Shown one piece after another: positions 1 to 64,000 of a stretch of 64,000 nucleotides of DNA; positions within the stretch are counted from its first letter, which is position 1; the number at the start of each line of letters is the position of its first letter. Where the stretch lies: contig JAHLWS010000087.1 of NCBI GenBank assembly GCA_019057795.1, positions 1 to 64,000 on the forward strand, read 5' to 3'. A program made the translations under genes and the position numbers. Under the pieces are notes generated by a model, which was given only the letters and a program-made list of their open reading frames with translations, did no database searches and was not told the origin of the DNA. The stretch is from Promethearchaeota archaeon. Its GTDB lineage: Archaea > Asgardarchaeota > Lokiarchaeia > Sigyniarchaeales > SOKP01.

Positions 1-2
1 AT

Positions 3-548
3 GGTGTAGTACAATGGACTGCTAATGGCACTACAATTTGTACAGCAAGTGGTCCCCAACATGAACCTCAAATCTGTAGCGATGGAGGTGGAGGTGCGAT
101 TATAACGTGGAAAGATTATAGAAGTTCGAATAACGACATTTACGCACAGAGAATAAAGAATTTTGTTCCTACTTCGAATGACCCAACAGATATTACAACA
201 TCTATTAGCGGCACAGAAACTATTAATTGGACTCTGTGCGACGATTCTGGTGGAGATAAATATCGCGTTTTGGTAAACGATACTAACGGAAATTTATATG
301 TATGGGTGGATTGGACTACGTGGACTAACAACACTCCTTTCAGCGTTTCAATTAATCGAACTATATTTGGAGTTTATGATTATTCAATTGAGTATTACGA
401 CGATCAAAGAACATATGGTGTTTCCGATACGGTAATAGTTACGATAAAAGGCACGTCAATTTCGTTTGGATACTATTTTCTTCCATTTTCATTTATTGGC
501 TTAGTTTTTATCATAATAAATTGGCGGCGAAAAATTAATCACAAATAA
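3..548 (+). CDS. 3' part of a cell-surface protein with a propeller-like repeat, an Ig-like domain and a Loki-CTERM-type C-terminal anchor (5' end outside the window)
   Basis: The frame is open from base 3: QWTANGTTICTASGPQHEPQICSDGGGGAIITWKDYRSSNNDIYAQRI..., ending ISFGYYFLPFSFIGLVFIIINWRRKINHK (motif, TM helix, basic tail). The track ORF 270..548 is only its tail. Confidence 0.8.
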   Translation, partial: GVVQWTANGTTICTASGPQHEPQICSDGGGGAIITWKDYRSSNNDIYAQRIKNFVPTSNDPTDITTSISGTETINWTLCDDSGGDKYRVLVNDTNGNLYVWVDWTTWTNNTPFSVSINRTIFGVYDYSIEYYDDQRTYGVSDTVIVTIKGTSISFGYYFLPFSFIGLVFIIINWRRKINHK

Positions 549-733
549 TTTTTTTTATTTAGGTGCTCCACTTGTTGTTATTGGTATAGCAGTAGGTATA
601 GAAAAACGGAAAAGAAATAAATACATTTACAGATAAATCAGATTTTTGATATCTAATTTGAGAGAAATTATAAACTATAAACAGATATAAAATTATAAAA
701 AGGAATAAATTTATTTTAGTAATAAGAACGAAC

Positions 734-895
734 ATGGTCGTGGAAAAAAAAACCCGTGCTCCTATTCACGTTACTCTTTCAGATGTAGAACGAGCATATA
801 AAAAAGTAGAGGAGTTCCAACGCTTAATTGAGCGAGGAAAAACCACAGAACAAATTTTTAAAGATATACTCAAGTTGATTCAAGTTGATAAGTGA
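734..895 (+). CDS. 53-aa small protein, possible antitoxin or partner of the downstream nucleotidyltransferase (not in the ORF track)
   Basis: ATG 734 to TGA 893-895 reads MVVEKKTRAPIHVTLSDVERAYKKVEEFQRLIERGKTTEQIFKDILKLIQVDK. It overlaps the start of 885..1481. Confidence 0.55.
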   Translation: MVVEKKTRAPIHVTLSDVERAYKKVEEFQRLIERGKTTEQIFKDILKLIQVDK

Positions 896-1481
896 TCTTC
901 TTCAAACAATTTTAAAAATAGCTGCCGATTGTAATGTCCCTATCGTTCTTATTGGTGGATTAGCTCTTCCAGCTTATAGCGTAGCAAGAACAACGCTTGA
1001 TATTGATATTTGTATATTTATTATGTCTCAAGAAGAGTTAAACAGATTTGTTGAAGCCTTGAATCAAAACGAGATTTCAACTGTCCAAAAACCAAAAATA
1101 AGTCACAATTTATTTACAGTATTCGGAAAACTCGGGGAAGCAGAGATATGGTTAAAACCTTGTGATGCATTTCATTGGGATGAACAAATGGTCGGAAAAA
1201 TACAACAATTTTTTGATAATGTTTATGTGCTAGCCGTTGAAGATTATATCTTGACTAAACTTGGGAGATCTGATCGTAGTTCGATCGATATAAGTGATAT
1301 CTTAAAAATTATAATTGCGAACAAGAATAAATTAGATTGGAAATACCTTCGTTTTCGATTAAAAAGGATGGATCTAGAAAGCGATTTTAAAGAAATTCTA
1401 AAAGGATTTAGATTAGATTTAAATTATAATTTGCGAAATATCTCAAAAGTCATTTTGGAGAAGTTTAAAAATAATGATTAA
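885..1481 (+). CDS. Nucleotidyltransferase-fold protein (AbiEii/DUF6036-like)
   Basis: LIGGLAL...RTTLDIDI and EDYILTKL...D..DI motifs. Confidence 0.75.
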   Translation: MISDLLQTILKIAADCNVPIVLIGGLALPAYSVARTTLDIDICIFIMSQEELNRFVEALNQNEISTVQKPKISHNLFTVFGKLGEAEIWLKPCDAFHWDEQMVGKIQQFFDNVYVLAVEDYILTKLGRSDRSSIDISDILKIIIANKNKLDWKYLRFRLKRMDLESDFKEILKGFRLDLNYNLRNISKVILEKFKNND

Positions 1482-1536
1482 ATGTTCCTTCCTTCTTAAT
1501 TTTAAAAAACGAGTTTTTAATGACGCATATGAATTG

Positions 1537-2676
1537 TCATTCTTTTGAAGTTTGGTTTTTTTCACTTTGAGTCGAATTAACAAATGCCCATCGCCATATG
1601 AGAAATATGAGTGCGAATATAACTGCTGAAGAGAGTGGAAGCGTTTGTGTTGGTAGAAATTGTAAGATTAATCCACCAAGAATGGGGGTTATAATCTGAC
1701 CAATACTGCCTAACGCGTTATTTACGCCCAACAAACTACCAGTCTCCTCCTTTTTAACAGCTTTGGTTAACTTGCTAGTAAGAATGGGACGAACTACACC
1801 TGATCCAAATGCTAAAAAGCTAATTGGAATATACACGATCCAGTAGCTAGTGGAAAAAATAAGAAACGTCATGGTGAAAATCATAGCGAAAATACCTAAC
1901 CTTAGAGTTGTGTTTTCACTTAACTTCTTCAATAAAGGATTGATGAGAGCACTTTGGAAAATGACCCTAAGCACTCCAATCCAGGCCATATAAAAACTAA
2001 CCTCTAGGACAGTAACATTAAATTGTTTTTCAGCCAAGAGTGCAAATGTTGAAATGAATAGAAAAAATCCGAAATTATAGATGAAAAAAACCAGTAAAGT
2101 ACCCCGAATTTTAGCAGTTTTAAAAAACCGTTTGGCTTCTTTAATTGGGATTATATCTCCGAACTTAAAATCTAATTTAATCTCTCTCTCTCTTTTATTT
2201 AGTGATTCAGGTAAAAAAATTAATACCAATATTATGGAGAGAAGGCTAACTCCAGCAGCAAAAAACATGGGAACCGAATAGTTGATTGTTGATAATATTC
2301 CACCAATTACGGGCCCAAATATTAACCCGGCACCAAAAACAGCGCTTGAATAACCGAAAGTTTTAGTTCGATATTTAGGATTTGTCACATCGCTAATATA
2401 CGCTTGAGCAACAGTCATATTACTTCCAAGAAGACCGTCTACAAGACGAGCTGCAACTAATATCCAGACATTACCGGCGATTCCAAGGAGAAAAAATCCT
2501 ATTAGTGTGCTAGTCTGACTGAAAAGTAGTAATGGTTTTCTTCCGTATTTATCACTAAGTTTTCCAGTAATTGGACTAGCGAAAAGTTGGCATAGGCTAA
2601 AAATACTTAGAACTAAACCAACTTGAAACGCATTCAAACCTAAAGAAATTCCTAAAAATGGAATTATAGGCATCAC
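1537..2676 (-). CDS. TetA/DHA1-like MFS transporter; the first TM helix is interrupted by an in-frame TAA at 2704-2706 (possible pseudogene)
   Basis: Motif A GKLSDKYGRKP, and GPVIGG. The upstream in-frame sequence reads KRLLIIFMI*FTEVLGFSS. Confidence 0.85.
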   Translation of the reverse strand: MMPIIPFLGISLGLNAFQVGLVLSIFSLCQLFASPITGKLSDKYGRKPLLLFSQTSTLIGFFLLGIAGNVWILVAARLVDGLLGSNMTVAQAYISDVTNPKYRTKTFGYSSAVFGAGLIFGPVIGGILSTINYSVPMFFAAGVSLLSIILVLIFLPESLNKREREIKLDFKFGDIIPIKEAKRFFKTAKIRGTLLVFFIYNFGFFLFISTFALLAEKQFNVTVLEVSFYMAWIGVLRVIFQSALINPLLKKLSENTTLRLGIFAMIFTMTFLIFSTSYWIVYIPISFLAFGSGVVRPILTSKLTKAVKKEETGSLLGVNNALGSIGQIITPILGGLILQFLPTQTLPLSSAVIFALIFLIWRWAFVNSTQSEKNQTSKE

Positions 2677-2826
2677 ACTGCTAAATCCTAAAACTTCCGT
2701 AAATTATATCATGAAAATGATTAAAAGACGTTTGTCGAGTTTCTCACTTTGATCTTGTGTTGTCGTATGAATAGGGCTTCACATTTTTATTAATTTGTTA
2801 ATTATTAAATTTAGAGCAACTATCTA

Positions 2827-3204
2827 TTATCCTTTAGATACATTTCCGTTGAATGAAGAAAATTGATTGAATATTTTAGCATCTCCTTCAATTTTGGCAA
2901 AGATATTCACTGGAGATGCTGCTTTTGGTTTATCATCCTTACTCACTGGAGTGGGACCAAAAAAGATACAAAACCCCTTTCCATCGGGCCAGTATCCAAT
3001 ATCACCTACTTCACAAACAACCTGTGAATTCTCCTTTTCAATTGAAACGGGGATTTCTCCATATAGTTCTTCCCCCCATCTAGACAAATTCAATTCAAAA
3101 GGGAGGTTTTCCCAAATTGTCTTACAGGTTTCCGGATTTTTTTCAGTAAGTAATTTAGCTTTAATTCGACCAATTTTCTCGTTTTCAATAATTATGTAAT
3201 CCAT
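2827..3204 (-). CDS. Cyclophilin-like fold protein (DUF369/TM1367-like)
   Basis: NPETCKTIWENLPF, RWGEELY and VGDIGYWPDGKGFCIFFGPTP signatures. Confidence 0.8.
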   Translation of the reverse strand: MDYIIIENEKIGRIKAKLLTEKNPETCKTIWENLPFELNLSRWGEELYGEIPVSIEKENSQVVCEVGDIGYWPDGKGFCIFFGPTPVSKDDKPKAASPVNIFAKIEGDAKIFNQFSSFNGNVSKG

Positions 3205-3335
3205 AAAGTAATCACTAATAAAAGTAATATTACATTAGATAATTACCTTTCATATTTAAACAGAGTTTTAATAAACAATAAGATTATTAAACATAATAAA
3301 AAGAAGATATTAAGGGAATATATGGTTGAAATTTT

Positions 3336-4147
3336 ATGATCTTAGAGAACACCTTTAAACTCGTTCTAGATATTTATAAATATCATAAAATCATACCACC
3401 AAGAGTCAGTAAAGTAGTTATTGGGTTGGGATATACGGGCGTTGAATTAGAAGCATTATCTTACGATCCCTTTTTAGGGTTAGCGGCTACTTTACCTGCT
3501 ATTATACAATCAACCAATTGTACCAAAATCGATTTTGCAGGAAGCTTAACTAATAAGTCTTTTAAAGAATTAATGAGTTGGTCATATCAACCTCCTAGTT
3601 TAGAAAAAATTATCGGTATCGCAACTTTAAATGCGGCATCTCAACATATTTTAGCAGTGAAATCCCCATATAAAGAGATTGAGGGAGATTTAGTAGATTT
3701 TTTAAAACAAAACAAGCTACAAAAATCCTCTTCATTGGTTTCATGAAACCTATGATAAGAAAGATTTTGAACAAAACCAAATTCATTAGCATAATTGATA
3801 ACAACCCTTCAATTAAGAGATCTTATCAAAATATCCCAATATTAAATGATATCGACGATTTAAAGGAAAGTAATTTAGCAATAGATATTCTATTTTGTAC
3901 AGGAACATCGTTAATCAATAATACGCTTGAAAAGATCTTATCTGTGTTTAAAAATAAAGCTAAATATGTTGTTTTAATCGGACCAAGCATCAGCTTTCTA
4001 CCTGATATTTTATTTGATAAAGGTGTGGATATCGTAGGAGGTATGAATATAATTGATTCTGAATCAGTAATTAAAGTTCTGCAAGAGGGTGGCGGAATGA
4101 AATTCTTTAAGAAATATGGAAGAAAGTACAATTTTATTAAACAATAA
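3336..4147 (+). pseudogene. DUF364/Rossmann-like protein split by a -1 frameshift near 3698-3707 (track ORFs 3336..3746 and 3743..4147)
   Basis: The N-half has VIGLGYTGV and IGIATLNAASQ. The -1 frame continues KTKQATKILFIGFMKPM...CTGTSLINNT...IGPS...GVDIVGG, the DUF364 C-half. Confidence 0.75.
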
Positions 4148-4249
4148 ATCGCTTTACGACATAGAGTCAGAAGATAATAATTGTTTTTTCTTCATTTAAA
4201 AAATTTTTAAATAGAATCTTTAAGTATATTTACTAAGGTTGATAAGATA

Positions 4250-4690
4250 ATGGTTCAAAAAAATTCAGAAAAATTGCCAAATAATCCCATAGAAGCTCAA
4301 GGGATATTGATAAAAGAATTTTATAAAAAATTCGGAAAGGAAGCATTACCTATTATAGAAAGTGTTTGTGGAAGACAAGGTCGTGCTTTAGGCTTAAAAG
4401 TAATGAAAAAATTACCAGATAATAAATTAACAACTGTAGCACGTGCTTTTTCAAAGAGCTTTAATCCTAATTTTGTTAAGATAATTTCTGTCTCGGATGA
4501 AAAATTTCAAATTCAAGGCACCAGGTGTCCTTTTGGCCTTGAAAATACAGCTAGGGCGTTATGCGAAGCCGTTATGGCAATCGACCACGAGTATTTTCGC
4601 GAAGCGGTTAGTGATAAGGTCGAACTTAAGATTCTTAAAACCGTTGCAGCAGGCGATCAATATTGTGATACAATTTACACGCTAAAATAA
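4250..4690 (+). CDS. V4R/ATC-hydrolase-like small ligand-binding domain protein
   Basis: GRQGRALG helix, RCPF...LCEAVMAID...TVAAGDQYC Cys pattern. Confidence 0.6.
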   Translation: MVQKNSEKLPNNPIEAQGILIKEFYKKFGKEALPIIESVCGRQGRALGLKVMKKLPDNKLTTVARAFSKSFNPNFVKIISVSDEKFQIQGTRCPFGLENTARALCEAVMAIDHEYFREAVSDKVELKILKTVAAGDQYCDTIYTLK

Positions 4691-4813
4691 AAAAGTTTTA
4701 TCAAAATTATTTGCAGAAAAGCATATAACTTAGTAAGGAAAATATCTAATATATTAATAAAAATTAAAAATTAAAAAAAACAAATTTCAAATAAATTAAT
4801 TAAATTAATCCAA

Positions 4814-5359
4814 TTGATTGATATGAATGAGAATGACTCAAAATATAATTTTAAAGTACTAATTATTGGACCTGGAGCAGTAGGAAAAACTAGTCTTATT
4901 AATAGGTTTGTCCACAATCAATTTTCTTTAAAGTATAAATTTACAATTGGAGCAGATTTTCTTATGAAAAATGTAGAGTATAAACCATCCAAAACTGCTA
5001 AGCTCACAATATGGGATATTGGAGGTCAAGAAAGGTTTCGATTCCTAAATCGCAGTTTTTACAAAGGGGCTAATGGAGCATTATTAGTTTTTGATCTTAC
5101 GAGGGAAAATACTTATATTGAAACTAAAAGATGGTTAAATGATATGCGGACAATTCTTAAAGACAAAATTCCTGTGGTATTAATAGGAAATAAATTAGAT
5201 TTGATTCCTGAAATTGGTGAAGTTGTAGATCGAAAAGATACCCGACAATTTGCTAAGAAAGAAAATTTATGGTATATTGAAACCTCTGCTAAAACAGGAG
5301 ATAATGTTGAAGAAGCTTTTGTTGAATTAACTCTTCGAATACTGAAAAATATTTCTTGA
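4814..5359 (+). CDS. Rab-like small GTPase (eukaryotic signature protein)
   Basis: G1 GPGAVGKT, G2 TIGADF, G3 WDIGGQE, G4 GNKLD, G5 ETSAK. There is no C-terminal prenylation Cys. Confidence 0.95.
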   Translation: MIDMNENDSKYNFKVLIIGPGAVGKTSLINRFVHNQFSLKYKFTIGADFLMKNVEYKPSKTAKLTIWDIGGQERFRFLNRSFYKGANGALLVFDLTRENTYIETKRWLNDMRTILKDKIPVVLIGNKLDLIPEIGEVVDRKDTRQFAKKENLWYIETSAKTGDNVEEAFVELTLRILKNIS

Positions 5360-5451
5360 TTTACACAAGGAAAACATTCCAACAATTCTACCTAATTATT
5401 ACTGAATAATATAAAAATTAAAATAAAAAAATTTGTTCTTTGATTAGATTA

Positions 5452-6675
5452 CTAATTACTATAAAACTCGCGGTTAATCCAAGTGAAGAAAAACTCCATT
5501 TGTGGAAACATTTTAATTTGAAGATAATGTGGTAAAAAATATTGAAGATATAAAATGGGTTTCCAAAAATTAACCTCTCCATAAGCCATAACATGTTCTT
5601 TTATTTGTTTAAGAATATCTTGGTCGGGCCAACTTGAATCAGGATGTAAGGAGTAATCAATATTTTTGCCTTTTGTATTAATCATTGCATATTTTACGAG
5701 ATGAAACGGATAAGCAAGGATTTCTGAAGCAACTTTGTCTCCTCTTATCATATCCTTAGAGATTATCATGCGATCAAAGTTTTCTACGGAGTATATAAAA
5801 TGTGGACCTACTCCAGTACCTATATCGTAAGCAGCTAATATGTTGATATCGGGAGACATTATTCTGGCAGCAGCGGCTACAGCTCGATCAATTCTTTCAT
5901 ACTTACGATGATATTTTGATTTTCTAAATTCTGCTATGGCACCATACATGTTCTTCTGATTACAAGTAATTCCACATTCCCAATGATGCTTAGGAGGAGC
6001 AAAGCTTACAATTTTGACTTGTGGTTTCAATAAAATTTCTGGTAATCTTAATGGTATTGTTAGATGATGGCAATGCATTTCTACTGAAGTATATTTTGAT
6101 AAGTTTACAAATTTACAATTATTTCTCTTCAACATATCAAAATAACCCCTAATTTTTAGCAACTTATCGTGGATAATACGTGCTCTCATATTAGCCTCGC
6201 AAACAAACGGGTTGGCTCCCATTATTCGGAGTTTTTTAATTATTGCTTCACAAATCTCTGGGTCAGAATATGTAACAGGAACATAATCAATACCACCACC
6301 TATATTTACTTTAATAGCAACAATATCTCCTTTATTAATTATAGACTCGGCTTCAATTTTATCAAACGCGTCAGAAACAGATTTAAATAATTCTTTTCCT
6401 TTTTTTAGCTTTTGGATTAATACTACATCATCTTTCTTTAAAACATTATGCTCTTTTTCTTGACCTATTAACTTACCATTATTTTGTGAAACAATATATC
6501 TTTCCGTCTCGTACTTAATCAATTTTTTCAAATCAAAATTCTTTATATCATATCCTATAGAATTAAAAAGTAAAAGTAATAATAAAAAAAAAGAATAATG
6601 TTTATTGAGTTTCTCCGTATTTCTCTTTCCAGATAGGATCGTTGATTTGTAAAACCCTTCTCTGGACTTTTCCAA
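5452..6675 (-). CDS. DUF362 family Fe-S protein (true start probably at or downstream of TTG 6531)
   Basis: VAIKVN, KHHWECGITCNQKNMYG. The first ~48 residues look like translated intergenic poly-T overlapping the upstream gene. Confidence 0.7.
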   Translation of the reverse strand: MEKSREGFYKSTILSGKRNTEKLNKHYSFFLLLLLLFNSIGYDIKNFDLKKLIKYETERYIVSQNNGKLIGQEKEHNVLKKDDVVLIQKLKKGKELFKSVSDAFDKIEAESIINKGDIVAIKVNIGGGIDYVPVTYSDPEICEAIIKKLRIMGANPFVCEANMRARIIHDKLLKIRGYFDMLKRNNCKFVNLSKYTSVEMHCHHLTIPLRLPEILLKPQVKIVSFAPPKHHWECGITCNQKNMYGAIAEFRKSKYHRKYERIDRAVAAAARIMSPDINILAAYDIGTGVGPHFIYSVENFDRMIISKDMIRGDKVASEILAYPFHLVKYAMINTKGKNIDYSLHPDSSWPDQDILKQIKEHVMAYGEVNFWKPILYLQYFLPHYLQIKMFPQMEFFFTWINREFYSN

Positions 6676-8362
6676 CCATAGATTTTGGAATTTCGTCTAT
6701 AATTTCAATTTGTTTAGGACACTTATAATGCGTAATATTTTCTTTACTCCAAGCAATTAGCTCTTCAGAAGTAACTTTACCCACTGATTCATCTTCTAGT
6801 TGGACCCAAGCTTTTACTAGTTCTCCCGTTTCAAGATCAGGCAACCCAGAAACAGCTACTTCCATTACATCAGGGTGAGCGCCCAATAGATCTTCTACTT
6901 CCTTTGGAAAAACAGAATAGCCCTTATATTTAATCATTTGCTTCTTTCTATCTCGAATAACCATTTGTCCTTCTTCGTCCATGTAACCAATATCTCCTGT
7001 TAAACACCAAATTCGTCCTTCCCACTCCCTTAAGGTTTCTGCTGTGGCTTCAGGCCTATTTAAATAACCTTTCATTACTTGTGGACCACATACACAGATT
7101 TCTCCTGTAAAATCTATTCCGTAACCTTTTAATTGTCCCTTACTGAAATCTTCTGAATCAAATATAGCCCATTCAACACCAGGTAAGGGTAAACCAATGG
7201 TTCCTGGGGTATCTGTTCCGTTGAATGGTCCTATACTTACTGCAGTTGTACATTCCGTAAGTCCATAAGCCTCAACAAGGTGTCCATTACTGATTGCTTC
7301 GAATGCATCCTTTACGGGTTTATGAAGCGGTCCCGCACCACTAACGCACAGACGAAACATATTTTCCAATCTAGGTTCAGGATTCGCTTTTAAGTAGCGA
7401 GTTAAACCAATGAAAAGAGCTTCAACTCCAGGTAATATGACTCCCCCTTCAGGACCAACTTCTATTATGGTATCTACTACTTCTTTTAAATCCAATTCTC
7501 TTTTTGCGAAAAGAATGTTAAAATCGCCCCCTTCAATAACGACATTTTGAACAATTGTCATCCCAAAAGCGTGGAACATGGGTAAAATACCAATACATGC
7601 AATTGGGTGAGTTGCATCGGGCATCCACATCACATTTTGCTTAGCATTAGTCACACAGTTGTAGTGAGTGATAATAGCAGGTTTGGGAACACCTGTTGTT
7701 CCTCCAGTCATTAAATAAACGGCCGGATCATTTAAAGGATCAATTTCAACTTCCGGAATGTCAATTTCACCGCGTTTTTGGCATACATCAAGGAATTTAA
7801 TAGCGCCTGGAACTTCTCCTGAGGGAATAGTCCCATCAGCCAGCATTTGCTCCTTAATCGCTGGAGGTATCGCAGCTAAATCAATAATACAGGTAGAAAT
7901 CACGAAGTCAAATTTATATTTATCTTGTATGGGTTTAATCAAACCATACATTACATCCATACAAATCAATCCTTTAGGTTTCACTTGCTGTAGTACATGA
8001 AGGATTTCTAGCGGTTTATATGTAGGATTAATCGGAATAACTATGGCTCCTAATTTAACAGTCGCAAAATAGGTTATTGTAAATTGGAAACAATTTGGAA
8101 GTAGAATTGCGACAACATCCCCTTTTTTTATTCCTTGCCGTGATAAAGAGGTAGCGAGAGAATCCGTATATTTTCGCAGTACTCTATAATTCATGAATGT
8201 TTTTGCGAACCATATACACTTATTCTTAGCAAATTCCTCAGTCTTTTGGTCAAACCAGTCTCCTAAACTAATAACTGGAAACTCTGGATGTTTTGGGACG
8301 CCATCTTGGTATTTCTTAAGCCAAGGTTTACTATCATCAACATACCATTTAGGTACTGTCAT
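6602..8362 (-). CDS. Long-chain fatty acid--CoA ligase (ANL family)
   Basis: MTGGTTGVPK, YGLTE, TGDIG, DRKKQMIK and PKSMVGK motifs. Confidence 0.93.
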   Translation of the reverse strand: MTVPKWYVDDSKPWLKKYQDGVPKHPEFPVISLGDWFDQKTEEFAKNKCIWFAKTFMNYRVLRKYTDSLATSLSRQGIKKGDVVAILLPNCFQFTITYFATVKLGAIVIPINPTYKPLEILHVLQQVKPKGLICMDVMYGLIKPIQDKYKFDFVISTCIIDLAAIPPAIKEQMLADGTIPSGEVPGAIKFLDVCQKRGEIDIPEVEIDPLNDPAVYLMTGGTTGVPKPAIITHYNCVTNAKQNVMWMPDATHPIACIGILPMFHAFGMTIVQNVVIEGGDFNILFAKRELDLKEVVDTIIEVGPEGGVILPGVEALFIGLTRYLKANPEPRLENMFRLCVSGAGPLHKPVKDAFEAISNGHLVEAYGLTECTTAVSIGPFNGTDTPGTIGLPLPGVEWAIFDSEDFSKGQLKGYGIDFTGEICVCGPQVMKGYLNRPEATAETLREWEGRIWCLTGDIGYMDEEGQMVIRDRKKQMIKYKGYSVFPKEVEDLLGAHPDVMEVAVSGLPDLETGELVKAWVQLEDESVGKVTSEELIAWSKENITHYKCPKQIEIIDEIPKSMVGKVQRRVLQINDPIWKEKYGETQ

Positions 8363-8579
8363 AAAATTTCTACTCTTAAAATAATTTTTTTTTTAATTAT
8401 AATGGTGTGAATATATTTGATTTTTATATTTATAAATCTAATTGGTTATGATAAATTTTAAATCATAATTAGAAGTATTTGTTTTAAAAAAATAAAAAAG
8501 AAGAGTTATAACGATTTATAAAGCGCTTCACCAAGATTAGTTGTACGAGGGTCGCTTGTGATTGACATCACCATATTAT

Positions 8580-8810
8580 TCATAACAAACGCAAAGCTGG
8601 TCTTTTTCTATCTTCATAAATTTCTTCAATGATTCCATCCCATTCATCATCATCTTTGAAAACTCCAGCCAAATCCTCTAACAACTTTGTTTTAGATTTT
8701 GTTCTTTTTAGTAATCTGTTAATTAGATCAGCAAAAGATTCCCCTTTCCGCTTTTCTTTACGTAACTTATCGTATGTTTCAAGGGGCAATGAAATAGTTT
8801 TATTTACCAT
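8580..8810 (-). CDS. VapB-type antitoxin (DUF217-like), apparently orphan
   Basis: KTISLPLETYDKLRKEKRKGESFADLINRLL...LEDLAG. No PIN gene follows. Confidence 0.8.
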   Translation of the reverse strand: MVNKTISLPLETYDKLRKEKRKGESFADLINRLLKRTKSKTKLLEDLAGVFKDDDEWDGIIEEIYEDRKRPALRLL

Positions 8811-8882
8811 AATAGAATAATATCAATAAATTATATATCTTTTTTTGTAATCTATTACTAATTGGATAATTAGGAAGAGAAA

Positions 8883-10103
8883 CTAAGGTAAGACTCTATT
8901 TCCGCAACAATATTTATACTTTTTTCCGCTTCCACACGAACACGGCTCGTTTCTTCCAATCTTTTTTGTTTTAAAGGGCGTGGGAGCGTTAATTTGGTGC
9001 TCAGATTTAAATTTTTCTGCTATACTTTTAAAGCGAGGTAATGTACGAGAATAAAACATCTTCCAACCTTTGCATAGAACACTTAACTCTTTTGAAAAGT
9101 TAGGCGCTCCAAAGCGAAATTTTTGGCAATCTCCATGACATAAATTAAGATAAGGGCATAAATCGCATTCTTTATTCCAATTTGCTTTTTGATTTCCAAA
9201 GCTTTGATATTTCTTCGATAATATAAGACTTTCCCATGAATCGGCTTTAACATTTCCTAATAATAGGTCATCGCGTACAAAAAAGTCACACGGGTATACG
9301 CTACCGTTGTATTCAACAACAAAATATTGAACGCAACTTTTTCCCATATAACAAACGTTATAACGTCCATAGACTAAATATTCCATAATTGAGTCGAATA
9401 AACGAATTGAAACCTTATTCAAATCTTCTTTTATCCACTCCTCGAATAAATCGGAGAGAAATTTACCCCAATCTTCTCCATTAATAGAAAATGGTCTAAG
9501 CTTACCCTCCTCATCAAACTCAACACAGGGAATGTACTGATGGAAATAAAAACCGTTTTTAAGGTGATATTGATAAATTTCCCTTGCTTTTTTTACAGTC
9601 TCGTTGTTAATTAACGTTAGAATGTTAAATTCAACGCCATACCGTTTAAGACGCTCTATACCGCACATGACTAAGGCATGGGTGGGTTTCTGACCAATTG
9701 TTTTTCTGTAGTGATCGTGAAGATATTCCGGTCCATCTAAACTGACTCCTACAAGAAATTTGTATTCCCCAAAAAACTTAGCCATTTCCTCCGTTATTAA
9801 AGTAGCGTTGGTTTGAAGGCCGTTACTTATTGAAGAACCAGGTGGAGCGTATTTCAATTGGAGTTCAACGACTTTTTTGAAGAATTTAAGACCCATTAAC
9901 GTAGGTTCTCCACCCTGCCACCCGAAAGAATATTGTTTTTTCTGATCAGTGTTCATATAACTTTTAATTATGATTTCCAATATCTCGTCAGACATTCGAG
10001 GGATTTTATTTGCATTTTCTAGGTGATCTATGTAGAAACAGTATTCGCATCTAAGGTTACAATCTGCTGAGGCTGGTTTGATTAGAAGCGAGAACGATTT
10101 CAT
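8883..10103 (-). CDS. Anaerobic sulfatase maturase (radical SAM/SPASM) with C-terminal SEC-C motif
   Basis: CNLRCEYCFY, WQGGEPTL, YPCDFF, SPASM cysteines, GRNEPCSCGSGKKYKYCC. Confidence 0.92.
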   Translation of the reverse strand: MKSFSLLIKPASADCNLRCEYCFYIDHLENANKIPRMSDEILEIIIKSYMNTDQKKQYSFGWQGGEPTLMGLKFFKKVVELQLKYAPPGSSISNGLQTNATLITEEMAKFFGEYKFLVGVSLDGPEYLHDHYRKTIGQKPTHALVMCGIERLKRYGVEFNILTLINNETVKKAREIYQYHLKNGFYFHQYIPCVEFDEEGKLRPFSINGEDWGKFLSDLFEEWIKEDLNKVSIRLFDSIMEYLVYGRYNVCYMGKSCVQYFVVEYNGSVYPCDFFVRDDLLLGNVKADSWESLILSKKYQSFGNQKANWNKECDLCPYLNLCHGDCQKFRFGAPNFSKELSVLCKGWKMFYSRTLPRFKSIAEKFKSEHQINAPTPFKTKKIGRNEPCSCGSGKKYKYCCGNRVLP

Positions 10104-10227
10104 GTTTTTTCATTATGTTAAATTTAATTAAATAAATAAAACTTTTTACAATAGTTTAGCTTTGAGAATTATACATTCAAAATTATACATTATATATTAT
10201 TTCTAAAATAAATTTAGTTCGATAAAA

Positions 10228-11679
10228 ATGAAGGAAATAGAACCTAAAATTTTAACTAAAGAAGAAATTGAGCGAATTCCATCGGGAATTAACGAGGAAG
10301 AACTTATTGAGTTTGATAAACACGCACTTAATTCTTTTTATGAAGCGTTAACTGCTATAGAAGCAAAAGAACCTGGATCTTCGTGGGTGAAAGTAATTGA
10401 TAAAGAAGGTAATGTAAAAGAGATTCTTGATGCCACATCCATGAATTGGACTTTATCTCTTGGATTTGCACACCCGGATGTTAATTATGCAGCCTATCAA
10501 CAAATGATTAGACTAAATCACGTAAGATATAACGTATTAACTCCTGCTAGAGCAAAATTGGTAAATAAAATCGCAGAATTAGCTCCCGGGAAACTTAAAG
10601 GAGGAAGAATTTCATTAAACAATCAAGGTGGGGGATTAGCTAACGAAGCGGCTATCAAATTAGCAATGATGGCGTCAAGAGGGGCTGACCATTTTGGAGT
10701 TTTTTGGGGCGGCTATCACGGATCTACTTTAGTAATGACCACTGCCACTCAGCCAATGCATGCAGTAAACCGTTTCTCTAGTTTTGGATACGAACACTTC
10801 ACCAGAATGCCTTATCCTTATTGTTATAGATGCCTATGGAAGTATAAAGGAGGTTTAAACGGTAAAAAGGATCCTAGCTGCAATTTAGAATGTTTTGATT
10901 TAGTAGAAAACTATATACTTGGGATGGCACCAAAAAGATTTGCAGGGATTATGCTTGAACCAATTCAAGCTGCTGGAGGTCAAATACCAGCACCACCCGA
11001 ATTTTTACGAAAATTGAAGTTAGTATGTGAAGAAGAAAAAGTATTCCTAATATACGACGAATGTCAAACATGTATGTGGAGATGTGGAAAATATTTTACA
11101 ATAACCGAACGATACGAAAAGGAATTAAATATAGATGTTTCCCCAGATATGATGACATTTACTAAGGGAATCGGAGGAGGGTATCCGTTAGGTGTTTTAG
11201 TTGCATCTCCAAAAATCAAGAAAAGATTTGGTCCTTCGGAAGAGCACACTACGTTCAGCTCTGACCCATTATCATTTGCTACTTCACTGGCAGCAATTAA
11301 AGTTATCGAGAAAGCCAAATATGGAGAAAATTGCGAAAATATGGGTAATAAGATCACTAAACGACTATTTGAAATGCAAGAAGAATACGAAGTTATTGGA
11401 GATATCAGAGGTCCTGGATTATTTATCGGGATAGAATTAGTTAAAAACAGAGAGACACGAGAACCTTTCACAGAACTTTCTGAAGAGATGGTATTACTAG
11501 CACCAAAACATAACTTATACTTAGGACCAAGTATGCCAATTCTAACGGCCACAGGCAAACTTAGAAGACGAAATGTAATCAAAATCAAGCCACCTTTAGT
11601 TGTTACGGAAGAAGATACCGATTTTATATTAGAAAATTTTGAAATGACTCTAAAAGACGCGCTGAATAAGTTAAAATAA
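10228..11679 (+). CDS. Class III PLP-dependent aminotransferase
   Basis: GYHGST, EPIQAAGG, DECQT, TFTKGIGGG (PLP Lys), DIRGPGL. Confidence 0.9.
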   Translation: MKEIEPKILTKEEIERIPSGINEEELIEFDKHALNSFYEALTAIEAKEPGSSWVKVIDKEGNVKEILDATSMNWTLSLGFAHPDVNYAAYQQMIRLNHVRYNVLTPARAKLVNKIAELAPGKLKGGRISLNNQGGGLANEAAIKLAMMASRGADHFGVFWGGYHGSTLVMTTATQPMHAVNRFSSFGYEHFTRMPYPYCYRCLWKYKGGLNGKKDPSCNLECFDLVENYILGMAPKRFAGIMLEPIQAAGGQIPAPPEFLRKLKLVCEEEKVFLIYDECQTCMWRCGKYFTITERYEKELNIDVSPDMMTFTKGIGGGYPLGVLVASPKIKKRFGPSEEHTTFSSDPLSFATSLAAIKVIEKAKYGENCENMGNKITKRLFEMQEEYEVIGDIRGPGLFIGIELVKNRETREPFTELSEEMVLLAPKHNLYLGPSMPILTATGKLRRRNVIKIKPPLVVTEEDTDFILENFEMTLKDALNKLK

Positions 11680-11741
11680 CAAAAAAATACACTCTTTTTT
11701 TTATAAACTTAAAGACCTAAATGATTTCGTAGAAATTTTTT

Positions 11742-12254
11742 TTAATTTGATAATTTGTTTATTAGATTGCATATTTCCTGTGGATTTCTTGTAGAGAAAA
11801 CGAATGGTCTACCATCTTGAAATGTTAGTTTTACAGCCTCTCCGAAATCTGTGTTATAGGCCCATGAACCATCTGTCCCTAATCGAATTCCTACTCCCCA
11901 ATAAATTCTAAAATTTGCTTTAGTTATATCACAACGGGTTATTTTATTTAGGGGTATTTTTTTATGGTTAAAAATTCCATATTCTACATCAAGTTGATTT
12001 TTGGTTAAGGTGATTTTTAGCCCTCTATAGTTCCAATATAAAAGAAGAATAAATAGACTGAAAACACCTAATATTATGCCGAAAAATGTCAATTCTTTGG
12101 GTATGAAAGCAGTAATTATAATACCGATTGAAATAAATAATAAAAATACAAATAGCACCAAACCTTTTACAAATTTTCCAACTGGAATCCATTCTTTATA
12201 TAATAATTCTTCATTTTTTTGGATATTATTTTCATTAATTATTTTAATCACCAA
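11742..12254 (-). CDS. Two-TM membrane protein with a bacterial PH-like C-terminal domain
   Basis: Two hydrophobic helices followed by YWGVGIR...FVFSTRNPQEI. Confidence 0.65.
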   Translation of the reverse strand: MVIKIINENNIQKNEELLYKEWIPVGKFVKGLVLFVFLLFISIGIIITAFIPKELTFFGIILGVFSLFILLLYWNYRGLKITLTKNQLDVEYGIFNHKKIPLNKITRCDITKANFRIYWGVGIRLGTDGSWAYNTDFGEAVKLTFQDGRPFVFSTRNPQEICNLINKLSN

Positions 12255-12411
12255 TTTAATGTTGTTTCTTTCACCATATTAACTATAAAGATTTTTCTTT
12301 TTATTATTTATAGGGTATTTTATTAAATAAGCATTCTTTGATGCAAACAGTACAACCAAACATTCTTGAAAACACAAATAAATAGTACATGGCTGCACTA
12401 ATTTAATTTCA

Positions 12412-13878
12412 TTAAATTCCTTTAGTAACCCGCTTTTTTCTATAAATTTCTAAAACTGTCGGCATAAATAACCTATTAAGTTTTTTATACACCTTTAGAT
12501 TTGCTTTATCAGGGTTGAATTCTTTTTCAAATCTGACCATTTTTTCAATTGCGTTATCTATACTATTATAATTCTTACAACCATAAAATCCTAATATAGC
12601 AGCACCTAAAGCTGAACTATCCTTAACTTCTGGGACAATAACTTTTTTATTCATAACATCGGCCAAAATCTGAGACCATAAGGCGCTGTTCATCCCTCCA
12701 CCATCTACCTTTACCTCTGTGGTTTTAGTGTGAGCTATTGCCTCTATCAATCCTAGGTACATTTGAGCACTTAATGCCGCAGATTCTAGTATAGAACGGA
12801 TCATATGTCCTCTGGAATGATTCCATGCCAGACCGTGTATGGTTCCCTTTCTAAACATTTGTAAAGGGATAAACAATAACCCTTCACTTCCTGCAGTAAC
12901 TTCTTCCGCTTCTTTACTTAAAGCATCGTAGATGTTAAGATTTTTTTCCTCACATTCTTTATTTTGCAATCGAGAAAAATTATCCTTAAACCATTTTAAT
13001 GCAGTTCCAGTTCCGGGCATAGCTCCTTCTAACATCCATTTTCCTTTAATAACGTGGGGTAGAGGGAATATCGGGATATCTCCTCCGGGAAGTTGAGCTG
13101 GTTCATCACCAGTTACTAAGTTTGTAATGGTATATGTTCCCATTGTTATTTTAGCTTGATTCTGATTAATTACGCCCATTCCTAAAGCTGAGCATTGTTG
13201 ATCCCCTCCTCCTAATACTACAGGAATTTTACTTTTTAATCCAAGTTCTCCCGCAGCTTTACTAGATAACTCACCTAGTATTTCTCCGGGTGTATGAATT
13301 TCAGGCCATAAATCCACTGGTAAATCAAATCTATCAGCAAGATTAGAATCCCAATCTAACGTTTTCATATTCATTATTCCATAAATCGCACTTGTAGGTT
13401 CCGTGATGAGTAAATCACTTCCACATAACTTCATATAAATATATGTATCTGCAAAGATTATTTTATAAACCTTACTAAATAAATCAGGTTTCTCATTTTT
13501 TAACCATAAAATCTTAGGAATTGCCAACCTCAATCCTTCTTCTTGTTGGGGGGCGAATCCCCTTTCATCCATCGCTAATATTGACGGATGCAAAACTTCT
13601 CTATTCTTATCAATTATAACCGAAGTTCCTCGAAGGATTCCAGCACATATCCCAATTATATCATTTATATCTACTTTTTTAGCAACTTGATTACAAGTAT
13701 TCTTGATACCCTTCCACCAAATTTTAGGATCTTGTTCTGAAACACCAACTGGTTGCTTAACAACAGGATATTCTTCATATGCTCTGGCAATTTCTTTCCC
13801 ATTTACATCAAAAATAATGGTTCTTGAGCCTGTAGTCCCAACATCAAACACACACAATAAATCACTCATTTCCATCAC
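12412..13878 (-). CDS. FGGY-family carbohydrate kinase (xylulokinase-like)
   Basis: DVGTTGSR, EQDP, GGGDQQC, DGGG, SALGAA. Confidence 0.9.
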   Translation of the reverse strand: MMEMSDLLCVFDVGTTGSRTIIFDVNGKEIARAYEEYPVVKQPVGVSEQDPKIWWKGIKNTCNQVAKKVDINDIIGICAGILRGTSVIIDKNREVLHPSILAMDERGFAPQQEEGLRLAIPKILWLKNEKPDLFSKVYKIIFADTYIYMKLCGSDLLITEPTSAIYGIMNMKTLDWDSNLADRFDLPVDLWPEIHTPGEILGELSSKAAGELGLKSKIPVVLGGGDQQCSALGMGVINQNQAKITMGTYTITNLVTGDEPAQLPGGDIPIFPLPHVIKGKWMLEGAMPGTGTALKWFKDNFSRLQNKECEEKNLNIYDALSKEAEEVTAGSEGLLFIPLQMFRKGTIHGLAWNHSRGHMIRSILESAALSAQMYLGLIEAIAHTKTTEVKVDGGGMNSALWSQILADVMNKKVIVPEVKDSSALGAAILGFYGCKNYNSIDNAIEKMVRFEKEFNPDKANLKVYKKLNRLFMPTVLEIYRKKRVTKGI

Positions 13879-14067
13879 TTAAAATATTTAAATTTCTTTA
13901 AGAACAACTTTGAGATTTCAAAATTTATAAAGTTTTCATTATTTAAGAGTCTGTTTAAAATTAATTTAATACCTGATGTTAGAAAATAAAATTATAGTTC
14001 TAATCAATTCTATCTTTTTTAATTCGAACAGTCGAAAAGACAAGAATGGAAATAATTTTTAAACTAG

Positions 14068-17000
14068 TTATTTAATTTGAATAATAGCAAATGAGCTTAA
14101 ATTAGTGTAATATTTTGCCAAATTTCTTTTATCCATATCCTTTTTGAGATCCTCGTATTCAAAGGCCAGATCGTCTAGTTTTTTATCGATAGATGATATA
14201 TTTTTTTTGAGAAATTGTTGTTCTTCTTTCAAATTCTCAATTTTATCTAAACGCTCTTGTTTTTTTATTCTATCATCTATATTTTTAATGTTTAATAGTT
14301 GTCTTTCGGTTGGGCTCTGGCCTTTTTTTTTCTCTAACTTTTGTCTTAAAGATTCTTGTCTAAAACTTAATACTCTCCTTTTGTAACTATATATTTTCTC
14401 TTTCTTAGAGGTCTCGATGTCAAATATTTTAGCGTTTAAAGCTTTAATTTCCTTTTTCCATTGAGAAGTTTTCCATTTTACAAGATTTTTAGCTTTTTGA
14501 GTAAGTTGCTCAAGAAAACTTAGGCCTAATTGAGCTTTATTAGGAGCATCTAGATCGCTAACTAAGTAATCTTGAAACCTTTTAATATCTAGCACTGTAT
14601 CTGCTAAATCTGGAATCTCATTCCCGTTATTATCCACTATTACAGCAGAGAATTGATTTTCTAATATGTAGCCTTGAAATTTTATGTTAAATACGAATAA
14701 ATAAAGGTCTTTTTTGGAAGATAAAAGATTGATTAAATGTTCTGGTAGGTTATCCTTCATTAAATTGAGTATAGTAAATGTCCCCTCTAAATCACTTGAT
14801 GTACAAAAATCTAATACTTCGTTAATTAGTGGATGTCCTAACGCAAAAAAGTCGATTTCTTCTCGTTCTCTTGCCAGATTCAAATCAAATGTACCTACAT
14901 ATTCCTTTGAGAATCTATACCTGGGATTTTTAAGTAAAATGTCGTTTATCGTAATTTTTGTTTCAAAACCTATTTTTTCAGAAGCTTTGATGCCTTCTTC
15001 TTTAAGGACATCTACAAAACCAAACTTATTATTATTGAGGTTAAAGAAATATTTCGTTAGTAAAAATAATTCGTTATGACTAAGCCTTACTTCTTTGCAT
15101 GATGTCCAAGAAGTTATTAAATCGTCGATTCGAAAAGACTTTTTGTCAATCAGTAAATCGTCTAGTTGCATTTCCATTTCTCGCGCCCTTTTTACTTCAA
15201 GATCTAACCTTCTATTGAATTCGTTTAATTTTTTCCTTCTCTTGCCTTTTTCTTCAGTAAAGATAATATTTTTTATATCTTTTTGTATTCTACCTATAAT
15301 CGGTTCTAATTGTCCTATAGATTCTTCGAATAGGTGAATTCTTTTATCGAGCGCGAACATAATATCTGTTTCTACAGTTCCTTCCATATAAAAGTTATAA
15401 ATGTAAATCTCTTTGGACTTTTGACCTATCCTATCAAGTCTACCAATTCGTTGTTCCAATTTCATAGGATTCCACGGTAAATCGTAATTTATTAAAACCC
15501 GCGCAAATTGAAAATTTCTACCCTCGCCACCGATTTCCGTAGAAAGTAAAATAGAGAATTTATTGCTTTCTCGGAATCTCTCTACAGCTTCATCTTTTTC
15601 GACCTTATTTAAGCCTCCGTAAAAAGTTTCTACGTAATAATCTTGTTTTTGTTTGTTCAATAAATCTTTTAAATATAATAGGGTGTCTACAAATTGCGTA
15701 AAGATTAATATCTTTTCGTTAGAATTTAGATAGTAAATCTTATTTAACAATTCGATTAATTTCTCAGATTTAGAATCGTAAGGTAATGCTTTTAAATTGT
15801 CATAAAATTGCCTTATTATTTTTTCTTGGTTAAGCAAACCTAAGGAAGTTTTTTCTGATTTTTTAACTAAGTCGTTATCGTTATTGTAAGTAAAGTCAGA
15901 ATCAATATATTGATCTTTCAATTCCGATTCATAATATTCCGGATTTTCATCCTTTAATATATCTAATTCAAGAGAAATGCTTTTTAAGCGCTCAATCTGT
16001 TCTAGTCTTCTATCGAGGCTTTTTAAAAACGCGTATTTGGAGCTTGTAAGTAATTTTTGCAAAGTCGTTATAATAAATCCAATTCCTATGTTCTCTTTAT
16101 TTGTTGCGGTATTGTAAATTTTCGCTAAATAGAGTCTAATTTCCTCATAAATTTCTAATTCTTGCTTCGTAGGGTTTATAACAATAGTTTTAACAACTCG
16201 TTCGTTTAAAAACTCTTTTGAAAATACATTCTTTTTACGATTCCTAATTAGAAACTTTGATAAAGTGTGGTCCTCTTCAATTTTCTTTAATAAATTTAAT
16301 TTATAATTATCATTTTTTAACAGTTTTAGTATTCCTTCATCATTTTTGTTACTAATTATGTACTTTAGGTTCTTAAGAAGTTTTATAGTATTTTTTACTT
16401 CGAAATTATTTAATTTATCAATTTGGTTAACGTTAGCAACTAGTAAATTTATAAACGGCATGTTTTTTCTAAAATGTTCGAAATCTGAAAAATTATCAAA
16501 AGCTTCTCCTTGGACTAATTCTATAAGCGAATACAATTCAAACGAGTGCAGTTGTAAAGGTGTTGCAGATAATAGTAATAAAGATTCAGTGGAAAGGCTT
16601 AAATTCCTTGCTAAATCGTAATTTAAGGTTTCCCTATAATTTCCAGTTGCGGCATTAATTAAATATCTTCGCAAATGATGGGCTTCGTCAAAAACAATTA
16701 TATCCCATGAAATTTGAGAAAGAAAGTTTATATATTTTCTATTTTTCGCAAATTGTAGAGAACAAATAATAAGATTATCGTAATAGAATGGGTTTTGAAA
16801 CAACTCAGAGCTAGTACGATTTCCGATTTTCTTTAATTCTTTGATTTTTTTCCCATCGTATATAGTAAATTCAATGTTAAATTTGTTTAGCATTTCGAAG
16901 CTCCATTGTTGCACAAGTGTTGCGGGAACAACTATTAGAATTCTTTCAGCGAGATTTCTTGCCATCATTTCTTTGATATAAATACCTGCTTCAATCGTTT

Positions 17001-17676
17001 TTCCTAGTCCTACTTCATCAGCTAGAATTATGCGAGGAAAATATTCTTCAGATAATCGATGCGCCACATTTATTTGGTGTGGCATAAGAGAAAGTCTAGA
17101 ATTGGTTATACATTTTATTTGATAGGATGTGTAATACGAATAAAAAAGATTAGCCCAGTACTTTAGTAAGAAGTTCTCTGGAGGGTCAATTCTTTGCTTT
17201 GAAATTATTCTTTTTACGGGAGTTTCATACTTTGAAATTATTTCAGATTCGTAGATTTGAGCTAATTTTCCATTTGGAAATATTGTTTCATAGGATAAAT
17301 TTCCATCTTTTATTACAAAATTTTTGGAATTAATTACTCCAACTCCTTTTTTAGTAATTATTCTTTCGTTAACCTCAAAAACGTAATGTATGAGATCAAG
17401 AGGATGAATAATTTTAATTATATTATTTTCAAATAAAACTTTATATTTGGTTATAAAGTAAGAATCCTCGCCATCTAACGACCTGGAAGCTGGGATGTCT
17501 ATTTTTTTTACAATTCTACCAATGTCTAAATCAGAATTTAATCTGAAGATGACTAAATTACCTAAGTTGAATTTATGCCCTTGACAATATACATTAAAGC
17601 ATTTCGTCAATCTTGATTCTAACGAGTTGTTACAAAACGGACACTGATATTTAAGAGTCCTAATATTATTGATCAT
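14068..17676 (-). CDS. SNF2-family helicase/ATPase, RapA/HepA-like
   Basis: PHQ, LADEVGLGKTIEAG, DEAHH, SATP, STEIGGEGRNFQ, DLPWNPMKLEQRIGRLDRIGQ. It has an N-terminal CPFC..C..C and a C-terminal coiled coil. Confidence 0.92.
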   Translation of the reverse strand: MINNIRTLKYQCPFCNNSLESRLTKCFNVYCQGHKFNLGNLVIFRLNSDLDIGRIVKKIDIPASRSLDGEDSYFITKYKVLFENNIIKIIHPLDLIHYVFEVNERIITKKGVGVINSKNFVIKDGNLSYETIFPNGKLAQIYESEIISKYETPVKRIISKQRIDPPENFLLKYWANLFYSYYTSYQIKCITNSRLSLMPHQINVAHRLSEEYFPRIILADEVGLGKTIEAGIYIKEMMARNLAERILIVVPATLVQQWSFEMLNKFNIEFTIYDGKKIKELKKIGNRTSSELFQNPFYYDNLIICSLQFAKNRKYINFLSQISWDIIVFDEAHHLRRYLINAATGNYRETLNYDLARNLSLSTESLLLLSATPLQLHSFELYSLIELVQGEAFDNFSDFEHFRKNMPFINLLVANVNQIDKLNNFEVKNTIKLLKNLKYIISNKNDEGILKLLKNDNYKLNLLKKIEEDHTLSKFLIRNRKKNVFSKEFLNERVVKTIVINPTKQELEIYEEIRLYLAKIYNTATNKENIGIGFIITTLQKLLTSSKYAFLKSLDRRLEQIERLKSISLELDILKDENPEYYESELKDQYIDSDFTYNNDNDLVKKSEKTSLGLLNQEKIIRQFYDNLKALPYDSKSEKLIELLNKIYYLNSNEKILIFTQFVDTLLYLKDLLNKQKQDYYVETFYGGLNKVEKDEAVERFRESNKFSILLSTEIGGEGRNFQFARVLINYDLPWNPMKLEQRIGRLDRIGQKSKEIYIYNFYMEGTVETDIMFALDKRIHLFEESIGQLEPIIGRIQKDIKNIIFTEEKGKRRKKLNEFNRRLDLEVKRAREMEMQLDDLLIDKKSFRIDDLITSWTSCKEVRLSHNELFLLTKYFFNLNNNKFGFVDVLKEEGIKASEKIGFETKITINDILLKNPRYRFSKEYVGTFDLNLAREREEIDFFALGHPLINEVLDFCTSSDLEGTFTILNLMKDNLPEHLINLLSSKKDLYLFVFNIKFQGYILENQFSAVIVDNNGNEIPDLADTVLDIKRFQDYLVSDLDAPNKAQLGLSFLEQLTQKAKNLVKWKTSQWKKEIKALNAKIFDIETSKKEKIYSYKRRVLSFRQESLRQKLEKKKGQSPTERQLLNIKNIDDRIKKQERLDKIENLKEEQQFLKKNISSIDKKLDDLAFEYEDLKKDMDKRNLAKYYTNLSSFAIIQIK

Positions 17677-17894
17677 GTAATTAATTTTCTCTCTATTAAT
17701 TCTATGTACGACAGATTAAAGTAAAAATTTTAGTATTATAAATTATTGGCTTTCCATAAGAGTCAATTATATCTATGACTTCAACTAGATGTACTTTAAT
17801 TCATTTAAGGAATTAGGTAAAATTTCTAAAATTAATAGGTTGTTTAATTAATCAAAAAAGACTATTCAAAAAAAATTCTCTTTTTTAATGGACC

Positions 17895-19283
17895 TCATTT
17901 TTGGCTTAAAGCTTTCTCTAAGATTGTATTTGAACACTCAATAGCGCTCGTAGCTGCAAGCTCAGTGCCAATACCCCACCCACCTGCGTCTCCGCCAACC
18001 ATATATAATCCCTCTATTGGTAAAGCTACAGATGGTCTATTTATTCCTGATTGGTTATTAGTCTGGGCAATCCCTACAACAGCGCTTTGTTTGCCATACA
18101 TTAAATCAATATCTTCTGGTGTTGTTACATCATACCAAAGAAGGTTAGCAGATATTCCCGGAAATACATTTTCAAGAGTATTTAAAGAGTTTTCGATCCA
18201 CTCTTTTTTATTTTTTTCAAAATTTTCACGAGGGACTATTGTACCTGCAGTTAGTAATTGATTTTCCTTTGGAGCCATGGTACTATGATAATTTGATGGT
18301 ACAGGAATAAAGTAGTCAATTTCATCAGGTACTTTTCCTTTCGACATTTGACTATAATATTCTTCTACGTCTTCTGAGCTGAAAGATACAACCATTTTAT
18401 AGGGAGTTATTGGTTTTTTTAGAGCAAGTTTTAATGTAATTGCACTTAATGAGTATAAGAGATTATCTACTTTTTGAAGAAAAACGTTCTCGAAATGTTC
18501 TCTTCCTACTAGCGTATTTACCGTATCTTTAATTCCAGCATTAGAGATAACAATATTAGAGGAAATAAACTCTCCATTATCAAGCTCAACCCCTTTTGCT
18601 TTTCCGTCTTCTACCACAATTTTATTTGCCGTAGTCTTTGTTAAAATTTTTCCTCCCATCTTTTTTATTCCCTCAACATAAGCTAAAGGGATCGAGATAC
18701 ATCCGCCTTTTGGATAACCAACGCTCTGATACTTACTAAGGGAAGTTAAACATCTGATAAATTCCCCCGTGGACACTTGATGATAGGGTATTACAAAATA
18801 CAATCCTGAAATCATGTAAAAGTACCTATGAATTAATGCATTGTTCGTATATTGAGATAACCACGATTTAACATCAATTTCATCTAATGTACTAGTATCT
18901 TTTATTTTAGAAACCTCAGTAATTAGACTTAGTAATTTCATTAATTCTTCTTTAGGAAGAAATTTCCTTAAATCTTCTGGAAATCCATGAAAACCACCTT
19001 TATAATACCAGCGTGACTCTCCTGGCCCTAATATGTTCCAATCGATGGCACTCTCCATACCAATCATCTCTAATACTTTACCAAGAGGACCTTTATTTGA
19101 CCTTGCAAAAGAATGGACTCCAACATCTATTTTGAAACCATCCTTTTCATAAGTACTACATCTGCCCCCGATTATTTCATTTTTCTCGATAAGAAGCGTA
19201 TTTAAATTTTTAGAAGCTAAAAGAGCCCCTACTGCAGTGCCTCCTACACCACTGCCGATTATTATTATATCATAATCACTCAA
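17895..19283 (-). CDS. Phytoene dehydrogenase-like FAD-dependent oxidoreductase
   Basis: IIGSGVGG, EKNEIIGGRC, YPKGG, GLYMVG. Confidence 0.85.
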   Translation of the reverse strand: MSDYDIIIIGSGVGGTAVGALLASKNLNTLLIEKNEIIGGRCSTYEKDGFKIDVGVHSFARSNKGPLGKVLEMIGMESAIDWNILGPGESRWYYKGGFHGFPEDLRKFLPKEELMKLLSLITEVSKIKDTSTLDEIDVKSWLSQYTNNALIHRYFYMISGLYFVIPYHQVSTGEFIRCLTSLSKYQSVGYPKGGCISIPLAYVEGIKKMGGKILTKTTANKIVVEDGKAKGVELDNGEFISSNIVISNAGIKDTVNTLVGREHFENVFLQKVDNLLYSLSAITLKLALKKPITPYKMVVSFSSEDVEEYYSQMSKGKVPDEIDYFIPVPSNYHSTMAPKENQLLTAGTIVPRENFEKNKKEWIENSLNTLENVFPGISANLLWYDVTTPEDIDLMYGKQSAVVGIAQTNNQSGINRPSVALPIEGLYMVGGDAGGWGIGTELAATSAIECSNTILEKALSQK

Positions 19284-19607
19284 TATCTTGCACCCACGCT
19301 CTAATAATTATAGTAATTCCATATATGAAAATTGGGTTTAAATGTTAATATGATATCTTTATTTAAAAAATTAACAATTTTGTATTAATTGTTTAAAAAC
19401 ATCTCAAAATAAGACAAAGAAAAAAAGCTATAATATTCATTCTAAAATTATATTATTTTTTGGATTCTAACGCCTTACTACAAAAAGGGTACTTATATTT
19501 AAGAGCCTTAAGATTGTTAATCATAAAATTATTATTCTCTCTATTTAATCTAAATATTACAAATAAAAGTAAAAATTTTGTTATTATAAATTATTGAGGT
19601 ATTTTTT

Positions 19608-20471
19608 ATGGAAACTGAAAAAGTTGAACCTACTTTTGTTGGAGAGAACGACGATTTAGTATTTGTCGTTCCCAAAGAACTTTTTACAATGAAATTATCA
19701 ACCGAACAGAAATTGGACCGAGAAACCGCAAAAGAATATAGTAAGTATTTAACAGGGACATTTAAAGGCTTTCAAAAGGCGAACAAAACGAAATATCAAA
19801 ATGGCGATAATAACAAGACCGAGACGACACCTGAATTTTGGGTAGAGTTTGAGAATTTAGCTAAAGAAAAGGGAATTGCTCTTATTGGTTATACACCCGT
19901 GTTAGAAAACTACATTTTCAAAAATCTTCCAATTGTAGGAAAGAACACAATAATTTTAGGTATGGAAATGGATTGGGATAAGATCGAAACAGCTCCAAGC
20001 ATTGATGTTAGCATTGAGGCGTTTAGAGTGTATTACGACTTAGGAGAAAAAACGATCGAGTTAACGCGATTTCTGCAAGAAAAAGGTTACAAGACGGAAG
20101 CTCATCATCCCTTTGGAGGAAAACTCTTGTTTACAGCTCACGCTGTAGCTGCGGGGTTAGGAATAAAGGGGCGGAATGGGTTAATTATTAGTCCCGAGTT
20201 TGGTCCGAGACAAAGGTGGAGCGCGATAACTACGGATGCCAATATCCCCGAAACAAAGAAAGTAGATCTTAGCGATATGGAAGATTTTTGCGAGAATTGC
20301 GGTGTTTGCATAAAAGATTGTTTAGGTGGAGCTACTTATGAAGAACCAATTGAGAAAGTAAAAGGTTCTGGCATTTTCACTCACATAGATCGCTCAAAAT
20401 GCATGGAAAGTTTATTGAACAATAATTATTGCTCTTATTGTTTAAAAATATGCCCCCAAGGACATAAATAA
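19608..20471 (+). CDS. Reductive dehalogenase/QueG-like Fe-S protein
   Basis: AVAAGLGIKGRNGLIISPEFGPRQRWSAITTD, CENCGVCIKDC, C-x8-CSYCLKICP. No Tat signal. Confidence 0.8.
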   Translation: METEKVEPTFVGENDDLVFVVPKELFTMKLSTEQKLDRETAKEYSKYLTGTFKGFQKANKTKYQNGDNNKTETTPEFWVEFENLAKEKGIALIGYTPVLENYIFKNLPIVGKNTIILGMEMDWDKIETAPSIDVSIEAFRVYYDLGEKTIELTRFLQEKGYKTEAHHPFGGKLLFTAHAVAAGLGIKGRNGLIISPEFGPRQRWSAITTDANIPETKKVDLSDMEDFCENCGVCIKDCLGGATYEEPIEKVKGSGIFTHIDRSKCMESLLNNNYCSYCLKICPQGHK

Positions 20472-20490
20472 GCTAATTTATAACAAAAAT

Positions 20491-23235
20491 CTATTTTTTA
20501 TCTAAATATTTTTCTTGGAGATATTTATCAATTCCGTGAGCTGCTCGCTTGCCCGCTCCCATAGCAGAAATTACAGTAGCGGACCCCGTTACGATATCTC
20601 CACCAGCAAATATCTCTTCAATATTGGTTTGAGATTTTTCATCCGTTTCGATGTAGCCCCATTTGGATATTTTCAATTCTGGTATTGATTTAGTTAAGAT
20701 TGGATTTGCTCTTGTTCCTATGCCTATAATGATCGTATCTATATCAATTAGATATTCTGAATTTTCGATTGGAATGGGACGTCTACGCCCAGATTCATCA
20801 GGTTCCCCTAATTCCATTTTAATAACTTCCATTTGTATAAGATCGTCGTTTTCATCTCCAATAAATTTCACTGGATTTGTTAAGAATTGAAAAACAACGC
20901 CTTCTTCTAAAGCGTGGTGATACTCCTCCTTTCTTGCAGGCATCTCTGCTTCGGACCTGCGATAAACAATCATAACCTTTTCAGCACCTAATCGTAAGGC
21001 GGTTCTAGCGGAATCTAAAGCGACATTTCCCCCTCCTAAAACAGTTACAATTTTACCAATTTTAATAGGAGTATCGTATTCAGGAAACTTAAAAGCCTTC
21101 ATTAAATTCGATCGAGTGAGGAATTCGTTAGCAGATAAGACGCCATTTAGGTTTAATCCCGGTACTTTTAAAAATATTGGTAGTCCCGCCCCAACCCCAA
21201 TAAAAAAGGCTTTAAACCCCATATCTTTTAAATCTTCGATCGTTAAAGTTTTACCAATAATTACGTTATATTCAACTTTAACATCTAACATCTTTAAAGT
21301 CTCAATTTCGCTTTTGACTATCTCTTTTGGCAACCTAAACTCTGGAATTCCGTAAGTTAATACGCCTCCACCAGCATGGAACGCTTCAAATATAGTGACA
21401 TCGTAGCCATTCATCGCAAGCTCTCCAGCACAAGCTAAACCCGCCGGTCCAGAACCTATAACTGCAACTTTAATACCTTTAGGAGCTGCACATTCGGGAC
21501 ACTCTTTAAGATTTTCTTCTCTTTCCCAGTCTGCGATGAATCTTTCCATATAGCCTATTGCAATTGGTTCTCCAAGACCACTTAATAAACAATATTTTTC
21601 ACATTGAGATTCTTGCGGACAAACTCTTCCACAAATAGCTGGCAATAAATTATATGATTTTATTTCGTATAGAGCTCCAATGTATTTTTCTTGCTTCAAT
21701 AATTTTATAAATTGAGGAATTCTTATGTTAACGGGGCATCCAGTAACACAGAGCGGGTCTCCACACTGTAAGCATCTATGTGATTCTAACTTGACCATAT
21801 CAATCGTCAATCCCTTAGGAACCTCTTCAAAGTTATTTTTCCTAATATTGGGGTCTTGCTCAATCATCTTTGGGCGATGATATTCTTCAAACTTCTTTAA
21901 TTTAGATTTTGCTATTCTACTTAGAGATTCAAAACTTTTACTATCTTCTTTAATCTCTTTCTTAACGATCATATTAAGATCCAAAGCTTTTTGAAAGAAT
22001 TCAGCACCCGTTTTAGTTCGTATAAATACCGTTGACCAGCCAGGATCAGAACCAATAGATCCTACGGAAATATCAGCGTGTATCGATGTCAAATCGTCGC
22101 AAAAAAAGCAACCTGACCGACCATACTTTTTAATTTTTTTTATTGGAACATCAAAAACAGAACCGTTATGATCGTAGATTATAAAACGCCCTTTATTAAT
22201 ATCCATTTTTTTAACATCAGCAGGAGTAGATTTAAACTCAGTTTTTAAAAGTTCAACAATTTTTATGTAATCAAACGATTCCATGCAGAGCAATCCGATC
22301 TTTAAAGCAATCTTTTCACAAAATGGTCTATTAAACGGAAAAAATGAAATTTTTTTAAGCGCTTTCATGATACAAGGCGTACCCACTACTGCAAATTTAT
22401 CGTGATCCCTACAGCCCTGAAATATTTTTAAAATAGGAGCATTTGTATATTTTGTCCCTGCTGTATGTAGGAGTGCATCTTCATCTTCAATTAAATGTGG
22501 TAACGGTTTTAGAGGTTCTTCCCCCTCAGTTACAGCTAGAGCACCGTCGATTAATTTTTGTTGAAACGCCATTTTCAGCAGCGTAGTCACAATTCCTCCA
22601 TCTTGAGCAACTGGAGTTATTCTTTCATCAGTTGTTTGAGCAGTACAAATTTCCCGATAATAATTGAATTGCTCTAAAAAGTTAATATCAGGATCATCGT
22701 TTTTTTCTGGTACCTCTAAAACCTTCGGAAAGAATGCTCGTGGACAGCAAGTATAACATAACCCGCAATCAATGCACATTTCTTCGTCAAAATCAAATGT
22801 CTCCTCAGAATAGTCTATTGCTCCAACTGGACAAATGGAAGCACATAACCCGCAACCACTGCACAGATTTTTGTCTTTAATTATTTTTACATTAGGAAAA
22901 ATACCGTTTTGTTTAGAAATTTCTACTACATCTTGAAAAAACCTTGGTTTCTCCCCAATAAAACCTAAAAAGCCTAGCTCTTTTAGATACTCAATATTGC
23001 ATAACAGATTTTTTTCTGATAATTGTAGTTCTTTTTTCAATTTAGGAATATCAATAGAGCCATATTCTTCTATCTTTTCTAGAATTCCTTGTCTGGAACG
23101 CTCTACATCGGTTAATTCGCTAATTAAATCTCCAAATTCTGCCTCGTTATATTTTTCTGACTTCAGAATCTTTTCTTTATTTGTAAGTAATATTTTAACT
23201 AAAGATCTTTGCTTTTCCATTTTAAGACACCTCAC
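20491..23235 (-). CDS. Fusion of wHTH-like N-terminus, 2x[4Fe-4S], FrhB-like F420-binding domain and NfnB/SudA/GltD-like NADPH flavoprotein
   Basis: CSGCGLCASICP and CIDCGLCYTCCP; FrhB motifs AQDGGIVT, AGTKY, VGTPC, IGLLCMESF, GCFFCDD..ADISVGSIGS; NfnB motifs RCLQC..CVTGCP, CGRVCPQESQCE, IGSGPAG, GGGNVA, YRR, FAGGDIVTGSATV. Confidence 0.9.
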   Translation of the reverse strand: MRCLKMEKQRSLVKILLTNKEKILKSEKYNEAEFGDLISELTDVERSRQGILEKIEEYGSIDIPKLKKELQLSEKNLLCNIEYLKELGFLGFIGEKPRFFQDVVEISKQNGIFPNVKIIKDKNLCSGCGLCASICPVGAIDYSEETFDFDEEMCIDCGLCYTCCPRAFFPKVLEVPEKNDDPDINFLEQFNYYREICTAQTTDERITPVAQDGGIVTTLLKMAFQQKLIDGALAVTEGEEPLKPLPHLIEDEDALLHTAGTKYTNAPILKIFQGCRDHDKFAVVGTPCIMKALKKISFFPFNRPFCEKIALKIGLLCMESFDYIKIVELLKTEFKSTPADVKKMDINKGRFIIYDHNGSVFDVPIKKIKKYGRSGCFFCDDLTSIHADISVGSIGSDPGWSTVFIRTKTGAEFFQKALDLNMIVKKEIKEDSKSFESLSRIAKSKLKKFEEYHRPKMIEQDPNIRKNNFEEVPKGLTIDMVKLESHRCLQCGDPLCVTGCPVNIRIPQFIKLLKQEKYIGALYEIKSYNLLPAICGRVCPQESQCEKYCLLSGLGEPIAIGYMERFIADWEREENLKECPECAAPKGIKVAVIGSGPAGLACAGELAMNGYDVTIFEAFHAGGGVLTYGIPEFRLPKEIVKSEIETLKMLDVKVEYNVIIGKTLTIEDLKDMGFKAFFIGVGAGLPIFLKVPGLNLNGVLSANEFLTRSNLMKAFKFPEYDTPIKIGKIVTVLGGGNVALDSARTALRLGAEKVMIVYRRSEAEMPARKEEYHHALEEGVVFQFLTNPVKFIGDENDDLIQMEVIKMELGEPDESGRRRPIPIENSEYLIDIDTIIIGIGTRANPILTKSIPELKISKWGYIETDEKSQTNIEEIFAGGDIVTGSATVISAMGAGKRAAHGIDKYLQEKYLDKK

Positions 23236-24106
23236 TCCTATGTCTTTTTAAAGCTCTACATTCTTCGTCGTAACATTCTAAGGATTCCTTCTCTTGATCA
23301 ATAAATCTATTAGCGCGTTTCAATAGATTATCAAAATCTACGATATGACCATCGACATCAGGGCCGTCAACACACGCAAATTGAACGCCTCCGTCAAGCG
23401 TTGAAAAGCGGCAACCACCACACATTCCAGTTCCGTCAATCATAATTGTGTTTAGGGAGACAAATGTTTTTACTTTAGGTAAATCACTAGACCCTTTAGT
23501 TGTAAGAGCAACAAATTTCATCATTATTAAAGGTCCAATTGCGATAACAATGCTTATTTTTTCTCTTTTCATTATTTCTGAAAGTGGTACAGTGACAACT
23601 CCTTTAGTTCCCTCGCTTCCGTCATCTGTACAAATAATTACTTCATCGCTTACTGAACTCATTTTTTCTTTCCAAAACAATAATCCGGTATTTCTAGCAC
23701 CTAATATCGAAATAACTTTATTTCCTGCTTCCTTTAATTCTTTTGCCTGAGGATAAATTGGTGCAATTCCAATCCCACCTCCAATTATCACTACGGGATA
23801 TTCGTACTTTTTAACATGAATTTTATTTCCTAAAGGCCCCACTACATCAAGTATCGTATGCCCTACTTCTAAATGTGAGAGCAATTTCGTGCTTTTTCCA
23901 ACAACTTGAAATACTATAGTTATCGTTTCTTTCTCTCGATCGTAATCTGCAATGGTTAATGGAAAACGTTCGCCAGTTTCATTGATTCTTAGTAATATAA
24001 AATTTCCCGCAAATGCTTTTTTAGCGATTAAAGGAGTAGAAATTATCATTTCAAACACAATACCGCTAGTCCCAAGTTCGTTTTTTTCTAAAATTTCAAA
24101 TGGCAA
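23222..24106 (-). CDS. nfnA: NfnA/SudB-like FAD/NAD-binding [2Fe-2S] subunit
   Basis: GERFPLTIAD, GPLG, GGGIGIAP, DDGS, DGTGMCGGC...ACVDGP. It overlaps the downstream NfnB fusion. Confidence 0.9.
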   Translation of the reverse strand: MPFEILEKNELGTSGIVFEMIISTPLIAKKAFAGNFILLRINETGERFPLTIADYDREKETITIVFQVVGKSTKLLSHLEVGHTILDVVGPLGNKIHVKKYEYPVVIIGGGIGIAPIYPQAKELKEAGNKVISILGARNTGLLFWKEKMSSVSDEVIICTDDGSEGTKGVVTVPLSEIMKREKISIVIAIGPLIMMKFVALTTKGSSDLPKVKTFVSLNTIMIDGTGMCGGCRFSTLDGGVQFACVDGPDVDGHIVDFDNLLKRANRFIDQEKESLECYDEECRALKRHRSEVS

Positions 24107-24598
24107 TTTATTATCACTAAATTTAATATTATAAGTTTATAATCTCTTCTTATAGGATTTAAAATCAATTAGATATTTTTAAATTAATGATTATTAATAA
24201 GAAGAAGTCAAAAGTTCAAAATCGATAATATAAAGAAAAAGTATATTAAAATGTTGATGATGGTTGGTATAGACTCTGAAGAAGTTTCCCAACTTAGTAT
24301 GATCGTTTCCATTAGTGATTTACTCAATATTTTGAAAAATCTGAATCTTCTACAGCACATTTAGATAATAAGAATTAAAAAAGATCATAGAAAAAAAGAA
24401 TTAATTATTAAATTTCATCATATAGCAATTTAAAAAAGCTTGATAAGAAAAATTATGATAATTCTATTTTTGATAATAACAATTATTCTTGTCAAATGAG
24501 ATAAAAATCTGTTTATCCGAATATTTATATATTTCTGTCCAGAATTGTTCTATGGTAAGAAATTAAATTAATCTTAATTACTTAAATGCGTTAATTCA

Positions 24599-25228
24599 AT
24601 GGAAGTTTTAGAGTTTCATCCTATAAAAAATAAAACGGTTAATGTCTATTTAATAAGAAGAGAAGACAGAGATTTATTAAGTTTACATAATAGTAATTTA
24701 GAAAAAATCATAGAAGCAGAAAAATTTAAGTTTGCAATTGTTGATTTTAACGATCCTGAGGTTAAAAAATATTATCAGACTCCTTTATCAGAGTTTATAG
24801 AGAAATTCCATTTGCCTTATTACGAAGTTGAAATCCCTGAAAGTATTAAATCTTATTTTTATGTTGAGCTTTTAGACTTGGAAGTACAGATAGAAGAATT
24901 AGAGGGAGAATATGAAAAACTTCTTTTGAATAATCAAAAAGATACATTTAAAGCTCAGAGCTTAAACTCCTGGATATATTTGTTAAAAGATAAAGTGGAA
25001 TATACTAAAAACCTATTAGAATATACCATAAAACCAAAATGGATTGTAAAAAAAATATTAGATGTTGTAAATAACATCAAAAATGATAATTTATCTATAA
25101 TCCATTTTGCTCATGAAGATTTAATTTCTGAACTGAAAAAATTATTTGAAGAATATAATATCAAAGTCATAAAATATGATATTCGAGAAGAGAAATTAAA
25201 ATCAATCGTAATGTTAAAGGAGGGATGA
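24599..25228 (+). CDS. Hypothetical protein, paralogous to the N-terminal domain of the next gene
   Basis: Shared blocks LPYYEVEIPE / IPYEFVDIPD and WIYLLKD / WKQLLKD. ATGA overlap with the next gene. Confidence 0.7.
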   Translation: MEVLEFHPIKNKTVNVYLIRREDRDLLSLHNSNLEKIIEAEKFKFAIVDFNDPEVKKYYQTPLSEFIEKFHLPYYEVEIPESIKSYFYVELLDLEVQIEELEGEYEKLLLNNQKDTFKAQSLNSWIYLLKDKVEYTKNLLEYTIKPKWIVKKILDVVNNIKNDNLSIIHFAHEDLISELKKLFEEYNIKVIKYDIREEKLKSIVMLKEG

Positions 25229-26895
25229 AAATAATGCAAGTTTTAGAATTAAAACGATTAAAAGAAAAAAAACTTAAATTAATATTAGTTGAGAGTGAAT
25301 TTAGGATAGATTGGGCTTTAGAATTACCAAAAGAAGAAGGAATACTGGGTAATTTATTTTTTGTTTCTAGGGCGTACATAGAATTTATTAAAGATTTAGT
25401 GAACAAATACCACCCTAATTTCGTAGTAGAAGATAAAGGAATGCGCTCAAGTGAAGAACCATCTATTGATGATGAATTTGGAGCGATTTTTCTAAATGCA
25501 GATATCCCATATGAATTTGTGGATATTCCGGATTATGCATTAAATGTAATTTCAGCACCACTAATGGATAAGAAAGGTTTTATAAAAAAAATCACAGAAG
25601 AGATTGAAAGTTATAAAAAAATGGGTCGTGTACATTATAACGATCCTAATTTTCAACAGTTAATTATTTGGAAACAATTATTAAAAGATGATTTCAAAGC
25701 ACAAGAAGATGAAATAAGATATAAAGTCCGTGAAGCTTGGATGATGATGACTATCTTAGAATTAGCCAAAAAACAAGAAAAAAACCAATTAAAAGCATTT
25801 TTTATTACTGATAAAAGTCATTTTGATGGTATCACATTTTTAGCTAAAGAATTGGATATAGGAATTGAAATAATTAATCTTAAGAAAGTTACAGAATATC
25901 CTGATGAAGAAACATCGATTAATGACTTATTGAATAGATCTATACTTGAAATAATGCCTATAAAAGTTATAAAAAAAGAAAAAGAAGAAAGAATTTTATA
26001 CTTTTTTGATACGGATGAGTATTGTTCTCCTTTTGATACAAATATGGGCTATGATGCGGGATTTGATATAGTAATACCATATTCTAGAATGAAAGCAGAC
26101 AGTGTCTCAAGGCTAGTTCAAGATGCTATGTTCTCTCGAAAAGCGGGAGCTTCTTCAGTTTATTTTGTTGGTGGTTCTGATGTTATAGAAAGTGAAAAAA
26201 TTGCGGAGGAAGTTTTGAAAACAATTATTCCTCCATTTGAATCTCCTGTAATTATAGATCCACGTGGTTCTCATACAACAGCTTCAGCAATAGTTGCAAA
26301 AACACTAGAGGTTGCAAGAAAACATGGATTTTCAGATTTATCAGGTAAAAAGATAATTTGTTTAGGAGGAACTGGCCCTGTAGGGCAAATTTCCGCTCTA
26401 ATTGCTTCAAAACTTAAAGCAAAAGTAGTCATTACTTCAAGAAGAGAACAATTCGTAAAAGAATTGGCAAAAGATTTGACTAAGAAGGCAGGAAGAGGTG
26501 CCACTAAGATTATAGGAGAGCCCGCAAATTCAGATGAACAATATCTGAAAATAGTGAAGGACGCAGATATAATATGGTCTGTTGGTAAAGCAGGAGTCCA
26601 AATAATCTCAAATAAATTAATGAACCAACTACCTCCAAATAAAATTGTCGTAGATATTAACTTGGTTCCCCCCTATGGAATAGAAGGAATGAAACCAGAC
26701 TATTATAATACGGAGTTCTATCCGGGTATTTATGCGATAGGTGCTCTTAACATAGGACGATTAAAATACAAAATTGAGAGGGAAATCTTTAAGAAAGCTT
26801 TAAAGACAAAAGGTAAAAAAGTCTTTGATTATAATATTGCTTTTGAAATTGCTAATAAGATAGTATTTGGCGAGGAAATAAAAATCTTAGTTTAA
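25225..26895 (+). CDS. NAD(P)-dependent methylene-H4MPT/H4F dehydrogenase (MtdA/MtdB family) with a ~250-aa extra N-terminal domain
   Basis: ILYFFDTDEYCSPFDTNMGYDAG, VQDAMFSR, DPRGSHTTASA, GGTGPVG, DINLVPPYGIEG, IGALNIGRLKYK. Confidence 0.88.
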   Translation: MKIMQVLELKRLKEKKLKLILVESEFRIDWALELPKEEGILGNLFFVSRAYIEFIKDLVNKYHPNFVVEDKGMRSSEEPSIDDEFGAIFLNADIPYEFVDIPDYALNVISAPLMDKKGFIKKITEEIESYKKMGRVHYNDPNFQQLIIWKQLLKDDFKAQEDEIRYKVREAWMMMTILELAKKQEKNQLKAFFITDKSHFDGITFLAKELDIGIEIINLKKVTEYPDEETSINDLLNRSILEIMPIKVIKKEKEERILYFFDTDEYCSPFDTNMGYDAGFDIVIPYSRMKADSVSRLVQDAMFSRKAGASSVYFVGGSDVIESEKIAEEVLKTIIPPFESPVIIDPRGSHTTASAIVAKTLEVARKHGFSDLSGKKIICLGGTGPVGQISALIASKLKAKVVITSRREQFVKELAKDLTKKAGRGATKIIGEPANSDEQYLKIVKDADIIWSVGKAGVQIISNKLMNQLPPNKIVVDINLVPPYGIEGMKPDYYNTEFYPGIYAIGALNIGRLKYKIEREIFKKALKTKGKKVFDYNIAFEIANKIVFGEEIKILV

Positions 26896-27029
26896 AAAGT
26901 ATTTTTGTTTATAAGATTAACTTATTTCTTTTTTTTTTTTAATGTGTTTAGGATTTGCTGATAAAATTTTGGGAAAAAAAGCATTATAGACAAGCGAGAA
27001 TTTATCCTAAATGATATTAAAAATATCAA

Positions 27030-29783
27030 TTAGTTGAGAAACAAGAGTTTACCAATAAAGCTTGTTAGATCCACGACTTTAATTTTGTTTTTTAATTCTT
27101 TCTCTTCGTTCAAATAACAATTAAAGTGGGCTAAACACTTGGGGCAACTAACAATTAGATACTCGGCACCAGTATCGATCGCCTCTTTAATACGGGTAGC
27201 TTGAATCTCTTTTGAGTACTCATTACAACTTATATAAGCGGAAACTCCACAACATAAAGCATCTTTTTTATTACTCTCCATCTCAATTAATTCAATAAAT
27301 GGAATCTTATTTAATACTTCGCGGGGCGCATCGTAAACATTACTCAATCGTCCTAATCTACATGCGTCGTGATATGTAACTCTTATTTTTTCAGAAATTG
27401 GGAATTTAACATCGTCTATTAAGTGTTCCTTTAGGATGTACTCTGTTACGTGATAAATCTCAAAGTTAAACTCGTCAGTTCCTTTAAATAATTTTGGATA
27501 CTCATATTTCCATGTATGATAACCCTCTGCACAACTAAGTATTAATGTTTTTACTCCAGCGTCGTTAAATAACTGAACATTGTGTCTTGCTAACTTTTCA
27601 AATGTATCAGTATCTCCTTGCCATAAACTATCGTGTCCACAACATTTTTCGTTTGAAAGAACTACAGGCACAATTTCTTTTTGGTTTAAAAGACCTATTA
27701 CTACTCTTGGAATCTTAAGGAAATCCAACGCATTATAAAAAGGAACAACGGGTTGTATACCATAACTACAATCTTGTATATTAGATTCATCGCATGAATT
27801 TACGTAAACATCTAATTTTTGATCTGTACTACAACAAATATTGCAATTTAAACACCTACTTGCTTCTTGGATTGCACTTTCTTCCGTGAGAGGTAATTCG
27901 ACCTCATTAAAGCTTCTTAATCTTTCTTGTATAGGCAACAAATCTATACATTCTTTGGGCATTTTACTGGCTTCTTTTTTAGGTATTGGAGCAAGTTTAG
28001 AATATTTTTTAATGACTCTATTTTTTTTTAAACCAACTCCTCTAAGATATCTATCAATAGAAATCGCTGCATTATTTCCATTTCCTATGGCTCTAACAGC
28101 TATCCCTTCGCCTGGGATTACATCTCCCCCTGCAAAAATGTTAGGAACATTAGTTTGCATTGTTAATTCGTCTGTTATAATTCTCCCCCACCGGTCTATT
28201 TCTAATTGGTCATGAGCAGCTTCTAAAAGCGTTAATTCTGTACCTTGTCCAATAGCAAGTAGCAGAAAATCAAGGTTCATTTTAAACTCTGATTCTTCTA
28301 TAGGAATTGGTCTTCTCCGACCAGATTTATCTAATTCGCCAAGCTCCATACGAATGCATTCTATTTCTTTAAGAATTCCTTCTTGATCTCCAATTGCTTT
28401 TATTGGATTTGTTAAAAATTGAAACTCAACATTTTCTTCCTTTGCCATTTCAATTTCTTCTTCTTGAGCGGGCATTTCCTTTTCAGAACGACGATAAATC
28501 ACTACGACTTTCTTAGCACCTAATCTTAAAGCAGTTCTAGCAGAATCCATGGCAACATTTCCTCCACCTACTACGCCTATAATTTTATCTTTGAAATCAA
28601 ATTGTTTTTTTGTTAAATTTTTATCTTTGAGAAAATTTAGACCGCATAAAACGTTCTTAAGGTTCTCTCCTTCCATTTTGAGCCCTAAACAAGTCTGCTG
28701 CCCTATCGAAATAAAAAAGGCTTTATAGCCCTGTTTTTCTAAATTTTTAAAAGATAATTTAGGTCCTACGGGAGTATTTAATTTTATTTCAACTCCCATT
28801 TTTTCGATAAAGTCAATTTCATAATCTAAAATATAGGCAGGTAAACGATATCTTGGAATCCCAGATCGTAAAGTCCCTCCTTTATAAATCTCTGCTTCAA
28901 ACACAGTAGGTTTATAACCTTGTCTCGCTAAAAAATAAGCTGCGGATAACCCTCCAGGACCAGCACCTATTATAGCTACTTTTTCCTTAAATTGCTTAAC
29001 TGGTTTAATACTGGATTTTGCTTTGTTGTTTAATTCCCAATCTGCGATGAATCTCTTTAAAGATCGAATACCAAGAGCTTCATCGATATCTTTGCGATTA
29101 CATTCAAGCGCACAAGGCTCTGTACAAACTCGCGCACATATCATAGGAAAGGGGTTGCTTTCCCTAATTAAATCAATAGCTTCTTGAAATTTACCTTCCG
29201 AAATTAATGAGATATAACCTTGAACATCAACTCCTGCGGGACACGCATTAGAACACGGAGGAATGGAATTCATAAAAGGAAGGCACCCCATAAAATAGGC
29301 GGTTTCCCCTTTGTCTGTAAATTTTAATTTAGTGTAATCTAAAAACCCGAGTTTGTTATCGATACTAACATTGTCATTTGCCATTAATTGAGGTAAACTT
29401 GAATATACTCTATCGTGATGACATTCAAGTTGTTCTGTCTGTAAAATCTCAGATTCGGAAGTAAGAGTGCGGAGACTTTTAATAATTTCTACAAAATCTA
29501 CACCAGTATTATCCTTAAACATAGGACAATACTCCATGCATTGCCCACAAGTTAAGCAGTTCCAAATATTATTGTTTTCTAACGCTTCCTCTAGCGGTAG
29601 GAAAGTCAAATCAGTAATCAATTTTCTTGGAAAAAACGTACCTACAAAACTTGTAGGACATACGTTAACACAACGATTACAATCGTAACAATAATTTGCG
29701 TTGGCTATTACTTTATTAATGACTTCACTATAAATTTTAGACCTTTCTTTTTTAACACTTTCAGTATCTTTAGATTCAGTCAT
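27030..29783 (-). CDS. HdrD-like (HdrC plus two CCG domains) protein with an inserted NfnB/GltD-like FAD/NADPH module
   Basis: CYDCNRCVNVCP, CLTCGQCMEYCP, AYFMGC; insert PPCSNACP...GAGPGG...GGGNVA...YRR...RCLNC; then EKCCG, SCAEG, YHDACRLGR, CCG, SCPKC. Confidence 0.88.
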   Translation of the reverse strand: MTESKDTESVKKERSKIYSEVINKVIANANYCYDCNRCVNVCPTSFVGTFFPRKLITDLTFLPLEEALENNNIWNCLTCGQCMEYCPMFKDNTGVDFVEIIKSLRTLTSESEILQTEQLECHHDRVYSSLPQLMANDNVSIDNKLGFLDYTKLKFTDKGETAYFMGCLPFMNSIPPCSNACPAGVDVQGYISLISEGKFQEAIDLIRESNPFPMICARVCTEPCALECNRKDIDEALGIRSLKRFIADWELNNKAKSSIKPVKQFKEKVAIIGAGPGGLSAAYFLARQGYKPTVFEAEIYKGGTLRSGIPRYRLPAYILDYEIDFIEKMGVEIKLNTPVGPKLSFKNLEKQGYKAFFISIGQQTCLGLKMEGENLKNVLCGLNFLKDKNLTKKQFDFKDKIIGVVGGGNVAMDSARTALRLGAKKVVVIYRRSEKEMPAQEEEIEMAKEENVEFQFLTNPIKAIGDQEGILKEIECIRMELGELDKSGRRRPIPIEESEFKMNLDFLLLAIGQGTELTLLEAAHDQLEIDRWGRIITDELTMQTNVPNIFAGGDVIPGEGIAVRAIGNGNNAAISIDRYLRGVGLKKNRVIKKYSKLAPIPKKEASKMPKECIDLLPIQERLRSFNEVELPLTEESAIQEASRCLNCNICCSTDQKLDVYVNSCDESNIQDCSYGIQPVVPFYNALDFLKIPRVVIGLLNQKEIVPVVLSNEKCCGHDSLWQGDTDTFEKLARHNVQLFNDAGVKTLILSCAEGYHTWKYEYPKLFKGTDEFNFEIYHVTEYILKEHLIDDVKFPISEKIRVTYHDACRLGRLSNVYDAPREVLNKIPFIELIEMESNKKDALCCGVSAYISCNEYSKEIQATRIKEAIDTGAEYLIVSCPKCLAHFNCYLNEEKELKNKIKVVDLTSFIGKLLFLN

Positions 29784-30061
29784 ATTAATTACTTTTCAGT
29801 CTTTAATCTTGTTAAATATAATTTACAGAAATTTATATATACTTTTATTATAGTACAAAAGATATAATTTTCACTATAAGAAGCAAATATGCTATTTCAT
29901 AAATTTCTTTTTGTATAGCTTAATTCTCAAAATTCTAATTTGATTCGATTTCGTTTTAAAATTGGGGAATTTTAAATAAAATAAAAACTAAGTAAAAATT
30001 AATTTTAAAAAAAACATTATTTTTAGAGTGTTTAACATCAGAGGATTAGTTAGTGTAGAAG

Positions 30062-30077
30062 TTGTTCCTATGAACAA
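30062..30077. promoter_or_regulatory. Perfect inverted repeat TTGTTC-ctat-GAACAA in the divergent hdrD/aor intergenic region; candidate operator
   Basis: 6-bp arms with a 4-bp spacer, ~80 bp upstream of aor. Confidence 0.35.
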
Positions 30078-30152
30078 TCAACCTAATAAATAGTAGTTCT
30101 CTATATTAAATATTAACTCTCTATACTAAAAAAAATCAAAAAACAAAATTTA

Positions 30153-32084
30153 GTGAAAAACATGAGTAAAGCTAAAGATATAACTTTACCCGAGGAAGTT
30201 AAAGGATACTCTCAAGTAAGAATCGATGTAGATTTAACAAGCGGTAAAATAGGAAAAACAACTTTATCCAATGAATTTTGCCGAGATTGGATTGGCGGTT
30301 ATGGTTTTGGAGCAAAAGTTCTATGGGACGAGTTAAAGCCAGGTGTAGACCCCTTAGGTCCAGATAATGTATTTGTTTGGGCTATTGGTCCCTTCCCTAC
30401 TACAATTTTACCAACTAGCTCAAAATATGGCGTATTTGCTAAATCCCCATTAACGGGTGTATTTGGCATGGCTATTTCTTCAGGTTCAGTTGGAGCCCAA
30501 GCCCGACGTGCGGGTATTAATATGATCGTGATAAAAGGAAAGGCTTCTGAACCCGTTTACATGGTTGTAGATGATGACGACTACTATTTAGAGCCATGTT
30601 CGAAAACTTTATGGGGAAAAGGAAATTTTGAAACAGAGGATTTATTACGAGAAGAATTTCAAGATCAGAGACTAGCTGTTATGTCAATAGGACCAGCAGG
30701 GGAACGATTAAGTAGATTAGGGTGCATCACAAACGATAGAAACCGACAAGCGGGTCGTACCGGTATGGGGGCTGTCATGGGCTCTAAAAACCTCAAAGCA
30801 ATAGCATTTAGGGGTACTAAAGGATTGAAAGTTGCTCAACCCGCTGAATTTTACAAATTAGCTAAGAAACTAATCAAAGTGGCTAATGGTCCTGCAACTG
30901 CAAAATATCGCGATTTAGGAACCCCAGCAGGAATAACCAGTTATAATAAGTTAGGAATGTTCCCTACTAAGAATTTTCGGGAAGGTACATGGGAAGAAAT
31001 AGATAATGGCGCCTTTACAGGAGACACTCTTAATATTGATTGGGTTGTAAAAAAAGTAGCTTGTTCCCAATGCTCTATTGCGTGCGATCATTTAGCAAGG
31101 GTACCAAAAACTCACCCCGAATATCCTAATTTAGTCGCGTCTATAGATGTTGAAATGTGCTATTCATTTGGTTCAAATATGGGTAATTCTGATTGGCCAA
31201 CGGTATTTAAATGCGTTCAATTGTGCGATGATTTAGGTATTGACGCGATCTCAGCCGGGGTGACTGCCTCAATGGCGGCAGAATTGTTTGATCTAGGGCT
31301 TATAACTAAAAAAGATTTAGGTTATGAGTTACCATTCGGTTCAACGGTCAATTTAGTGAGATTCACCGAAGAAATGTGTCTTGGAAAAGGATTTGCAGGT
31401 GAAATCTTTGGAGATGGCTGTAAACAAGCAGGAATTCGATTAGAAGAAAAAGGAGTAAAAAACGCAGGCTATTACGGAATGCACATAAAAGGTTTAGAAA
31501 TGCCCGCTTTTGACCTTCATGGTATGACCTCCTTTGCAGTTGGAGAAAGCGTATCTATTAGAGGCGCTTGCCATTTAAGGAATGGAGCATATGGACTCGA
31601 TGCTAAAGGAAAGTTCGACAGGTTCGGATACGATAAAGGTCTTGAACGTGGTAAGTCAATTGTAGCAGTTGAAGATGTTTATGGCATAATTGATTCATAT
31701 ATAATATGTAAATTCACTCGTGGAATTTATGAAAACGATGCAGAAATGGCAAAGGTATACGAACTTGTAACTGGTATTCCACACACAGAGCAATCATTGC
31801 TGACAAGAGGAACTGCAATAGTTACGCTTTCTAAATGTTTCAACATTCGAGAAGGCTGGACACGAGCAGACGATCATCCTCCCGAAAAGTTCTTCAAAGA
31901 TGCCCATACAAAAGGACCAGCGAAGGGTGTTACCTTAAAGGAAGAGGGATATCAAAAATTATTGAGCGGATACTACGAAGCTAGAGGCTGGGACACGAAA
32001 ACTGGAATTCCAACCGACGCAACTCTAAAGAAGTTAGGTTTGGATTTTGTTATTGGAAAATTAAAGCCAGCAGGAGGTAAATAA
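30153..32084 (+). CDS. aor: Tungsten-containing aldehyde:ferredoxin oxidoreductase family protein (likely start ATG 30162)
   Basis: AKSPLTG, IGPAGE, AGRTGMGAVMGSKNLKAI, CSQCSIAC, DDLGIDAIS, RGACH, YYEARGWD. Confidence 0.93.
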   Translation: MKNMSKAKDITLPEEVKGYSQVRIDVDLTSGKIGKTTLSNEFCRDWIGGYGFGAKVLWDELKPGVDPLGPDNVFVWAIGPFPTTILPTSSKYGVFAKSPLTGVFGMAISSGSVGAQARRAGINMIVIKGKASEPVYMVVDDDDYYLEPCSKTLWGKGNFETEDLLREEFQDQRLAVMSIGPAGERLSRLGCITNDRNRQAGRTGMGAVMGSKNLKAIAFRGTKGLKVAQPAEFYKLAKKLIKVANGPATAKYRDLGTPAGITSYNKLGMFPTKNFREGTWEEIDNGAFTGDTLNIDWVVKKVACSQCSIACDHLARVPKTHPEYPNLVASIDVEMCYSFGSNMGNSDWPTVFKCVQLCDDLGIDAISAGVTASMAAELFDLGLITKKDLGYELPFGSTVNLVRFTEEMCLGKGFAGEIFGDGCKQAGIRLEEKGVKNAGYYGMHIKGLEMPAFDLHGMTSFAVGESVSIRGACHLRNGAYGLDAKGKFDRFGYDKGLERGKSIVAVEDVYGIIDSYIICKFTRGIYENDAEMAKVYELVTGIPHTEQSLLTRGTAIVTLSKCFNIREGWTRADDHPPEKFFKDAHTKGPAKGVTLKEEGYQKLLSGYYEARGWDTKTGIPTDATLKKLGLDFVIGKLKPAGGK

Positions 32085-32088
32085 AAGA

Positions 32089-32643
32089 ATGTCAACTATT
32101 AGAACTAAGAAAAGAGGCGGAGTTATTCATCAATTCATAGTTGTAGATCCGAAACTCTGCACTGGCTGCGAAACTTGCGAAAGCGTTTGCTCTTTTGTCC
32201 ACGACGGCGAGTTTAACCCAATTAACACACGAATCCATAGAGTTAGAATCGAACCAGTATTTAACATTGCTCTTGCCTGCCAAAAATGCGAGGAGGCACC
32301 ATGCATTCGAAGTTGCCCCGAAAAAGCTTTGGAGAAAGACCCTGAAACGGGTTCCATCATTGTAGACGACGACAAGTGCAACGGATGCGGCTATTGTTGC
32401 CGGGCTTGCGAATTTGGAGCGATGACAATGCACGTAATAAGCCAAAAAGCGCTTGTCTGCGACCTTTGCGAAGATATGAAAGACGAATTTGTCGAGGAAG
32501 GCGGTAAAAAGGAGCCTCAATGCATAATAGTTTGCCCCAAGGAAGCCATAACTTTGAAAAATGTAGAACAAATTGGCGAAGAAACCCGAATTGACGCTGT
32601 AAAACGCTTATTTGGCGATGTTTCGGAATTTAGTAGCAAATAA
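32089..32643 (+). CDS. 4x[4Fe-4S] ferredoxin-like AOR partner subunit (DmsB/CooF type)
   Basis: CTGCETCESVC, CQKCEEAPCIRSCP, CNGCGYCCRAC, CDLC...PQCIIVCP. Starts 4 nt after aor. Confidence 0.9.
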   Translation: MSTIRTKKRGGVIHQFIVVDPKLCTGCETCESVCSFVHDGEFNPINTRIHRVRIEPVFNIALACQKCEEAPCIRSCPEKALEKDPETGSIIVDDDKCNGCGYCCRACEFGAMTMHVISQKALVCDLCEDMKDEFVEEGGKKEPQCIIVCPKEAITLKNVEQIGEETRIDAVKRLFGDVSEFSSK

Positions 32644-32778
32644 CTTAATTTTTTTATCTTATTTATTTATATTATTTTTTTATTTCTCTTATTTTCAAAT
32701 GACTATTTGAATGGATATTCTCACAATATTTTTTTCCTACTCGAAAAATTTAAATATTTCGAGTATATATTTTTTATA

Positions 32779-33030
32779 ATGACCATTCATACTGATACTA
32801 TAATACTAAAAATTGGATCAAAAGGAGAAATCTTTCCTCCCAAGGAAATTCGAAAAAGACTTGGTTTTGAACCAAATCAACCCATTTTATTATATATTCA
32901 TCACGATCAATTAATCATAAGAAAACTTCATTCTATTGAGGAAATTTTGAATTCTTCACCAAAGACTAAAATTAGTTATCACGCTTGGAAACAATTTAAA
33001 GAGGAATTAGGTGAGGACTATGAAATATGA
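32779..33030 (+). CDS. vapB: AbrB/MazE-fold antitoxin (ATG 32779 is more likely than the track start 32707)
   Basis: KIGSKGEIFPPKEIRKRLGF...LIIRK. ATGA overlap with the PIN gene. Confidence 0.82.
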   Translation: MTIHTDTIILKIGSKGEIFPPKEIRKRLGFEPNQPILLYIHHDQLIIRKLHSIEEILNSSPKTKISYHAWKQFKEELGEDYEI

Positions 33031-33530
33031 AAATTCTAATTGATACATCATACTTTTTACCTCTCATTAAAATTGGGATTGAAAATATTCCCCAAACTAC
33101 CTTGGTTAATCTTTTAGCTAAAACATCTTTTGAATATTTTTATTCAAATCTCACTCTTTTTGAACTCACAGCGAAGGGATTAAAAATTTCATCTCAGGAA
33201 AATATAATAACGCCACAAGACATTAGGATTGGAATTGATGCCATTCAAAACGACTCGCGTCTCGTAGAAAAGTCGTTTATTGATAATCCATTAATCATCG
33301 AATTAGCATCTCAATTAAAAGCAATTCATAAAGATACAATTGATTGTTTGATTTTCGCTACAGCTATCTGTATTTGTGATTGTATCGTTACCATGGATGT
33401 ATCATTCTTCGATCAAATCAATAAAGTGCCCTCGTTAATCAATGCAATTAGAAAAATCAATGAAAACTTCCATTTTTGGTTCAACGACCTCTCAGATGAT
33501 TTAAGGGCTCTTAAATCAATTGATTCGTAG
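33027..33530 (+). CDS. vapC: PIN-domain toxin
   Basis: ILIDTSYF, TLFEL, DTIDCLIFATA, IVTMD. Confidence 0.85.
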   Translation: MKILIDTSYFLPLIKIGIENIPQTTLVNLLAKTSFEYFYSNLTLFELTAKGLKISSQENIITPQDIRIGIDAIQNDSRLVEKSFIDNPLIIELASQLKAIHKDTIDCLIFATAICICDCIVTMDVSFFDQINKVPSLINAIRKINENFHFWFNDLSDDLRALKSIDS

Positions 33531-33787
33531 AATGTTCGTATGTTTCAATTTTTTCTTATTTTTATTCAATTTATTTTTAGTATTTCAATTTATATCGTAA
33601 AATCTAAATTTAATAAGAGATAATTACCAGAATTGAAAACAAACTAAGTGAAGAGTAAGAATAATTGAACTTTAATAAGAAGTATTATTTACAATATCAT
33701 TATTATTTAATCAAATACAATTAATACAATTCGTTATAGGATTAAACCTTTAAAATTAGGAGGATACAAATATAAAAGGTGGAAAAA

Positions 33788-35749
33788 TTGTCTGAAGAAC
33801 AGACCAATAGTAAACACAAAATCGGAGCATTTATATGTAGATGAGGAGTTAATATTGGAGGCATTTTAGATGTGCCTAAAATTGTAGAAGAGATTGATAA
33901 ACTCGACGATGTTTGCGCTTATGAGTATTTAAATTTGTGTACTTCTGGAGGAGCTGAATTTATGAAAGAACAAATAGACGAAAAAGGCTTCGACAGAATT
34001 ATCATGGCTGCTTGAACTCCAATAACACATGAACCAGTATTTCACGCTATTTTAAAAGAAGCAGGATTGCCACAGAGATATTTGGAATTTGTCAACATTA
34101 GAGAACATTGTAGTTACGTTCATCAAGCTATGGAAGTAAGAGATGACGCTACACTTAAAGCAATAGAATTAGTAAAAGCAGGGATTTCAAGATCGCAATT
34201 TCTGGAAGAAATACCTACAAAAACAGTTGATGTAAATCCTACATGTTTGGTTATTGGTGGAGGGATTGCTGGCTTAAGTGCTGCAATTGATTTGGGAGAT
34301 GCAGGATATAAAGTTTATTTAGTTGAAAAGAAAACTACCATCGGTGGTCGTATGAGTCAATTAGATCGAACATTTCCGACAGACGATTGCAGTATCTGAA
34401 TATTGGGGCCAAAGATGTTAGAAGCTGATCGGCATCCAAATATAGAAATGCTTACTTATAGTGAAGTAGAAAAAGTCGAAGGATATATAGGTAATTTTCG
34501 AGTTCAAGTAAAAAGAAAAGCGCGATTTGTCATTGAAAGCGAATGTACTGGGTGTGGCGCGTGTACGGAAGTATGTCCGATATACATTCCTAATTATTTT
34601 GATGAAAATCTGTCGGCTCGGAAGTGTATCGATATTTCATTCGCTCAAGCAGTTCCGGCAGTTTACGACATTGCAAGAGAATCGTGTGTAGAATGTTTTG
34701 CATGTGTCGATTCTTGTGATTTGGAAGCAATTGACTTTAGCCAACAAGATGAAATAGTAGAACTTGAAATAGGAACAATAATTGTGGCAACAGGATGGGA
34801 TATATATCAAGAAGACGATTATGGGTACGGAAAATACGAGAATGTAATCACACAAATCCAATTAGAGAGAATCCTTGCTCCAAATGGTCCTATGTTTGGT
34901 CATTTGGTACGCCCCTCAGATGGAAAGCGTCCAAAGAAAATATTATTCATTAACTGCGTAGGATCACGAGATTTAAAAAAGAATGAATATTGTAGCGTAG
35001 TTTGTTGTAATTTATCTGTTAAGAATTCCAAACTTATAATCTCTGAATATCCCGATTCCGAAATTACAGTATGTTATATAGATATGAGATGCGGAGGGAA
35101 GATGTATGAAGAGTATTATAAAAGAGCCAGAGATGCAGGAATTCTTTTTGTTAAAGGGATGATAGGAAGCATAGAAGAAGATCCATTAACACAGAATCTT
35201 ATCGTTCAATTTGAACCTGTTGGAACCGATACAATAGTAAAACTGGAAGTTCATATGGTTATTTTGTCATCGGCATCGCTACCTTCTCAAGGCACAAATG
35301 AAATTGCTGCTATAATGAATATCGAGAAAACATCAGATGGGTTCCTAAAAGAAGTTCATCCACGTTTAGAACCAATCAAGACGAAAGTTCCAGGAATTTA
35401 CTTAGCTGGTTCTTGTCAAGGTCAAAAATCGATTGAACTAACAGTAAGCCAGGCTAAGGGAGCAGCATCTTCAGCAGGCATTCCAATGGGACGAAGAGAA
35501 TACGTTATTGAATTAATACGCGCCCAACCAATAGACGAAAGATGTGCAAAATGCTATAAATGTATTGACGCTTGTCCATACAATGCAATTTCTATTAATG
35601 ATGAAGGAACGATTGTTGTAGATGTAATAAGTTGCAGAGGTTGTGGAATTTGCACTGCAATATGCCCTTCTAAAGCAATAGATTTAGCGCATTACAAAGA
35701 TGTTCAATATTCAGTTTATATTGACGAATTATTGCCTATTGAGGATTAA
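33788..35749 (+). CDS. hdrA: Heterodisulfide reductase subunit A, selenoprotein with 3 Sec (UGA at 33842, 34013, 34397); 653 aa
   Basis: One frame from TTG 33788 (AGGTGG upstream) to TAA 35747-35749. The UGAs fall in FICRUG, MAAUTP and TDDCSIUIL, where HdrA has conserved Cys. This joins track ORFs 34067..34399 and 34403..35749. Also NIREHCSYVH, GGGIAG and two ferredoxin domains. Confidence 0.95.
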
Positions 35750-35762
35750 AGAGGTAATTAAA

Positions 35763-36197
35763 ATGAGAGACAACGATATTAAAATTCTATCCTTTTTATG
35801 TTTAAAATGAGGCTATGGTGCAGCTGATATGGCGGGAACAATTAGAGCTCAATACCCCGTATCTTTAAGAACCGTTTTAGTTCCATGCACAGGAAGAATC
35901 GGTTCAGATGTAATTATGAGAGGTTTTGGGAGAGGTGCTGACGGAATACTCGTTGTAGGATGATACATTGGAGAATGTGATTATGAAAAAGGTAACTATT
36001 TTGCTCATAGATCAATCGCCTATATAAAAGAAGTGCTTAAAACCGTCGGACTTAACCCAAAAAGAATAAAAATGGAATATTGTAGTTCAGCGGAAGGTTC
36101 GAAATATCGGGAAGTAGCAATTGCTTTTGATGAAGAAATACGGAAACTTGGACCGAGCCCATTACGTAAAAAAAAAGAAAACTCCTCTAAAAAATAA
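35763..36197 (+). CDS. mvhD: MvhD/VhuD [2Fe-2S] adaptor subunit, selenoprotein with 2 Sec (UGA at 35808, 35961); 144 aa; absent from the ORF track
   Basis: MRDNDIKILSFLCLKUGYGAADMAGTIRAQYP...VPCTGRI...GADGILVVGUYIGECDYEKGN...SSAEG...LGPSPLR, ending at TAA 36195-36197. Confidence 0.95.
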
Positions 36198-36199
36198 AT

Positions 36200-36258
36200 G
36201 TGTTAGCTAATGAGGCTGAGTTAAAAAAACGAGAATTCAGCTGAAGAAATGGGAGCAC
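36200..36258 (+). ncRNA. Eukaryote-like (Loki-type) SECIS element
   Basis: AUGA 36210-36213; stem GGCUGAGUU (36214-36222) pairs with AAUUCAGCU (36234-36242); A-rich loop AAAAAAACGAG; GA 36243-36244; lower stem GUGUU/AGCAC. It begins 3 nt after the mvhD stop. Confidence 0.88.
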
Positions 36259-36368
36259 CATATAACACATTAAAAAATTTTATAAAAATAAATATATCAA
36301 AAAAAAAAAGTTTAAAATTTTTTAAAAAAATTAAATCAAAAACAAGAAATTAAATTTACAGTTTTGAG

Positions 36369-37508
36369 TTGGAAAACATGGATACAATAGATGAATATCT
36401 AATAAAGATTGAAGATTTTCCTAAATTATTAACAACGTTATTAAAAGAAAAAGTTGTTAGCAAAATAATTGGGACAAAAGTAAAGGTAGATAAAAAAACT
36501 CAGAAAGAGGACAGATTTACGATTTCTCCAGAACTCTACGAGAAACCAGAAGATATTTCGGGTTTTCCCTTAACTAACCTAATTGCATATGGGTACGCTA
36601 GAACAGATTCAGCTGCGAAATTTTTACATAAGTCAGTTAACGGAGCATTGAAAGAAAAAGTAGGACTTATTGCTCGCCCTTGTGACACAAGGGGGATAAT
36701 TGAGTTAGTAAAAATTAGACAGATCAATTTAGATAATCTTTTTATCATTGCTTTTGAAGACAGAGGAATGGTGATAAACGTTTCTCGCCAGATAAAGAAG
36801 ATGGAAGGTATTGATCCGACTAAAGTGGTTAAGGAAAAAATCGGAGATAAGGGTTTAATTCTCAAGTTTGAAGATGGAAGCACTAAAGAAGTAGGATTAG
36901 ACATAGCAGAAAATTGTACGCGCTGTGTTAGAAAAGTTCCGGTTGTTGCTGATTTGGGAATTAGCGATCTAATATTGCCTATCGATTCTGACGAAATAAT
37001 CCTTAAAGTATATTCTACTAAAGGAGAAGAACTTGTAGAAAAATCAAAAATTAACAAGAAGCCATTACCTGATGACATGAAAACAAAAGACGCGGAAAAG
37101 CTTAAAGAAATCAAAGAAACAGCCCTCGCAAAAAGAGTAAAGGATTTAGAAGAATGGGACAAGCTTTCTCAAGAGGAAAAGATGACTAAACTACAAGCAT
37201 GTACTATGTGTGGAATGTGCATTAGAGGATGCCCTGTTTGCTACTGCGTTGACTGTATTCTAACGAAGAAGCGAAAAACAAAAACTATAAATAAAGAGAC
37301 ATATCAATTAACTCGAATTGCCCACGTTGCTGACCGGTGCGTAGAATGTGGCAACTGTGATAATAATTGCCCAACGCATTTACCGTTATCTCTGTACTTT
37401 CAATCGTTAAACGACTCATTTAAAGAAAAGTTTGGTTACAATGCTGGTGAGAGCTTGGAAGATATACCCTTTAGATCTGGGAAAGCAATAAGCGAAATGG
37501 AGTTATAA
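36369..37508 (+). CDS. FdhB/FrhB-like (F420-dependent dehydrogenase beta) subunit with C-terminal 2x[4Fe-4S]
   Basis: GLIARPCD, QINLDNL, ENCTRC, ADL, CTMCGMCIRGCPVCYCVDC, CVECGNCDNNCP. Confidence 0.85.
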   Translation: MENMDTIDEYLIKIEDFPKLLTTLLKEKVVSKIIGTKVKVDKKTQKEDRFTISPELYEKPEDISGFPLTNLIAYGYARTDSAAKFLHKSVNGALKEKVGLIARPCDTRGIIELVKIRQINLDNLFIIAFEDRGMVINVSRQIKKMEGIDPTKVVKEKIGDKGLILKFEDGSTKEVGLDIAENCTRCVRKVPVVADLGISDLILPIDSDEIILKVYSTKGEELVEKSKINKKPLPDDMKTKDAEKLKEIKETALAKRVKDLEEWDKLSQEEKMTKLQACTMCGMCIRGCPVCYCVDCILTKKRKTKTINKETYQLTRIAHVADRCVECGNCDNNCPTHLPLSLYFQSLNDSFKEKFGYNAGESLEDIPFRSGKAISEMEL

Positions 37509-37580
37509 AAAACATAATTATTAAAAATTTAAAAAATAATATTTTTAATTAATAATAAAGAAAAACAAATGTGAAGAATT

Positions 37581-38345
37581 ATGTCGTTACCGGCTAAAAA
37601 AGCAATCGAGATTGATTCAAATATTACTCATTACATTTATAAAATGCTAAACCACGAAATGATTCTAAAATACGACGAAAGCAAGTGTATTGAGTGCGGT
37701 TTTTGTCACCGAGTTTGTCCCGTAACCATTTCAATTTACGATGAACCCTTAAAAAAGACGGCAATCGGAACGCCAGAAGAAATGAGGGTAGAGTCTGACA
37801 AAAAAATCGTAGTTGATGTAGAGAAATGCATCTGGTGCGGAAGTTGCACTTGGATCTGTCCTGGATACACTTTGGAACTAATTATAAACGGAGAAAACAA
37901 GATATTATTGGTCGAAAACGGTTCTCTTCCAGAATTTGAGGAAGAGGTTCGCACTTTAGAGAACGGTCAGAAAGTTCGCAAGGTAGTAGAAGGTTCTATT
38001 ACAATTACTTGCGATGAAAAAGATAACAAAGTTATTGACGCATTCGCGGACGAATGTGCTGTTGGCGCTATGTCTCGGGAAGGAAAGGAAGTAGTTGTAG
38101 ACATTGATAAGTGTATTCTATGTTTCAAATGTACAGAAGCCTCAAAGAACTACGATAATATTAGCGTAAAGGTTTTCCGCGATAGATTCAAGAAAGTAAA
38201 AGGAGAACCATCGTCTGTATGGAACGCTATAAATTTGCGAGTGCTTGGAAAAGAAGGAAAAATTAAAGGTATTATGAGTCGAAGTCAAAACAAACTCGCA
38301 GATGCCGTTATGCGCTTATTAGGCAAGGAATTTAGCGAGGAATAA
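37581..38345 (+). CDS. Polyferredoxin-like Fe-S protein (FwdF/MvhB-like)
   Basis: CIECGFCHRVCP, CIWCGSCTWICP and a degenerate third pair (ECAVGA, CILCFKC). Confidence 0.75.
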   Translation: MSLPAKKAIEIDSNITHYIYKMLNHEMILKYDESKCIECGFCHRVCPVTISIYDEPLKKTAIGTPEEMRVESDKKIVVDVEKCIWCGSCTWICPGYTLELIINGENKILLVENGSLPEFEEEVRTLENGQKVRKVVEGSITITCDEKDNKVIDAFADECAVGAMSREGKEVVVDIDKCILCFKCTEASKNYDNISVKVFRDRFKKVKGEPSSVWNAINLRVLGKEGKIKGIMSRSQNKLADAVMRLLGKEFSEE

Positions 38346-38470
38346 AACTAACTATTATTTTTAATTCATTTCTTAGTATTGCAATTTAACTCTCGTTTTT
38401 TCTTATTCTATATATAGCAAGAGATTTAAAGATAAAAGATGTTTATAATAAAATCGTTTTGATAAATAAA

Positions 38471-38923
38471 TTATTTTGAACTTATTTCTAAAAGATATTC
38501 TTCCGGAGTGAATGTTTTAATCTTATTTACCCAAGTAAAATGTTTTTTATTATATGTAATTAAAGGAGTATGTATTTTTTCACATTCAGTTCCGATCAAG
38601 AAATCTCTAAAATGATTTTTAAAAGGAAGTTGGTTTTTGTTTTCAAAAGCATTTTGAATGACTTTTGAAATCAACGAATTATCCCAATGTAAGAAAATTC
38701 CATCAAATTTTTTAATATCTTCAATAAACCCGTTCCAAGGAATACCTCGAATAATATAATAAAATCCTACCTCTAATTGTACAATTGTTGGCAGGAAAAC
38801 TTGAAATTTAAATTTATTTAGAGTCAAATAATTAATAAAATCATAATTTCTAAAAATATTTGAATCGAGAGCTAGCTTAAGTTTTGTATTATTCGATTTT
38901 TTAACTTCTTCTTGAGAACTCAT
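38471..38923 (-). CDS. vapC: PIN-domain toxin (likely start ATG 38923)
   Basis: ALDSNIF, VQLEV, RDFLIG, LITYNKKHF. ATGA overlap with the antitoxin stop. Confidence 0.85.
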   Translation of the reverse strand: MSSQEEVKKSNNTKLKLALDSNIFRNYDFINYLTLNKFKFQVFLPTIVQLEVGFYYIIRGIPWNGFIEDIKKFDGIFLHWDNSLISKVIQNAFENKNQLPFKNHFRDFLIGTECEKIHTPLITYNKKHFTWVNKIKTFTPEEYLLEISSK

Positions 38924-39255
38924 TCTTCCAACCCTGTTTTCCAATTGTTTAAAAGTATTTCATCTAAAGTATCAGTTCCTACAAACAATTTTTGTTGAAG
39001 AATTTTTCTATTTGGATCTAAATTCCAAATAATTTTTGTCGCTTCCTTTAATATCTTCTCAATATCTGATTTTTGTGTTTCTTTTATATTTAAATTGGCA
39101 TTAACTGAGATTTGTTTTTCTCTAAGAATGTCTCTTTCAAATAAAGTTAAAGCGCGTTTAATTACTTCGCTTTGAGTAATATCTAACCAAGCAGATAATT
39201 TTTTTAATCTTTTTCGTAGCCCTTCATCAATTGCTACTGTTGTTCTAATTGTCAT
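38920..39255 (-). CDS. vapB: Ribbon-helix-helix (CopG) antitoxin
   Basis: RTTVAIDEGLRKRLKKLSAWLDITQSEVIKRAL, directly upstream of the PIN gene. Confidence 0.82.
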   Translation of the reverse strand: MTIRTTVAIDEGLRKRLKKLSAWLDITQSEVIKRALTLFERDILREKQISVNANLNIKETQKSDIEKILKEATKIIWNLDPNRKILQQKLFVGTDTLDEILLNNWKTGLEE

Positions 39256-39325
39256 ATAAATATAGAAGACATATAAATATATAAATATGTTTTTATTATA
39301 AAGATATAATTACACAAATTGAGAA

Positions 39326-39997
39326 ATGAAAATGAAAGATATTAGTAAAAAAATCTTAATATTTTTGATATTTCAAATTATTTATCCAAATATATTCTAT
39401 ATTCTACTTGTTCCAGAAATTTATACAGTATCCATTTACGTTTTATATTTGTTAACGAATTATGTAATTGCTTTTGCAGATTCATTGATACGCCCTCTAA
39501 CGAAAGAGAGAAATCCTTCAAAAATATATGATTTCTTAATATTATTGATGTTTTTGTTATCACCATTCTTCTTAATTGCTGCTTTTTATGAGAATAAGCT
39601 ACTAATATCATCGATACTACCATTCTGGGATAATATTATTGTTAGTTATATTGGATTCGTTCTTTATCTCTCAGCAGGTATCTTAGTTATTGTAGGACGA
39701 TTACAGCTTGGTAAGTTCGGTTCAGGTGAATTAATAACGGAGGAGGACCACAAACTTTATACCGAAGGGGTTTACAAACATATTCGGAATCCAATGTATT
39801 CTGGGGCATTAATAGCTGTTATTGGGTTCGGTTTAGTCTTTAGAAGTATAATTACGCTTTTATTCGTTTCGATTTTCTATTTTATATTGTTTAAAATGAG
39901 AATTGATGAAGAAGAAAGACTTCTTTACGAGGCTTTTGGAGAAGAATTCTCTAATTACAAGAAGAAAAGCAAAAAACTAATACCATTTATATATTAA
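39326..39997 (+). CDS. Isoprenylcysteine carboxyl methyltransferase/PEMT family membrane protein
   Basis: HKLYTEGVYKHIRNPMYSG, RIDEEERLL, FGEEF, LIPFIY. Confidence 0.88.
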   Translation: MKMKDISKKILIFLIFQIIYPNIFYILLVPEIYTVSIYVLYLLTNYVIAFADSLIRPLTKERNPSKIYDFLILLMFLLSPFFLIAAFYENKLLISSILPFWDNIIVSYIGFVLYLSAGILVIVGRLQLGKFGSGELITEEDHKLYTEGVYKHIRNPMYSGALIAVIGFGLVFRSIITLLFVSIFYFILFKMRIDEEERLLYEAFGEEFSNYKKKSKKLIPFIY

Positions 39998-40122
39998 AAA
40001 TTAACTTATTTTTTAATCTCGGAATTTTTCTAGATGATTTATAAAGCTTTTAATTGTTAATTTTAACCGAAACTTAGAATTAATTATCTCTAAACAATCA
40101 AGTTATTCAATAGTAATATAAA

Positions 40123-41765
40123 TAAAAGAATATTCGGGTAATTTTACAAATGAATGAAGAATTATAAAGTCTTTCAACGCCATTCGCTTGTAAAATCTTT
40201 CTACCCGCTTTTTTTTATCTTTCACCTCATTAACGCCAAGAACTAACTTGAATACTTAAAAATTTTATCGGTCTTTAATTAATCACTATTGGCTGCAATG
40301 ATTTGAATTGGATCGTTCCATTCTTCGTCCAAAAGATATTTAAACCAAGTCACATTAATATTCCACATGATTGGAAGAAAAAAAAGGGTTTATGAACCGT
40401 ATTGGCACCCCATCGAAGCTCAGAGCGAGAGTGGAGCGTGTTTTTCGTTAGGTAAGATCCAACTTTTATGTCCCGCGTGCGGGAGTTCAAAGGTAGGTTC
40501 ATATGGAACACACGGCAGAAAAAACACCCGTGTTGAGACTTTTCAGTGTAAAGATCGTAAATGTCCGCATTTAAAGAATTACAAAACGAGCAAACAGTTT
40601 GTTTTAACTACTTCATATCAATTCAACAAGTTAATATTCGGTAAGCTCAAGGCTCTTTACGAAGACTTGCTGAAAGACGGCGCAAAAAACAAGACTATCG
40701 CGAAAAAGTATGGCATATCCGAGTCGCAAGTATCAGCGCTAAGAACCGAGATTGAATCTGCGATTGACAAGTTAAACGGGTTGGATAGACTCGTATTGAC
40801 GCCTCAACCAGATACAGCTGTTGCTATCGATGAAACATTCCTTAAAATCGAGAGTACGTCCATTTACGTTATTATAGCTACGGGGTACACGTCCCATAAA
40901 ACTTTAGGAATAAAAGTGTCTAAAAGTCGTTCAGAAGAAGATATTCGCGAAGTTTTTGACGAGGCAGATGGGAACACCGAGCGTGATATTAGCGCGATTA
41001 GTTCCGATGCCTTGAACGCTACACAATCTATGGCAAAAAACTTGAACAGGGAGATCACCCATATCATCCACCCCCATAAAAAACCGTTCAAGAAAGCCAT
41101 TATCCGACATTACAGCTACGAAAACAACGAAAGAATCACGACGACGATTGGTGTTAAAAGTAATTTTTTTAAAAAACGCGGTAAACGGCAATTTAGGTAC
41201 ATGGAAGCAAGAACTGACTTGACTCCTAAAATAACGAAAAAGCGCGGACGACCTAAGGGTTCTAAAACCAAGAAGAGACGCAAAAAGCCAATGACAAAAA
41301 AGAAACGCGGTCGCAAAGGGCTTTACACGGTTTTTGAAAAAGGAACGGTCGGCTACGCCACAATAGATCCATATCGAGACAAGTTAAAGTTAGGAAAGGG
41401 GTTGTCCAGACCGGTTGGCGCCGGGCTGAACGCGACATTAAAGTTGTTCCCCCTAATGTCAATACAAAATAATCTTGCGGAAAATATAAACTCTATCCTC
41501 CGAGCTATTATCCGGTTAAGAGGCCCAAAAACAATAGAATCCGTGGAGAGACGCATTAGGGCGACATTGAAGGTACGGAATTATCCCGAAATCTTAGACG
41601 AGGTGCGAATCACGAGGCAGGTGAGGGGAGATTTTTTAATGAACAATCTAAAACTCATAGAATGCGCCGACCTACTAGAACGGGGGATTATAATGTAAGA
41701 AAATAAAAAAAGGGGCTAATTTATAATTGTTAATTCTTTTATAAAATTAACCGAATATTCTTTTA
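40123..41765 (+). mobile_element. Insertion sequence (~1.64 kb), IS6-like, with 45-bp imperfect terminal inverted repeats
   Basis: 40123-40167 TAAAAGAATATTCGGGTAATTTTACAAATGAATGAAGAATTATAA versus the reverse complement of 41721-41765: 5 mismatches. The repeats enclose a single transposase. The flanks AATATAAA / AATATCAA match at 7 of 8. Confidence 0.85.
40367..41698 (+). CDS. DDE transposase, IS6/IS240-like, with N-terminal Zn finger and HTH
   Basis: CPACGS...FQCKDRKC, IAKKYGISESQV, IDETFLKI...Y, ISSD, QNNLAE. Confidence 0.85.
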   Translation: MIGRKKRVYEPYWHPIEAQSESGACFSLGKIQLLCPACGSSKVGSYGTHGRKNTRVETFQCKDRKCPHLKNYKTSKQFVLTTSYQFNKLIFGKLKALYEDLLKDGAKNKTIAKKYGISESQVSALRTEIESAIDKLNGLDRLVLTPQPDTAVAIDETFLKIESTSIYVIIATGYTSHKTLGIKVSKSRSEEDIREVFDEADGNTERDISAISSDALNATQSMAKNLNREITHIIHPHKKPFKKAIIRHYSYENNERITTTIGVKSNFFKKRGKRQFRYMEARTDLTPKITKKRGRPKGSKTKKRRKKPMTKKKRGRKGLYTVFEKGTVGYATIDPYRDKLKLGKGLSRPVGAGLNATLKLFPLMSIQNNLAENINSILRAIIRLRGPKTIESVERRIRATLKVRNYPEILDEVRITRQVRGDFLMNNLKLIECADLLERGIIM

Positions 41766-41802
41766 AATATCAATAATATCATATTTAAAAATTGAAAAAA
41801 AA

Positions 41803-42648
41803 ATGGAATATAAAACTATTAAATTTGAATTACAAAAAAATGGTATAGGATTTTTAACATTTAACAGAGCAGAAAAAGCTAATGCTATGTCATTTCAAAT
41901 GGTTGAAGAACTTCATTCTATATTTGATATGTTAATGATCAATCTCGATTGTCGAGTTCTTATCATGAAAGCAGAAGGTAAGATTTTTAATGCAGGGCAA
42001 GATCTTAAAGATGCTATAGTTTTAAAATCAAAGAAGAAACCCGAAAATCTCAAAAATTATTATTTCTTAGAGGTTCCAGAAATAATGAAAGGCATTATGT
42101 ATTATCAGTGGAGAATAGCAGAAATTATTGTAAAAATGAGAAAGATTTCACAACCGATTATTACCATAATTCAGGGTCCAGCAATCGGAGCAGGATTTTC
42201 TATTACAATGGCAACAGATATTCGTATTGCCAGTAAAGAGGCAAAATTTAACGCTGGCTATATTAATATCGGACTCACAGGTTCAGATATGGGTAGTAGT
42301 TATTTTCTTCCGCGTCTTGTAGGAATGTCAAGAGCGGTTGAACTACTATACACTGGAAGATTTTTTAATGCTGATGAAGCTTTAGATATAGGATTTATAT
42401 TAAAGATTGTTGAGAAGGATAAGTTACTTGAATCTGCAATGGAAATTGCCGAAGTATTACTTTCAAAAAGTCCTTTAGGATTACGGCTGACAAAACAAGC
42501 AATTAATTTATCTCTTGATTCTCCTAGTCTAGAAACAATTATTCAATTAGAAAATCGAGGTCAAGTTCTATGCAGTAATTCAAAAGATGTAATGGAAGCT
42601 TTCAATGCTTATATGGAAAAGCGAAAACCAAAATTTCCTTTACGATGA
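41803..42648 (+). CDS. Enoyl-CoA hydratase/isomerase family protein
   Basis: FNAGQDL, GPAIGAG, DIRIAS, DMGSSYFLPRLVG, EKRKPKF. Confidence 0.9.
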   Translation: MEYKTIKFELQKNGIGFLTFNRAEKANAMSFQMVEELHSIFDMLMINLDCRVLIMKAEGKIFNAGQDLKDAIVLKSKKKPENLKNYYFLEVPEIMKGIMYYQWRIAEIIVKMRKISQPIITIIQGPAIGAGFSITMATDIRIASKEAKFNAGYINIGLTGSDMGSSYFLPRLVGMSRAVELLYTGRFFNADEALDIGFILKIVEKDKLLESAMEIAEVLLSKSPLGLRLTKQAINLSLDSPSLETIIQLENRGQVLCSNSKDVMEAFNAYMEKRKPKFPLR

Positions 42649-42821
42649 AAGCTCGCATATATTTTGAAAAAGCGTGGTCAGGTGCGCTAACTAATTTGAA
42701 AGAAAAACTAAACAGTAAAACAACTTGATTGAGTGCAATCTTAAACTTTAATTTTATTCTAACTTTTATCCTTGACATTTAAATGAGTAAGTTACTTATA
42801 ATTGCAATGGGTAAATAACTC

Positions 42822-43499
42822 TTGACTGAAGAAATGTTAAATGAGCTTGATTTAGATCAGTTTAGAAAAGTATTCAGTAAGTACACCATAGAAGCCTTTC
42901 AAAAACTTCCAAAATTGGAGAACCCCCGGATATTAGACATTGGTTGTGGTTCGGGAGTTCCCACCATGGAATTAGCAAAATTAAGTGATGGTGAAATAAT
43001 AGGAATCGATATTGATCAAGATCTTTTGGACAGTTTTAGTAGAAAAATTGAACAAGAAGGCTTAACCAATAGAGTAAAGGCTATTAAATGCTCATTACTA
43101 GATATAAAATTTCCAGACAATAGTTTTGATATCATTTGGGCTGAAGGATCAATAACAACGCTAGGTGTTGAAAAAAGTCTAAGAGGATGGAATAGGCTAC
43201 TTAAACCTAAAGGATTCTTGGTTATTCACGACGAGATTAAGCACTTTTTTGAAAAACGCTATAAAGTTACTAGATGTGGCTATAAACTTATTGAACACTT
43301 TTCTTTGCCAGAGGAAGCTTGGTGGGAAGAATATTATAGACCACTTGAGATTAGAATCAAGCATTTATATAAAAAATATAGTAACGATCCAGATGCTCTT
43401 GGAGTGTTAAATATCCATCAAACTGAGGTAGACATAGTCAAGGCCAGTCCAAAAAGTTTTCAATCAGTTTTTTGTATAATGCAAAAAAATAAAAAATAA
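42822..43499 (+). CDS. Class I SAM-dependent methyltransferase
   Basis: ILDIGCGSG, FDIIWAEGS, LLKPKG. Confidence 0.88.
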   Translation: MTEEMLNELDLDQFRKVFSKYTIEAFQKLPKLENPRILDIGCGSGVPTMELAKLSDGEIIGIDIDQDLLDSFSRKIEQEGLTNRVKAIKCSLLDIKFPDNSFDIIWAEGSITTLGVEKSLRGWNRLLKPKGFLVIHDEIKHFFEKRYKVTRCGYKLIEHFSLPEEAWWEEYYRPLEIRIKHLYKKYSNDPDALGVLNIHQTEVDIVKASPKSFQSVFCIMQKNKK

Positions 43500-43518
43500 A
43501 AGAAATTATAAAATAGCG

Positions 43519-44739
43519 TTATTTCAGATAATTTAAGGCTGTTAATGCAAACATTTTCACCAAATCCATTAAATCCTTAATATACACGAACTCATCTTCG
43601 GAATGAATGTTATTATCTCTCGCGGAAGCGCCTACTAAGATAGTTGGAATCCCTCTTTCTTGAAACCAGTGCGCATCGGTTGAAGGCATTAAAGTTTTAA
43701 ATTCTCTCTTTTCACCATGGATTTTCTCCGCTGCTTTCAGAACAATTTTAGCAAATTCAGAAGATTCATCAATCACTTGCGGCTCCATTGCAATTGGCAT
43801 TTGAACTGTTATATCCAAGTCTGGGTCTTCCTCTTTCATTTTTTCAACAAAATCAAGGAGTCTCTTCCTTATACTTGCGACATCTTGTTCCGGAATTGTA
43901 TTTATACTAAGATGAAGATAACATCGATCTGGAACCGTCGTGATTTTCGTGCCACCATGAATTTCCGCCAGATTAATACTACTCACGTTAGAACCCCATC
44001 CATCTGAAGTGGGATAATTCGTAGTTTTTTCTAGCAGTTCTTCTTTCAGTTTAAGTAAGAAATTCATTATCTTAACCATCCTCTCGATAGTGTTTATCCC
44101 CGAATTCTCATTGCGATAAGGTGGAGGAAGGTCCGGGAATGCCAGCCCATGAGCGGTCTTTCCTTTGATGGTTATCGTGATATACAAGGTTCCACCACAA
44201 TATCCAAAGGGATATCCATTAGCTGCGTCTCCTAATAAGCACGCATCTCCAGAGACTAATCCGCTACTTAGGAGGTATTCTGCCCCTCTTAATCCTCCAG
44301 TTTCTTCATCTCCTACAGCAGTGACTATTAATTTTCCTTTAAGATCAACTCCTGCTTCAAGTAAAGCTTGAATTGCAAAAATCTCAGCAGTCACTGAAGA
44401 TTTATCGTCAGAAGCACCTCTTCCATAGATTTTATCTCCAACAATTTCCGCTCCAAATGGATCCTTAGACCACCCTTTAAAAGCTTCAACCGTATCAAAA
44501 TGCCCGTTGAAAATTAACGTAGGACCATCACCATTTCCAAGCTCACCAATGACATTATTTCTTTTAATAGATGTTTTTAAACCGATGTCTCGCATTTTTC
44601 GCTCTACGAATTTAGCAACTTCCTTGTATTTTGAAGGGGGATTTTCAGAGGGGATTCTTACTATTTCTTGAAGAAATTTAATAATCCCATCCCTCATACT
44701 ATCTATTTTATCTATAATTAGTTTTTCTAAATCAGCCAT
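43519..44739 (-). CDS. M20 family (ArgE/DapE-like) metallopeptidase/deacylase
   Basis: GHFDTV, GRGASDDK, DEETGG, HSEDE. Confidence 0.9.
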   Translation of the reverse strand: MADLEKLIIDKIDSMRDGIIKFLQEIVRIPSENPPSKYKEVAKFVERKMRDIGLKTSIKRNNVIGELGNGDGPTLIFNGHFDTVEAFKGWSKDPFGAEIVGDKIYGRGASDDKSSVTAEIFAIQALLEAGVDLKGKLIVTAVGDEETGGLRGAEYLLSSGLVSGDACLLGDAANGYPFGYCGGTLYITITIKGKTAHGLAFPDLPPPYRNENSGINTIERMVKIMNFLLKLKEELLEKTTNYPTSDGWGSNVSSINLAEIHGGTKITTVPDRCYLHLSINTIPEQDVASIRKRLLDFVEKMKEEDPDLDITVQMPIAMEPQVIDESSEFAKIVLKAAEKIHGEKREFKTLMPSTDAHWFQERGIPTILVGASARDNNIHSEDEFVYIKDLMDLVKMFALTALNYLK

Positions 44740-44766
44740 ATTTAATCTCCTTTTATAATAATTTAA

Positions 44767-46005
44767 TTAATCTTTATTTCTTAAATAATTGAATGCAGTT
44801 AAAGCAAAAATTTTTGTTGTATCAATTAAATCGTCAATAGATACAAACTCATCCTCTGCATGTACGTTATTTTCATGCGTTCCAGTTCCCATTAGTATCG
44901 TTTCAATTCCCTTTTCATGAAACCAATGCCCATCGTTTGCTGATTGGAATAATTTAAACTCTCGATCTTCACTATACACTCTATTTACGGCTTTTTGAAC
45001 AGCTTGAGCGAATTTAGAATTAAGATCTGATGCAAATGGTTCAAAAGACATTGTAAATTGAACATTGATGTTCAAGTCACGATCTTCTTTTTTAGCAGCT
45101 TCTATGAACTCTAAAATGCGGGTCTTTATACTTTCAACATCTTGTTCTGGAATGGTATTGATAATACAGTATAATAAGCATTTATCTGGTACAGTAGATA
45201 ATTTGTCGCCCCCCTCAATCTTTGCTATATTGACAGTACTTACTTTAGAAGGATGTCCAGGAAAATTTGGATATTTGGTTTCAGTATTGAGGAACTCTGC
45301 TTGTAATTGAGTCAAAAAATTCATCACGCCAATCATTTTTTGTATAGCATTGACTCCAGAATACTCATTTCTATAAATTGGGATATCGGGGAAACTTAAA
45401 GCGTGAGCTTTTTTTCCTTTAATTAAAAATGTAACAAGTAAGAACCCTCCAGTATAGGCTGCAGGAAAACCTCCGCGCCCATCTCCTAATAGACAAGCAT
45501 CACCATTAATATGTCCCTTATCCAATAGGTACCTAACCCCATTGAATCCGCCTGTTTCTTCGTCTATTGCCGAAATTAAAGTTAAACTTCCCTCAAATTT
45601 AATACCTAACTCAAGCAAGGCTTTAGTTGCAAAAATTTCTGCTGTTACACATGCTTTATCGTCACACGCTCCTCGACCATATATTTTTCCATCAATTATG
45701 TGACCTCCAAATGGGTCTTCTGTCCATCCCTTATAAGCAGGAACGGTATCCATATGACCATATAATAATAAAGAGGGCTCCGTTAGATTTTGATACTTCC
45801 CTACTACATTATTTCGTTTTACAAAAGTTTTAAGACCAAGCTCTTCAAATTTGGTCTGAACGAACTGTGCTATCTGTTTATACTTACCTGGTGGATTCTC
45901 GGAAGGAATTTGAATGATTTGCTTATGAAAATTTATTATCTCCTCCCGCATTTCTTCTATTTTTTCTATAATCGCTTTTTCAATACTTTCCATTTTTATA
46001 CTCAC
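44767..46005 (-). CDS. M20 family (ArgE/DapE-like) metallopeptidase/deacylase, tandem paralog
   Basis: GHMDTV, GRGACDDK, DEETGG, HAEDE. It is colinear with the neighbouring gene. Confidence 0.9.
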   Translation of the reverse strand: MSIKMESIEKAIIEKIEEMREEIINFHKQIIQIPSENPPGKYKQIAQFVQTKFEELGLKTFVKRNNVVGKYQNLTEPSLLLYGHMDTVPAYKGWTEDPFGGHIIDGKIYGRGACDDKACVTAEIFATKALLELGIKFEGSLTLISAIDEETGGFNGVRYLLDKGHINGDACLLGDGRGGFPAAYTGGFLLVTFLIKGKKAHALSFPDIPIYRNEYSGVNAIQKMIGVMNFLTQLQAEFLNTETKYPNFPGHPSKVSTVNIAKIEGGDKLSTVPDKCLLYCIINTIPEQDVESIKTRILEFIEAAKKEDRDLNINVQFTMSFEPFASDLNSKFAQAVQKAVNRVYSEDREFKLFQSANDGHWFHEKGIETILMGTGTHENNVHAEDEFVSIDDLIDTTKIFALTAFNYLRNKD

Positions 46006-46132
46006 AAATTCTTATTAGATACATATTTGATGTGGATGTATATAAAACTAAAAAATTAAAAAACTAACGATCACATAATTACTTATCTTTTTAATAAAAA
46101 GAACTTGAATTAATAATTTAAAGTGATAATAG

Positions 46133-47143
46133 ATGGCTAAAAGGGTAGCAATTAACGGATTCGGTAGAATCGGACGAAACTTTTTCCGAACAGTAGTAGA
46201 GAAATATCCTAACGAAATTGAAATTGTATCCATTAACGATTTATTCGAACCAAAATACTTGGCTTATGTCTTAAAATATGATTCTGTTTTTGGGCGATTT
46301 AAAGGAACTGTCGAGGCTAAGGAAAAATCTTTGGTAATAAATGGAAAGGAAATTCCTGTTACTGCAGAACGAGACCCAGCAAACTTACCGCATGCTAGTA
46401 ATAATATAGATGTTGCTCTCGAATCCACTGGATTCTTTACGAAAAGAGAGGGCGCTGCAAAGCATTTAGAGGCTGGAGCTAAGAAAGTTTTAATCAGTGC
46501 ACCTGCGGGAAATCCTGATTTTACCGTTGTAATAGGTTGTAACGACGATAAATTAACTAACGAGCATAAAATCATTTCTATGGCATCTTGTACAACGAAT
46601 TGTTTAGGTCCAGTAGTAAAAGTATTAATGGACAATTATGGAATTGTTAACGGAATGATGACTACAGTTCATTCATATACTGGCGACCAACGACCAGTTG
46701 ATACAGCAAGAAAAGATGATCCCATAAAAATGATTCGTGGTCGAGCCTGTGCGGCAAATATAGTTCCAACTTCCACTGGTGCAGCTAAAGCGATTGGTGT
46801 CGTGTTTCCAGAATTAAATGGTAAAATGGATGGCATCGCAATGCGCATTCCAACCCCAAACGGGAGCGTTGTTGATTTAAAAGTAAATCTAGGGAAATCT
46901 ACAACAGTAGAAGATGTTAACGCTAAAATGAAAGAAGCCGCATCGGGTTATCTAAAAGGAATTTTAGAATATACCGATGATGCAATAGTAACTACCGATA
47001 TTGTTGGCAATCCCGCAAGTTCTATTTTCTCTAGCTTGTGGACTAAAGTAATCGGTGGCACTTTCTGTGGTGTCGTTAGCTGGTACGATAACGAGTGGGG
47101 TTATTCCAATCGTTTGGCAGATTTAATCGTCAAGAAATTATAA
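46133..47143 (+). CDS. gap: Class I (bacterial/eukaryotic type) glyceraldehyde-3-phosphate dehydrogenase
   Basis: INGFGRIGR, ESTG, ASCTTNCL, PTSTGAAKA, WYDNEWGYS. Confidence 0.96.
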   Translation: MAKRVAINGFGRIGRNFFRTVVEKYPNEIEIVSINDLFEPKYLAYVLKYDSVFGRFKGTVEAKEKSLVINGKEIPVTAERDPANLPHASNNIDVALESTGFFTKREGAAKHLEAGAKKVLISAPAGNPDFTVVIGCNDDKLTNEHKIISMASCTTNCLGPVVKVLMDNYGIVNGMMTTVHSYTGDQRPVDTARKDDPIKMIRGRACAANIVPTSTGAAKAIGVVFPELNGKMDGIAMRIPTPNGSVVDLKVNLGKSTTVEDVNAKMKEAASGYLKGILEYTDDAIVTTDIVGNPASSIFSSLWTKVIGGTFCGVVSWYDNEWGYSNRLADLIVKKL

Positions 47144-47391
47144 ATCATTAACAATCTCAATTATTTTTATTTTTTTTCTTTTCTTCTATTTGTTTTAAAA
47201 TTTTTGAATTTCTGCTATTCAAATTTAATTAAGTTTTGTTATAGCATCACAGAATCTAATATTTTGAAAAGGTTAAAAAATTTTAAAATTATTATTTGAT
47301 TGTGGGGATAGAACATAAAAACAAATTAATAGAAATGTTTTTAAAAATTGACTTTAAATCAGTATTAGAAATATAAGTTTATAGGATTTAA

Positions 47392-48765
47392 ATGGTTTAT
47401 TTTCAAATTAGCCCTATTGGATTTGATTGTAGAACGGATAAAAATAATTGTGAGAAATATCCAGATTTCTGTAAGGAGTGTGTTAAAGCTCAACTTGAAA
47501 AATTTGGTTTAAATCTTGATCATAACTTGAAATTCACGATTATCGATTCTGAAGAAAAACATATTCAAATGTTCCAAGACCTAATATGGCAGAAATTTTT
47601 AGATGTTTTGAACATAAAATACATTTTATTAATGGCTAAAGAATCTGGGTTAGCTCTAGTTGATTATCCGATTTCAGGGGCGGGTGTAAATACTGAGATA
47701 TTAACTGGATTTATCCAAGCAAATATTACGTTTTCAGAATCTAGTAATACTTCAATTAGAGAAGCAAGTTATAGAAATAATCTTCAATTTTATGAATTTC
47801 AATACGAAACATTCAATATTTTACTTAAAAATGGCCAATTTATTCGAATCTGTTTAGTTTTAGATCATAAAGCTTCTGATAGCTTGAAAACGCTTGTAAC
47901 CGACTTTTTAAGCGAATATGAAAGTAGATATCTTGATAAAATTGGAACACATATAAGAAAAGGGATGAGGCATTTCGAAGATACAATTGATTACATCAAA
48001 GACAGTTTTAATGTTAAACTAGTTTTTCCCATGATTCTAACGCACACATTATTACCAGACGAATTAGATTTAATTCAAAAAAATCCTATCCAAAAAGCAA
48101 TAATAAATTTTGCAAAAATATTGTTGACTTCAAAAACATTCTTTTTTATTATCAACTTAATCGATGAAGTTCAAAAAATAGTTCGGATAGACGCAAATAA
48201 GATACTTTATGAAGTATACCAACTTATAGAAAAAAAAATAATTATCCCTACTACAATTGAAACTGTTGAAGATACAATTTATAAATTTCAAGAATCACGA
48301 GCGGTAAGAATAGCTAGTAATGAATTAATTTCTTCATTAATTTCTAATAATGATGCTATAAATGAATTGAAAGAGAAAGCAAAGCATATGAGCGAAGAAG
48401 AAGTTAATTCATCCATAATTTCTTATATAAGAAAAGCTGAAGCTGCCGAAAAAGGATTAGCTTATAAAGAAGCACAGATAGAATATGAAATGGCTCTTTA
48501 CTTAGCATCTGGTTTTGATTATAGAGAGGAAGTAGGGAGAATATCTTTTATGATTTTAGAACTTGACAAAAAGATAAAAGAATTGGAACTAGAGTATGCT
48601 TTAAATATAGGAGAAAAAGCTGAGAAAAAAAAGGATTACATCAAAGCTATTAATTATTATCAACAAGGATTAAAAATTCTAAATGATGCTCAAGACCTTG
48701 ATGGAAACGACTCTCGAATAAAAAAATTGAAAAAAAAAATTGCAAACCTTCAAAAAAATTTATAA
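47392..48765 (+). CDS. Asgard-type multidomain protein: Cys-rich N-terminus, longin/roadblock-like domain, wHTH-like segment, TPR-like helices
   Basis: YILLMAKESGLAL...ILTGFIQANITFS...EFQYETFNILL...CLVL pattern, and C-terminal AEKKKDYIKAINYYQQGL helices. The fold call is pattern recognition only. Confidence 0.55.
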   Translation: MVYFQISPIGFDCRTDKNNCEKYPDFCKECVKAQLEKFGLNLDHNLKFTIIDSEEKHIQMFQDLIWQKFLDVLNIKYILLMAKESGLALVDYPISGAGVNTEILTGFIQANITFSESSNTSIREASYRNNLQFYEFQYETFNILLKNGQFIRICLVLDHKASDSLKTLVTDFLSEYESRYLDKIGTHIRKGMRHFEDTIDYIKDSFNVKLVFPMILTHTLLPDELDLIQKNPIQKAIINFAKILLTSKTFFFIINLIDEVQKIVRIDANKILYEVYQLIEKKIIIPTTIETVEDTIYKFQESRAVRIASNELISSLISNNDAINELKEKAKHMSEEEVNSSIISYIRKAEAAEKGLAYKEAQIEYEMALYLASGFDYREEVGRISFMILELDKKIKELELEYALNIGEKAEKKKDYIKAINYYQQGLKILNDAQDLDGNDSRIKKLKKKIANLQKNL

Positions 48766-48989
48766 AATTAAAGAACAAAGCTACTTCTTTTATTATCTTC
48801 AATGTATTATGCCAAAAAAAAATGAACATTTTATTATACTTTTACTCCTCAATTAATTCGATTCTTATCTTATTTTTAAACATTAATAGTATGTTTTATT
48901 TTACGAAAAATTATGACTCTTTTATCTTATTAATAGGATTTTGTACTACGAATCATAACTCAAGGTAAATTATAGATTTAGAATAAGAA

Positions 48990-49442
48990 ATGTATGATTC
49001 TCTTAAAAAGTATAATAATCAAGTATACACTGGCATGAAGATTGGTGGGTCTCATAAATGGATCTACAACGACGGAAAATGGACTGAAACAAAAACCGCT
49101 CCAACTAAATGGACAATTAACTTTAATAGTGTGAAAACAAGAATAAATCCAGCACCATCTAATTCAGGGGCTAATATTGGCACAAAATTTCATTGGTACA
49201 TTATTGCCGATCAAATCGCGACTAAACTAAATAAAGATTCTTATATGACGCAAATGAAGGGCATTAAATATAAAGTTGGCCATAAGCGTCCTCATTGGCG
49301 AACTTTTAGCTACAATTATCCTGAGCAAAACTCGTATAAAGAACGAGTCATAAAAATATTAGAAGATACTCTTAACAAATTAAAGAATGAAAATTTGCCT
49401 AAAATCAACTCAATAACTCGCTTTCTTTTTAATGAAATTTAA
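48990..49442 (+). CDS. Conserved hypothetical protein (Trp/His-rich, basic)
   Basis: Clean 150-aa ORF: YTGMKIGGSHKWIY...FHWYIIADQ...KVGHKRP. Confidence 0.7.
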   Translation: MYDSLKKYNNQVYTGMKIGGSHKWIYNDGKWTETKTAPTKWTINFNSVKTRINPAPSNSGANIGTKFHWYIIADQIATKLNKDSYMTQMKGIKYKVGHKRPHWRTFSYNYPEQNSYKERVIKILEDTLNKLKNENLPKINSITRFLFNEI

Positions 49443-50036
49443 TTGATAGACAAACCAATTGCCGAAACCTTCGAAAAAATCCAGACCTGCTTCTTTTGCC
49501 CACCTTTTTTCTGTTCTACGCAGTGGATAATCAGGATCCAGAAAGAGTTCACTCAAAGATATTATACCATCTGGTTTTAGAATTCGTTTAAATTCCCTTA
49601 AAGCTTTTATAGGATCAGGAATTTCGGGTAAACAAGTAATCGCAAAGACTCGATCTACGCTTTCATCTTCAAACGAAAGATTGTGAGCATCGTCTATTTT
49701 AGGAATAATATTTTGAATATTCTCTTTTTTAATTTTTTTCTTTAAACGGTTGATGATTGATTCTTGAATATCAATTGCAAATACTTTTCCATTAGGTTGT
49801 ACTTTTTCCGCTACAGCTTTCGTATAACTGCCTTTACCGGGACCAATTTCTACTACAATCATTCCGGGTTTAAGTTGCATTCGTTCAGCAATAAGTTCAG
49901 GTTTTTGTATTAATCTACGACGGAACGGGTTATCAATCAATCTCGTTGCGAAAGCCGGGATGGGAAATTTGTATATTTTTCTAATAATTCTTACTATTAC
50001 AAACAATATGAATAAGAAACACAAAAAAGCAATCAA
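49410..50036 (-). CDS. Class I SAM-dependent methyltransferase with an N-terminal TM anchor (the frame extends to ATC 50081)
   Basis: VVEIGPGKG, AIDIQ, SVDRVF, RILKPDG. Confidence 0.85.
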   Translation of the reverse strand: MIAFLCFLFILFVIVRIIRKIYKFPIPAFATRLIDNPFRRRLIQKPELIAERMQLKPGMIVVEIGPGKGSYTKAVAEKVQPNGKVFAIDIQESIINRLKKKIKKENIQNIIPKIDDAHNLSFEDESVDRVFAITCLPEIPDPIKALREFKRILKPDGIISLSELFLDPDYPLRRTEKRWAKEAGLDFFEGFGNWFVYQLNFIKKKASY

Positions 50037-50084
50037 TAATATGAAAAAAACAGTTCCTAATATTGATGTCCAATCTGAGATTTT

Positions 50085-50639
50085 AATTTCACCAATTATT
50101 TTTAATATAGTTTAAGAAAATTTTTTTCATTTAATTTGTTTCTAAATATCAAATTGGAGTTCTGGGTTAAGTATCTCACCAGATTTTATATATTTACAAA
50201 GCAATACTTAACATTGAAAGAGTCTCCAAGATTTCTTACAATCCAGACATATTCCAATCTCTCTTTAGATTAATTAACTCTTCCCGTTGATCGAGTAAAT
50301 GCCTTAAAGTAATTGCATCATTTTCAGCTTCATCTAATGTTTCATTTTTAGCATCGTTTAAAAATTTAATAGGTGATTCATAACTCCATTTAACTAAAAC
50401 CTTATCTATTTCATCATATAAAAATTTCAATTTTAAATCAACAAGTTCTTCTAAAAGTTCTTTTTTTACGGGAATTGTAGTCAATTATTCCTCACCAAGC
50501 TCTATAAGGATTTTTAAGCATAAATATTTATTCTATCTAACAAAATTCTTATTATTATGTCTTTTTCAAGACTTAAATTTCACCAATTGTTTTTAATATG
50601 GTTTAAGAATTTTTTTATCCTTTAATTTTGTTCCAAATA
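50085..50639. repeat. 64-bp imperfect direct repeat (50085-50148 and 50576-50639)
   Basis: AATTTCACCAATT(a/g)TTTTTAATAT(a/g)GTTTAAGAA...AAATA; 55 of 64 identical by manual ungapped alignment. Confidence 0.8.
50236..50484 (-). CDS. Small helical protein, possibly antitoxin-like
   Basis: 82-aa acidic helical ORF preceded by GGTGAGG. The function is inferred only. Confidence 0.55.
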   Translation of the reverse strand: MTTIPVKKELLEELVDLKLKFLYDEIDKVLVKWSYESPIKFLNDAKNETLDEAENDAITLRHLLDQREELINLKRDWNMSGL

Positions 50640-50685
50640 ATTTAAAAAGGAAATAATTTTAATATCTTTTAATTTATTCATATTC

Positions 50686-51612
50686 ATGGACTTAAGCACT
50701 GCGAAAGAAATCAAACTTGAAGATAAAGGTTTTTTCGACAAATATTTTCAGAATTACCCTCCCCAGACATCTGAATTCACTTTTACGAATCTATACATGT
50801 GGAGGAATTTTTACGGATTATTTTTTATGGAATGGAAAGAGCATCTTTTAATTTTTTCACGGGATATTTTTAAGAAAAGGAAAGCCACGATGTCCGGAAG
50901 CGATAACACCCTATTTTTTTTCACTCCAATCGGCACAAGACCTGCTGATGTAATTATTGCTCTATTCGAAAATTTTAATGAAATTGAATTTCACAGGGTA
51001 CCAGAGCAGGTTACAGAAGTTCTTAAAAACCACGAAAAGTTTTTGGCTTTAAATATTGAGATTTTTGAAGATCGAGATAATTGGGACTATGTATACGAGG
51101 GAGATAACCTTAGAAATCTACCGGGTAATCGCTACCGCCAAAATAGAAGGTGGTTAAACAAGTTTTTAGAAAATTACGATTATGAATTTAAGATATTAAC
51201 GGAGGACGAAGTTGCCACGACCAAGAAACTACAGTTGGAGTGGTGTATTCTTAGAGAATGTGAAGACGACGAAGGTTTGGAACAGGAGGAGAAAGCCATT
51301 TACGACGCTTTAGACAATTTTTCTGCGTTAGGATTTAAAGGATCGTTAATTTGCGTCGATAACAAATGTGTTGCTTACACATTTGGAGAAATGTTAAATT
51401 CGGACACGATCGTAATACATATTGAGAAAGCGCATATGGAGTATGAAGGTGCGTATCAAACGATTAGCAATCTGTTTTTAAAAAGTAGTTTTATTAATGC
51501 CATGTTCGTTAATCGAGAGCAAGATTTAGGAGTTCCCGGTTTACGTAGAGCAAAAGAATCGTATAAACCAATTCATATGGTCCAAAAAAGCATACTATAT
51601 CGAAAAACATAG
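50686..51612 (+). CDS. DUF2156 family (aminoacyl-phosphatidylglycerol synthase C-domain-like/GNAT) protein
   Basis: SEFTFTNLYMW, DRDNWDYVY, IHIEKA, VNREQDLGVPGLRRAKESYKP. Confidence 0.9.
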   Translation: MDLSTAKEIKLEDKGFFDKYFQNYPPQTSEFTFTNLYMWRNFYGLFFMEWKEHLLIFSRDIFKKRKATMSGSDNTLFFFTPIGTRPADVIIALFENFNEIEFHRVPEQVTEVLKNHEKFLALNIEIFEDRDNWDYVYEGDNLRNLPGNRYRQNRRWLNKFLENYDYEFKILTEDEVATTKKLQLEWCILRECEDDEGLEQEEKAIYDALDNFSALGFKGSLICVDNKCVAYTFGEMLNSDTIVIHIEKAHMEYEGAYQTISNLFLKSSFINAMFVNREQDLGVPGLRRAKESYKPIHMVQKSILYRKT

Positions 51613-51735
51613 GAAATAATAATTGGATTTATGAAAGTTTAAATACCATTTTTAAATTGTAGAAGTTAAGTAGATATAATTAATATATATGAATTTACAT
51701 ATAATACAAAAGAAACGAAATTAATGTGATTCAAA

Positions 51736-53433
51736 ATGTCAGACGAAGAAAACTATAATAAGCAAGTAAAAGAAGATAAAGTAGGGAATTTATTAGGGAA
51801 AACCACTACGCACTCGGTACAAGTACAATTTTCTGACCTAACAATCGAGCGTAATTCTTATTTTGTAATCTATGGAGAGAAGGACGAAGAGGGAATAAGA
51901 GCTACCTATATGCTAAATATTGAGAAGTTATGGAGCGAAGCAAAAGGGATGCTTGCGGATCTGAAGGTATGTGGAGATAGACCAAAGAGACCGTTTGAGA
52001 TAGGTTCAGAAGTTTATCGCGCATCTGAAATTCAAATTACTAAATTATTAGGAATTTATAACCTACCCGAAGAATCCGTCTCTCTTGGGAAGCTGATAGG
52101 CTATCCATTTGATGTTAGATTATTAGTGAAAAACTTTGGAAGAATATTCATTACGGGGAAGTCTGGTAGCGGAAAGTCGTATACGATGGGTGTACTATGC
52201 GAAGAATTTATGAAAAAAGGGATTCCACTCGTAATTTTAGACAGACATGGTGAGTACGGGAGCTTGAAAGTACTTGCAGGAGAAAGTGAAGATAGTGAAG
52301 GAATTAAAAAAGAAAGCGCATTTGTGAATAGCATCATCGAATATTCTGATTTAAGCGTTAACAAAGGAGGGGATATCGATGTAGAGTATCTATTTTCGTT
52401 AGATCCCACTGATATTGTTGCTCCACATCTATGTACAATTATCAATATGAGAGGTATGGATTTAAATGTACAAGAAATGGTTGCTGGTAAGCTTCTTAAA
52501 AGATTATATCAAGCAAGTACGGGTAGAAGAATTCCTCCGTTTTACTTACTACTTGACGAGGCTCACTTGTTTGCTGGAAAAAAACAAACCGAAACATGTG
52601 ACATTGTAAAACTGTTCTCGCAAGAAGGTCGTAAATTCGGTGCAAATTTAATCATCGGTACACAGAGACCTCAACTGTTAGATACAACTATTCGCGCTCA
52701 AGCTGGTACTTGGGTGGTTCATAACCTCACTGATATACGAGATATTGATGTTACGATTTCGAGCGCAGAAGATTTAACTCGAAGTAACAAAACGGATATT
52801 CAAGGGTTAGATAAAGGCGAAGCAATTATTTGTGGAGAAGCAATAAAAGGTATACCCCTATTCGTAAAAGTACGTAAAAGACTTACTGCTCATGGAGGGG
52901 TTGGTTTCAACCCACTAGACTTCCTTCCAAAACAAACTATAGAAGGACTACAAAAACGTAAGCAACAAATTTTAGGAGCAAAAACCGCTAACGAATTAGA
53001 AACTGGGAAATCTATTTATGAAGAAATTACCGCTCCTAAAACTTCAGCAGAATATTTAGATCAGATTGGCTACTTAAAAGTCAGAATTAAAGAGTTAGAA
53101 GAAGAAGTAGATATTTTAAAAGGAAGAATATTAGATGTTGAAGAAGGGAAAGGAGGTCCACTATATATTAGTCAAATTACAGATAATGATGATGTTGAGG
53201 AACTCCAAACAGAAATAAAAGTATGGAGAGAAAAGTATAATTACCTTAAGGAATCCATGGAAAATCCAGATGCGGTGATATCCTCAGGTGAGGGAAGCAG
53301 TGAACTGATTCTCGAACTTCAGAACAAAACGATAGAATTAGAAGCTAACGTTCAGAAGTATAGGTCTCAATATACCGATGCCTTACTCTTAGCCGAAAAA
53401 GCTATCAAAGAGTTAAAGAAGCGAAAAAAGTAA
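51736..53433 (+). CDS. HerA/FtsK-like ATPase (DUF87) with a C-terminal coiled coil
   Basis: GKSGSGKS, LDRHGEY, LLDEAH, QEGRKFG, TQRP. Confidence 0.88.
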   Translation: MSDEENYNKQVKEDKVGNLLGKTTTHSVQVQFSDLTIERNSYFVIYGEKDEEGIRATYMLNIEKLWSEAKGMLADLKVCGDRPKRPFEIGSEVYRASEIQITKLLGIYNLPEESVSLGKLIGYPFDVRLLVKNFGRIFITGKSGSGKSYTMGVLCEEFMKKGIPLVILDRHGEYGSLKVLAGESEDSEGIKKESAFVNSIIEYSDLSVNKGGDIDVEYLFSLDPTDIVAPHLCTIINMRGMDLNVQEMVAGKLLKRLYQASTGRRIPPFYLLLDEAHLFAGKKQTETCDIVKLFSQEGRKFGANLIIGTQRPQLLDTTIRAQAGTWVVHNLTDIRDIDVTISSAEDLTRSNKTDIQGLDKGEAIICGEAIKGIPLFVKVRKRLTAHGGVGFNPLDFLPKQTIEGLQKRKQQILGAKTANELETGKSIYEEITAPKTSAEYLDQIGYLKVRIKELEEEVDILKGRILDVEEGKGGPLYISQITDNDDVEELQTEIKVWREKYNYLKESMENPDAVISSGEGSSELILELQNKTIELEANVQKYRSQYTDALLLAEKAIKELKKRKK

Positions 53434-53589
53434 TTTTTTAATAATATTTTATTCTTATTTTGATTTTTGAATTCAAAAAATTTTTTCTGTTTTCTTATTT
53501 ATTAATGTATTTTCAAGTTTAACCAAAATATATTAATTTTATTATGGATATCTCAAGGTATTACTTATTAGTATTTAAAGCAAAGAGGA

Positions 53590-54663
53590 TTGATGATGAA
53601 TATTGAGAGTATAAAAGTTCTTCAAAAAGAATTATCTTCGCTTATCGGAGTTTCTGGCTATGAAGATGATGTAAGTGATTTTATTTTAAAAAAGATAGAG
53701 AAAGAAAATTTAGTTGATAAGGCTTGGAAAGATAATTTGGGTAATATTCTAGCTGTAATAGAGGGTACTAATGGAAATAACAGAATTCTATTGGATGCGC
53801 ATACTGATGAGATTGGTTTTATGATTTCTCACGTCGAAAAAAAAGGTTTCTTACGATTTGTTCCAATTGGGGGTTGGGATACGAGAATTTTATTAGGACA
53901 AACAGTGGTGATACGATCTGAGCCAGGAAAGATCCATCGTGGCATTATTGGATCGAAACCACCACACCTTACCTCTTTAAACGAGAGAAAAAAGATTGTT
54001 GAGATTTCAGATATGTATATTGATGTCGGGATGGATTCAAAAGAAGAAGTTGTTAGAAATAATATTGATATAGGAACTACCGGTACGCTTTTCTCTCCTT
54101 TTGTAGAATTTCCTAATAACATGGTCCGTGGTAAAGCATTCGACGATCGCACTGGTTGTAATGTGCTCCTTAACATCATGAAATTGTTAAAAGAAGAATC
54201 GCCTGTTAAAGACACGATCCTTTTTAATTTTGCAGTTCAAGAAGAAATAGGAGGTAGAGGTGCGATTACAGGAGCGTTTAATCTTAAACCAACAATTGCT
54301 ATTGCCATAGAAAACACTACTGCTGCGGATGTTCCAGGTATCAAAGAAGCAGAAGTTCCAGCTTACATAGGAAAAGGACCAGCAATCACAGTAGCAGATA
54401 AATCAATAATTTCTAGTCCTAAAGTTAACAAAAGACTCGTAAAAAATGCTGAACTCGACAAAATTCCCTATCAAATTAAGAAACCTATGTATGGCGGGAC
54501 TGATGCAGGTAAGATTCATATTTCCCGAGAAGGTGTTCCAAGTTCAGTCGTATCTGTTCCTTGTAGATATATACATTCTCCCACTTCTTTGCTCAAATTA
54601 GAGGATATTCTTAATACAATTCGTTTAATTAATGCATTTATTCGAAACTCTGCTAATATTTAG
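53590..54663 (+). CDS. M42 family aminopeptidase (TET-like)
   Basis: DAHTDEIG, KAFDDR, QEEIG, GGTDAG, RYIHSP. Confidence 0.93.
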   Translation: MMMNIESIKVLQKELSSLIGVSGYEDDVSDFILKKIEKENLVDKAWKDNLGNILAVIEGTNGNNRILLDAHTDEIGFMISHVEKKGFLRFVPIGGWDTRILLGQTVVIRSEPGKIHRGIIGSKPPHLTSLNERKKIVEISDMYIDVGMDSKEEVVRNNIDIGTTGTLFSPFVEFPNNMVRGKAFDDRTGCNVLLNIMKLLKEESPVKDTILFNFAVQEEIGGRGAITGAFNLKPTIAIAIENTTAADVPGIKEAEVPAYIGKGPAITVADKSIISSPKVNKRLVKNAELDKIPYQIKKPMYGGTDAGKIHISREGVPSSVVSVPCRYIHSPTSLLKLEDILNTIRLINAFIRNSANI

Positions 54664-54712
54664 TGTAAAGAAGTGAATAAAAAGAAAATAAAAAATTTAA
54701 TAATTCCTATCT

Positions 54713-56011
54713 TTATTTTGGTGGTTTAATTAAGTACGCTAAGATTGCTGATCCAACTGACATTATTCCCATTACAATAAATAATATCAAATAGCTCCCA
54801 AAAATAGTAACAAATAAATTCACACCAACAGCACCAATAAATCCTGCAACACCATAAGCGGTAAAGACAATTCCATAATTAGGACCTAAATTCTTTGAGC
54901 CAAACAAATCAGCAGTAGCAGTAGGGAATAAACTGAAATTACCTCCGAAGCAGAAATATATTGCACATGTTATTGTTAAGAAATATATCTCGCTGACATT
55001 CGTTGTAAAGTAGATAAACATGAGGATTGCTTGAATCGTAAACATTACCAGCATAGATTTTTTATAGGTTATCATATCTGCTAGTTTCCCCCAAACTATT
55101 CTACCTAATCCGTTGAATAAAGCTGCTAAACTCCCAATTAATACGAAATCACTGATTCCAATCGCATAAATGAAGTTATCTCCAACATCAACAGATTTAG
55201 CAAAAGCAGCGTACGATCCAATTACCATTAAACCAGACATCGCGCTTAACGCAAAGGCTGTCCAAAGCATCCAAAATTGAGGTAATTTTACAGTTTGACC
55301 CCGCTCGAATTCTAACCCTGAAATTCCACTCTCTTCGGAAGGAGGTGGAGGTATCCATCCTACAGGCTTCCATCCTTCAGGAGGATTACTCAAGGTCATT
55401 GCTCCTCCAATAACAAGAACGATGTATACTATTCCTAAAACGATAAACATCATTGGGATATTTTGCGAAACTGTAGCAACAAAGTTTAGATCGGTAGTTT
55501 CTAATCCTGTTGGGTTAACTAATGATTTAATTACATAATTGAAAACGAAGGCGCCTGCTCCAAATCCAGCGACCGCGATTCCGTTAATAAATCCTTTTTT
55601 ATCCGGAAACCATTTACCAGCTGAAGCAATTGGACACACATAACCGAAACCAATGCCAGCACCAAATATAACACCATAAGTAATTAAAAATCCTATAAAA
55701 GTAGTCATAAAAGCGCTTGATATCAAGCCAATTCCAATCAAAATCCCACCTAAGATCGCGATCTTTTTCGGACCGTGTTTTTGCTGCAATTTGCCCGCAA
55801 AAATCATCGTAATCGCAAAGGTTAATAAACCTACTCCAAAAATATATACTGTAAGCTCTCTAGCCTCACCTAAATAAGGGCTGAGGAAGATGGTGAGAGT
55901 TCCCCAAGAGTATATCGTGCCTAACGCTAACTGTATAAGAATAGCTCCTATTACAACAATCCATCGATTTCTAACTTTTTGTTCTTTTTGTTCAGTCGAC
56001 ATTTTCTTCAA
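54713..56011 (-). CDS. OFA family MFS transporter (oxalate/formate or lactate type)
   Basis: GTIYSW, KWFPDKKG, FNGLGRIVWG, GGNFSLFP, NYGIVF. Confidence 0.9.
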   Translation of the reverse strand: MKKMSTEQKEQKVRNRWIVVIGAILIQLALGTIYSWGTLTIFLSPYLGEARELTVYIFGVGLLTFAITMIFAGKLQQKHGPKKIAILGGILIGIGLISSAFMTTFIGFLITYGVIFGAGIGFGYVCPIASAGKWFPDKKGFINGIAVAGFGAGAFVFNYVIKSLVNPTGLETTDLNFVATVSQNIPMMFIVLGIVYIVLVIGGAMTLSNPPEGWKPVGWIPPPPSEESGISGLEFERGQTVKLPQFWMLWTAFALSAMSGLMVIGSYAAFAKSVDVGDNFIYAIGISDFVLIGSLAALFNGLGRIVWGKLADMITYKKSMLVMFTIQAILMFIYFTTNVSEIYFLTITCAIYFCFGGNFSLFPTATADLFGSKNLGPNYGIVFTAYGVAGFIGAVGVNLFVTIFGSYLILFIVMGIMSVGSAILAYLIKPPK

Positions 56012-56190
56012 ATTTTAGTATTTAATTAAGTCTAAAAATTATGTGAAGAATAAAAACATTTCATTAATAAAATATTGATGAATTTCCAAGTAGTTTGCGG
56101 AATAATAATTAAATTTCACAGTTTACTTTTATAAAATTAACAATGGCTAAAAAGGAGTTTTTATATAATTGTGAATCAGAGTATTAAAAT

Positions 56191-57888
56191 ATGAATAAAT
56201 TTAATCTATCAAAAAAACGAATAGCATTAATTTGTATCTTTCTGGCCATTTTCGTAGTCGGAACTATTTTCATTTTTGTAGTACCTTTAAGCGTCAAAAG
56301 CACATATGGATTATCGACTCAAACAGACGATGGTGTAACTATTTCCTTTAATGTTTTTGAACCTTTAGACGGGGGTTTGAACAAGCCAGCTTTTATAATT
56401 GGACATGGTTCTATGGTGAATAAAGAAATGGTAAAAGGCTACGCCTTAGAACTGGCAGCAGCAGGTTTTGTTGCTGTACCCTTTGATTTCAGAGGGCATG
56501 GTCAAAGTACTACGGGTGATTCTAGCGTAAGGATTAACGATGTTATTGCTATTAAAGAATATCTACAAACTAGGGGAGATATAGACATGAACTCATTAGG
56601 ATATATCGGGTATAGTATGGGAGGTTTAGGACAAGCGTTAGTTCACGACGATACGGCATTCAAGTGTTTTATTGGAATTGGAACTTGGTTATATCCCGAT
56701 CTAAGAAGAGGTGATTCAACCAATCCATTAAATGTTTTAATGATCCAAGCTTTATTTGATGAAGCTGTTGAACTTCCGTATCTAAAGGAGAGTTTGGCAA
56801 CGCGCGTGGGCATCCCTATTTCAAATGTGGATTCAAACAAATTATACGGATCATTCCAACAAGGAAACGCAACAATGATTTACTTAGATGATAATAGTAA
56901 TCACCTGACAGTCGCCTGGGACGAAGACTTCATTCGTGAAGCAAGAGATTGGGCTATAAATTCGTTTGACATCGATGTAGTAGATGAAACCTTTTATGTC
57001 AATGTAAGAGCTTTGATATTACTAGTGCAAGTGATTGGTGGCATTGGATTATTCTTATTAATCGTTGACCCATTATCTAATTTGATTTTACAGACTAAAA
57101 ACGAGAGAGAAAAAGGAGCAGAAATAAAACCCTATAGAATTGAAGCATCAGATTATTCAATCAAAAGTTTAACGGTTAAGCCAATATTATATTCACTGCT
57201 ACTTGGTATTCCAGGCGTAATAATTTTTATACCAATTTTACTAGTTTTACCTTTAGCCATAGCCGGGTTCGTTGTTGCTTTGTTATTTGGTCAAGCATTT
57301 GGATTAATGGTTTTGTTATGGAGAATAGGGAAGAAAGATGATTTAACTTTTAAAGATATACTTAAAAAACCTTTTAGAGGAAGAAATAGATTTCTCAGGC
57401 AATTAGCATTAGGAGCAATTTTAGCAACGATATTATATGTAATCTCATATTTATCAATTGGGTTAAACTATTTAGGATTGTTTCCTTCCGTGACTAAAAT
57501 TTGGACGGTCCCAATCTACTTCATCATCAGTTTTTTCGTAATCCTAATTCTTAATTTAATAACTCAAGTGATAATTCAAAACAAGTTCGATGACTCTATT
57601 ATTAATACTATTAAAATACTATTTTTGGGTTTTATCCTTCCATTTCTGTATTATTTTGTATATCTGTTACTTATCGGTGTGGTTTTGAGAAGTTTTTTTT
57701 ACTTTGGGACTTTTATCCCAATCTCATTAGTGATGTTTACTCTAACATCTGCGGTGTCCATAATAACCTATAGAAAAACCGGAAATATCACTACAGGGGC
57801 TATAATAAACGCAGTTATACTGACTTTTCTGATTGTAACCATGTCTACACCACAAAGTGGCTTTGAGTTCTTGACAGGCTTCTTTTAA
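56191..57888 (+). CDS. Membrane-bound alpha/beta hydrolase with a multi-TM C-terminal domain
   Basis: N-terminal TM, DFRGHGQS, GYSMGG nucleophile elbow, about 8 C-terminal TM helices. Confidence 0.8.
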   Translation: MNKFNLSKKRIALICIFLAIFVVGTIFIFVVPLSVKSTYGLSTQTDDGVTISFNVFEPLDGGLNKPAFIIGHGSMVNKEMVKGYALELAAAGFVAVPFDFRGHGQSTTGDSSVRINDVIAIKEYLQTRGDIDMNSLGYIGYSMGGLGQALVHDDTAFKCFIGIGTWLYPDLRRGDSTNPLNVLMIQALFDEAVELPYLKESLATRVGIPISNVDSNKLYGSFQQGNATMIYLDDNSNHLTVAWDEDFIREARDWAINSFDIDVVDETFYVNVRALILLVQVIGGIGLFLLIVDPLSNLILQTKNEREKGAEIKPYRIEASDYSIKSLTVKPILYSLLLGIPGVIIFIPILLVLPLAIAGFVVALLFGQAFGLMVLLWRIGKKDDLTFKDILKKPFRGRNRFLRQLALGAILATILYVISYLSIGLNYLGLFPSVTKIWTVPIYFIISFFVILILNLITQVIIQNKFDDSIINTIKILFLGFILPFLYYFVYLLLIGVVLRSFFYFGTFIPISLVMFTLTSAVSIITYRKTGNITTGAIINAVILTFLIVTMSTPQSGFEFLTGFF

Positions 57889-58053
57889 TTTTTAATAAAC
57901 TATCTTTTTTTTATTTCTTATCTAAAATACTATAAAGTTGTTTACCTAGATTTTTGATTAAAAACGAATTATAAAGATAAAAATCTTATAAATTATTATT
58001 AATATAATTAATAAAACTGGAAATTAAATGTTGTATTAATAAAGAAAAAATCG

Positions 58054-58428
58054 TTGAGTTGTATGTCGTCTAACAAAGGATTTTTATGGAGTTTTGTCTT
58101 TTTTTTAACTTTTGTGATTTACGGTTCAATTCCGACTTATGTCACAGTTTCTTATTGGGAATGGCTGAACGCACTACGGTTTGAAGAAGAACCTATTTAT
58201 ACTCTTTCTTTATTTGTATTATTTTTATGGATCGTTTCTCTGATCGTTACTCTAATTTATATTGTGGCCATGATTCGCGCAATTGTCCAAAGAAAAAGCG
58301 AAGATTTAGGCATTCCTAAAGGTGTGAAAGGTTTTGGGCTTGTTTCAACTATTGTTATTATCGTTTTTATGGTAGTATGGTACTTGCTTTTCAATCAAGT
58401 AGCGTTTTTCTCAATGATACCTCCATAA
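58054..58428 (+). CDS. Small three-TM membrane protein
   Basis: Three hydrophobic segments; no recognisable family. Confidence 0.65.
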   Translation: MSCMSSNKGFLWSFVFFLTFVIYGSIPTYVTVSYWEWLNALRFEEEPIYTLSLFVLFLWIVSLIVTLIYIVAMIRAIVQRKSEDLGIPKGVKGFGLVSTIVIIVFMVVWYLLFNQVAFFSMIPP

Positions 58429-58472
58429 AAAGAAGGAGTAATATTAAAATCTTGAATTTCAATTAAAGACAT

Positions 58473-59657
58473 TTACAGGTTTATTGGATAGTTACCAAAT
58501 TCTTTCGTTGCTTCAACCATCCAACACAAATTATCAACTTTTACAGCAGGGTGCATGTTAGCTGCGCTGACTATATAACCGCCACCAGGTCCAGCAGTTT
58601 TAATTGAGTGTTTAACTGCGGCAAAGACCTCGTCCTTTGTCCCATAAGTAAGATCGTGTGCGATATCTATGTTTCCCATAAGACATAATTTATCGCCAAC
58701 TTTTTTCTTTACGAGAGCTAGATCCACACCTGCCGTGGGTTCAAGACTATGCAAGCCATCGAAACCACAATCTACAACGAAATCTAACAACGGGGTAACC
58801 TGACCGTCAGTGTGTAACACGATTTTTTTCCCTCGGTCGTGAACAGTGTCAGTAATCGTTTTATATGCCGGAAGTAATAATTCGTTAAACTTTTTTGGAC
58901 TCATCATCGGACCGGTTTTGTAAGCTAAATCTCCCGATTCTATAAATAATTCAGCTCCAACATCCATATATGCGTTATAACAGGCAGCAGTAAATTCAGC
59001 GATAACTTCGTGAACCTCTTTGATAAATTTAGGGTTTTTATGAAGCATTCGTGAGTAATAAGTAAGACCCATGCCTTGCGTAGCGCTTTCAAATACTCCC
59101 GCTAAGTCGTTGGTGACGGCAACAAATATTTTATCTTTATGCTTCTTATTTATTCGGCGGAAGAATTTTTTAGCCATCTTGGTGTATTTCTCAGTCATAG
59201 GTCCTTCTATGTTTTCTTTGGTCTCTTTCCATTTCTCAGGAGAATTCATAGTACCATATAAATAATAAGGATTGAAATTGCCCTCATTATTTCGCGCTTC
59301 CCATACACGTCCAAAAATGTCATTCATTAAAAGACGGTCGTCGTTCGGATCATCAAAAAAATAGAAGGGTAATATACCTACTTGCATACAGTCAAGGCCA
59401 ATTGCCGCAGCTGCTTCCACACAACGAGAAAAAACACTCGTTTCTACGCTTTCTACAAGGTTACTCAACTCTTCTATCCACCCATCAGGATTATCACGCT
59501 GTATCTGTTCTACAGTGTCAAAATCGGTAACTTGCGGTTTTCCTAATATTATATCGACGTTATTCGCATCGATAAGAATGGTGTGACACGGAACTCTATC
59601 GGGTTCTTCTAAATTTAACGCAGCAAGAACTCTTTCTCTACAATCCATTTTTCTCAT
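58473..59657 (-). CDS. Uroporphyrinogen decarboxylase/MtaA-like family protein
   Basis: RERVLAAL..EEPDRVP, GDLAYK, LHTDG, LMGNID, GGGYI. Confidence 0.88.
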   Translation of the reverse strand: MRKMDCRERVLAALNLEEPDRVPCHTILIDANNVDIILGKPQVTDFDTVEQIQRDNPDGWIEELSNLVESVETSVFSRCVEAAAAIGLDCMQVGILPFYFFDDPNDDRLLMNDIFGRVWEARNNEGNFNPYYLYGTMNSPEKWKETKENIEGPMTEKYTKMAKKFFRRINKKHKDKIFVAVTNDLAGVFESATQGMGLTYYSRMLHKNPKFIKEVHEVIAEFTAACYNAYMDVGAELFIESGDLAYKTGPMMSPKKFNELLLPAYKTITDTVHDRGKKIVLHTDGQVTPLLDFVVDCGFDGLHSLEPTAGVDLALVKKKVGDKLCLMGNIDIAHDLTYGTKDEVFAAVKHSIKTAGPGGGYIVSAANMHPAVKVDNLCWMVEATKEFGNYPINL

Positions 59658-59765
59658 TAAATTGTTTTTTAATATTATTAATTAAATAAGATAATTGGAT
59701 TCTTTTTTAAAAATTTAATTAGAAATTTAAAAATACTAAGACTATGTAGTAAATAAAAAGAATAA

Positions 59766-60962
59766 TTAATTAATAGAAATAGGATAAGTTCCATATTTCT
59801 TTAATGTATTGTGCATCGCTAAATAGTTTTCTAATTTAACAGAAGGATTAATACTATGTCCAGAACTTAGGATAAAGCCTCCTCCTGGAGCAAGCTTTTT
59901 GATAAGATTTTTAGTGTAATTCTCTATATAAGTTTGCTCTTTATCGGCGAGATCTTGAGGAGAAACATTTCCGATAAATGTAACTTTACCAGAATATTTT
60001 TCATTGAGTTTAAAAATGTCATAATCAGGATTTGCAGTTGTCGGTTCGAAAGGATGAAATGCATCAATTCCAACTCCAATTAGATCTTCAAATAATTCTA
60101 TAATGTCTCCACAGCTGTGTAAGATCACTTTTAAACCTCCTTTATGTGCAACTTTACAACTTTCTTCTAACCAAGGAAGTACGTAAGTTCTATAGTTTTT
60201 AGGGCTCATCAACAAACCCGATTTATATCCATAATCATCCATTATCATTATCATATCGGTTTCTCCCCATTCGATAAAAATTTTGACTAAATCTACAAGA
60301 AGTTTACCAAATCTATCAAAAACAACTTTGATCTTTTTTGGATTGGTTAATAGTTTACTAAATTTTGAAAACCCAAAAACTTGCCAAGCAGGCTCAAATA
60401 ACCCCCATGCAGCAGGGATAATGGAGATTTTTCCTTGAGACTCTTTTTCTGTTTTTTTCATTGCTTTAAAATATTTTTCTCTTCGGGGAGTGTTAACCTC
60501 TAAAGGTGCAAAAGATTCAAATTCTTCAAAACTTTTAAATGCTCCACCTCTATAATATGCCATGTCCATACCATCTGAAGGGTTTTTTCTTACATCGAAA
60601 ACTCTTCCGAATTCGTCTGTAAAATGCGTTTTATCACAGCTTATAGGGAAAAGGACATAGCCTATTAATGGAACAATTGCTAAGTCGATTCCAAGCTTTT
60701 TATATAAATTTACATGCTTATTCATAGTAGTTTTAATATATGATCTTGTTTCCGTAGCCATAATAAGAGTTTTAGTTAAAGAGTCTGTATCTCCTTGAAA
60801 AAGATCGTAAGTATCATTATAACTTTTTACCATTCCTTGAAATACATAGTCCTCGTTAAAGTGTTCACATACTTTGAAATTATCTATTGACATCTCAAAA
60901 GAGGGTACTTTATCAGGTTCTTCAAAATTTAAAACCGAACGTATTCTTTCTCTACTATTCAT
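59766..60962 (-). CDS. Uroporphyrinogen decarboxylase/MtaA-like family protein, tandem paralog
   Basis: RERI..EEPDKVP, DDYGYK, LHSCG, IGNV, GGGFILSSGHS. Confidence 0.88.
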   Translation of the reverse strand: MNSRERIRSVLNFEEPDKVPSFEMSIDNFKVCEHFNEDYVFQGMVKSYNDTYDLFQGDTDSLTKTLIMATETRSYIKTTMNKHVNLYKKLGIDLAIVPLIGYVLFPISCDKTHFTDEFGRVFDVRKNPSDGMDMAYYRGGAFKSFEEFESFAPLEVNTPRREKYFKAMKKTEKESQGKISIIPAAWGLFEPAWQVFGFSKFSKLLTNPKKIKVVFDRFGKLLVDLVKIFIEWGETDMIMIMDDYGYKSGLLMSPKNYRTYVLPWLEESCKVAHKGGLKVILHSCGDIIELFEDLIGVGIDAFHPFEPTTANPDYDIFKLNEKYSGKVTFIGNVSPQDLADKEQTYIENYTKNLIKKLAPGGGFILSSGHSINPSVKLENYLAMHNTLKKYGTYPISIN

Positions 60963-60995
60963 AATAATTCTCCTTTAAATTTAACCGCTTAAATT

Positions 60996-62204
60996 TCACT
61001 TAGTTAATATCTTCAATAATTTGATAAAAATATTAGGGTTTTTTAACGAAAATTTGATTAAAAAAGTAAAAACTAAGGGATTTTTTAATAACTTGAAAAT
61101 TAAATCTTTTGGGAAATCCATATCGCCATAGAGCGTTATAATATGCTCAATTTTATTTTCTTTTACTATTTTAAAGAAAACTTCGAAATCTTTATTTGTT
61201 AGTCTTTCTAAAATAAGCCTTATAAGGTAATGAAGCTTCAATTGCTTACCGATTGTTCTCAAACAAGGCGTTTCATAATGCTTTTTAATAAATCTTTTTG
61301 AAAAATTATTCTGTTTGAAACTAAGTTTAACGCAATTTGAAGCGTGCTTCGCAGCAGTCAATAACATGACAATGCCCCCTCCTGTTGTAGCTTTAACTTG
61401 CCCTGCTGCGTCACCTAACAATAAAACATTCTTAAAAGCACTTTTATTCATAATTCCGTAAGGGATAATCCCTCCTTGCTGATCTATCTTATTGTTGATA
61501 TCTATGCCTAGCTTCTTTAAATAAATATGGAAACAATCTTTTACGTTTTTAGAAGATGCTATGCCGATTCGGTAAATATTATTACCCTCAGGTACAATCC
61601 ACCCAAATAATTGTTTCCATAGAGGGTGAAAGTACATAACTGCTTCGTTTTCATGAAAATTGCCTTTAATTCTAATTTGAGCGGCATATAGAACCTTATT
61701 CTTCACTTTCAAGCGTTTTCCTACCGAAGTTAACGGCCCGTCACACCCGATTAGCATCTTAACTCTTATCAATCTTTTAGATGTATCAATTAGCACATAT
61801 CTCTGGTCATTCTCTATGCTGTATTTAAACGATCTAAACCTTTCGCCAAGATAGTAAGTGATATTCCTAGCGTTTTTATTTTTACCGTAAAATAAACGAT
61901 CTAGAGCAATTCTATCGATTACATAGGGGTGTTCGTTACCAGAAAGTTTGATGAAATTTCCCGATGGGTTAACGATTTTTGCCGTCTTAACTCGATTTAA
62001 TACGATCTCTTCAGGCAGTTCTATTAATTGACTTAACTTTTGGGAAATAATTCCAGCACATTGAAACGGTAAGCCAATATCTTTGTGCTCCTCGATAACA
62101 ACAATTTTTATATTCGATTTAGACAATAAATAAGTTAAATAATTTCCGCATATACTCGCACCAACAACGCATACATCAAAATTTTCGAAATTTCTTTTTT
62201 CCAT
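60996..62204 (-). CDS. Geranylgeranyl reductase family flavoprotein
   Basis: DVCVVGA, PFQCAG, GCDG, FGWIVP, GDAAGQVKATTGGGI. Confidence 0.9.
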   Translation of the reverse strand: MEKRNFENFDVCVVGASICGNYLTYLLSKSNIKIVVIEEHKDIGLPFQCAGIISQKLSQLIELPEEIVLNRVKTAKIVNPSGNFIKLSGNEHPYVIDRIALDRLFYGKNKNARNITYYLGERFRSFKYSIENDQRYVLIDTSKRLIRVKMLIGCDGPLTSVGKRLKVKNKVLYAAQIRIKGNFHENEAVMYFHPLWKQLFGWIVPEGNNIYRIGIASSKNVKDCFHIYLKKLGIDINNKIDQQGGIIPYGIMNKSAFKNVLLLGDAAGQVKATTGGGIVMLLTAAKHASNCVKLSFKQNNFSKRFIKKHYETPCLRTIGKQLKLHYLIRLILERLTNKDFEVFFKIVKENKIEHIITLYGDMDFPKDLIFKLLKNPLVFTFLIKFSLKNPNIFIKLLKILTK

Positions 62205-62255
62205 TATAAGATGTTATGTTTACTACAAATTAGAATTTTTTGAAAAGTAATAAAA

Positions 62256-63251
62256 TCATTTATTACGATATCCTAGATCCATCATCATGCCGTATACTAT
62301 GCCTAACGCAATACCGTTAAGAACGGGATTATCCTCAATTGATAAATCGGTTCTTGGGATTAACATAGGCATGATTTGCTCCAGTACATATCTCGTTTCT
62401 GGTTTTTTACTGTATAAATTAATTATCGCTTCTCTAAATTCTTTCATAAAAGCTTCGTGCTCTAATAGCATTTTCCGAATGTTTTCTTTTCCATTAATAA
62501 CTCCAAAATGACCAAAACCAGCTTTGGAGGGAAATAATTTCTTAAGATTTCTTAAAGTTGCCATATATTCTTCGTGATTATAATAAGTAGGCATAGATGT
62601 TGGCATAGTTATTAATTCTGAAGTGTGGTAAATTGCACCAACGCTTTCTCCAAGTTGTATAAAGTCAATTAAATTATCCTTAATAAATATAGGACATTGG
62701 TGGTCTGGAGTGTGTCCTGGAGTTTTTAAAATACCCAATTTAACTTCTGAACCATTAATCGTAAAAGAATCGATAAAATCAAGTTTGTCTGCTTCTGAAT
62801 TGAATTTTGTGCTAGGTTCTACTATTTGAAATGCACTTTCCTCAATAGGTTTCATCGAACCTATTAAATTTCCATAAGTTCGCTTTCCGCGAGCCAAATG
62901 CTCTTCGTAATTGTTAAGTAATTCTTTAGTTTTTTGGTTTGTAAGGATTTTAACTTCGGGGTTGTAATCCTTTAATATCTCGTAAAGCTGCCATAGCCCA
63001 CCGTTATGATCAAAATGGTGATGAGTTGTAGTGAGGTATTTAAACGAAGATAAGTCTATTTTCAGCTTTTTTAAAAATTTAATTAATTTCTTCGTATCTA
63101 ATGACGACCCGCAATCGATTAAAACAGAACAATTGTCAAATTGCCCGACGAAAATAGAAAGCATTCGAGGCGTTCCGTAAGCTTTTACATCTATATGATA
63201 TAAATACTCGTTAATCTTCCCAGTTTCAATGGTGATTAAGTCTTGTACCAT
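62256..63251 (-). CDS. Metallo-beta-lactamase fold hydrolase (likely start ATG 63251; the track ORF starts at 63329)
   Basis: LIDCG, THHHFDHNGG, TPGHTPDH, FGHFG. Confidence 0.88.
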   Translation of the reverse strand: MVQDLITIETGKINEYLYHIDVKAYGTPRMLSIFVGQFDNCSVLIDCGSSLDTKKLIKFLKKLKIDLSSFKYLTTTHHHFDHNGGLWQLYEILKDYNPEVKILTNQKTKELLNNYEEHLARGKRTYGNLIGSMKPIEESAFQIVEPSTKFNSEADKLDFIDSFTINGSEVKLGILKTPGHTPDHQCPIFIKDNLIDFIQLGESVGAIYHTSELITMPTSMPTYYNHEEYMATLRNLKKLFPSKAGFGHFGVINGKENIRKMLLEHEAFMKEFREAIINLYSKKPETRYVLEQIMPMLIPRTDLSIEDNPVLNGIALGIVYGMMMDLGYRNK

Positions 63252-63630
63252 AAAAATAATAAGAAAAAATCGAATAAGAAGTATTTTATTTCTCGTTTGT
63301 AATTTAAATTTGGAAGAACGAGGAATCAAACCAAATGAGAATCTAAAAAGAATAGCGAAAATATATTATTCTGTACAAAGTATCTGTCTGAAATAGGAGT
63401 AGATAGCAGTTGCGTTGAGGTTACTTCTTAACGACGACATATCAATTCTTCCATCAGAAGGAATAAACCTCACATTGAATAATCCTATCTTATCAGACAT
63501 GTAAGTATTAGCATATGAGTGTTTTGTTGATGTGCCTATTTCTGTTGCTAAAACATATGTTAAGTCGAACAAGTTCAGATAAGTCCTAAAAAAAAGACTA
63601 CAATTCTAGTGCTTGTTCTATATAAGATGG

Positions 63631-63999
63631 TTATATAGTATTAAAAGCATTTTTTAAACTTTTTTCTGCATCATATATGATAGTATCAATTATCTCCTTT
63701 ACAGTTTTCACGCGATCAATCAATCCGATACTTTGTCCTAAATAAACAATACCCTCCTGAACATTTCCTTCATAGGTCATTTCTAGTTCAGCTAGTTCTT
63801 TTTCAACTTTGGAAGTTGAAGTTTCTCCAGCTTGTTTTTCCTCTTTACTTTCAATTAAACCATGCGTTTCAGCACCTATGTTCTTCCATACTCTTGCAGG
63901 ACCAAAAATCCCAGTTTTTAGTTCCGTATCAGATGCACTAGAATTAACAACAATTTGTTTGTAATTATCATGGAATTCACATTCTTTTGATGCGATAAA
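63631..63999 (-). CDS. 3' part of a nitronate monooxygenase/FabK-like flavoprotein (5' end outside the window; not in the ORF track)
   Basis: FIASKECEFHDNYK...GPARVWKN...LGQSIGLIDRVKTVKEII...*. Confidence 0.8.
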   Translation of the reverse strand, partial: FIASKECEFHDNYKQIVVNSSASDTELKTGIFGPARVWKNIGAETHGLIESKEEKQAGETSTSKVEKELAELEMTYEGNVQEGIVYLGQSIGLIDRVKTVKEIIDTIIYDAEKSLKNAFNTI

Positions 64000-64000
64000 T

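Follow-up and report, generated by a model that had tools for sequence, protein, structure and literature searches.

A two-gene unit on the minus strand of the 64,000-nucleotide stretch of Lokiarchaeial DNA analyzed here (the window) was found to encode a variant of NfnAB, in which the large subunit carries at its N-terminus a helical domain, a dicluster ferredoxin domain and an FrhB-type flavoprotein module. A first-pass annotation had noticed an NfnAB with an FrhB-fused large subunit, and this observation was confirmed with small corrections by Pfam, NCBIfam and PDB matches. Our search of the literature found no published description of an NfnAB with an FrhB-fused large subunit. The reading that we favor, and consider reasonably likely, is that of an NfnAB-type Fe-S flavoprotein complex in which an F420 oxidoreductase of the FpoF/Fsr-N type (ferredoxin domain plus FrhB), bound covalently, replaces or supplements soluble ferredoxin. 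Since the module fused to NfnB is a complete F420-reacting one, the third partner is probably F420 in place of ferredoxin.

The nfnA gene (23222..24106, minus strand; 294 aa, TTG start, TAA stop at 23224-23222) lies directly upstream of the large-subunit gene (20491..23220, minus strand; stop codon 20491-20493), and the open reading frames of both were confirmed. The longest frame of the large subunit extends to a GTG at 23235 (914 aa), which had been taken as the start and gave an apparent overlap with nfnA. By contrast, about 100 homologues of 902-935 aa begin to align at M6, and a Shine-Dalgarno-like GGAGTGAGGTG, read from the sequence within the nfnA 3' end (23228..23238, minus strand), precedes the ATG at 23220. 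Based on this alignment and motif, the start is assigned to the conserved ATG 23220, not GTG 23235; this ATG is 1 nt past the nfnA stop codon, and the predicted product is a 909-aa protein whose gene does not overlap nfnA. Residue numbers of the large protein are counted from the GTG start (23235).

NfnA is predicted to be a canonical small subunit that binds FAD and NAD(H) and carries one [2Fe-2S] cluster. It matched the NCBIfam NfnA-type model PRK06222 above cut-off (3.2e-106), as well as the PDB structures of the Pyrococcus furiosus NfnI small subunit (5jca_S, 2.2e-81) and Thermotoga maritima NfnA (4ylf_A, 6e-71). The FAD/NAD fold is retained at sequence level, as is the [2Fe-2S] motif DGTGMCGGCR...ACVDGP in the PDB alignment. 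This gene encodes the sole true NfnA of the genome, compared to four NfnB-like modules; no free-standing NfnB was found in the genome.

The C-terminal half of the large protein proved to be the complete NfnB originally proposed. It aligned over the full length with T. maritima NfnB (4ylf_B, 1.5e-162, the best PDB match; NfnB residue 8 equals query residue 457) and with 5jca_L (4e-151), and was 55% identical to T. maritima NfnB in structural alignment. The NCBIfam model TIGR01316 covered residues 463-906 with 568 bits (cut-off 472). The N-terminal Fe-S domain of this half (residues 465-575; 21511..21843, minus strand; Fer4_20 PF14691, 2.4e-37) retains both [4Fe-4S] motifs, RCLQC..C...CP and CGRVCPQExQCExxC, in the pattern of T. 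maritima NfnB and invariant in the family. It is followed by the FAD (putative bifurcating flavin) and NADPH domains (residues 589-895; 20551..21471, minus strand; Pyr_redox_2 PF07992, 1.7e-37), in which the motifs GIPEFRLPK and VYRRSE.EMPAR are retained; the YRR..MPAR motif and the Cys/Glu cluster motifs were invariant in the alignment of homologues. An AlphaFold2 (AF2) model of the large protein had a pTM of 0.61, with low confidence in the linker that precedes the NfnB half (21850..21879, minus strand; pLDDT <50 at residues 459-471).

The two [4Fe-4S] motifs previously noted in the fused N-terminal part were borne out. The ferredoxin domain (residues 117-170; 22726..22887, minus strand) was matched by Pfam Fer4 families, with a dicluster match at residues 117-166, and its predicted ligands, C125/128/131/135 and C154/157/160/164, are all invariant in 32 homologues. 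Its counterparts in the alignment are the ferredoxin domains at the N-termini of 8rja_E, 8riu_B and Fsr. The adjoining FrhB-type module (residues 190-452; 21880..22668, minus strand), predicted to bind FAD and a single [4Fe-4S] cluster and to have a putative site for F420, matched FrhB_FdhB_N (PF04422; residues 198-271, 6e-21, 74.8 bits, cut-off 22) and FrhB_FdhB_C (PF04432; residues 279-430, 8e-40, 136.6 bits, cut-off 23.3). In the PDB, the module matched FrhB of Methanosarcina barkeri (6qgr_B, 4.9e-53) and Methanothermobacter marburgensis (3zfs_C, 1.2e-48), FwdI (8rja_E, 1.5e-49), ACDS zeta (8riu_B, 9.5e-48) and Fsr (7npa_A, 1.5e-45), and the ferredoxin and FrhB parts together matched solved F420-reducing modules at E-values of 5e-53 to 1e-38. 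Equivalog scores were below cut-off for FrhB (TIGR03289, 222 versus 331.5 bits) and FpoF (NF040616, 158 versus 475 bits; PRK09326, 171 versus 444 bits), and the module is classed, by these scores, as an FrhB-family member that is neither an FrhB nor an FpoF orthologue.

The full FrhB motif set that had been reported for this protein was recovered when compared to the Fe-S, FAD and F420-proximal motifs of the reference FrhB structure (Mills 2013, PMC3591093). The ligands of the non-canonical [4Fe-4S] motif (PC..C..CxxC), C288/C317/C376/C379, are invariant in the 32 homologues; the FAD-binding and other loops QDGG, GTKY and GSIGS..GWST are invariant or nearly so, and QDGG and GTKY align with FrhB, FwdI and zeta. 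In a comparison with F420-using enzymes only, the M. marburgensis FrhB loop at the F420 isoalloxazine, S209-V210, corresponds to an invariant S393-I394 here, and the IGKGK turn of that FrhB has INKGR as its counterpart, a sequence inside the range seen among solved F420 modules. With a comparison set of F420 enzymes, such motifs may not discriminate F420 users from non-F420 members of the FrhB family. Purifying selection was detected on all four domains of the large protein, with dN/dS of 0.18-0.21 for the FrhB module and 0.09-0.14 for the NfnB domains; this selection extends to the FrhB cofactor motifs.

The N-terminal helical domain (residues 6-110; 22906..23220, minus strand) had been described as a winged-helix (wHTH)-like segment. 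It was modeled as all-helical (AF2 pLDDT ~90), and residues ~45-93 resemble the HTH core of the Lrp/AsnC type (VIA Z 6.0-6.5, rmsd 1.3-1.6 Å over 49 residues). No beta wing or strands were predicted; a Foldseek search with the domain gave nothing significant (best E-value 1), and Pfam and NCBIfam gave no sequence-family match. The domain is weakly HTH-like as modeled. It is conserved across the fused family (dN/dS 0.35-0.57) and weakly, at 17-25% identity, in FrhB paralogues of ~500 aa.

A search by domain architecture, as suggested in the first-pass annotation, revealed the order helical, ferredoxin, FrhB and NfnB in ~100 protein clusters and ~60 genomes of one Lokiarchaeial family, with nfnA directly upstream of the fused gene in 30 of the 30 loci examined. 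The junction of the fusion also lies within contigs that come from other studies, and an assembly chimera unique to this genome is ruled out by these contigs and the wide occurrence of the architecture. The extreme E-values and the recurrence in many genomes likewise led us to dismiss a chance architecture. As judged by profile searches, the organism has the genes to make F420: cofG (371 bits), cofH (461), cofD (329) and cofE (268), whose presence had been posed as a check, all scored above curated cut-offs. The genome also encodes an F420-dependent Mtd and ~10 FrhB paralogues, with neighbors that include POR genes, polyferredoxins, CCG proteins and PyrK-like proteins, and no Fno was found in it. 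At family level, cofD was present in 98 of 105 genomes compared to 1 of 9 in the sister family, where the FrhB module was found in 0 of 14.

Two further elements near the pair are regarded as genomic context. A gene pair on the plus strand, divergent from nfnA (24599..26895), consists of an unknown gene of 209 aa and a 556-aa methylene-H4MPT dehydrogenase of the MtdA/B (NAD(P)) type (PF09176 Mpt_N, 5e-22); in the related loci L036-L038 and L049 the pair likewise points away from nfnA, and in L027 and L031 it lies immediately upstream and runs in the nfnA direction. This pair is not part of the enzyme. Beyond it lies a gene (27030..29783, minus strand) for a 917-aa HdrD-like protein with an NfnB/GltD-like module (Pfam CCG, Fer4_20 and Pyr_redox_2); in at least 9 of 30 related loci, such a gene immediately precedes nfnA in the same direction.

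Similarly to NfnAB, the system is a two-gene unit whose small subunit has a PyrK-like fold and Asp/Cys [2Fe-2S] motif and whose large subunit spans the full length of NfnB in its C-terminal 455 residues, with [4Fe-4S], FAD and NADPH motifs kept. By contrast to NfnAB, ~450 extra residues (helical, 2×[4Fe-4S] ferredoxin and FrhB domains) precede this part, and the third substrate is probably F420 instead of free ferredoxin. The closest solved relatives of the ferredoxin-FrhB unit are ACDS zeta (8RIU chain B) and FwdI (8RJA chain E) of Ca. Ethanoperedens thermophilum, separate plug-in subunits with measured F420-reductase activity that bind to CODH or Fwd, serve as acceptor there in place of ferredoxin and convert these ferredoxin-dependent enzymes into F420 reducers (bioRxiv 10.1101/2024.01.23.576903); here, the module is instead fused to NfnB and has an extra helical domain. 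The F420H2-dependent sulfite reductase Fsr (7NP8/7NPA) similarly fuses ferredoxin domain and FrhB to a catalytic partner within one polypeptide and feeds that partner through a series of [4Fe-4S] clusters, and the present architecture is of the 'Fsr-N type' (PMC3448663), although the partner is NfnB rather than the siroheme sulfite reductase or respiratory complex of Fsr and FpoF/FqoF. Fno (F420H2:NADP+ oxidoreductase) would join the same F420 and NADP pools, but is small and unrelated, has neither Fe-S clusters nor flavin, and works by direct hydride transfer. NfnB-like NADPH modules are also fused to redox modules in NfnABC (9N5U, 9BOV), StnABC (8OH5) and the HdrA-NfnB fusions of ANME-1 (PMC9012536), yet none of these has an FrhB or keeps a canonical NfnA partner.

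In the mechanism that we propose, the ferredoxin-FrhB unit would be located at the low-potential exit of NfnB, as earlier suggested. This placement draws on its N-terminal attachment and on precedent. The presumed docking site of ferredoxin is the distal cluster in the N-terminal domain of NfnB (PMC5861303), and it is at this end that the present protein carries its fusion. NADPH would reduce the NfnB flavin, from which one electron would pass through the [2Fe-2S] cluster and NfnA flavin to NAD+, and the other would travel via both NfnB clusters, then the cluster pair of the fused ferredoxin domain and then the FrhB cluster, arriving at the FrhB FAD, which would gather two electrons and pass a hydride to F420. 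The net reaction would be 2 NADPH + NAD+ + F420 <-> 2 NADP+ + NADH + F420H2; with E0' of -320, -320 and -360 mV, its net energy would be about +8 kJ/mol, such that it would be near equilibrium and reversible. The enzyme would link three hydride pools in a genome devoid of Fno. Unlike ferredoxin, F420 (E0' ~-360 mV) is not an acceptor of low potential; bifurcation to F420 would waste the energy of the 'hot' electron, and in the reverse direction F420H2 would be a weak donor into clusters that are of very low potential in known Nfn enzymes. In all known flavin-based bifurcating enzymes, acceptor 2 is ferredoxin or flavodoxin (PMC5861303; Buckel and Thauer 2018). That the present enzyme is the first to use a two-electron hydride carrier as second acceptor, with obligate 2:1:1 coupling of NADPH, NADH and F420H2, is doubtful but worth stating. 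As an extension of such coupling, the single NfnA may also serve the neighboring HdrD-like/NfnB-like protein, providing a shared hub that would connect these carriers with disulfide reduction.

We consider it unlikely that the protein instead fills the role of the missing Fno as a simple, non-bifurcating F420H2:NAD(P)+ oxidoreductase, with the same cofactors and no energy coupling. Electrons would then leave the FrhB flavin, follow the Fe-S chain to the NfnB flavin and reach NADP+, with NfnA as an independent second outlet to NAD(H). The Fno-less genome, the small coupling gain of a three-carrier reaction near equilibrium (potentials from PMC5861303) and the role of NfnB/GltD-like subunits as simple NADPH entries in NfnABC (9n5u, 9bov) and StnABC (8oh5) are consistent with this scheme. 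By contrast, NfnA is well conserved and always adjacent in the 30 loci, and the NfnB half has the cluster and flavin motifs of the bifurcating T. maritima enzyme, in which the flavin semiquinone is extremely unstable, a property that should block the entry of single electrons from one branch (PMC5861303).

It is quite unlikely that the FrhB module does not use F420 and either relays electrons through its FAD and Fe-S cluster or accepts a different substrate, with the N-terminal domain docking a partner such as the HdrD-like/GltD neighbor in a larger disulfide-linked complex. The very varied redox contexts of the FrhB paralogues, the sub-threshold FrhB and FpoF equivalog scores, the conservation of an N-terminal domain with no assigned role, the single NfnA for four NfnB-like modules and the position of the HdrD::GltD gene directly upstream of nfnA in at least 9 of 30 loci all fit such an arrangement. 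However, the module is closest to solved, bona fide F420 enzymes and retains the F420-adjacent residues, F420 biosynthesis and the module co-distribute at family level, and the HdrD::GltD neighbor is absent from many loci.

The first-pass annotation had also allowed for ferredoxin as a substrate. In a four-substrate hub of this kind, the fused clusters would be exposed and would still trade electrons with soluble ferredoxin; F420 would form an extra branch, so that F420, ferredoxin, NADH and NADPH would all be connected. The two standard clusters of the fused domain do resemble those of soluble ferredoxins, but in Fsr, ACDS zeta and FwdI the equivalent domain is an internal bridge at which no second carrier docks, and we regard the hub as improbable. 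Finally, homologues are named 'NADPH-dependent glutamate synthase', the TIGR01316 'gltA' score is above cut-off, and putative glutamate synthases that depend on F420 and have FrhB-type subunits have been proposed for methanogens (PMC3448663), yet it is scarcely credible that the protein serves as small subunit in a glutamate synthase using NADPH or F420, as no GltB-type gene is nearby, the genome has no real one (its top PF01645 hit is partial, at 32 bits), NfnB structures match at 1e-162 versus 1e-79 for GltD structures, and an NfnA partner is always adjacent.

The database label 'glutamate synthase' misleads metabolic reconstructions. If the favored NfnAB-type reading is true, an F420-wired Nfn would either break the rule that the acceptor is ferredoxin or flavodoxin or reveal the repurposing of a bifurcating scaffold, and it would supply a link between F420 and NADP in a large and abundant Asgard group of marine sediments that makes F420 without Fno, and whose redox metabolism holds a central position in syntrophy and eukaryogenesis models. 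If the 2:1:1 coupling also holds, the F420 and NADH pools would set the potential of NADPH in Lokiarchaeia.

The nfnA ORF (294 aa; 23222-24106, minus strand) is followed on the same strand by a large ORF, the longest reading of which spans 20491-23235. About 100 homologues of 902-935 aa were all found to align from M6 of the large protein (numbered from its GTG start), and M6 corresponds to a conserved ATG at 23220 that gives a protein of 909 aa. A GGAGTGAGGTG stretch precedes this ATG, which lies one base past the TAA stop of nfnA. Thus, the 914-aa length and the overlap with nfnA reported by the first-pass annotation were artefacts of the GTG start, and the two genes instead abut.

Pfam matches to the large protein were a 4Fe-4S dicluster domain (residues 117-166), FrhB_FdhB_N (residues 198-271, 6e-21), FrhB_FdhB_C (residues 279-430, 8e-40), Fer4_20 (residues 465-575, 2.4e-37) and Pyr_redox_2 (residues 589-895, 1.7e-37). 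Among NCBIfam models, residues 463-906 exceeded the cut-off of TIGR01316, and the small ORF scored above that of PRK06222, an NfnA-type model. Based on these matches, the domain list of the first-pass annotation was correct, with the exception of the start site and of a segment described as wHTH-like. Residues 1-115, in which this segment lies, matched no Pfam or NCBIfam family, and Foldseek gave no significant match for the N-terminal domain, which is conserved, all-helical and modelled with confidence. Only a core at residues ~45-93 was found by VIA to resemble the Lrp/AsnC HTH (Z 6.0-6.5, rmsd 1.3-1.6 Å over 49 residues); no wing was predicted. A related helical domain is carried at the N-terminus of free-standing FrhB paralogues (L054:3001-4371, L055:3001-4380, L056:369-1739 and L027:2889-4217; open frames of this class are ~500-640 aa) that are 17-25% identical to the fusion over the helical domain and 34-37% over the whole N-terminal half. 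Since the domain is shared with these paralogues, it appears to be a trait of a Lokiarchaeial FrhB subfamily and not specific to the fusion. A linker of ~10 residues joins the ferredoxin-FrhB unit to the N-terminus of NfnB; the AF2 model of the large protein has a pLDDT of 76.8 and a pTM of 0.61. An Rfam search of the window gave no match.

The C-terminal 455 residues aligned to the entire NfnB of T. maritima (E 1.5e-162) and to NfnI-L of P. furiosus (4e-151), and Foldseek reported 55% sequence identity to T. maritima NfnB (4ylf_B) over 461 columns. Both [4Fe-4S] motifs of this half have the same pattern as those of T. maritima NfnB, and these motifs, together with GIPEFRLPK and the YRR..MPAR NADPH motif, were invariant in 32 homologues. 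NfnA matched NfnI-S (2e-81) and T. maritima NfnA (6e-71) and retains the Asp/Cys [2Fe-2S] motif. The ferredoxin-FrhB unit was most similar to proteins that included FrhB of M. barkeri (4.9e-53) and M. marburgensis (1.2e-48), FwdI (1.5e-49) and ACDS zeta (9.5e-48) of Ca. Ethanoperedens, and Fsr (1.5e-45), with all eight ferredoxin Cys and all four FrhB cluster Cys residues invariant across the 32 homologues. In M. marburgensis FrhB, an S209-V210 loop and an IGKGK turn were placed beside F420 (Mills et al., PMC3591093). The loop corresponds to the invariant S393-I394 of the large protein, and the turn to INKGR, a sequence inside the range seen among the solved F420 reductases used for comparison. 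Against close relatives, dN/dS came to 0.09-0.14 (NfnB), 0.18-0.21 (FrhB), 0.18-0.27 (ferredoxin domain) and 0.35-0.57 (N-terminal domain). Based on the retained F420-adjacent residues and the FrhB dN/dS, the putative F420/FAD pocket therefore shows no sign of degeneration. Taken together, these comparisons show the predicted cofactor sites of NfnA and the fusion to be present in sequence.

The fusion was not unique to this assembly. A word-indexed protein search detected the same full-length architecture in ~100 clusters at 59-93% identity, the records of which are named Lokiarchaeota, Promethearchaeota or Hermodarchaeota. Most are annotated as 'NADPH-dependent glutamate synthase', a name we reject based on the structural matches to NfnB and on the genome itself, in which no genuine GltB was found. 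When 1.84 billion representatives (50% identity) were searched exhaustively with HMMER, only one other full-length fused representative was detected, and the remaining strong matches covered the NfnB half only; judged from sequence, the fusion is thus one tight family. In a set of 400 genomes from the phylum, fused ORFs of full length (909-938 aa) were detected in ~60 genomes of seven genera, all of the Lokiarchaeial family to which the window belongs and some with two copies, and this query found the fusion in no other family, including the sister family within its order (no match in any of 14 genomes, several closed). Every carrier is uncultured, according to the named MAG records. The FrhB/NfnB junction is also spanned by DNA contigs of two independent metagenome studies; with the ~100 clusters and ~60 genomes, these exclude an assembly chimera. 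The arrangement beside nfnA proposed by the first-pass annotation was likewise recovered, with nfnA directly upstream of and co-directional with the large gene in all 30 related loci examined. In one related genome, a single nfnA is followed by two tandem fused genes (L024:7367-13742, G175:C211), which are 78-79% identical to the window copy in their NfnB halves and 60-63% in their N-terminal halves. Contigs of two metatranscriptome libraries matched nfnA/large gene at 90-95% identity, with one RNA contig bridging the FrhB/NfnB junction and another the nfnA/large-gene junction (gaps in RNA cover being uninformative); because DNA carry-over is possible, these hint only weakly at transcription.

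The assembly (4.95 Mb; completeness 100%, contamination 7.5%) was found to carry genes for F420 biosynthesis, a point raised by the first-pass annotation, with cofG, cofH, cofD and cofE above curated cut-offs. The cofE match lies close to cofD in an open frame of 472 aa, roughly double the length typical of CofE (G000:C73:12511-14845), which fits the dual-function FbiB-like protein reported from Lokiarchaeota (PMC8498797). An F420-dependent Mtd is encoded at G000:C82:25524-26333; Mer (TIGR03555) had no match in this complete assembly, and nothing scored above the Fno cut-off. In the family that carries the fusion, cofD was detected in 98 of 105 genomes compared to 1 of 9 in the sister family, which also lacks the FrhB module, a co-distribution that represents few independent events because the genomes are related. 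A single true NfnA is encoded, and NfnB does not occur as a free-standing protein: each of the four NfnB-like modules of the genome is part of a large fusion.

In NfnAB, the NfnB flavin receives its electrons from NADPH. One of them reaches NAD+ by way of the [2Fe-2S] cluster and the flavin of NfnA, and the other reaches ferredoxin via the proximal and then the distal [4Fe-4S] cluster; the presumed docking site of ferredoxin is near the distal cluster, in the N-terminal domain of NfnB (PMC5861303). The fusion carries a ferredoxin domain and FrhB at this presumed docking end. In Fsr, ACDS zeta and FwdI, a similar unit serves as the internal bridge between an Fe-S chain and the FAD at which hydride is exchanged with F420, and in ACDS and Fwd it takes the place of ferredoxin as acceptor, with activity measured (bioRxiv 10.1101/2024.01.23.576903). 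From the attachment site and this precedent, we infer that electrons would most likely pass from the NfnB distal cluster through the two ferredoxin-domain clusters and the FrhB cluster to the FrhB FAD and F420. The coupled reaction would be 2 NADPH + NAD+ + F420 <-> 2 NADP+ + NADH + F420H2, computed at ~ +8 kJ/mol from E0' values of -320, -320 and -360 mV and so near equilibrium; wiring, coupling and direction are all proposed here by inference. A plain, uncoupled F420H2:NAD(P)+ oxidoreductase, which would use the same conserved sites, is an unlikely alternative to this coupled enzyme.

An HdrD-like protein (Fer4, CCG; 27030-29783, minus strand) has an NfnB/GltD-like module 45% identical to the NfnB half of the fusion, and in at least 9 of the 30 related loci its gene immediately precedes nfnA in the same orientation. 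As the genome has only one NfnA, this protein might share it. Also recurrent beside nfnA are genes for a 209-aa protein of unknown function and a 556-aa MtdA/B-type (NAD(P)) methylene-H4MPT dehydrogenase (24599-26895, plus strand), divergent from nfnA in the window and close relatives and co-directional, operon-like, in L027 and L031. Slightly less probable than the uncoupled oxidoreductase is that the FrhB module operates without F420 and that the N-terminal domain docks the enzyme onto the HdrD-like neighbour in a larger complex. The F420-adjacent residues are retained; the varied FrhB contexts of this genome caution that F420 use is not a given for every paralogue.

These contexts include POR genes, polyferredoxins and CCG proteins, and one FrhB split by an NfnB insert. 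In L059 (2840-7348, G000:C42), POR_N, TPP_enzyme_C and POR genes of a 2-oxoacid:ferredoxin oxidoreductase are followed 2 nt on by a 605-aa fusion of FrhB to a PyrK/NfnA-like FAD/NAD/[2Fe-2S] domain (30% identity to NfnA), and this may be a 2-oxoacid oxidoreductase with F420 or NAD(P) wiring in place of ferredoxin. The L057 cluster (11744-17543, G000:C22) encodes a polyferredoxin (442 aa), FrhB proteins of 502 aa (with a long N-terminal extension) and 370 aa, and an HdrB-like protein of 322 aa with a CCG domain, and appears to be a further uncharacterised redox complex linked to F420. FrhB and NfnB are combined in another way in an 821-aa ORF after an Oxidored_q6 gene of hydrogenase small-subunit type (L061:5241-7706, G000:C80), where a complete NfnB/GltD-like module (Fer4_20 and Pyr_redox_2) interrupts FrhB, with FrhB_N and the first part of FrhB_C before it and the last part of FrhB_C after it. 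This variety shows the FrhB modules of this genome to be general connectors, in agreement with a plug-in role.

A hub for four substrates, with soluble ferredoxin still among them, as the transhydrogenase linking NADPH, NADH and F420/ferredoxin of the first-pass annotation would allow, is doubtful and less probable than either the uncoupled oxidoreductase or the FrhB module without F420. No FrhB-NfnB fusion was described in the literature retrieved by full-text search. For flavin-based bifurcating enzymes, the second acceptor has been ferredoxin or flavodoxin 'to date always' (Buckel and Thauer, PMC5861303), and an F420 review noted F420 genes in Asgard archaea with only 'potentially additional unknown processes' (PMC8498797). 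With F420 as the acceptor of the NfnA/fusion enzyme, the reaction would, unlike ferredoxin reduction, include no energy-storing step. The enzyme would instead function as a three-way equaliser, balancing the hydride pools where Fno is absent from the genome.

Follow-up and report, generated by a model that had tools for sequence, protein, structure and literature searches.

A conserved genomic pairing of an aldehyde-type AOR with an HdrA-MvhD core in Lokiarchaeia, a possible three-port electron hub

In a 64,000-nucleotide stretch of a Lokiarchaeial genome (hereafter the window; from contig JAHLWS010000087.1, C87), the genes of an AOR and its Fe-S subunit stand next to an hdrA-mvhD pair, and this linkage, as judged from gene order in relatives, is conserved. 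The best explanation, which we put forward tentatively, is that the AOR (WorL) and its four-cluster WorS-type subunit, a cytoplasmic two-subunit enzyme, work electronically with the HdrA-MvhD bifurcation core in a three-port hub, the window then being best explained as the family-specific form of a widespread, uncharacterised AOR-Hdr pairing. The gene positions given in a first-pass annotation of this DNA were all confirmed by an ORF listing with TGA read as Sec and by Pfam, and its view that the combination is not a characterised system agrees with our literature search, which returned no characterised system of such composition.

The AOR (30153-32084, plus strand) carries AFOR_N and AFOR_C domains (Pfam, 1e-66 and 4e-95), and its best PDB matches are 1aor (2e-94), 9mqx_D and 8c0z_A. 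Alignment to 1aor shows that the equivalents of PfAOR Cys288/291/295/494, Glu313 and His448 are kept, i.e., the CxxCxxxC and DSxxxC cysteines that are the [4Fe-4S] ligands, and the Glu and His of the catalytic pair, of the Pyrococcus furiosus enzyme; these residues are invariant across 13 Asgard orthologues. A BamB identity was rejected, because the match to BamB (4z3w_A, 7e-45) is weaker than those to true AORs (~1e-94, full length) and covers residues 24-426 only. The gene of the small subunit (32089-32643, plus strand) starts 4 nt past the end of aor and encodes a 184-residue WorS/AorA-type protein with 16 invariant cysteines, equivalent to four [4Fe-4S] clusters; 9mqx_E, WOR5-S (6x6u_B) and AorA (8c0z_C) are its best PDB matches. 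No twin-arginine (RR) motif is present in its N-terminus. WtpA was not found with TIGR03730. By sequence, the AOR is predicted to be an ordinary aldehyde-type, tungsten-type pterin WorL (large subunit of an aldehyde:ferredoxin oxidoreductase) with a four-cluster WorS, and its AFOR domains, its ligand and catalytic residues and the adjoining four-cluster subunit lacking a Tat signal place the pair in Class II (WorLS).

HdrA (33779-35749, plus strand) is a canonical protein of 656 residues, collinear with methanogen HdrA, that matches 9sfi_A over its full length (2e-202). Its gene contains three in-frame TGA codons (Sec22, Sec79 and Sec207; TGA at 33842, 34013 and 34397) and that of MvhD (35760-36197, plus strand; FlpD family, 145 residues, Pfam FlpD 1e-40) contains two (Sec17 and Sec68; TGA at 35808 and 35961). 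All five lie opposite Cys in the alignment with Sec-free homologues, and the third HdrA Sec is kept in 17 relatives. Directly 3' of mvhD, a SECIS-like hairpin (36198-36270, plus strand) with an AUGA...GA internal loop, a 9-bp upper stem and an A-rich loop folds at -17.9 kcal/mol (z = -3.3); it matches no Rfam family. A promoter-like element with a TTTAATAA box (33660-33682, plus strand) lies 97-119 nt before the hdrA start, upstream of a conserved ribosome-binding site, TTAGGAGG. This element occurs once in the window and is conserved across 18 aligned hdrA upstream regions, whatever DNA precedes it. Together with a T-run 3' of the gene of the Fe-S subunit, it indicates that aor-FeS and hdrA-mvhD-fdhB-polyFd are here predicted separate transcription units.

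Downstream of mvhD, an FdhB/ElpB-like subunit of 379 residues (36369-37508, plus strand; FrhB_FdhB_C and Fer4) has a C-terminal 2x[4Fe-4S] domain and additional conserved cysteines. In a profile search it matched FdhB chains from Hdr complexes (9t1s_M and 7bkb_E, 1e-44) and ElpB (8rvu_E, 1e-38); by this comparison its homology to the Hdr-bound FdhB/ElpB is genuine. In the genome, an FrhB-type gene follows each of four HdrA-MvhD pairs, and at three loci apart from the present one (C22, C5 and C31) the HdrA-MvhD-FdhB-like set has no adjoining AOR. F420 is predicted to be available in the cell, since CofE (268 bits) and CofH (461 bits) genes both score above the curated cut-offs; a CofG-like gene is adjacent. 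The last gene of the row (37581-38345, plus strand) had been annotated as a polyferredoxin. An Fe-S protein is indeed encoded there, rather FwdF-like than a long polyferredoxin: it has 254 residues and 12 conserved cysteines, hence about three clusters, and matches FwdF (5t5i_F, 1e-16), FmdF (7bkb_K) and MvhB (9sw6_G). A paralogue is found on C62 within an mvhD-polyFd-fwdD-fwdB-fwdC-like cluster.

The HdrC/CCG gene that the first-pass annotation had seen divergent from aor is confirmed by Pfam and PDB matches, and encodes an HdrC-NfnB-HdrB fusion of 917 residues (27030-29783, minus strand). An HdrC-like 2x[4Fe-4S] domain (residues 24-111, Fer4 dicluster) precedes an NfnB/GltD-like FAD/NAD(P)H module with its two clusters (residues ~173-680, Fer4_20 and Pyr_redox_2) and two HdrB-like CCG domains (residues ~690-890). 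The first CCG domain has the NfnB module at its start and SCAEG in place of the expected CxxC; an HdrCB homologue on C22 is contiguous and unsplit. The PDB matches of the fusion are NfnB-type chains, HdrC and CCG proteins. Full-length homologues adjoin aor in genera g1, g18 and g20, and an HdrCB-type fusion is a frequent, not a constant, neighbour of aor. Searches of contig C87 bore out the reported absence of hydrogenase, FdhA and separate HdrBC from the window: there was no match for NiFe-hydrogenase or for the molybdopterin family including FdhA, and no CCG domain besides those of the fusion. Elsewhere in the genome, on C82, a canonical Mvh hydrogenase has its own HdrA-MvhD.

The genome holds ~12 AOR loci and ~13 HdrA loci in 4.95 Mb, so that a lone adjacency would be weak evidence and a chance encounter of paralogues has to be considered. 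However, HdrA-MvhD-FdhB-like lies downstream of AOR-FeS on the same strand in 20 of the 22 informative genomes of the family, with a gap of 0.2-7.6 kb between FeS and HdrA. AOR-FeS lies upstream at all 11 family loci found through the FdhB-like gene, and HdrA downstream at 9 of the 11 informative loci found through the AOR. The arrangement is kept although the genes flanking it differ (upstream neighbours of three kinds; the downstream gene kept in only 3/11), and recurs across lineages. Conservation of this kind in relatives makes chance adjacency highly improbable. The vapB (AbrB/MazE-type) and vapC (PIN) genes that part the two halves in the window (32707-33530, plus strand) are, judging from synteny, an insertion at the FeS|hdrA junction, outside the redox system: they are missing in the closest relatives (L051 and L052), and in relatives without them (L051, L052, L054, L055 and L084) aor-FeS lies ~0.25 kb from hdrA, a positive outcome of the synteny check proposed in the first-pass annotation.

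Orthologues of this AOR (41-54% identity, compared with at most 38% for paralogues) also stand beside other HdrA-MvhD-polyFd-HdrC/CCG sets, in 4/4 cases in family f2 (including Ca. Lokiarchaeum ossiferum) and in 5/5 in f12/Thor. The gene orders of these sets differ, and their HdrA is a different paralogue from that of the window. Across Asgard archaea the AOR plus HdrA-MvhD pairing takes three gene orders, and it is also found in Woese-, Brock- and Bathyarchaeia, Oscillospiraceae and Chloroflexota. There may nevertheless be no physical complex, that is, a Class II WorLS may reduce free ferredoxin next to a separate Elp-type, F420-linked Hdr, the neighbourhood being kept by a common ferredoxin pool, a regulon or a metabolic task. 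The two transcription units and the junction that is an insertion hot spot would agree with this. In genus g20, fusion-AOR-FeS is retained while the 8.5 kb around it lack HdrA, and a neighbourhood of 10 kb is free of Hdr genes for many Bathyarchaeial AOR-FeS pairs, which implies that AOR-FeS can stand alone; conversely, HdrA-MvhD-FdhB-like lacks an AOR in the class-level relatives L069 and L070 as well as at the three loci of the genome mentioned above. Such independence does not account easily for a linkage that persists while both outer flanks change, for its re-formation in f2, f12 and other phyla, where gene orders differ and another HdrA paralogue takes part, or for loci that are one tight same-strand string (L071, L119 and L169), and we regard it as somewhat unlikely. 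The proposal of one AOR-Hdr system stands as regards linkage, in the family, in other Asgard archaea and in other phyla, and is weakened here by the separate transcription units.

We propose that HdrA would act as a three-port hub. At the medium-potential port, the FdhB/ElpB-like subunit may exchange hydride with F420 or a similar carrier and pass electrons via MvhD to the FAD of HdrA, a function suggested by the Fdh-Hdr and Elp-Hdr structures. The fusion would replace HdrBC at the high-potential port, probably as a link to a disulfide and/or NAD(P). At the low-potential port, electrons would run from the inserted ferredoxin domain of HdrA through the FwdF-like polyferredoxin and the four-cluster subunit to the pterin site of the AOR. 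This assignment, suggested by class II benzoyl-CoA reductase (BCRII) and the Hdr-Fmd supercomplexes, fits the acid/aldehyde couple on thermodynamic grounds (~ -580 mV). Acid reduction is one possible direction; in an amino-acid fermenter the reverse would be more likely, aldehyde and a high-potential donor confurcating onto F420. In solved structures, BamBC is the low-potential output of the HdrA-like BamE (bioRxiv 10.64898/2026.04.10.717634), a polyferredoxin wires HdrA to Fmd, and ElpB-ElpC feed HdrA from F420H2 (PMC12350162, PMC13580544). The identity of the parts, the Sec-Cys alignment, the linkage within the family and beyond it, the FrhB-type genes behind four HdrA-MvhD pairs, the fwd-associated polyferredoxin paralogue and the F420 genes also speak for the hub. 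Against it stand the separate transcription units, with a junction open to insertions of 0.2-7.6 kb; the occurrence of AOR-FeS without Hdr genes nearby; the clusters of f2 and f12, which have no obvious MvhD partner and which an AOR acting as input fits equally; and an estimate from standard potentials that F420H2-driven acid reduction would be endergonic if NAD(P) were the only high-potential acceptor.

The first-pass annotation had the AOR as input on the MvhD side, which is one of two live wirings. AOR-FeS would then replace FdhA on the FdhB-like subunit or bind MvhD, and aldehyde oxidation would feed the HdrA FAD; HdrA would split the electrons between a polyferredoxin/ferredoxin arm and the fusion (disulfide or NAD(P)+), as an Hdr-based counterpart of WorABCSL. 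In WorABCSL, whose chains are the second-best PDB match of the AOR and the best of the Fe-S subunit, WorLS passes electrons from aldehyde to a bifurcating core, which reduces Fd and NAD, and in Fdh-Hdr a low-potential pterin enzyme (formate) sits on the MvhD arm. The f2 and f12 clusters hold AOR, FeS, MvhD, HdrA, HdrC, HdrB and polyFd with no other candidate input, the f2 order being HdrA-MvhD-X-AOR-FeS, and an NfnB-type module recurs (the window fusion; Oscillospiraceae L122). However, the polyferredoxin separates HdrA from AOR in L119, L120, L121 and f12, MvhD being at the far end, and MvhD in the family of the window already has an FdhB-like neighbour, as at the three AOR-free loci of the genome. 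Moreover, among HdrA-type complexes that contain an AOR-family enzyme only BCRII has been solved, and there the enzyme is on the low-potential output. In the Fdh/Elp-Hdr and BCRII structures, FdhB sits on MvhD and the low-potential output is taken by the AOR-family enzyme; for this reason the input wiring is not favoured, and we consider it unlikely.

Models of Asgard energy metabolism, and hence of eukaryogenesis, assume few electron routes, namely MvhADG-HdrABC, FdhA and ferredoxin. If AOR-Hdr is a conserved unit, these would be joined by one that draws on the most strongly reducing organic couple open to an amino-acid fermenter; in Lokiarchaeia the acid/aldehyde couple, with its very low potential, would through this enzyme be connected with F420, NAD(P) or thiols, a node missing from current models of Asgard syntrophic metabolism. 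The list of flavin-based bifurcating enzymes would also grow, as would the five-class tungsten oxidoreductase scheme, in which Hdr-type subunits occur only with benzoyl-CoA reductase. It is plausible, if somewhat short of probable, that canonical HdrA-MvhD with an FwdF-like polyferredoxin is a third bifurcating partner of aldehyde-type WORs, besides Bfu and Bam, with a third port swapped by lineage, which would be FdhB-like/F420 plus HdrCB-NfnB here and HdrBC elsewhere.

The comparison with BCRII (Bam[(BC)2DEFGHI]2 of Geobacter metallireducens, bioRxiv 10.64898/2026.04.10.717634), already drawn in the first-pass annotation, is apt as a design and fails for the AOR itself, which is not BamB-like (7e-45 against ~1e-94). 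Both systems join an AOR-family pterin enzyme and its Fe-S partner to a bifurcating flavoprotein of the HdrA type, to a Sec-containing MvhD-type adaptor (Sec17 and Sec68 here, Sec19 in BamF) and to an HdrCB/HdrD-like subunit, and in the BCRII structure the pterin enzyme is the low-potential output via the HdrA ferredoxin insert. In contrast to BCRII, the AOR here is an aldehyde-type WorL, the Fe-S partner has four clusters instead of three, HdrA is canonical whereas BamE is a fused, permuted HdrA dimer, the HdrD-like protein carries an NfnB module, and the genes lie in two or three transcription units. An FdhB-like subunit takes the place of the NuoEFG-like BamGHI input; Pfam found no NuoE/F/G-type domain among the nine genes of the region. 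The methanogen FdhAB-MvhD-HdrABC(-Fmd) and ElpABC-HdrABC complexes (PDB 7BKB, 8RVU and 9T1S; PMC12350162, PMC13580544) share with the locus canonical HdrA, MvhD and an FdhB/ElpB homologue encoded in a row, F420 synthesis genes, and an FwdF/MvhB-like polyferredoxin, which in methanogens wires HdrA to a W/Mo-pterin enzyme. Unlike them, the locus is without FdhA/ElpA and separate HdrB and HdrC, its nearby pterin enzyme is an AOR and not Fmd/Fwd, HdrA has three Sec and MvhD two, and the organism is not a methanogen.

WorABCSL of Acetomicrobium mobile, a Class IV bifurcating tungsten oxidoreductase (PDB 9MQX, PMC12318220), supplies, with its WorL and WorS, some of the nearest solved relatives that the AOR and its four-cluster subunit have, and shows that WorLS can plug into a bifurcating module. 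Its BfuABC (NuoEFG-like, FMN) is unrelated to HdrA, and Pfam detected no Bfu genes among the nine genes of the region. AorABC of Aromatoleum aromaticum (Class III WOR, PDB 8C0Z) combines WorL, a four-cluster WorS and a flavin/NAD(P) subunit, a logic that the fusion-AOR-FeS trio of genera g18 and g20 resembles; unlike in AorABC, an HdrCB-type protein here houses the flavin module, which is NfnB/GltD-like, and AorC is absent from the PDB matches of the fusion. A parallel in a cultured strain is a block of MK-D1 ('Ca. Prometheoarchaeum syntrophicum'), DSAG12_02801-02808, which encodes an FeS subunit, AOR, a hypothetical protein, MvhD, HdrA, HdrC, HdrB and an MvhB-like polyferredoxin, all transcribed (RPKM 202-320; Imachi et al. 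2020, Supplementary Table 4), and which is without discussion in the main text of that paper. This block differs from the window in its Sec-free HdrA paralogue (42% identity), its separate HdrC and HdrB and its lack of an FdhB-like gene. It matches in composition and order the f2 cluster, which holds the orthologue of the window AOR, and as cultured strains (Ca. L. ossiferum; MK-D1) carry the sister cluster and it is transcribed, the idea is testable beyond metagenomics alone.

Gene calling with TGA read as selenocysteine (Sec) placed nine genes in the region 27030-38345, each confirmed by Pfam. The minus strand encodes a 917-aa fusion protein (27030-29783) in which an HdrC-like dicluster is combined with a full NfnB/GltD-like FAD/NAD(P)H module and a pair of HdrB-type CCG domains. 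The plus strand carries, in order, the aldehyde oxidoreductase AOR (30153-32084); FeS, a 184-aa four-cluster subunit with 16 conserved Cys residues (32089-32643), which begins 4 nt past AOR; a vapBC pair (32707-33530); HdrA with three in-frame TGA codons (33779-35749); MvhD with two (35760-36197); an FrhB/FdhB-type protein with a ferredoxin domain (FdhB-like, 36369-37508); and a 254-aa Fe-S protein (polyFd, 37581-38345). Contig-wide searches detected neither a NiFe hydrogenase nor a molybdopterin (FdhA-type) gene, nor any CCG gene besides the fusion. Since these are absent, and the genes and Sec codons were found by ORF and Pfam analysis, the inventory of the first-pass annotation, including the absences it listed, stands as written. 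Just upstream (20491-26895) lie further redox genes, namely nfnA, an Mtd-like gene and one encoding a 914-aa FrhB-NfnB fusion, which directly adjoins aor in some relatives.

Along its entire length, AOR matches genuine aldehyde oxidoreductases (P. furiosus AOR, 2e-94; WorL of Acetomicrobium mobile, PDB 9MQX; AorB of A. aromaticum) and retains the ligands of the cluster as well as the catalytic Glu and His; by sequence, it is an aldehyde-type WorL. Its identification as BamB, a benzoyl-CoA reductase subunit, was rejected, the BamB match reaching only 7e-45 over two thirds of the length. FeS is closest to WorS, WOR5-S and AorA, and a Tat motif was sought in it and not found, therefore the pair corresponds to a cytoplasmic Class II-type WorLS. 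A TIGR03730 search for WtpA gave no match.

HdrA is canonical (2e-202 to methanogen HdrA). In the alignment with Sec-free homologues of a sister family, Cys stands opposite all five TGA codons of hdrA and mvhD, and the third HdrA TGA is retained in 17 relatives. A stable, SECIS-like hairpin with an AUGA/GA loop (36198-36270) lies directly 3' of mvhD; an Rfam scan of 32600-38500 gave no match, thus the hairpin fits no curated family. No other SECIS-like candidate was noticed for the two cistrons, which together hold five UGA codons. The FdhB-like protein proved truly homologous to the FdhB and ElpB chains (1e-44, family profile), which sit between the donor and MvhD in the solved Fdh-Hdr and Elp-Hdr complexes of methanogens (PMC12350162, PMC13580544). 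PolyFd is similar to the ferredoxin modules at the N-termini of FwdF/FmdF and MvhB.

The fusion has an NfnB-like centre and HdrC- and HdrB-like ends. An unsplit HdrCB homologue is carried by another contig of the same genome (C22), which shows that the NfnB module of the fusion was inserted where the first CCG domain begins. This broken domain reads SCAEG instead of the expected CxxC, and one non-cubane cluster of the fusion may be altered; an altered non-cubane cluster is reported for BamD of the class II benzoyl-CoA reductase Bam (bioRxiv 10.64898/2026.04.10.717634). Homologues of the fusion in other genera share only 54-61% identity, those of AOR 80-89%.

In the same-genus loci reached via the FdhB-like gene, AOR-FeS is located upstream on the same strand (11/11). 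Among the loci reached via AOR in other genera and genomes of the family, a Sec-type HdrA lies downstream in 9 of the 11 informative ones; both exceptions belong to a single genus (g20) and retain fusion-AOR-FeS only. The first-pass annotation had asked whether aor adjoins hdrA when vapBC is absent, which is the case in the closest relative, Loki_b31 (98% identity), and in several others, with an FeS-hdrA gap of about 0.25 kb. Across relatives this gap comprises 0.2 to 7.6 kb of varying DNA, thus the junction is an insertion hot spot. Two toxin-antitoxin pairs (AbrB/MazE-type and PIN; 32707-33530 and 38471-39255) flank the hdrA-polyFd unit, the former exactly at the junction. The outer flanks are unconserved, and three alternatives occur upstream of aor: the HdrCB-NfnB fusion in either orientation, an NfnB-FrhB fusion, and a permuted HdrA-like gene accompanied by MvhD and an FrhB-type gene. 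A T-run occurs just past the FeS stop codon, and a promoter-like element (33660-33682) with a conserved ribosome-binding site precedes hdrA in 18/18 aligned sequences irrespective of the upstream DNA; the T-run and the promoter-like element indicate two transcription units, aor-FeS and hdrA to polyFd.

Beyond the family, AOR orthologues (41-54% identity across lineages; paralogues 38% or less) are tied to Hdr genes in differing arrangements. In family f2 (4/4 loci linked, among them that of the complete Ca. Lokiarchaeum ossiferum genome) the string is HdrC-like, HdrA, MvhD, a 361-aa protein, AOR and FeS, with a TPR-CCG protein and a polyferredoxin divergent; the HdrA here is a paralogue that lacks Sec (42% identity), and the window's genome carries its orthologue on contig C62, apart from this AOR. 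In family f12 (5/5 linked) MvhD-HdrA-polyFd and AOR-FeS are divergently oriented, and HdrC and a CCG protein lie further out; one record with this layout carries the name Thorarchaeota. A scan of reference genomes outside Asgard found AOR, FeS, polyFd, HdrA, MvhD, HdrC and CCG all on one strand in a Woesearchaeote; the set recurs in a Brockarchaeote and several Bathyarchaeia and, among bacteria, in a member of the Oscillospiraceae, there joined by an NfnB-like gene, and in one of the Chloroflexota. The linkage of aor with hdrA-mvhD in relatives, as presumed by the first-pass annotation, is thus borne out both within the family and in further lineages. Hdr neighbours are missing from many Bathyarchaeial AOR-FeS pairs; together with the varied gene orders, these stand-alone pairs imply that the association is recurrent, was rebuilt more than once and is not obligatory. 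As each half also occurs alone and the two halves form separate transcription units, a looser link between AOR and Hdr, through free ferredoxin, retains some weight, albeit we regard it as not very likely.

In eight Bathyarchaeial loci (L133, L136, L139, L144, L147, L150, L154, L163) AOR-FeS is immediately preceded on its own strand by a short CCG (HdrB-like) gene, and an HdrA'-MvhD-HdrC-CCG set is often located 3-6 kb off; CCG-AOR-FeS may represent a direct AOR-to-HdrB link. In the order-level relatives f2 and f4, no HdrA was found beside the FdhB-like orthologue, which stands alone; in 3/3 complete f2 genomes (G044, G055, G050) it is found, without adjoining HdrA or MvhD, 9-30 kb from the AOR-Hdr cluster. 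All f2 clusters encode between mvhD and aor a conserved protein of about 360 aa that is devoid of Cys (DSAG12_02803 type; L071:8430-9515, L072:8930-10009). That the 361-aa protein is a divergent FdhB-like subunit was rejected, as it has no similarity to the FdhB-like protein of the window, no Pfam or PDB match and no Cys motifs. In 'Ca. Prometheoarchaeum syntrophicum' MK-D1, DSAG12_02801-02808 (FeS, AOR, hypothetical, MvhD, HdrA, HdrC, HdrB and polyferredoxin) are all transcribed (Imachi et al. 2020, Supplementary Table 4); aldehydes are unmentioned in the main text of that work. The expression values of all MK-D1 genes span a narrow range, hence these data show transcription, not co-regulation.

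The genome of the window contains about 13 HdrA loci, 12 MvhD genes, about 12 AORs and about 24 CCG proteins, so a single adjacency means little. A hydrogenase on C82 has its own HdrA-MvhD. An FrhB-type gene follows each of four HdrA-MvhD pairs (window, C22, C5 and C31), and the F420 synthesis genes exceed curated cut-offs; because of this, the organism seems to make repeated use of an Elp-like, F420-linked input. In Elp-Hdr, F420H2 supplies electrons to HdrA by way of ElpB and ElpC (PMC12350162, PMC13580544). Permuted HdrA-like proteins of about 1000 aa (domain order HdrA aa 158-577, then 19-283, then 337-667), each with MvhD and an FrhB-type gene after it, are encoded at L086:3954-8592, L087:4069-8669 and L083:13229-17829 and on C31, C22 and C67 of the window's genome. 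These proteins, whose genes immediately precede aor in some relatives, are reminiscent of BamE with its fused, permuted HdrA. An mvhD-polyFd-fwdD-fwdB-fwdC-like string (C62:5023-9040, L180), with FdhD nearby and a polyFd paralogous to that of the window, represents, in a non-methanogen, a cluster of the formylmethanofuran-dehydrogenase type linked to Hdr, and shares its layout with the methanogen Hdr-Fmd supercomplex, in which a polyferredoxin wires HdrA to a pterin enzyme (PMC12350162, PMC13580544).

Solved complexes show three ports on HdrA, one on the MvhD arm, one on the HdrC/B side and one at the inserted ferredoxin domain. With a potential of about -580 mV, the acid/aldehyde couple thermodynamically suits the low-potential arm, whichever the electron direction. 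The natural partner of the MvhD arm in this family would be the FdhB-like subunit, the HdrC/B side would be served by the HdrC-NfnB-HdrB fusion, the only HdrCB-type protein nearby, and the low-potential arm by polyFd-FeS-AOR. In the cryo-EM preprint on class II benzoyl-CoA reductase, BamBC is the low-potential output of the HdrA-like BamE, BamF, of the Sec-MvhD type, connects to the input as adaptor, and the high-potential output is the HdrD-like BamD (bioRxiv 10.64898/2026.04.10.717634). On account of the potential of the couple, the benzoyl-CoA reductase and Hdr-Fmd precedents, the FwdF-like character of polyFd and its frequent location between hdrA and aor, we tentatively favour the placement of polyFd-FeS-AOR on the low-potential arm of HdrA. 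The first-pass annotation proposed AOR as donor in place of FdhA. Functional precedents are Fdh-Hdr and the Class IV tungsten oxidoreductase WorABCSL of A. mobile, which oxidizes aldehyde to reduce ferredoxin and NAD through its Bfu module (PMC12318220), and the f2 and f12 clusters encode no input other than AOR; the benzoyl-CoA reductase precedent and the position of polyFd nevertheless make this wiring the less probable of the two. The AOR-Hdr linkage of that proposal holds. Complex prediction with the ferredoxin insert of HdrA, FdhB-like and polyFd, each with a family-orthologue alignment and the four-cluster subunit as partner, scored 0.01 (mark 0.32); this run, which had no controls and covered HdrA by its insert only, weighs neither towards nor away from binding.

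The literature search found no paper proposing or characterising an AOR-Hdr enzyme; a 2026 classification of tungsten oxidoreductases recognizes five classes and, in its accessible text, mentions Hdr-type subunits for benzoyl-CoA reductase only. The association is of interest because it is testable in cultured Asgard archaea. The window holds a Lokiarchaeial, selenium- and F420-flavoured variant of this uncharacterised AOR-Hdr association, which falls into two known kinds, the modular HdrA complexes and the multi-subunit tungsten oxidoreductases.

Follow-up and report, generated by a model that had tools for sequence, protein, structure and literature searches.

A Lokiarchaeial hdrA-vhuD gene pair with five in-frame UGA codons and a eukaryote-like SECIS element

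The hdrA and vhuD genes

The window analysed here is the whole stretch of 64,000 nucleotides from a Promethearchaeota archaeon (contig JAHLWS010000087.1, positions 1 to 64,000). Two adjacent genes in it become complete only when in-frame TGA codons are read through. The genes, and the UGA codons predicted to specify selenocysteine (Sec, U), are as follows.

33788..35749, forward strand: hdrA, 653 codons, TTG start and TAA stop with TGA read through
33842..33844, forward strand: UGA for predicted HdrA Sec19 (CRUG), matching Cys13 of Methanothermococcus thermolithotrophicus HdrA by alignment
34013..34015, forward strand: UGA for predicted HdrA Sec76 (AAUTP), matching M. thermolithotrophicus HdrA Cys71; a facultative Sec site
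34397..34399, forward strand: UGA for predicted HdrA Sec204 (CSIUIL), the canonical HdrA Sec from alignment, orthologues and literature
35763..36197, forward strand: vhuD (mvhD), the [2Fe-2S] subunit, 144 codons, ATG start and TAA stop with TGA read through
35808..35810, forward strand: UGA for predicted VhuD Sec16 (CLKUGY), from alignment; X at this place in 9sfi_K
35961..35963, forward strand: UGA for predicted VhuD Sec67 (VGUYIGEC), matching MvhD Cys67; X at this place in 9sfi_K

The initial annotation had described these five in-frame TGA codons (33842, 34013, 34397, 35808 and 35961) and the 653-aa HdrA and 144-aa MvhD, each ending in TAA, that are obtained by reading through them, and all of this is confirmed. 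A Shine-Dalgarno-like GGTGG is present at 33778-33782, upstream of the hdrA TTG, and the same start codon is used in the gene calls of orthologues. The ATG of vhuD lies 13 nt past the hdrA stop.

The hdrA product is a FAD/thioredoxin-reductase-like flavoprotein with an N-terminal Fe-S domain, an inserted ferredoxin domain and a C-terminal ferredoxin domain. In profile searches, it was matched by the NCBIfam HdrA2 model over residues 11-649 with 734.7 bits, and its match to PDB 9sfi_A has an E-value of 1.8e-202. Both scores against the NCBIfam equivalogs lie below the cut-offs (NF040770 HdrA2, 734.7 versus 1100; NF041778 HdrA, 613 versus 1400), so the protein is classed at the level of the HdrA family rather than as an established CoB-CoM heterodisulfide reductase. 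The HdrA2 model, of which positions 1-641 are covered, also holds a fused MvhD domain, encoded here by a separate gene. VhuD matches Pfam PF02662 (FlpD) over profile positions 1-123 of 123, with 138.9 bits against a gathering cut-off of 22.3, and aligns one to one with the numbering of M. marburgensis MvhD (9sw2_D). The identities proposed earlier for the two proteins are thus borne out by full-length family matches.

As had been noted, standard ORF calling splits hdrA. The table-11 listing breaks it into pieces of 47, 110 and 448 aa, and vhuD appears in pieces of 44 and 54 aa. In public databases HdrA is found mostly as a 444-aa C-terminal fragment; by exact look-up in a protein collection, ATG-start forms are present and TTG-start fragments are absent. 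Some JGI/IMG calls on short contigs give full-length HdrA orthologues of 653-656 aa in which each of the three sites reads W (CRWG, AAWTP, CSIWIL). Standard gene callers truncate or miss these genes, and the public records hold either the 444-aa fragment or a full-length protein with a wrong Trp. Because of such mis-annotation, Asgard metabolic reconstructions can under-count HdrA and VhuD.

Conservation of the UGA codons

Two readings of the locus take such records at face value. The fragments would suit pseudogenes or assembly and sequencing errors, with the TGAs as nonsense mutations, and the full-length calls with Trp would suit a reassignment of TGA to a standard amino acid (Trp, table 4; or Gly, table 25). 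Both can be weighed against a codon comparison of 81 HdrA orthologues (79 for VhuD) from Promethearchaeota (Lokiarchaeota) genomes. Throughout the 653 columns of HdrA, TGA is limited to columns 19, 51, 76 and 204, which otherwise hold Cys codons. TGA is found at column 19 in 80/80 sequences and at column 204 in 81/81, at column 51 in 6/81, and at column 76 in 17/81, the other 64/81 having a Cys codon there. In VhuD, codons 16 and 67 are TGA in 79/79 and are the only TGA columns. The stop codon of hdrA is TAA at 49 orthologous loci, TAG at 29 and never TGA, and the gap between hdrA and vhuD is 13-22 nt in 77/78 loci. This pattern of TGA is far beyond chance.

TGA recurs at these codons in as many as 81 independent genomes, the frames being intact and the rest of the 653 columns free of it, which speaks strongly against pseudogenes or errors. 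Independent metagenomes also carry near-identical or related sequence, and none of the differences listed falls at the five codons. This reading may be put aside as extremely improbable.

All five sites align with conserved Cys, including those in solved methanogen structures. The equivalents of U204 are Cys197 in M. thermolithotrophicus (5odc_A), Sec197 in M. maripaludis and Cys205 in M. marburgensis, and by alignment the 9sfi_A chain has X at this position. VhuD sites 16 and 67 are likewise non-standard residues (X) in the solved methanogen VhuD. Columns 17, 19, 51 and 76 hold Cys in 149/149 distant N-domain homologues. The earlier statement that every TGA sits on a conserved Cys is, therefore, supported by structures and by the 81 orthologues, where each of these sites is either TGA or TGY. 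The further claim, that the extra N-terminal Sec replace Cys of an Fe-S motif, agrees with the invariant Cys columns (149/149), the ligand role itself being predicted from conservation.

The constancy of TGA at HdrA 19 and 204 and at VhuD 16 and 67 argues for a selected, Sec-specific benefit at these positions. Sites 51 and 76 alternate freely between TGA and a Cys codon among orthologues, which means that Cys is functionally tolerated there.

Selenocysteine machinery and the use of TGA

The Sec pathway, the presence of which had been proposed as a check, is encoded in the genome with all the components sought, i.e., tRNA-Sec, SelD, PSTK, SepSecS and EFSec. SepSecS scores 484 bits, and there are two SelD genes with one in-frame TGA (Sec) each. 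EFSec (234 bits, together with Pfam aSelB_III) and PSTK (143 bits) both have the correct best match and lie below their NCBIfam equivalog cut-offs. The tRNA-Sec (UCA) gene contains two introns and adjoins the SepSecS gene. It was missed by standard tools: the Rfam tRNA-Sec model, run over the whole genome, returned only ordinary tRNAs below the cut-off, and Aragorn found no tRNA-SeC. It was located by following the T-loop intron and the linkage to EFSec described for tRNA-Sec by Mariotti et al. (2016, PMC4989117).

Of the 2520 long frames in the genome, 346 are closed by TGA, a frequency close to that of TAG; in the window, read-through is required for hdrA and vhuD alone. Outside recoded genes, TGA is an ordinary stop codon. 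This termination, the confinement of TGA to columns that are otherwise invariably Cys, and the existence of a dedicated SECIS alongside a complete Sec pathway together leave reassignment to Trp or Gly with a negligible probability.

The SECIS element

The initial annotation made no mention of a SECIS, the element on which the mechanism of such a locus chiefly depends. A eukaryote-like, type I element (lokiSECIS) was recognised by its fold, by covariation and by pattern scan, with the following parts.

36198..36270, forward strand: lokiSECIS, whole element
36198-36205 with 36263-36270, forward strand: lower helix
36210-36213, forward strand: AUGA
36214-36222 with 36234-36242, forward strand: helix II, 9 bp
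36223-36233, forward strand: A-rich apical loop of 11 nt, AAAAAAACGAG
36243-36244, forward strand: GA
36249-36261, forward strand: small conserved hairpin within the element

The element is placed 13 nt past the vhuD stop, the whole annotated span including the lower helix as well. Its folding energy is -18.1 kcal/mol (z -3.8). In 15 orthologues, 94% of cells are paired, and double (compensatory) changes occur in 6/9 pairs of helix II. A SECIS follows vhuD at 68/78 loci by the strict pattern, and variants were recognised by eye in the remaining 10. It is the only SECIS-like element that the pattern scan found in the window; no second one was seen in or after hdrA. Over 33600-36500, with E-values up to 10, no SECIS family of Rfam was matched, including RF00031, and the likeness to eukaryotic elements is one of motif only.

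Proposed decoding and the roles of the residues

Considered together, the observations make it very probable that the locus is an ordinary hdrA-vhuD selenoprotein pair of Lokiarchaeia (Promethearchaeota), in which five UGA codons are decoded as Sec under a shared SECIS. We infer Sec insertion, the service of two cistrons by one SECIS and the roles of the residues; in the literature consulted, no report of Sec at the protein level in Asgard archaea was found. The two genes, being 13 nt apart, are probably carried on one mRNA. The single kink-turn-type SECIS behind vhuD would then serve both cistrons and all five UGAs, up to 2.4 kb upstream, and would probably bring archaeal EFSec with Sec-tRNA(Sec) to them. 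According to Mariotti et al. (2016, PMC4989117), the lineage has no known SECIS-binding protein (SBP2). The expected products are HdrA with Sec at 19, 76 and 204, and VhuD with Sec at 16 and 67. Together they would form the flavin-based electron-bifurcating core, to which HdrA contributes FAD and Fe-S clusters and VhuD a [2Fe-2S] cluster.

A variant of this scheme would have the UGAs read partly or mainly as Cys, or read through independently of a SECIS (for example, under selenium limitation), giving mixed Sec/Cys proteins, or would provide each cistron with its own signal. The switching of sites 51 and 76 between TGA and Cys among orthologues favours the former, and no experiment has yet demonstrated a hairpin that acts at a range of 2.4 kb and from one cistron on another (Mariotti et al. 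2016, PMC4989117). Against these stand the four sites that are TGA in every orthologue and the lack of a second SECIS-like element in or after hdrA, and the variant is considered quite unlikely.

Within the shared-SECIS reading, U204 probably belongs to a Cys-Sec redox pair near the FAD. Recent cryo-EM work places the canonical HdrA site in such a pair beside the FAD, rather than as a plain cluster ligand. U19 and U76 are predicted to be two of four invariant Cys positions in the domain that holds a mobile [4Fe-4S] shuttle cluster. A full list of Cys ligands for the N-domain cluster of HdrA was not found in the literature; according to one paper, Cys197 of the partner HdrA subunit contributes to this cluster in the crystal. 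For VhuD, U67 is, by elimination, a predicted ligand of the [2Fe-2S] cluster, and U16 would be a relay Cys that is not a ligand.

A correspondence of Sec19/76 in the HdrA N-domain to Sec16/67 in VhuD was also considered. BLASTP gave no match between the N-domain and MvhD. In hhalign all five Cys lined up, at an E-value of 0.11 and a probability of 0.5%. A predicted model of the N-domain (pLDDT 81) matched MvhD chains in Foldseek at E ~3e-3 and TM 0.38, the level of a generic flavodoxin-like fold, and MvhD was absent among the 50 entries listed by VIA-align.

A more speculative proposal, which we hold to be possible though rather doubtful, is that selenium is concentrated on the moving arm of electron input, where partly selenolate-ligated Fe-S clusters and a selenol relay would tune the low-potential branch. 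Here, the mobile [4Fe-4S] shuttle cluster would presumably be bound by columns 17, 19, 51 and 76, the region of this N-domain cluster would also be reached by Sec204 from the partner subunit, and in VhuD both ligand 67 and relay 16 would be Sec. If so, sites 19, 204, 16 and 67 would be obligatory, and sites 51 and 76 adjustable.

Neighbouring genes and transcription

Two further genes for Fe-S proteins follow the SECIS.

36378..37508, forward strand: FrhB/FdhB-like Fe-S flavoprotein gene (Pfam FrhB_FdhB_C and 4Fe-4S), start at TTG 36369 or ATG 36378
37581..38345, forward strand: polyferredoxin-like 4Fe-4S protein of 254 aa, from domain search

The ATG-start form of the FrhB-like protein is found in public databases. 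A homologue lies downstream on the same strand at 76/80 orthologous loci, and the protein is a likely partner of the HdrA-VhuD module. The polyferredoxin-like gene is present at 18/80 loci, many of the loci ending short of it.

Contigs from RNA libraries cover hdrA, and one of 658 nt spans the 3' end of hdrA, vhuD and the SECIS. These are assembled contigs from related strains, 90-99% alike, for which DNA carry-over is possible, and they leave a single transcript unproven. The contigs all end at 36283; the search skipped the low-complexity stretch beyond, so this position has no meaning as a 3' end. A scan for bacterial-type promoters and terminators returned sites no more numerous than in shuffled sequence.

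Comparison with known systems

The arrangement is already known. Multi-Sec HdrA and VhuD sharing one SECIS were published for Lokiarchaeota by Mariotti et al. (2016, PMC4989117), the HdrA/VhuD selenoproteins of Asgard genomes were surveyed again and catalogued in 2024 (ISME J, PMC11227280), and the present locus is a further clean example. It shares with the published pairs the canonical HdrA Sec near 200 with extra Sec at conserved Cys, a vhuD that directly follows hdrA on the same strand after a very short gap, two VhuD Sec about 50 codons apart, and an hdrA stop other than UGA. Also common to them are the sole SECIS after vhuD (AUGA, a stem of 9 bp, a loop of 11 nt that opens with A's, and GA) and a tRNA-Sec with a T-loop intron of ~31 nt near EFSec. 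Nothing essential is different. Three HdrA Sec are predicted here against up to five published positions, the D-arm of the tRNA-Sec contains a second intron, and the SECIS is followed by a conserved FrhB-like gene. A modest addition is the placement, by alignment, of codons 19 and 76 among the four Cys that are invariant in the N-terminal Fe-S domain. The pattern of sites (four always Sec and two facultative, with the extra Sec in an invariant Cys quartet of the shuttle-cluster domain) may help groups working on the recently solved Hdr complexes.

With the HdrA(u)/VhuD of Methanococcales (PDB 9sfi/9t1s; M. maripaludis Hdr-Vhu-Fwd, PMC13518236), the pair shares the Sec at HdrA 197 (here 204), both VhuD sites, the domain architecture and the adjacency of hdrA and vhuD. 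The methanogen HdrA has a single Sec, whereas two more are predicted here in the N-terminal domain. The description of the locus as unusually Se-rich, made in the initial annotation, is hence justified against methanogens, but not within Lokiarchaeia, where HdrA generally has 2-5 Sec (also PMC4989117); a four-Sec paralogue of HdrA is encoded in this same genome. The methanogen module is paired with HdrBC, VhuAGU and methanogenesis, whereas no hdrBC or hydrogenase genes are adjacent here, and in this lineage an FrhB-like gene stands downstream in place of hdrBC or mvhAG.

The SECIS of Methanococcales is of the archaeal GAA/A-bulge type, unlike the eukaryote-like element here. With the eukaryotic SECIS (Rfam SECIS_1, RF00031), the latter has in common its position downstream of the coding sequence, the AUGA...GA putative kink-turn core, the unpaired A's opening the apical loop and an action at a distance. 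It differs in its shorter stem, in a geometry fixed at 9 bp and 11 nt, and in that it would serve two cistrons. The system to which this locus belongs has been published as an intermediate between archaeal and eukaryotic Sec decoding.

Gene structure and identity of the products

The five in-frame TGA codons proposed in the initial annotation (33842, 34013, 34397, 35808 and 35961) were all confirmed, and all lie in frame. With TGA translated as selenocysteine (Sec, U), two genes are read:

33788-35749, + strand: hdrA, 653 codons, TAA end, U at 19, 76 and 204
35763-36197, + strand: vhuD (= mvhD), 144 codons, TAA end, U at 16 and 67

As had also been claimed, standard ORF calling fragments hdrA; table 11 yields pieces of 47, 110 and 448 aa, and leaves vhuD as ORFs of 44 and 54 aa. 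In public collections, HdrA is found mostly as a 444-aa C-terminal piece, labelled "4Fe-4S binding protein" or "heterodisulfide reductase subunit A".

The HdrA read-through product scores 734 bits against NCBIfam HdrA2 (residues 11-649), below the NCBIfam equivalog cut-offs. It aligns end-to-end with solved HdrA chains (9sfi_A, E 1.8e-202; 5odc_A, E 5e-194). The VhuD product covers the entire Pfam FlpD profile (139 bits) and matches the MvhD chains of the PDB (E 1e-35); judged by these similarities, it is MvhD/VhuD.

In the alignment with Cys-type HdrA, U19, U76 and U204 correspond to Cys13, Cys71 and Cys197 of the M. thermolithotrophicus enzyme, and 9sfi_A has a non-standard residue (X) at the position matching U204. 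The numbering of VhuD is gap-free against M. marburgensis MvhD; thus, U16 equals Cys16 and U67 equals Cys67. The VhuD chain of 9sfi carries X at precisely these two positions.

Possible roles of the Sec residues

Cryo-EM papers place the Cys-x-x-Cys/Sec pair at the U204 site between the mobile clusters and FAD. In M. maripaludis, the Sec197 pair is seen in a selenenylsulfide-like bridge, and in M. marburgensis, the Cys202/Cys205 pair binds an unknown ligand. An older crystal-structure reading has the N-terminal cluster ligated by Cys197 of the partner subunit.

When 1.8 billion representatives were searched with a profile, 149 diverse homologues of the N-domain came up. Every one of them has Cys in columns 17, 19, 51 and 76, and 119 have it in column 108; U19 and U76 are therefore part of an invariant quartet. 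This conservation supports the earlier proposal that both replace Cys of the N-terminal Fe-S motif. The most plausible role of the quartet is to bind the [4Fe-4S] shuttle cluster. In VhuD, U16 would be a relay residue rather than a ligand, and the remaining conserved Cys are Cys13, 42, 67 and 72; by elimination, U67 would be a [2Fe-2S] ligand.

TGA sites across orthologues

Among 40 relatives searched in six frames, orthologues have 2-3 in-frame TGA codons and paralogues 1-5. Further hdrA-vhuD pairs are present on other contigs of the same genome.

TGA codons in hdrA + vhuD, by contig
C87 (window): 3 + 2
C22: 4 + 2
C42: 2 + 2
C5: 2 + 2

A scan of species-representative genomes gave 80 loci, titled almost all Promethearchaeota or Promethearchaeia, the nearest being "Loki_b31" (98% identity). 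Only TGA or a Cys codon occurs at the five sites, and in the HdrA alignment (n = 81), TGA is limited to 4 of 653 columns.

Codons at the Sec columns
HdrA column 19: TGA 80/80, Cys codon 0
HdrA column 204: TGA 81/81, Cys codon 0
HdrA column 76: TGA 17, Cys codon 64 (n = 81)
HdrA column 51: TGA 6, Cys codon 75 (n = 81)
VhuD column 16: TGA 79/79, Cys codon 0
VhuD column 67: TGA 79/79, Cys codon 0

A pseudogene or sequencing error is ruled out by this Sec/Cys alternation and by the lack of TGA in other columns. HdrA has two Sec in 57 of the 81 orthologues and three in 23, and its paralogues reach five. The three-Sec HdrA is thus mid-range for the lineage, and the description of the module as unusually Se-rich holds only in comparison with methanogens.

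TGA as an ordinary stop codon

Genome-wide, TGA terminates 346 of 2520 long frames, a frequency like that of TAG, which rules out a general reassignment of the codon. Within the window, read-through is needed by hdrA and vhuD only. Two JGI/IMG orthologues on short contigs (P0004 and P0013) are full-length with W at the three hdrA sites (CRWG, AAWTP and CSIWIL). A Trp reading is rejected, as the columns concerned are Cys in every one of the distant homologues; these entries are evidently table 4 gene-caller artefacts, i.e., mistranslated selenoproteins.

In 78 orthologous loci, hdrA stops with TAA (49) or TAG (29) and never with TGA, while vhuD stops with TGA in eight. In two loci of more distant relatives, L038 (G031:C209) and L040 (G033:C1), the HdrA read-through frames run past the usual C-terminus, to 828 and 806 codons. 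This could reflect a UGA stop of hdrA or another gene arrangement; the former, if true, would be an exception to the rule that hdrA never ends in UGA.

Sec machinery and tRNA-Sec

The Sec machinery was looked for in the genome (G000; 4.95 Mb, 87 contigs, 31% G+C), and SepSecS, SelD, EFSec, PSTK and tRNA-Sec are all present. SepSecS scores 484 bits, above the cut-off. Two adjacent SelD/SPS genes, with one in-frame TGA each, lie at G000:C26:15739-18079 (L003, L004). For EFSec, the best NCBIfam match is selB (234 bits, against 153 for EF-Tu), along with Pfam aSelB_III. PSTK, with a KTI12 fold, best matches selen_PSTK (143 bits).

G000:C73:91757-91912 (= L042:15757-15912), + strand: tRNA-Sec, ~80 nt upstream of SepSecS and ~3.2 kb from EFSec

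The anticodon of this tRNA is UCA, in a CUUCAAA loop; the acceptor stem has 9 bp, and the variable arm is long. The gene was missed by Aragorn and by a whole-genome Rfam search; it carries two introns, the D-arm holding one of ~32 nt and the T-loop one of ~30 nt. The Rfam alignment is possible only with a 31-nt insert (28 bits), and once both introns are deleted in silico, Aragorn calls tRNA-SeC(tca). The published Loki tRNA-Sec has the T-loop intron only, whereas the D-arm is interrupted here too.

SECIS element

The recoding signal starts 13 nt past the vhuD stop (36195-36197):

36210-36213: AUGA
36214-36222 with 36234-36242: 9-bp stem
Loop, 11 nt: AAAAAAACGAG
36243-36244: GA
36198-36205 with 36263-36270: lower helix, 8 bp, around the whole signal

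Its fold has -18.1 kcal/mol (z -3.8), and its geometry is that of the lokiSECIS of Mariotti et al. 2016 (PMC4989117). Among 15 orthologues, 94% of the pair cells are standard, and in the upper stem, six of nine pairs have changed on both sides. The covariation score was reached by none of 500 shuffles, and slid controls are only 30-45% paired. A strict pattern finds the element 3' of vhuD in 68 of 78 loci; in the other 10, it is visible by eye, with a bulge or variant loop. No Rfam family matches it, the eukaryotic SECIS family included. A pattern scan found no second such hairpin in the window, and hdrA is thus without a SECIS of its own. From the SECIS to the FrhB-like gene (36271-36377), the DNA has an extreme A/T content and includes long runs of A and of T.

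Gene neighbourhood and expression

In 76 of 80 orthologous loci, the SECIS is followed by a same-strand gene for an FrhB/FdhB-like Fe-S protein, and a polyferredoxin gene comes next. An aldehyde:ferredoxin oxidoreductase (AOR) and its Fe-S subunit lie upstream in about one-third of the loci. Since neither hdrBC nor hydrogenase genes adjoin hdrA-vhuD, the name "HdrA/VhuD-type bifurcating module" is justified, but "CoM-S-S-CoB heterodisulfide reductase" is not.

Other features of the window:

25225-26895, + strand: 556-aa protein, methylene-tetrahydromethanopterin dehydrogenase N-terminal domain (Mpt_N), remainder unmatched
27030-29783, - strand: 917-aa fusion with a 4Fe-4S ferredoxin at the N-terminus, a NAD(P)-binding flavoprotein part resembling GltD (Fer4_20 + Pyr_redox_2), and two CCG (HdrB-type) domains at the C-terminus
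32707-33530, + strand: overlapping genes for an AbrB/MazE-like antitoxin (107 aa) and a PIN-domain toxin (167 aa), located between hdrA and the AOR/Fe-S genes

With the fusion, an HdrB-like module lies on the strand opposite to hdrA, ~4 kb away. Neither the antitoxin nor the toxin has a tblastn match in the 80 orthologous loci; the pair therefore has the look of a genome-specific insertion.

For most of hdrA, there are contigs in three metatranscriptome libraries from related strains (90-99% alike). A contig of 683 nt spans all three hdrA TGA codons, and another of 658 nt reaches from the 3' end of hdrA across vhuD and the SECIS. Among the differences listed, none changes a TGA codon. These assembled contigs hint at expression of the locus, though a single transcript is not provable from contigs.

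Comparison with known systems

The finding is real, was read correctly and is already known; what remains of value is the annotation and the site-by-site Sec map. In the 2024 Asgard survey (PMC11227280), HdrA and FrhD/VhuD are the most abundant families among 1439 selenoprotein sequences. Mariotti et al. 2016 (PMC4989117) described Lokiarchaeota HdrA with the canonical Sec and extra Sec at conserved Cys (five possible positions), hdrA-vhuD in tandem with a tiny gap, and VhuD with two Sec. In their account, a single lokiSECIS past vhuD serves up to six UGA across ~2 kb, the hdrA stop is non-UGA, and an intron-containing tRNA-Sec lies near EFSec. All the defining features of these HdrA-VhuD pairs recur in the present locus and its genome.

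Follow-up and report, generated by a model that had tools for sequence, protein, structure and literature searches.

A single lokiSECIS predicted to recode five in-frame UGA codons across the two cistrons of an hdrA-mvhD gene pair in an Asgard archaeon

Introduction

The closest described systems are the HdrA-VhuD gene tandems of Lokiarchaeota. All of these tandems were reported to carry a single lokiSECIS located after VhuD, and the two genes were considered most likely to lie on one polycistronic mRNA, with one SECIS for up to six UGAs over ~2 kb (Mariotti et al. 2016, Mol Biol Evol, PMC4989117). The same study had already pointed out that HdrA never ends in UGA, and the published lokiSECIS have GA as their 3' dinucleotide, but AA in VhuU (PMC4989117). 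Its main text, figures and supplement aside, describes the core hairpin only, i.e., no lower stem, C-stem, or 3' mini-hairpin (PMC4989117). In a more recent survey of >400 Asgard genomes, hdrA and frhD were always adjacent and almost always shared one eSECIS-like structure (Huang, Xiao and Zhang 2024, ISME J, PMC11227280). The words hairpin and three-way are absent from the text of that paper (figures and supplement aside; PMC11227280).

Other archaeal SECIS provide further points of comparison. As the 2016 discussion reads, methanogen hdrA has its own SECIS (PMC4989117). In Methanococcus maripaludis, an archaeal SECIS works in cis over 520-679 nt (PMC9622424). A lokiSECIS construct introduced into this species was inactive (i.e., background activity); the construct was vhuU.2, with a predicted folding energy of -6.9 kcal/mol, apparently as a bare hairpin (PMC11881835).

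Here, we analyzed an hdrA-mvhD pair with five in-frame UGAs and a single SECIS-like element. We compared the element with paralogous elements of the same genome and with 80 orthologous loci from other Asgard metagenome-assembled genomes (MAGs).

Results

Gene content of the locus

The window (i.e., the whole 64,000-nt stretch of DNA that was analyzed) derives from one contig (C87) of a 4.95-Mb MAG with 31% G+C. The nearest public relative at the hdrA-mvhD locus is "Promethearchaeota archaeon Loki_b31," with which HdrA is 98% and MvhD 90% identical. The genes and in-frame UGAs of the locus are as follows.

32707-33530, + strand: MazE/AbrB-like antitoxin gene overlapping a PIN-domain gene (VapBC-type pair), directly 5' of the hdrA promoter region
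Between the VapB/PIN-like pair and hdrA: A+T-rich spacer, 257 nt
33788-35749, + strand: hdrA (heterodisulfide reductase subunit A type), 653 codons, TTG start, TAA stop
33842-33844, 34013-34015, and 34397-34399, + strand: in-frame UGAs of hdrA at codons 19, 76, and 204 (from the translation)
35763-36197, + strand: mvhD/vhuD/frhD (FlpD family), 144 codons, ATG start, TAA stop
35808-35810 and 35961-35963, + strand: in-frame UGAs of mvhD at codons 16 and 67 (from the translation)
36379-37508, + strand: FrhB/FdhB-like Fe-S protein gene, TAA stop (from Pfam)
37581-38345, + strand: 4Fe-4S polyferredoxin-like gene, TAA stop (from Pfam)

According to Pfam, HdrA contains FAD/NAD-binding and 4Fe-4S domains, and MvhD matches PF02662 (E = 1e-40). 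The TTG start of hdrA is preceded by GGUGG. Upstream of hdrA (33750-33787), the orthologue group keeps two Shine-Dalgarno-like motifs, UUAGGAGG ~30 nt and AGGUG ~9 nt before the start. The hdrA stop (35747-35749) and the mvhD ATG (35763) are separated by the 13 nt given in the original prediction, and this gap holds a GAGGU Shine-Dalgarno-like motif.

Core and upper stem of the element

Directly after mvhD lies an element with the following parts.

36197-36271, + strand: whole SECIS (lokiSECIS), 75 nt, three-way junction (from the minimum free energy [MFE] fold and the covariance model [CM] match)
36197-36205 and 36263-36271, + strand: lower stem P1, 5' strand AAUGUGUUA, partner UAACACAUU (from the MFE fold)
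36207-36213, + strand: predicted kink-turn 5' strand
36210-36213, + strand: AUGA, 12 nt after the mvhD stop, invariant in 29 aligned orthologues
36214-36222 and 36234-36242, + strand: upper stem P2, 9 bp, GGCUGAGUU/AAUUCAGCU, with compensatory changes
36223-36233, + strand: apical loop, 11 nt, AAAAAAACGAG, with an A-rich start and a terminal G preceded by A
36243-36244 and 36245-36246, + strand: 3' core GA, then AG (C-stem 3' strand)
36249-36261, + strand: mini-hairpin P3, AUGG/CCAU stem, loop GAGCA with GC at 36255-36256 (from the MFE fold; 99% paired in orthologues)

The AUGA/GA core, the 9-bp upper stem, and the A-rich loop of the original prediction were all found in place, both in the sequence and in the MFE fold. 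The element folds beyond chance (-19.7 kcal/mol; z, -4.7), and none of 200 shuffles folded as well. A CM built from the orthologues matched 36196-36273 with 96.2 bits (E = 2.7e-27), which was the only significant match in the 64 kb. Among 29 diverse orthologues, compensatory changes occurred at eight of the nine upper-stem pairs. The covariation score of this stem was reached by no shuffle, and slid controls collapsed to 33-42% pairing. Regarding pattern searches, a strict lokiSECIS pattern occurred 12 times in the genome versus 0 times in a reversed-sequence control. A broad ATGA...GA pattern had no discriminating value, since shuffles matched it more often.

Base of the element

The base of the element differed from the original prediction, which had a GUGUU/AGCAC lower stem and an end at 36258. 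That stem showed no covariation, two of its five pairs were broken in 9 to 11 of the 29 orthologues, and it was absent from the MFE fold, where it overlaps the mini-hairpin at 36249-36261. The supported lower stem is P1, which extends the SECIS to 36271. P1 begins on the final A of the mvhD stop codon, 81% of its cells were paired across the 29 orthologues, and equivalent stems with unrelated sequences were present in paralogous elements.

Between P1 and the upper stem, the sequence has the layout of a standard kink-turn, i.e., a C-stem (C36207-G36246 and U36208-A36245), a 3-nt bulge (A36209, A36210, and U36211), and tandem sheared G.A/A.G pairs (G36212 and A36213 with A36244 and G36243) that open the NC-stem. 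A kink-turn is thereby predicted at the level of sequence. Of 132 distinct elements, 131 had a Watson-Crick or G-U pair flanking the 3-nt bulge. In the present group this pair was UA or UG, two other groups had GC, and CG was seen a single time. The upper-stem pair next to the core G.A tandem was often noncanonical, both in the orthologues and in the group of mvhD elements that includes the one on contig C5 (C5-type), as is expected in a K-turn.

The three-helix shape was present in 67 of 71 orthologues of this locus, in 26 of 33 PrxL elements, and in 34 of 40 C5-type mvhD elements, and in the C5-type group four of the five side-hairpin pairs covaried. The lokiSECIS of this genome sit behind hdrA-mvhD pairs, prxL, vhuU, and small open reading frames (ORFs), and the shape recurs among them with unrelated sequences. 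Under strict criteria, 8 of 10 independent elements of the genome had it, versus 16% of flank shuffles. With a GC in the side-hairpin loop as an additional criterion, the figures were 8 of 10 versus 3.4% (P ~7e-11).

Judging from the folding model and these comparisons, the element probably forms a three-way junction (lower stem, kink-turn with a short C-stem, and GC-loop mini-hairpin) rather than a simple stem. The Asgard "eSECIS-like type I" model consists of a core, an upper stem, and an apical loop only (PMC11227280), and the present element has more arms. The three-way kink-turn junction may be the only part of our description that goes beyond the published text of the lokiSECIS papers. 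A kink-turn set in a three-way junction (K-junction) has reportedly been described by the Lilley laboratory in the TPP riboswitch. The likeness to the K-junction, which is one of sequence and secondary structure only, comprises the tandem G.A core, the 3-nt bulge, and a short C-helix running into a three-way junction. Tentatively, and at a little under even odds, we suggest that the functional lokiSECIS is a k-junction of ~75 nt rather than the published 35-nt hairpin, with its kink-turn C-helix running into the three-way junction and a third arm, presenting a conserved GC, as a second determinant. Under this k-junction reading, the GC mini-hairpin arm would be a second recognition determinant for an SBP2-independent factor.

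Comparison with known SECIS systems

The locus shares with the tandems of Mariotti et al. (2016) the gene pair and its order, a very short gap, a multi-Sec HdrA that includes the canonical position near 200, and two Sec positions in VhuD. The element likewise has every feature by which a lokiSECIS is recognized, i.e., AUGA, a 9-bp stem, an 11-nt loop that is A rich (A's first) and ends in AG, with its terminal G, GA on the 3' side, a position close behind a selenoprotein gene, and a single copy after VhuD. It differs only by the genome and by the 3+2 pattern of UGAs, which is nothing essential.

With eukaryotic SECIS type I (RF00031), the element shares the non-Watson-Crick AUGA/GA core, the A-rich loop, a position 3' of the coding sequence (CDS), and the predicted action over kilobases. 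It nevertheless gave no match to the eukaryotic family (SECIS_1) at E <= 10, and its 9-bp upper helix is shorter than the eukaryotic helix II. The internal loop of eukaryotic SECIS is replaced here by the short C-stem and three-way junction, and the predicted service to two cistrons is absent in eukaryotic mRNAs.

The SECIS of Methanococcales and Methanopyrus are likewise archaeal and 3' of the gene; the methanogen VhuD SECIS serves two UGAs and also carries AUGA and GAC/AAC. Unlike these elements, in which a GAA/A asymmetric bulge joins a long lower stem to a short, G+C upper one, the present element has no such bulge. It also differs from bacterial SECIS, which form a hairpin directly after each UGA inside the CDS.

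Other elements in the genome

Several further elements of this genome were noted. A 74-codon ORF on contig C26 (C26:~53900-54200; L006) is a candidate small membrane selenoprotein: its in-frame UGA lies in the sequence GGGULC, one membrane helix is predicted, and a lokiSECIS follows 3 nt behind it. Elements with the lokiSECIS pattern also lie behind short UGA-containing ORFs at C63:23698-23732 (- strand), C24:23574-23608 (- strand), and C78:176805-176839 (+ strand); the C63 ORF has several UGAs and a CPFC...CQNC zinc-ribbon-like pattern. In the C22 hdrA-mvhD pair (C22:32532-32566; L001), the UGA within the AUGA core is apparently the mvhD stop, an arrangement that has been published for VhuU.1. 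ARAGORN called an intron-containing tRNA with anticodon CUA ("tRNA-Pyl") at C52:77837-77940 (- strand), which could be a false call.

Position of the element within the transcript

Behind the element lies the following spacer.

36272-36378, + strand: A+T-rich spacer, 107 nt, from the SECIS to the FrhB-like gene

In this spacer, a T4 run occurs 8 nt after the element and a T6 run at 36321-36326, together with TATA-like stretches. Such features would suit a 3'-untranslated region (3'-UTR) element that ends a bicistronic hdrA-mvhD mRNA, with a separate promoter in the 107-nt spacer for the FrhB-like and ferredoxin genes, and all published lokiSECIS were described at gene ends. However, conservation of the T6 run does not extend even to the closest relatives. 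Among the orthologous spacers, only 27 of 68 had a run of T>=5, versus 79% of the co-directional spacers of 90-220 nt in this genome. In 76 of 80 loci, an FrhB-like match followed the SECIS (in 70 of them beginning <=400 nt from the AUGA), which also speaks against such an end. Both downstream genes seldom ended in UGA across the orthologues (2 of 70 for one and 1 of 25 for the other, versus 12.9% of long ORFs in the genome), although the loci are not independent. We regard a 3' end at the element as a serious alternative with somewhat less than an even chance.

A SECIS internal to the operon, as in the original prediction, is plausible, and the FrhB-like and polyferredoxin-like genes are possible further cistrons of the hdrA-mvhD unit. 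The TAA stops of these genes, which had been read as consistent with UGA avoidance, turned out to be uninformative because TAA ends 72.5% of the long ORFs in the genome. An alignment of the spacers showed a conserved UUGAGUUGGAA motif just before the FrhB-like ATG, a further point in favor of an internal position. Within the FrhB-like CDS of some orthologues, a SECIS-like pattern (AUGA, a 9-bp stem with one mismatch, an A-rich loop, and AA) occurs ~810-830 nt downstream of the true SECIS (L019:4282, L044:4300, L048:4281, L062:4281, L064:4317, and L075:4312); the window has no AUGA there. This pattern is probably a by-product of conserved coding sequence.

One element per locus

The element after mvhD was the only one found at the locus. 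With filters off, the CM detected no second SECIS in or before hdrA at E <= 10 (33000-36195, + strand). In 79 of the 80 orthologous loci, each searched with ~3 kb of upstream flank, there was exactly one strong CM match, always just after mvhD. Although built from the orthologues of this locus only, the CM also picked up the nine paralogous elements of the genome, eight of them with E <= 0.02 and one with E = 0.63; the CM is therefore sensitive. A whole-genome CM search, in which 150 of 8029 candidates were scored, missed known paralogues and says nothing on absence. The single copy is matched by co-occurrence: in this genome, the element was present in four of four Sec-type hdrA-mvhD pairs versus none of eight Cys-type mvhD genes, even under a loose model.

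Other searches agreed with the CM in finding no further signal, as the original prediction had it. None of the Rfam SECIS families reached its gathering score in the window or E <= 10 in 33500-36500, and a pattern scan found no methanogen-type GAA/A SECIS in 33400-36500 (+ strand). For none of the five UGAs did the following 70 nt fold into a significant bacterial-type hairpin (z, -1.8 to +0.5). The only two Rfam matches at E <= 10 were chance sRNA/snoRNA matches. A weak CM match at 55508-55572 (17.6 bits) lies within a minus-strand ORF of 432 codons, has a poor upper stem, and was rejected as chance. The CM also matched other genes, close to the orthologous loci or beyond them, at L089:4726-4799 (- strand; 40 bits), L082:5672-5740 (- strand; 21 bits), and C77:191188-191258 (+ strand; 22 bits).

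The start of hdrA offered the one point in favor of a differently shaped signal in or before hdrA itself, with the element after mvhD left for mvhD only. The first 15 codons, just before UGA19, showed very strong synonymous suppression (synonymous-site entropy z = -6.6 below the gene mean) and contain a conserved motif, as follows.

33790-33804 (stem, 33790-33794 and 33800-33804), + strand: GUCUG-AAGAA-CAGAC palindrome or hairpin, including the G of the hdrA start codon, conserved

The opening codons UUG-UCU-GAA-GAA-CAG-ACC thus contain GUCUG-N5-CAGAC. The whole 4.95-Mb genome has just two copies of this motif, each at the start of a Sec-hdrA gene. Within the palindrome, TCT, CAG, and ACC are invariant as codons; of these, CAG (18%) and ACC (14%) are rare. 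At the hdrA start, 71 of the 80 orthologous loci and 34 of 40 C5-type loci had the motif. It has no SECIS features, however, and it is absent from two other Sec-type hdrA genes (C22 and C42), each with a single downstream element; it is therefore not a recoding signal common to such genes. The motif could act as RNA, as a hairpin at the start codon, or as DNA, as an operator, and no complementarity to the SECIS region was seen by eye. Elsewhere in hdrA, no window of suppressed synonymous change was found beyond the two ends of the gene; at the 3' end, the reduced synonymous variation overlaps the mvhD ribosome-binding site. Together with the lack of CM, Rfam, and GAA/A-type matches in hdrA and of significant structure after any UGA, this makes a separate hdrA signal very improbable, and RNAz had found none in the 2016 study (PMC4989117).

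In-frame UGAs and selenocysteine machinery

When the hdrA and mvhD copies of the genome were aligned, every one of the five UGAs corresponded to Cys in the Cys-type paralogues, and the three other Sec-type hdrA-mvhD pairs (contigs C22, C42, and C5, with 4+2, 2+2, and 2+2 UGAs, respectively) also had UGA there. Both mvhD UGAs fall in Cys columns of eight Cys-type paralogues and were kept in 80 of 80 orthologues. For hdrA, UGA19 and UGA204 were present in every full-length orthologue among the 80 orthologous loci, UGA76 was present in 22, and a UGA at codon 51 was present in a few. UGA is also an ordinary stop in this genome, ending 12.9% of long ORFs.

The genome encodes selenocysteine (Sec) machinery. 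A SepSecS gene (C73:91991-93292; 484 bits) scored above the curated cutoff. An EFSec-like gene (C73:87659-88561; 232 bits), just under the bacterial SelB cutoff, lies 3 kb upstream of SepSecS and the tRNA-like gene beside it, and a PSTK-like gene scored 143 bits, below its cutoff. The tRNA-like gene, directly upstream of SepSecS (C73:~91806-91912), carries the anticodon UCA in the loop CUUCAAA; its variable arm is long, and its T-arm apparently contains an insertion. ARAGORN called no tRNA-Sec in the genome, and all Rfam tRNA-Sec matches were below threshold; this UCA tRNA-like gene is one of them (28 bits).

The conservation of the Cys-aligned UGAs, the Sec machinery, and the use of UGA as an ordinary stop therefore argue for selenocysteine codons rather than a reassigned code or decay, and we interpret all five UGAs as such codons. 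It is very improbable that they are something else, i.e., that the genes are pseudogenes or that UGA is generally reassigned or read through: the UGAs are kept over about 80 orthologues with intact frames, in-frame UGAs occur only at conserved Cys positions, and the element strictly co-occurs with UGA-containing pairs.

Known archaeal and eukaryotic SECIS act in cis, and an hdrA-mvhD gap of 13-20 nt, as observed in every one of the 80 orthologous loci, leaves no room for a terminator and a promoter; separate hdrA and mvhD transcripts, with the SECIS acting on the hdrA mRNA in trans, are for these reasons hardly credible.

Discussion

Every comparative test that we ran agreed with a single eukaryote-like SECIS, located after mvhD, that serves the UGAs of both genes on a shared mRNA. 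Given the anatomy of the element, its single occurrence at the locus, the conservation and covariation that it shows, and its joint occurrence with genes that contain UGAs, we infer, with a probability of roughly 0.85, that hdrA and mvhD share an mRNA on which the lokiSECIS after mvhD recodes the UGAs of both. The original prediction offered recoding across a cistron boundary as an inference of its own; the reading held, but it was not new, being explicit in the 2016 study that the prediction itself cited (PMC4989117) and present also in that of Huang et al. (2024). The phenomenon of one SECIS for two cistrons is already known, having been published in 2016, and this locus is a textbook example of it.

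We propose the following course of events. The hdrA and mvhD genes would be transcribed as one mRNA, in which the kink-turn core (AUGA/GA, 2-bp C-stem, and 3-nt bulge) would fold under the 9-bp helix and its A-rich loop within a three-way junction. The folded SECIS would then recruit the archaeal Sec-specific elongation factor with Sec-tRNA(Sec), directly or via an adaptor. Since no SBP2 homologue has been reported in Asgard archaea (PMC4989117), such an adaptor, if any, would be other than SBP2. Ribosomes on the same mRNA would read UGA as Sec at the hdrA sites 2.37, 2.20, and 1.81 kb upstream of the element and at the mvhD sites 0.40 and 0.25 kb upstream. As the original prediction had estimated, the first UGA is ~2.37 kb away (2368 nt before the AUGA), with the TAA stops of hdrA and mvhD in between. 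If the hdrA UGAs are served from behind mvhD, the element acts past the hdrA stop and across the 13 nt between the cistrons.

The stop codons of the two genes bear on this scheme. The hdrA stop was UAA or UAG in 80 of 80 loci, versus the 12.9% of long ORFs that end in UGA, and mvhD ended in UGA in 6 of 80 loci, with its stop 12-22 nt from the core; these statistics are only suggestive because the orthologues are not independent. With the mvhD stop here 12 nt from the core, each terminating ribosome would therefore have to melt the lower stem, and such melting could explain why stops so close are not recoded.

For annotation, the element should read 36197-36271, and the lower stem, the C-stem, and the side hairpin with its GC loop define the construct for testing. 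If the k-junction reading is true, the extra arm may permit recoding over kilobases and across cistrons, and its absence could explain why the bare core failed in M. maripaludis. The single element in 79 of 80 loci, the co-occurrence in four of four versus none of eight genes, and the 0 of 80 hdrA genes with UGA stops provide a firmer basis for the published inference, and the locus adds another clean example, with 3+2 UGAs. Cross-cistron recoding of UGAs over kilobases from one SECIS is unique to Asgard archaea and, as was pointed out in 2016, bears on the origin of the eukaryotic 3'-UTR SECIS system.
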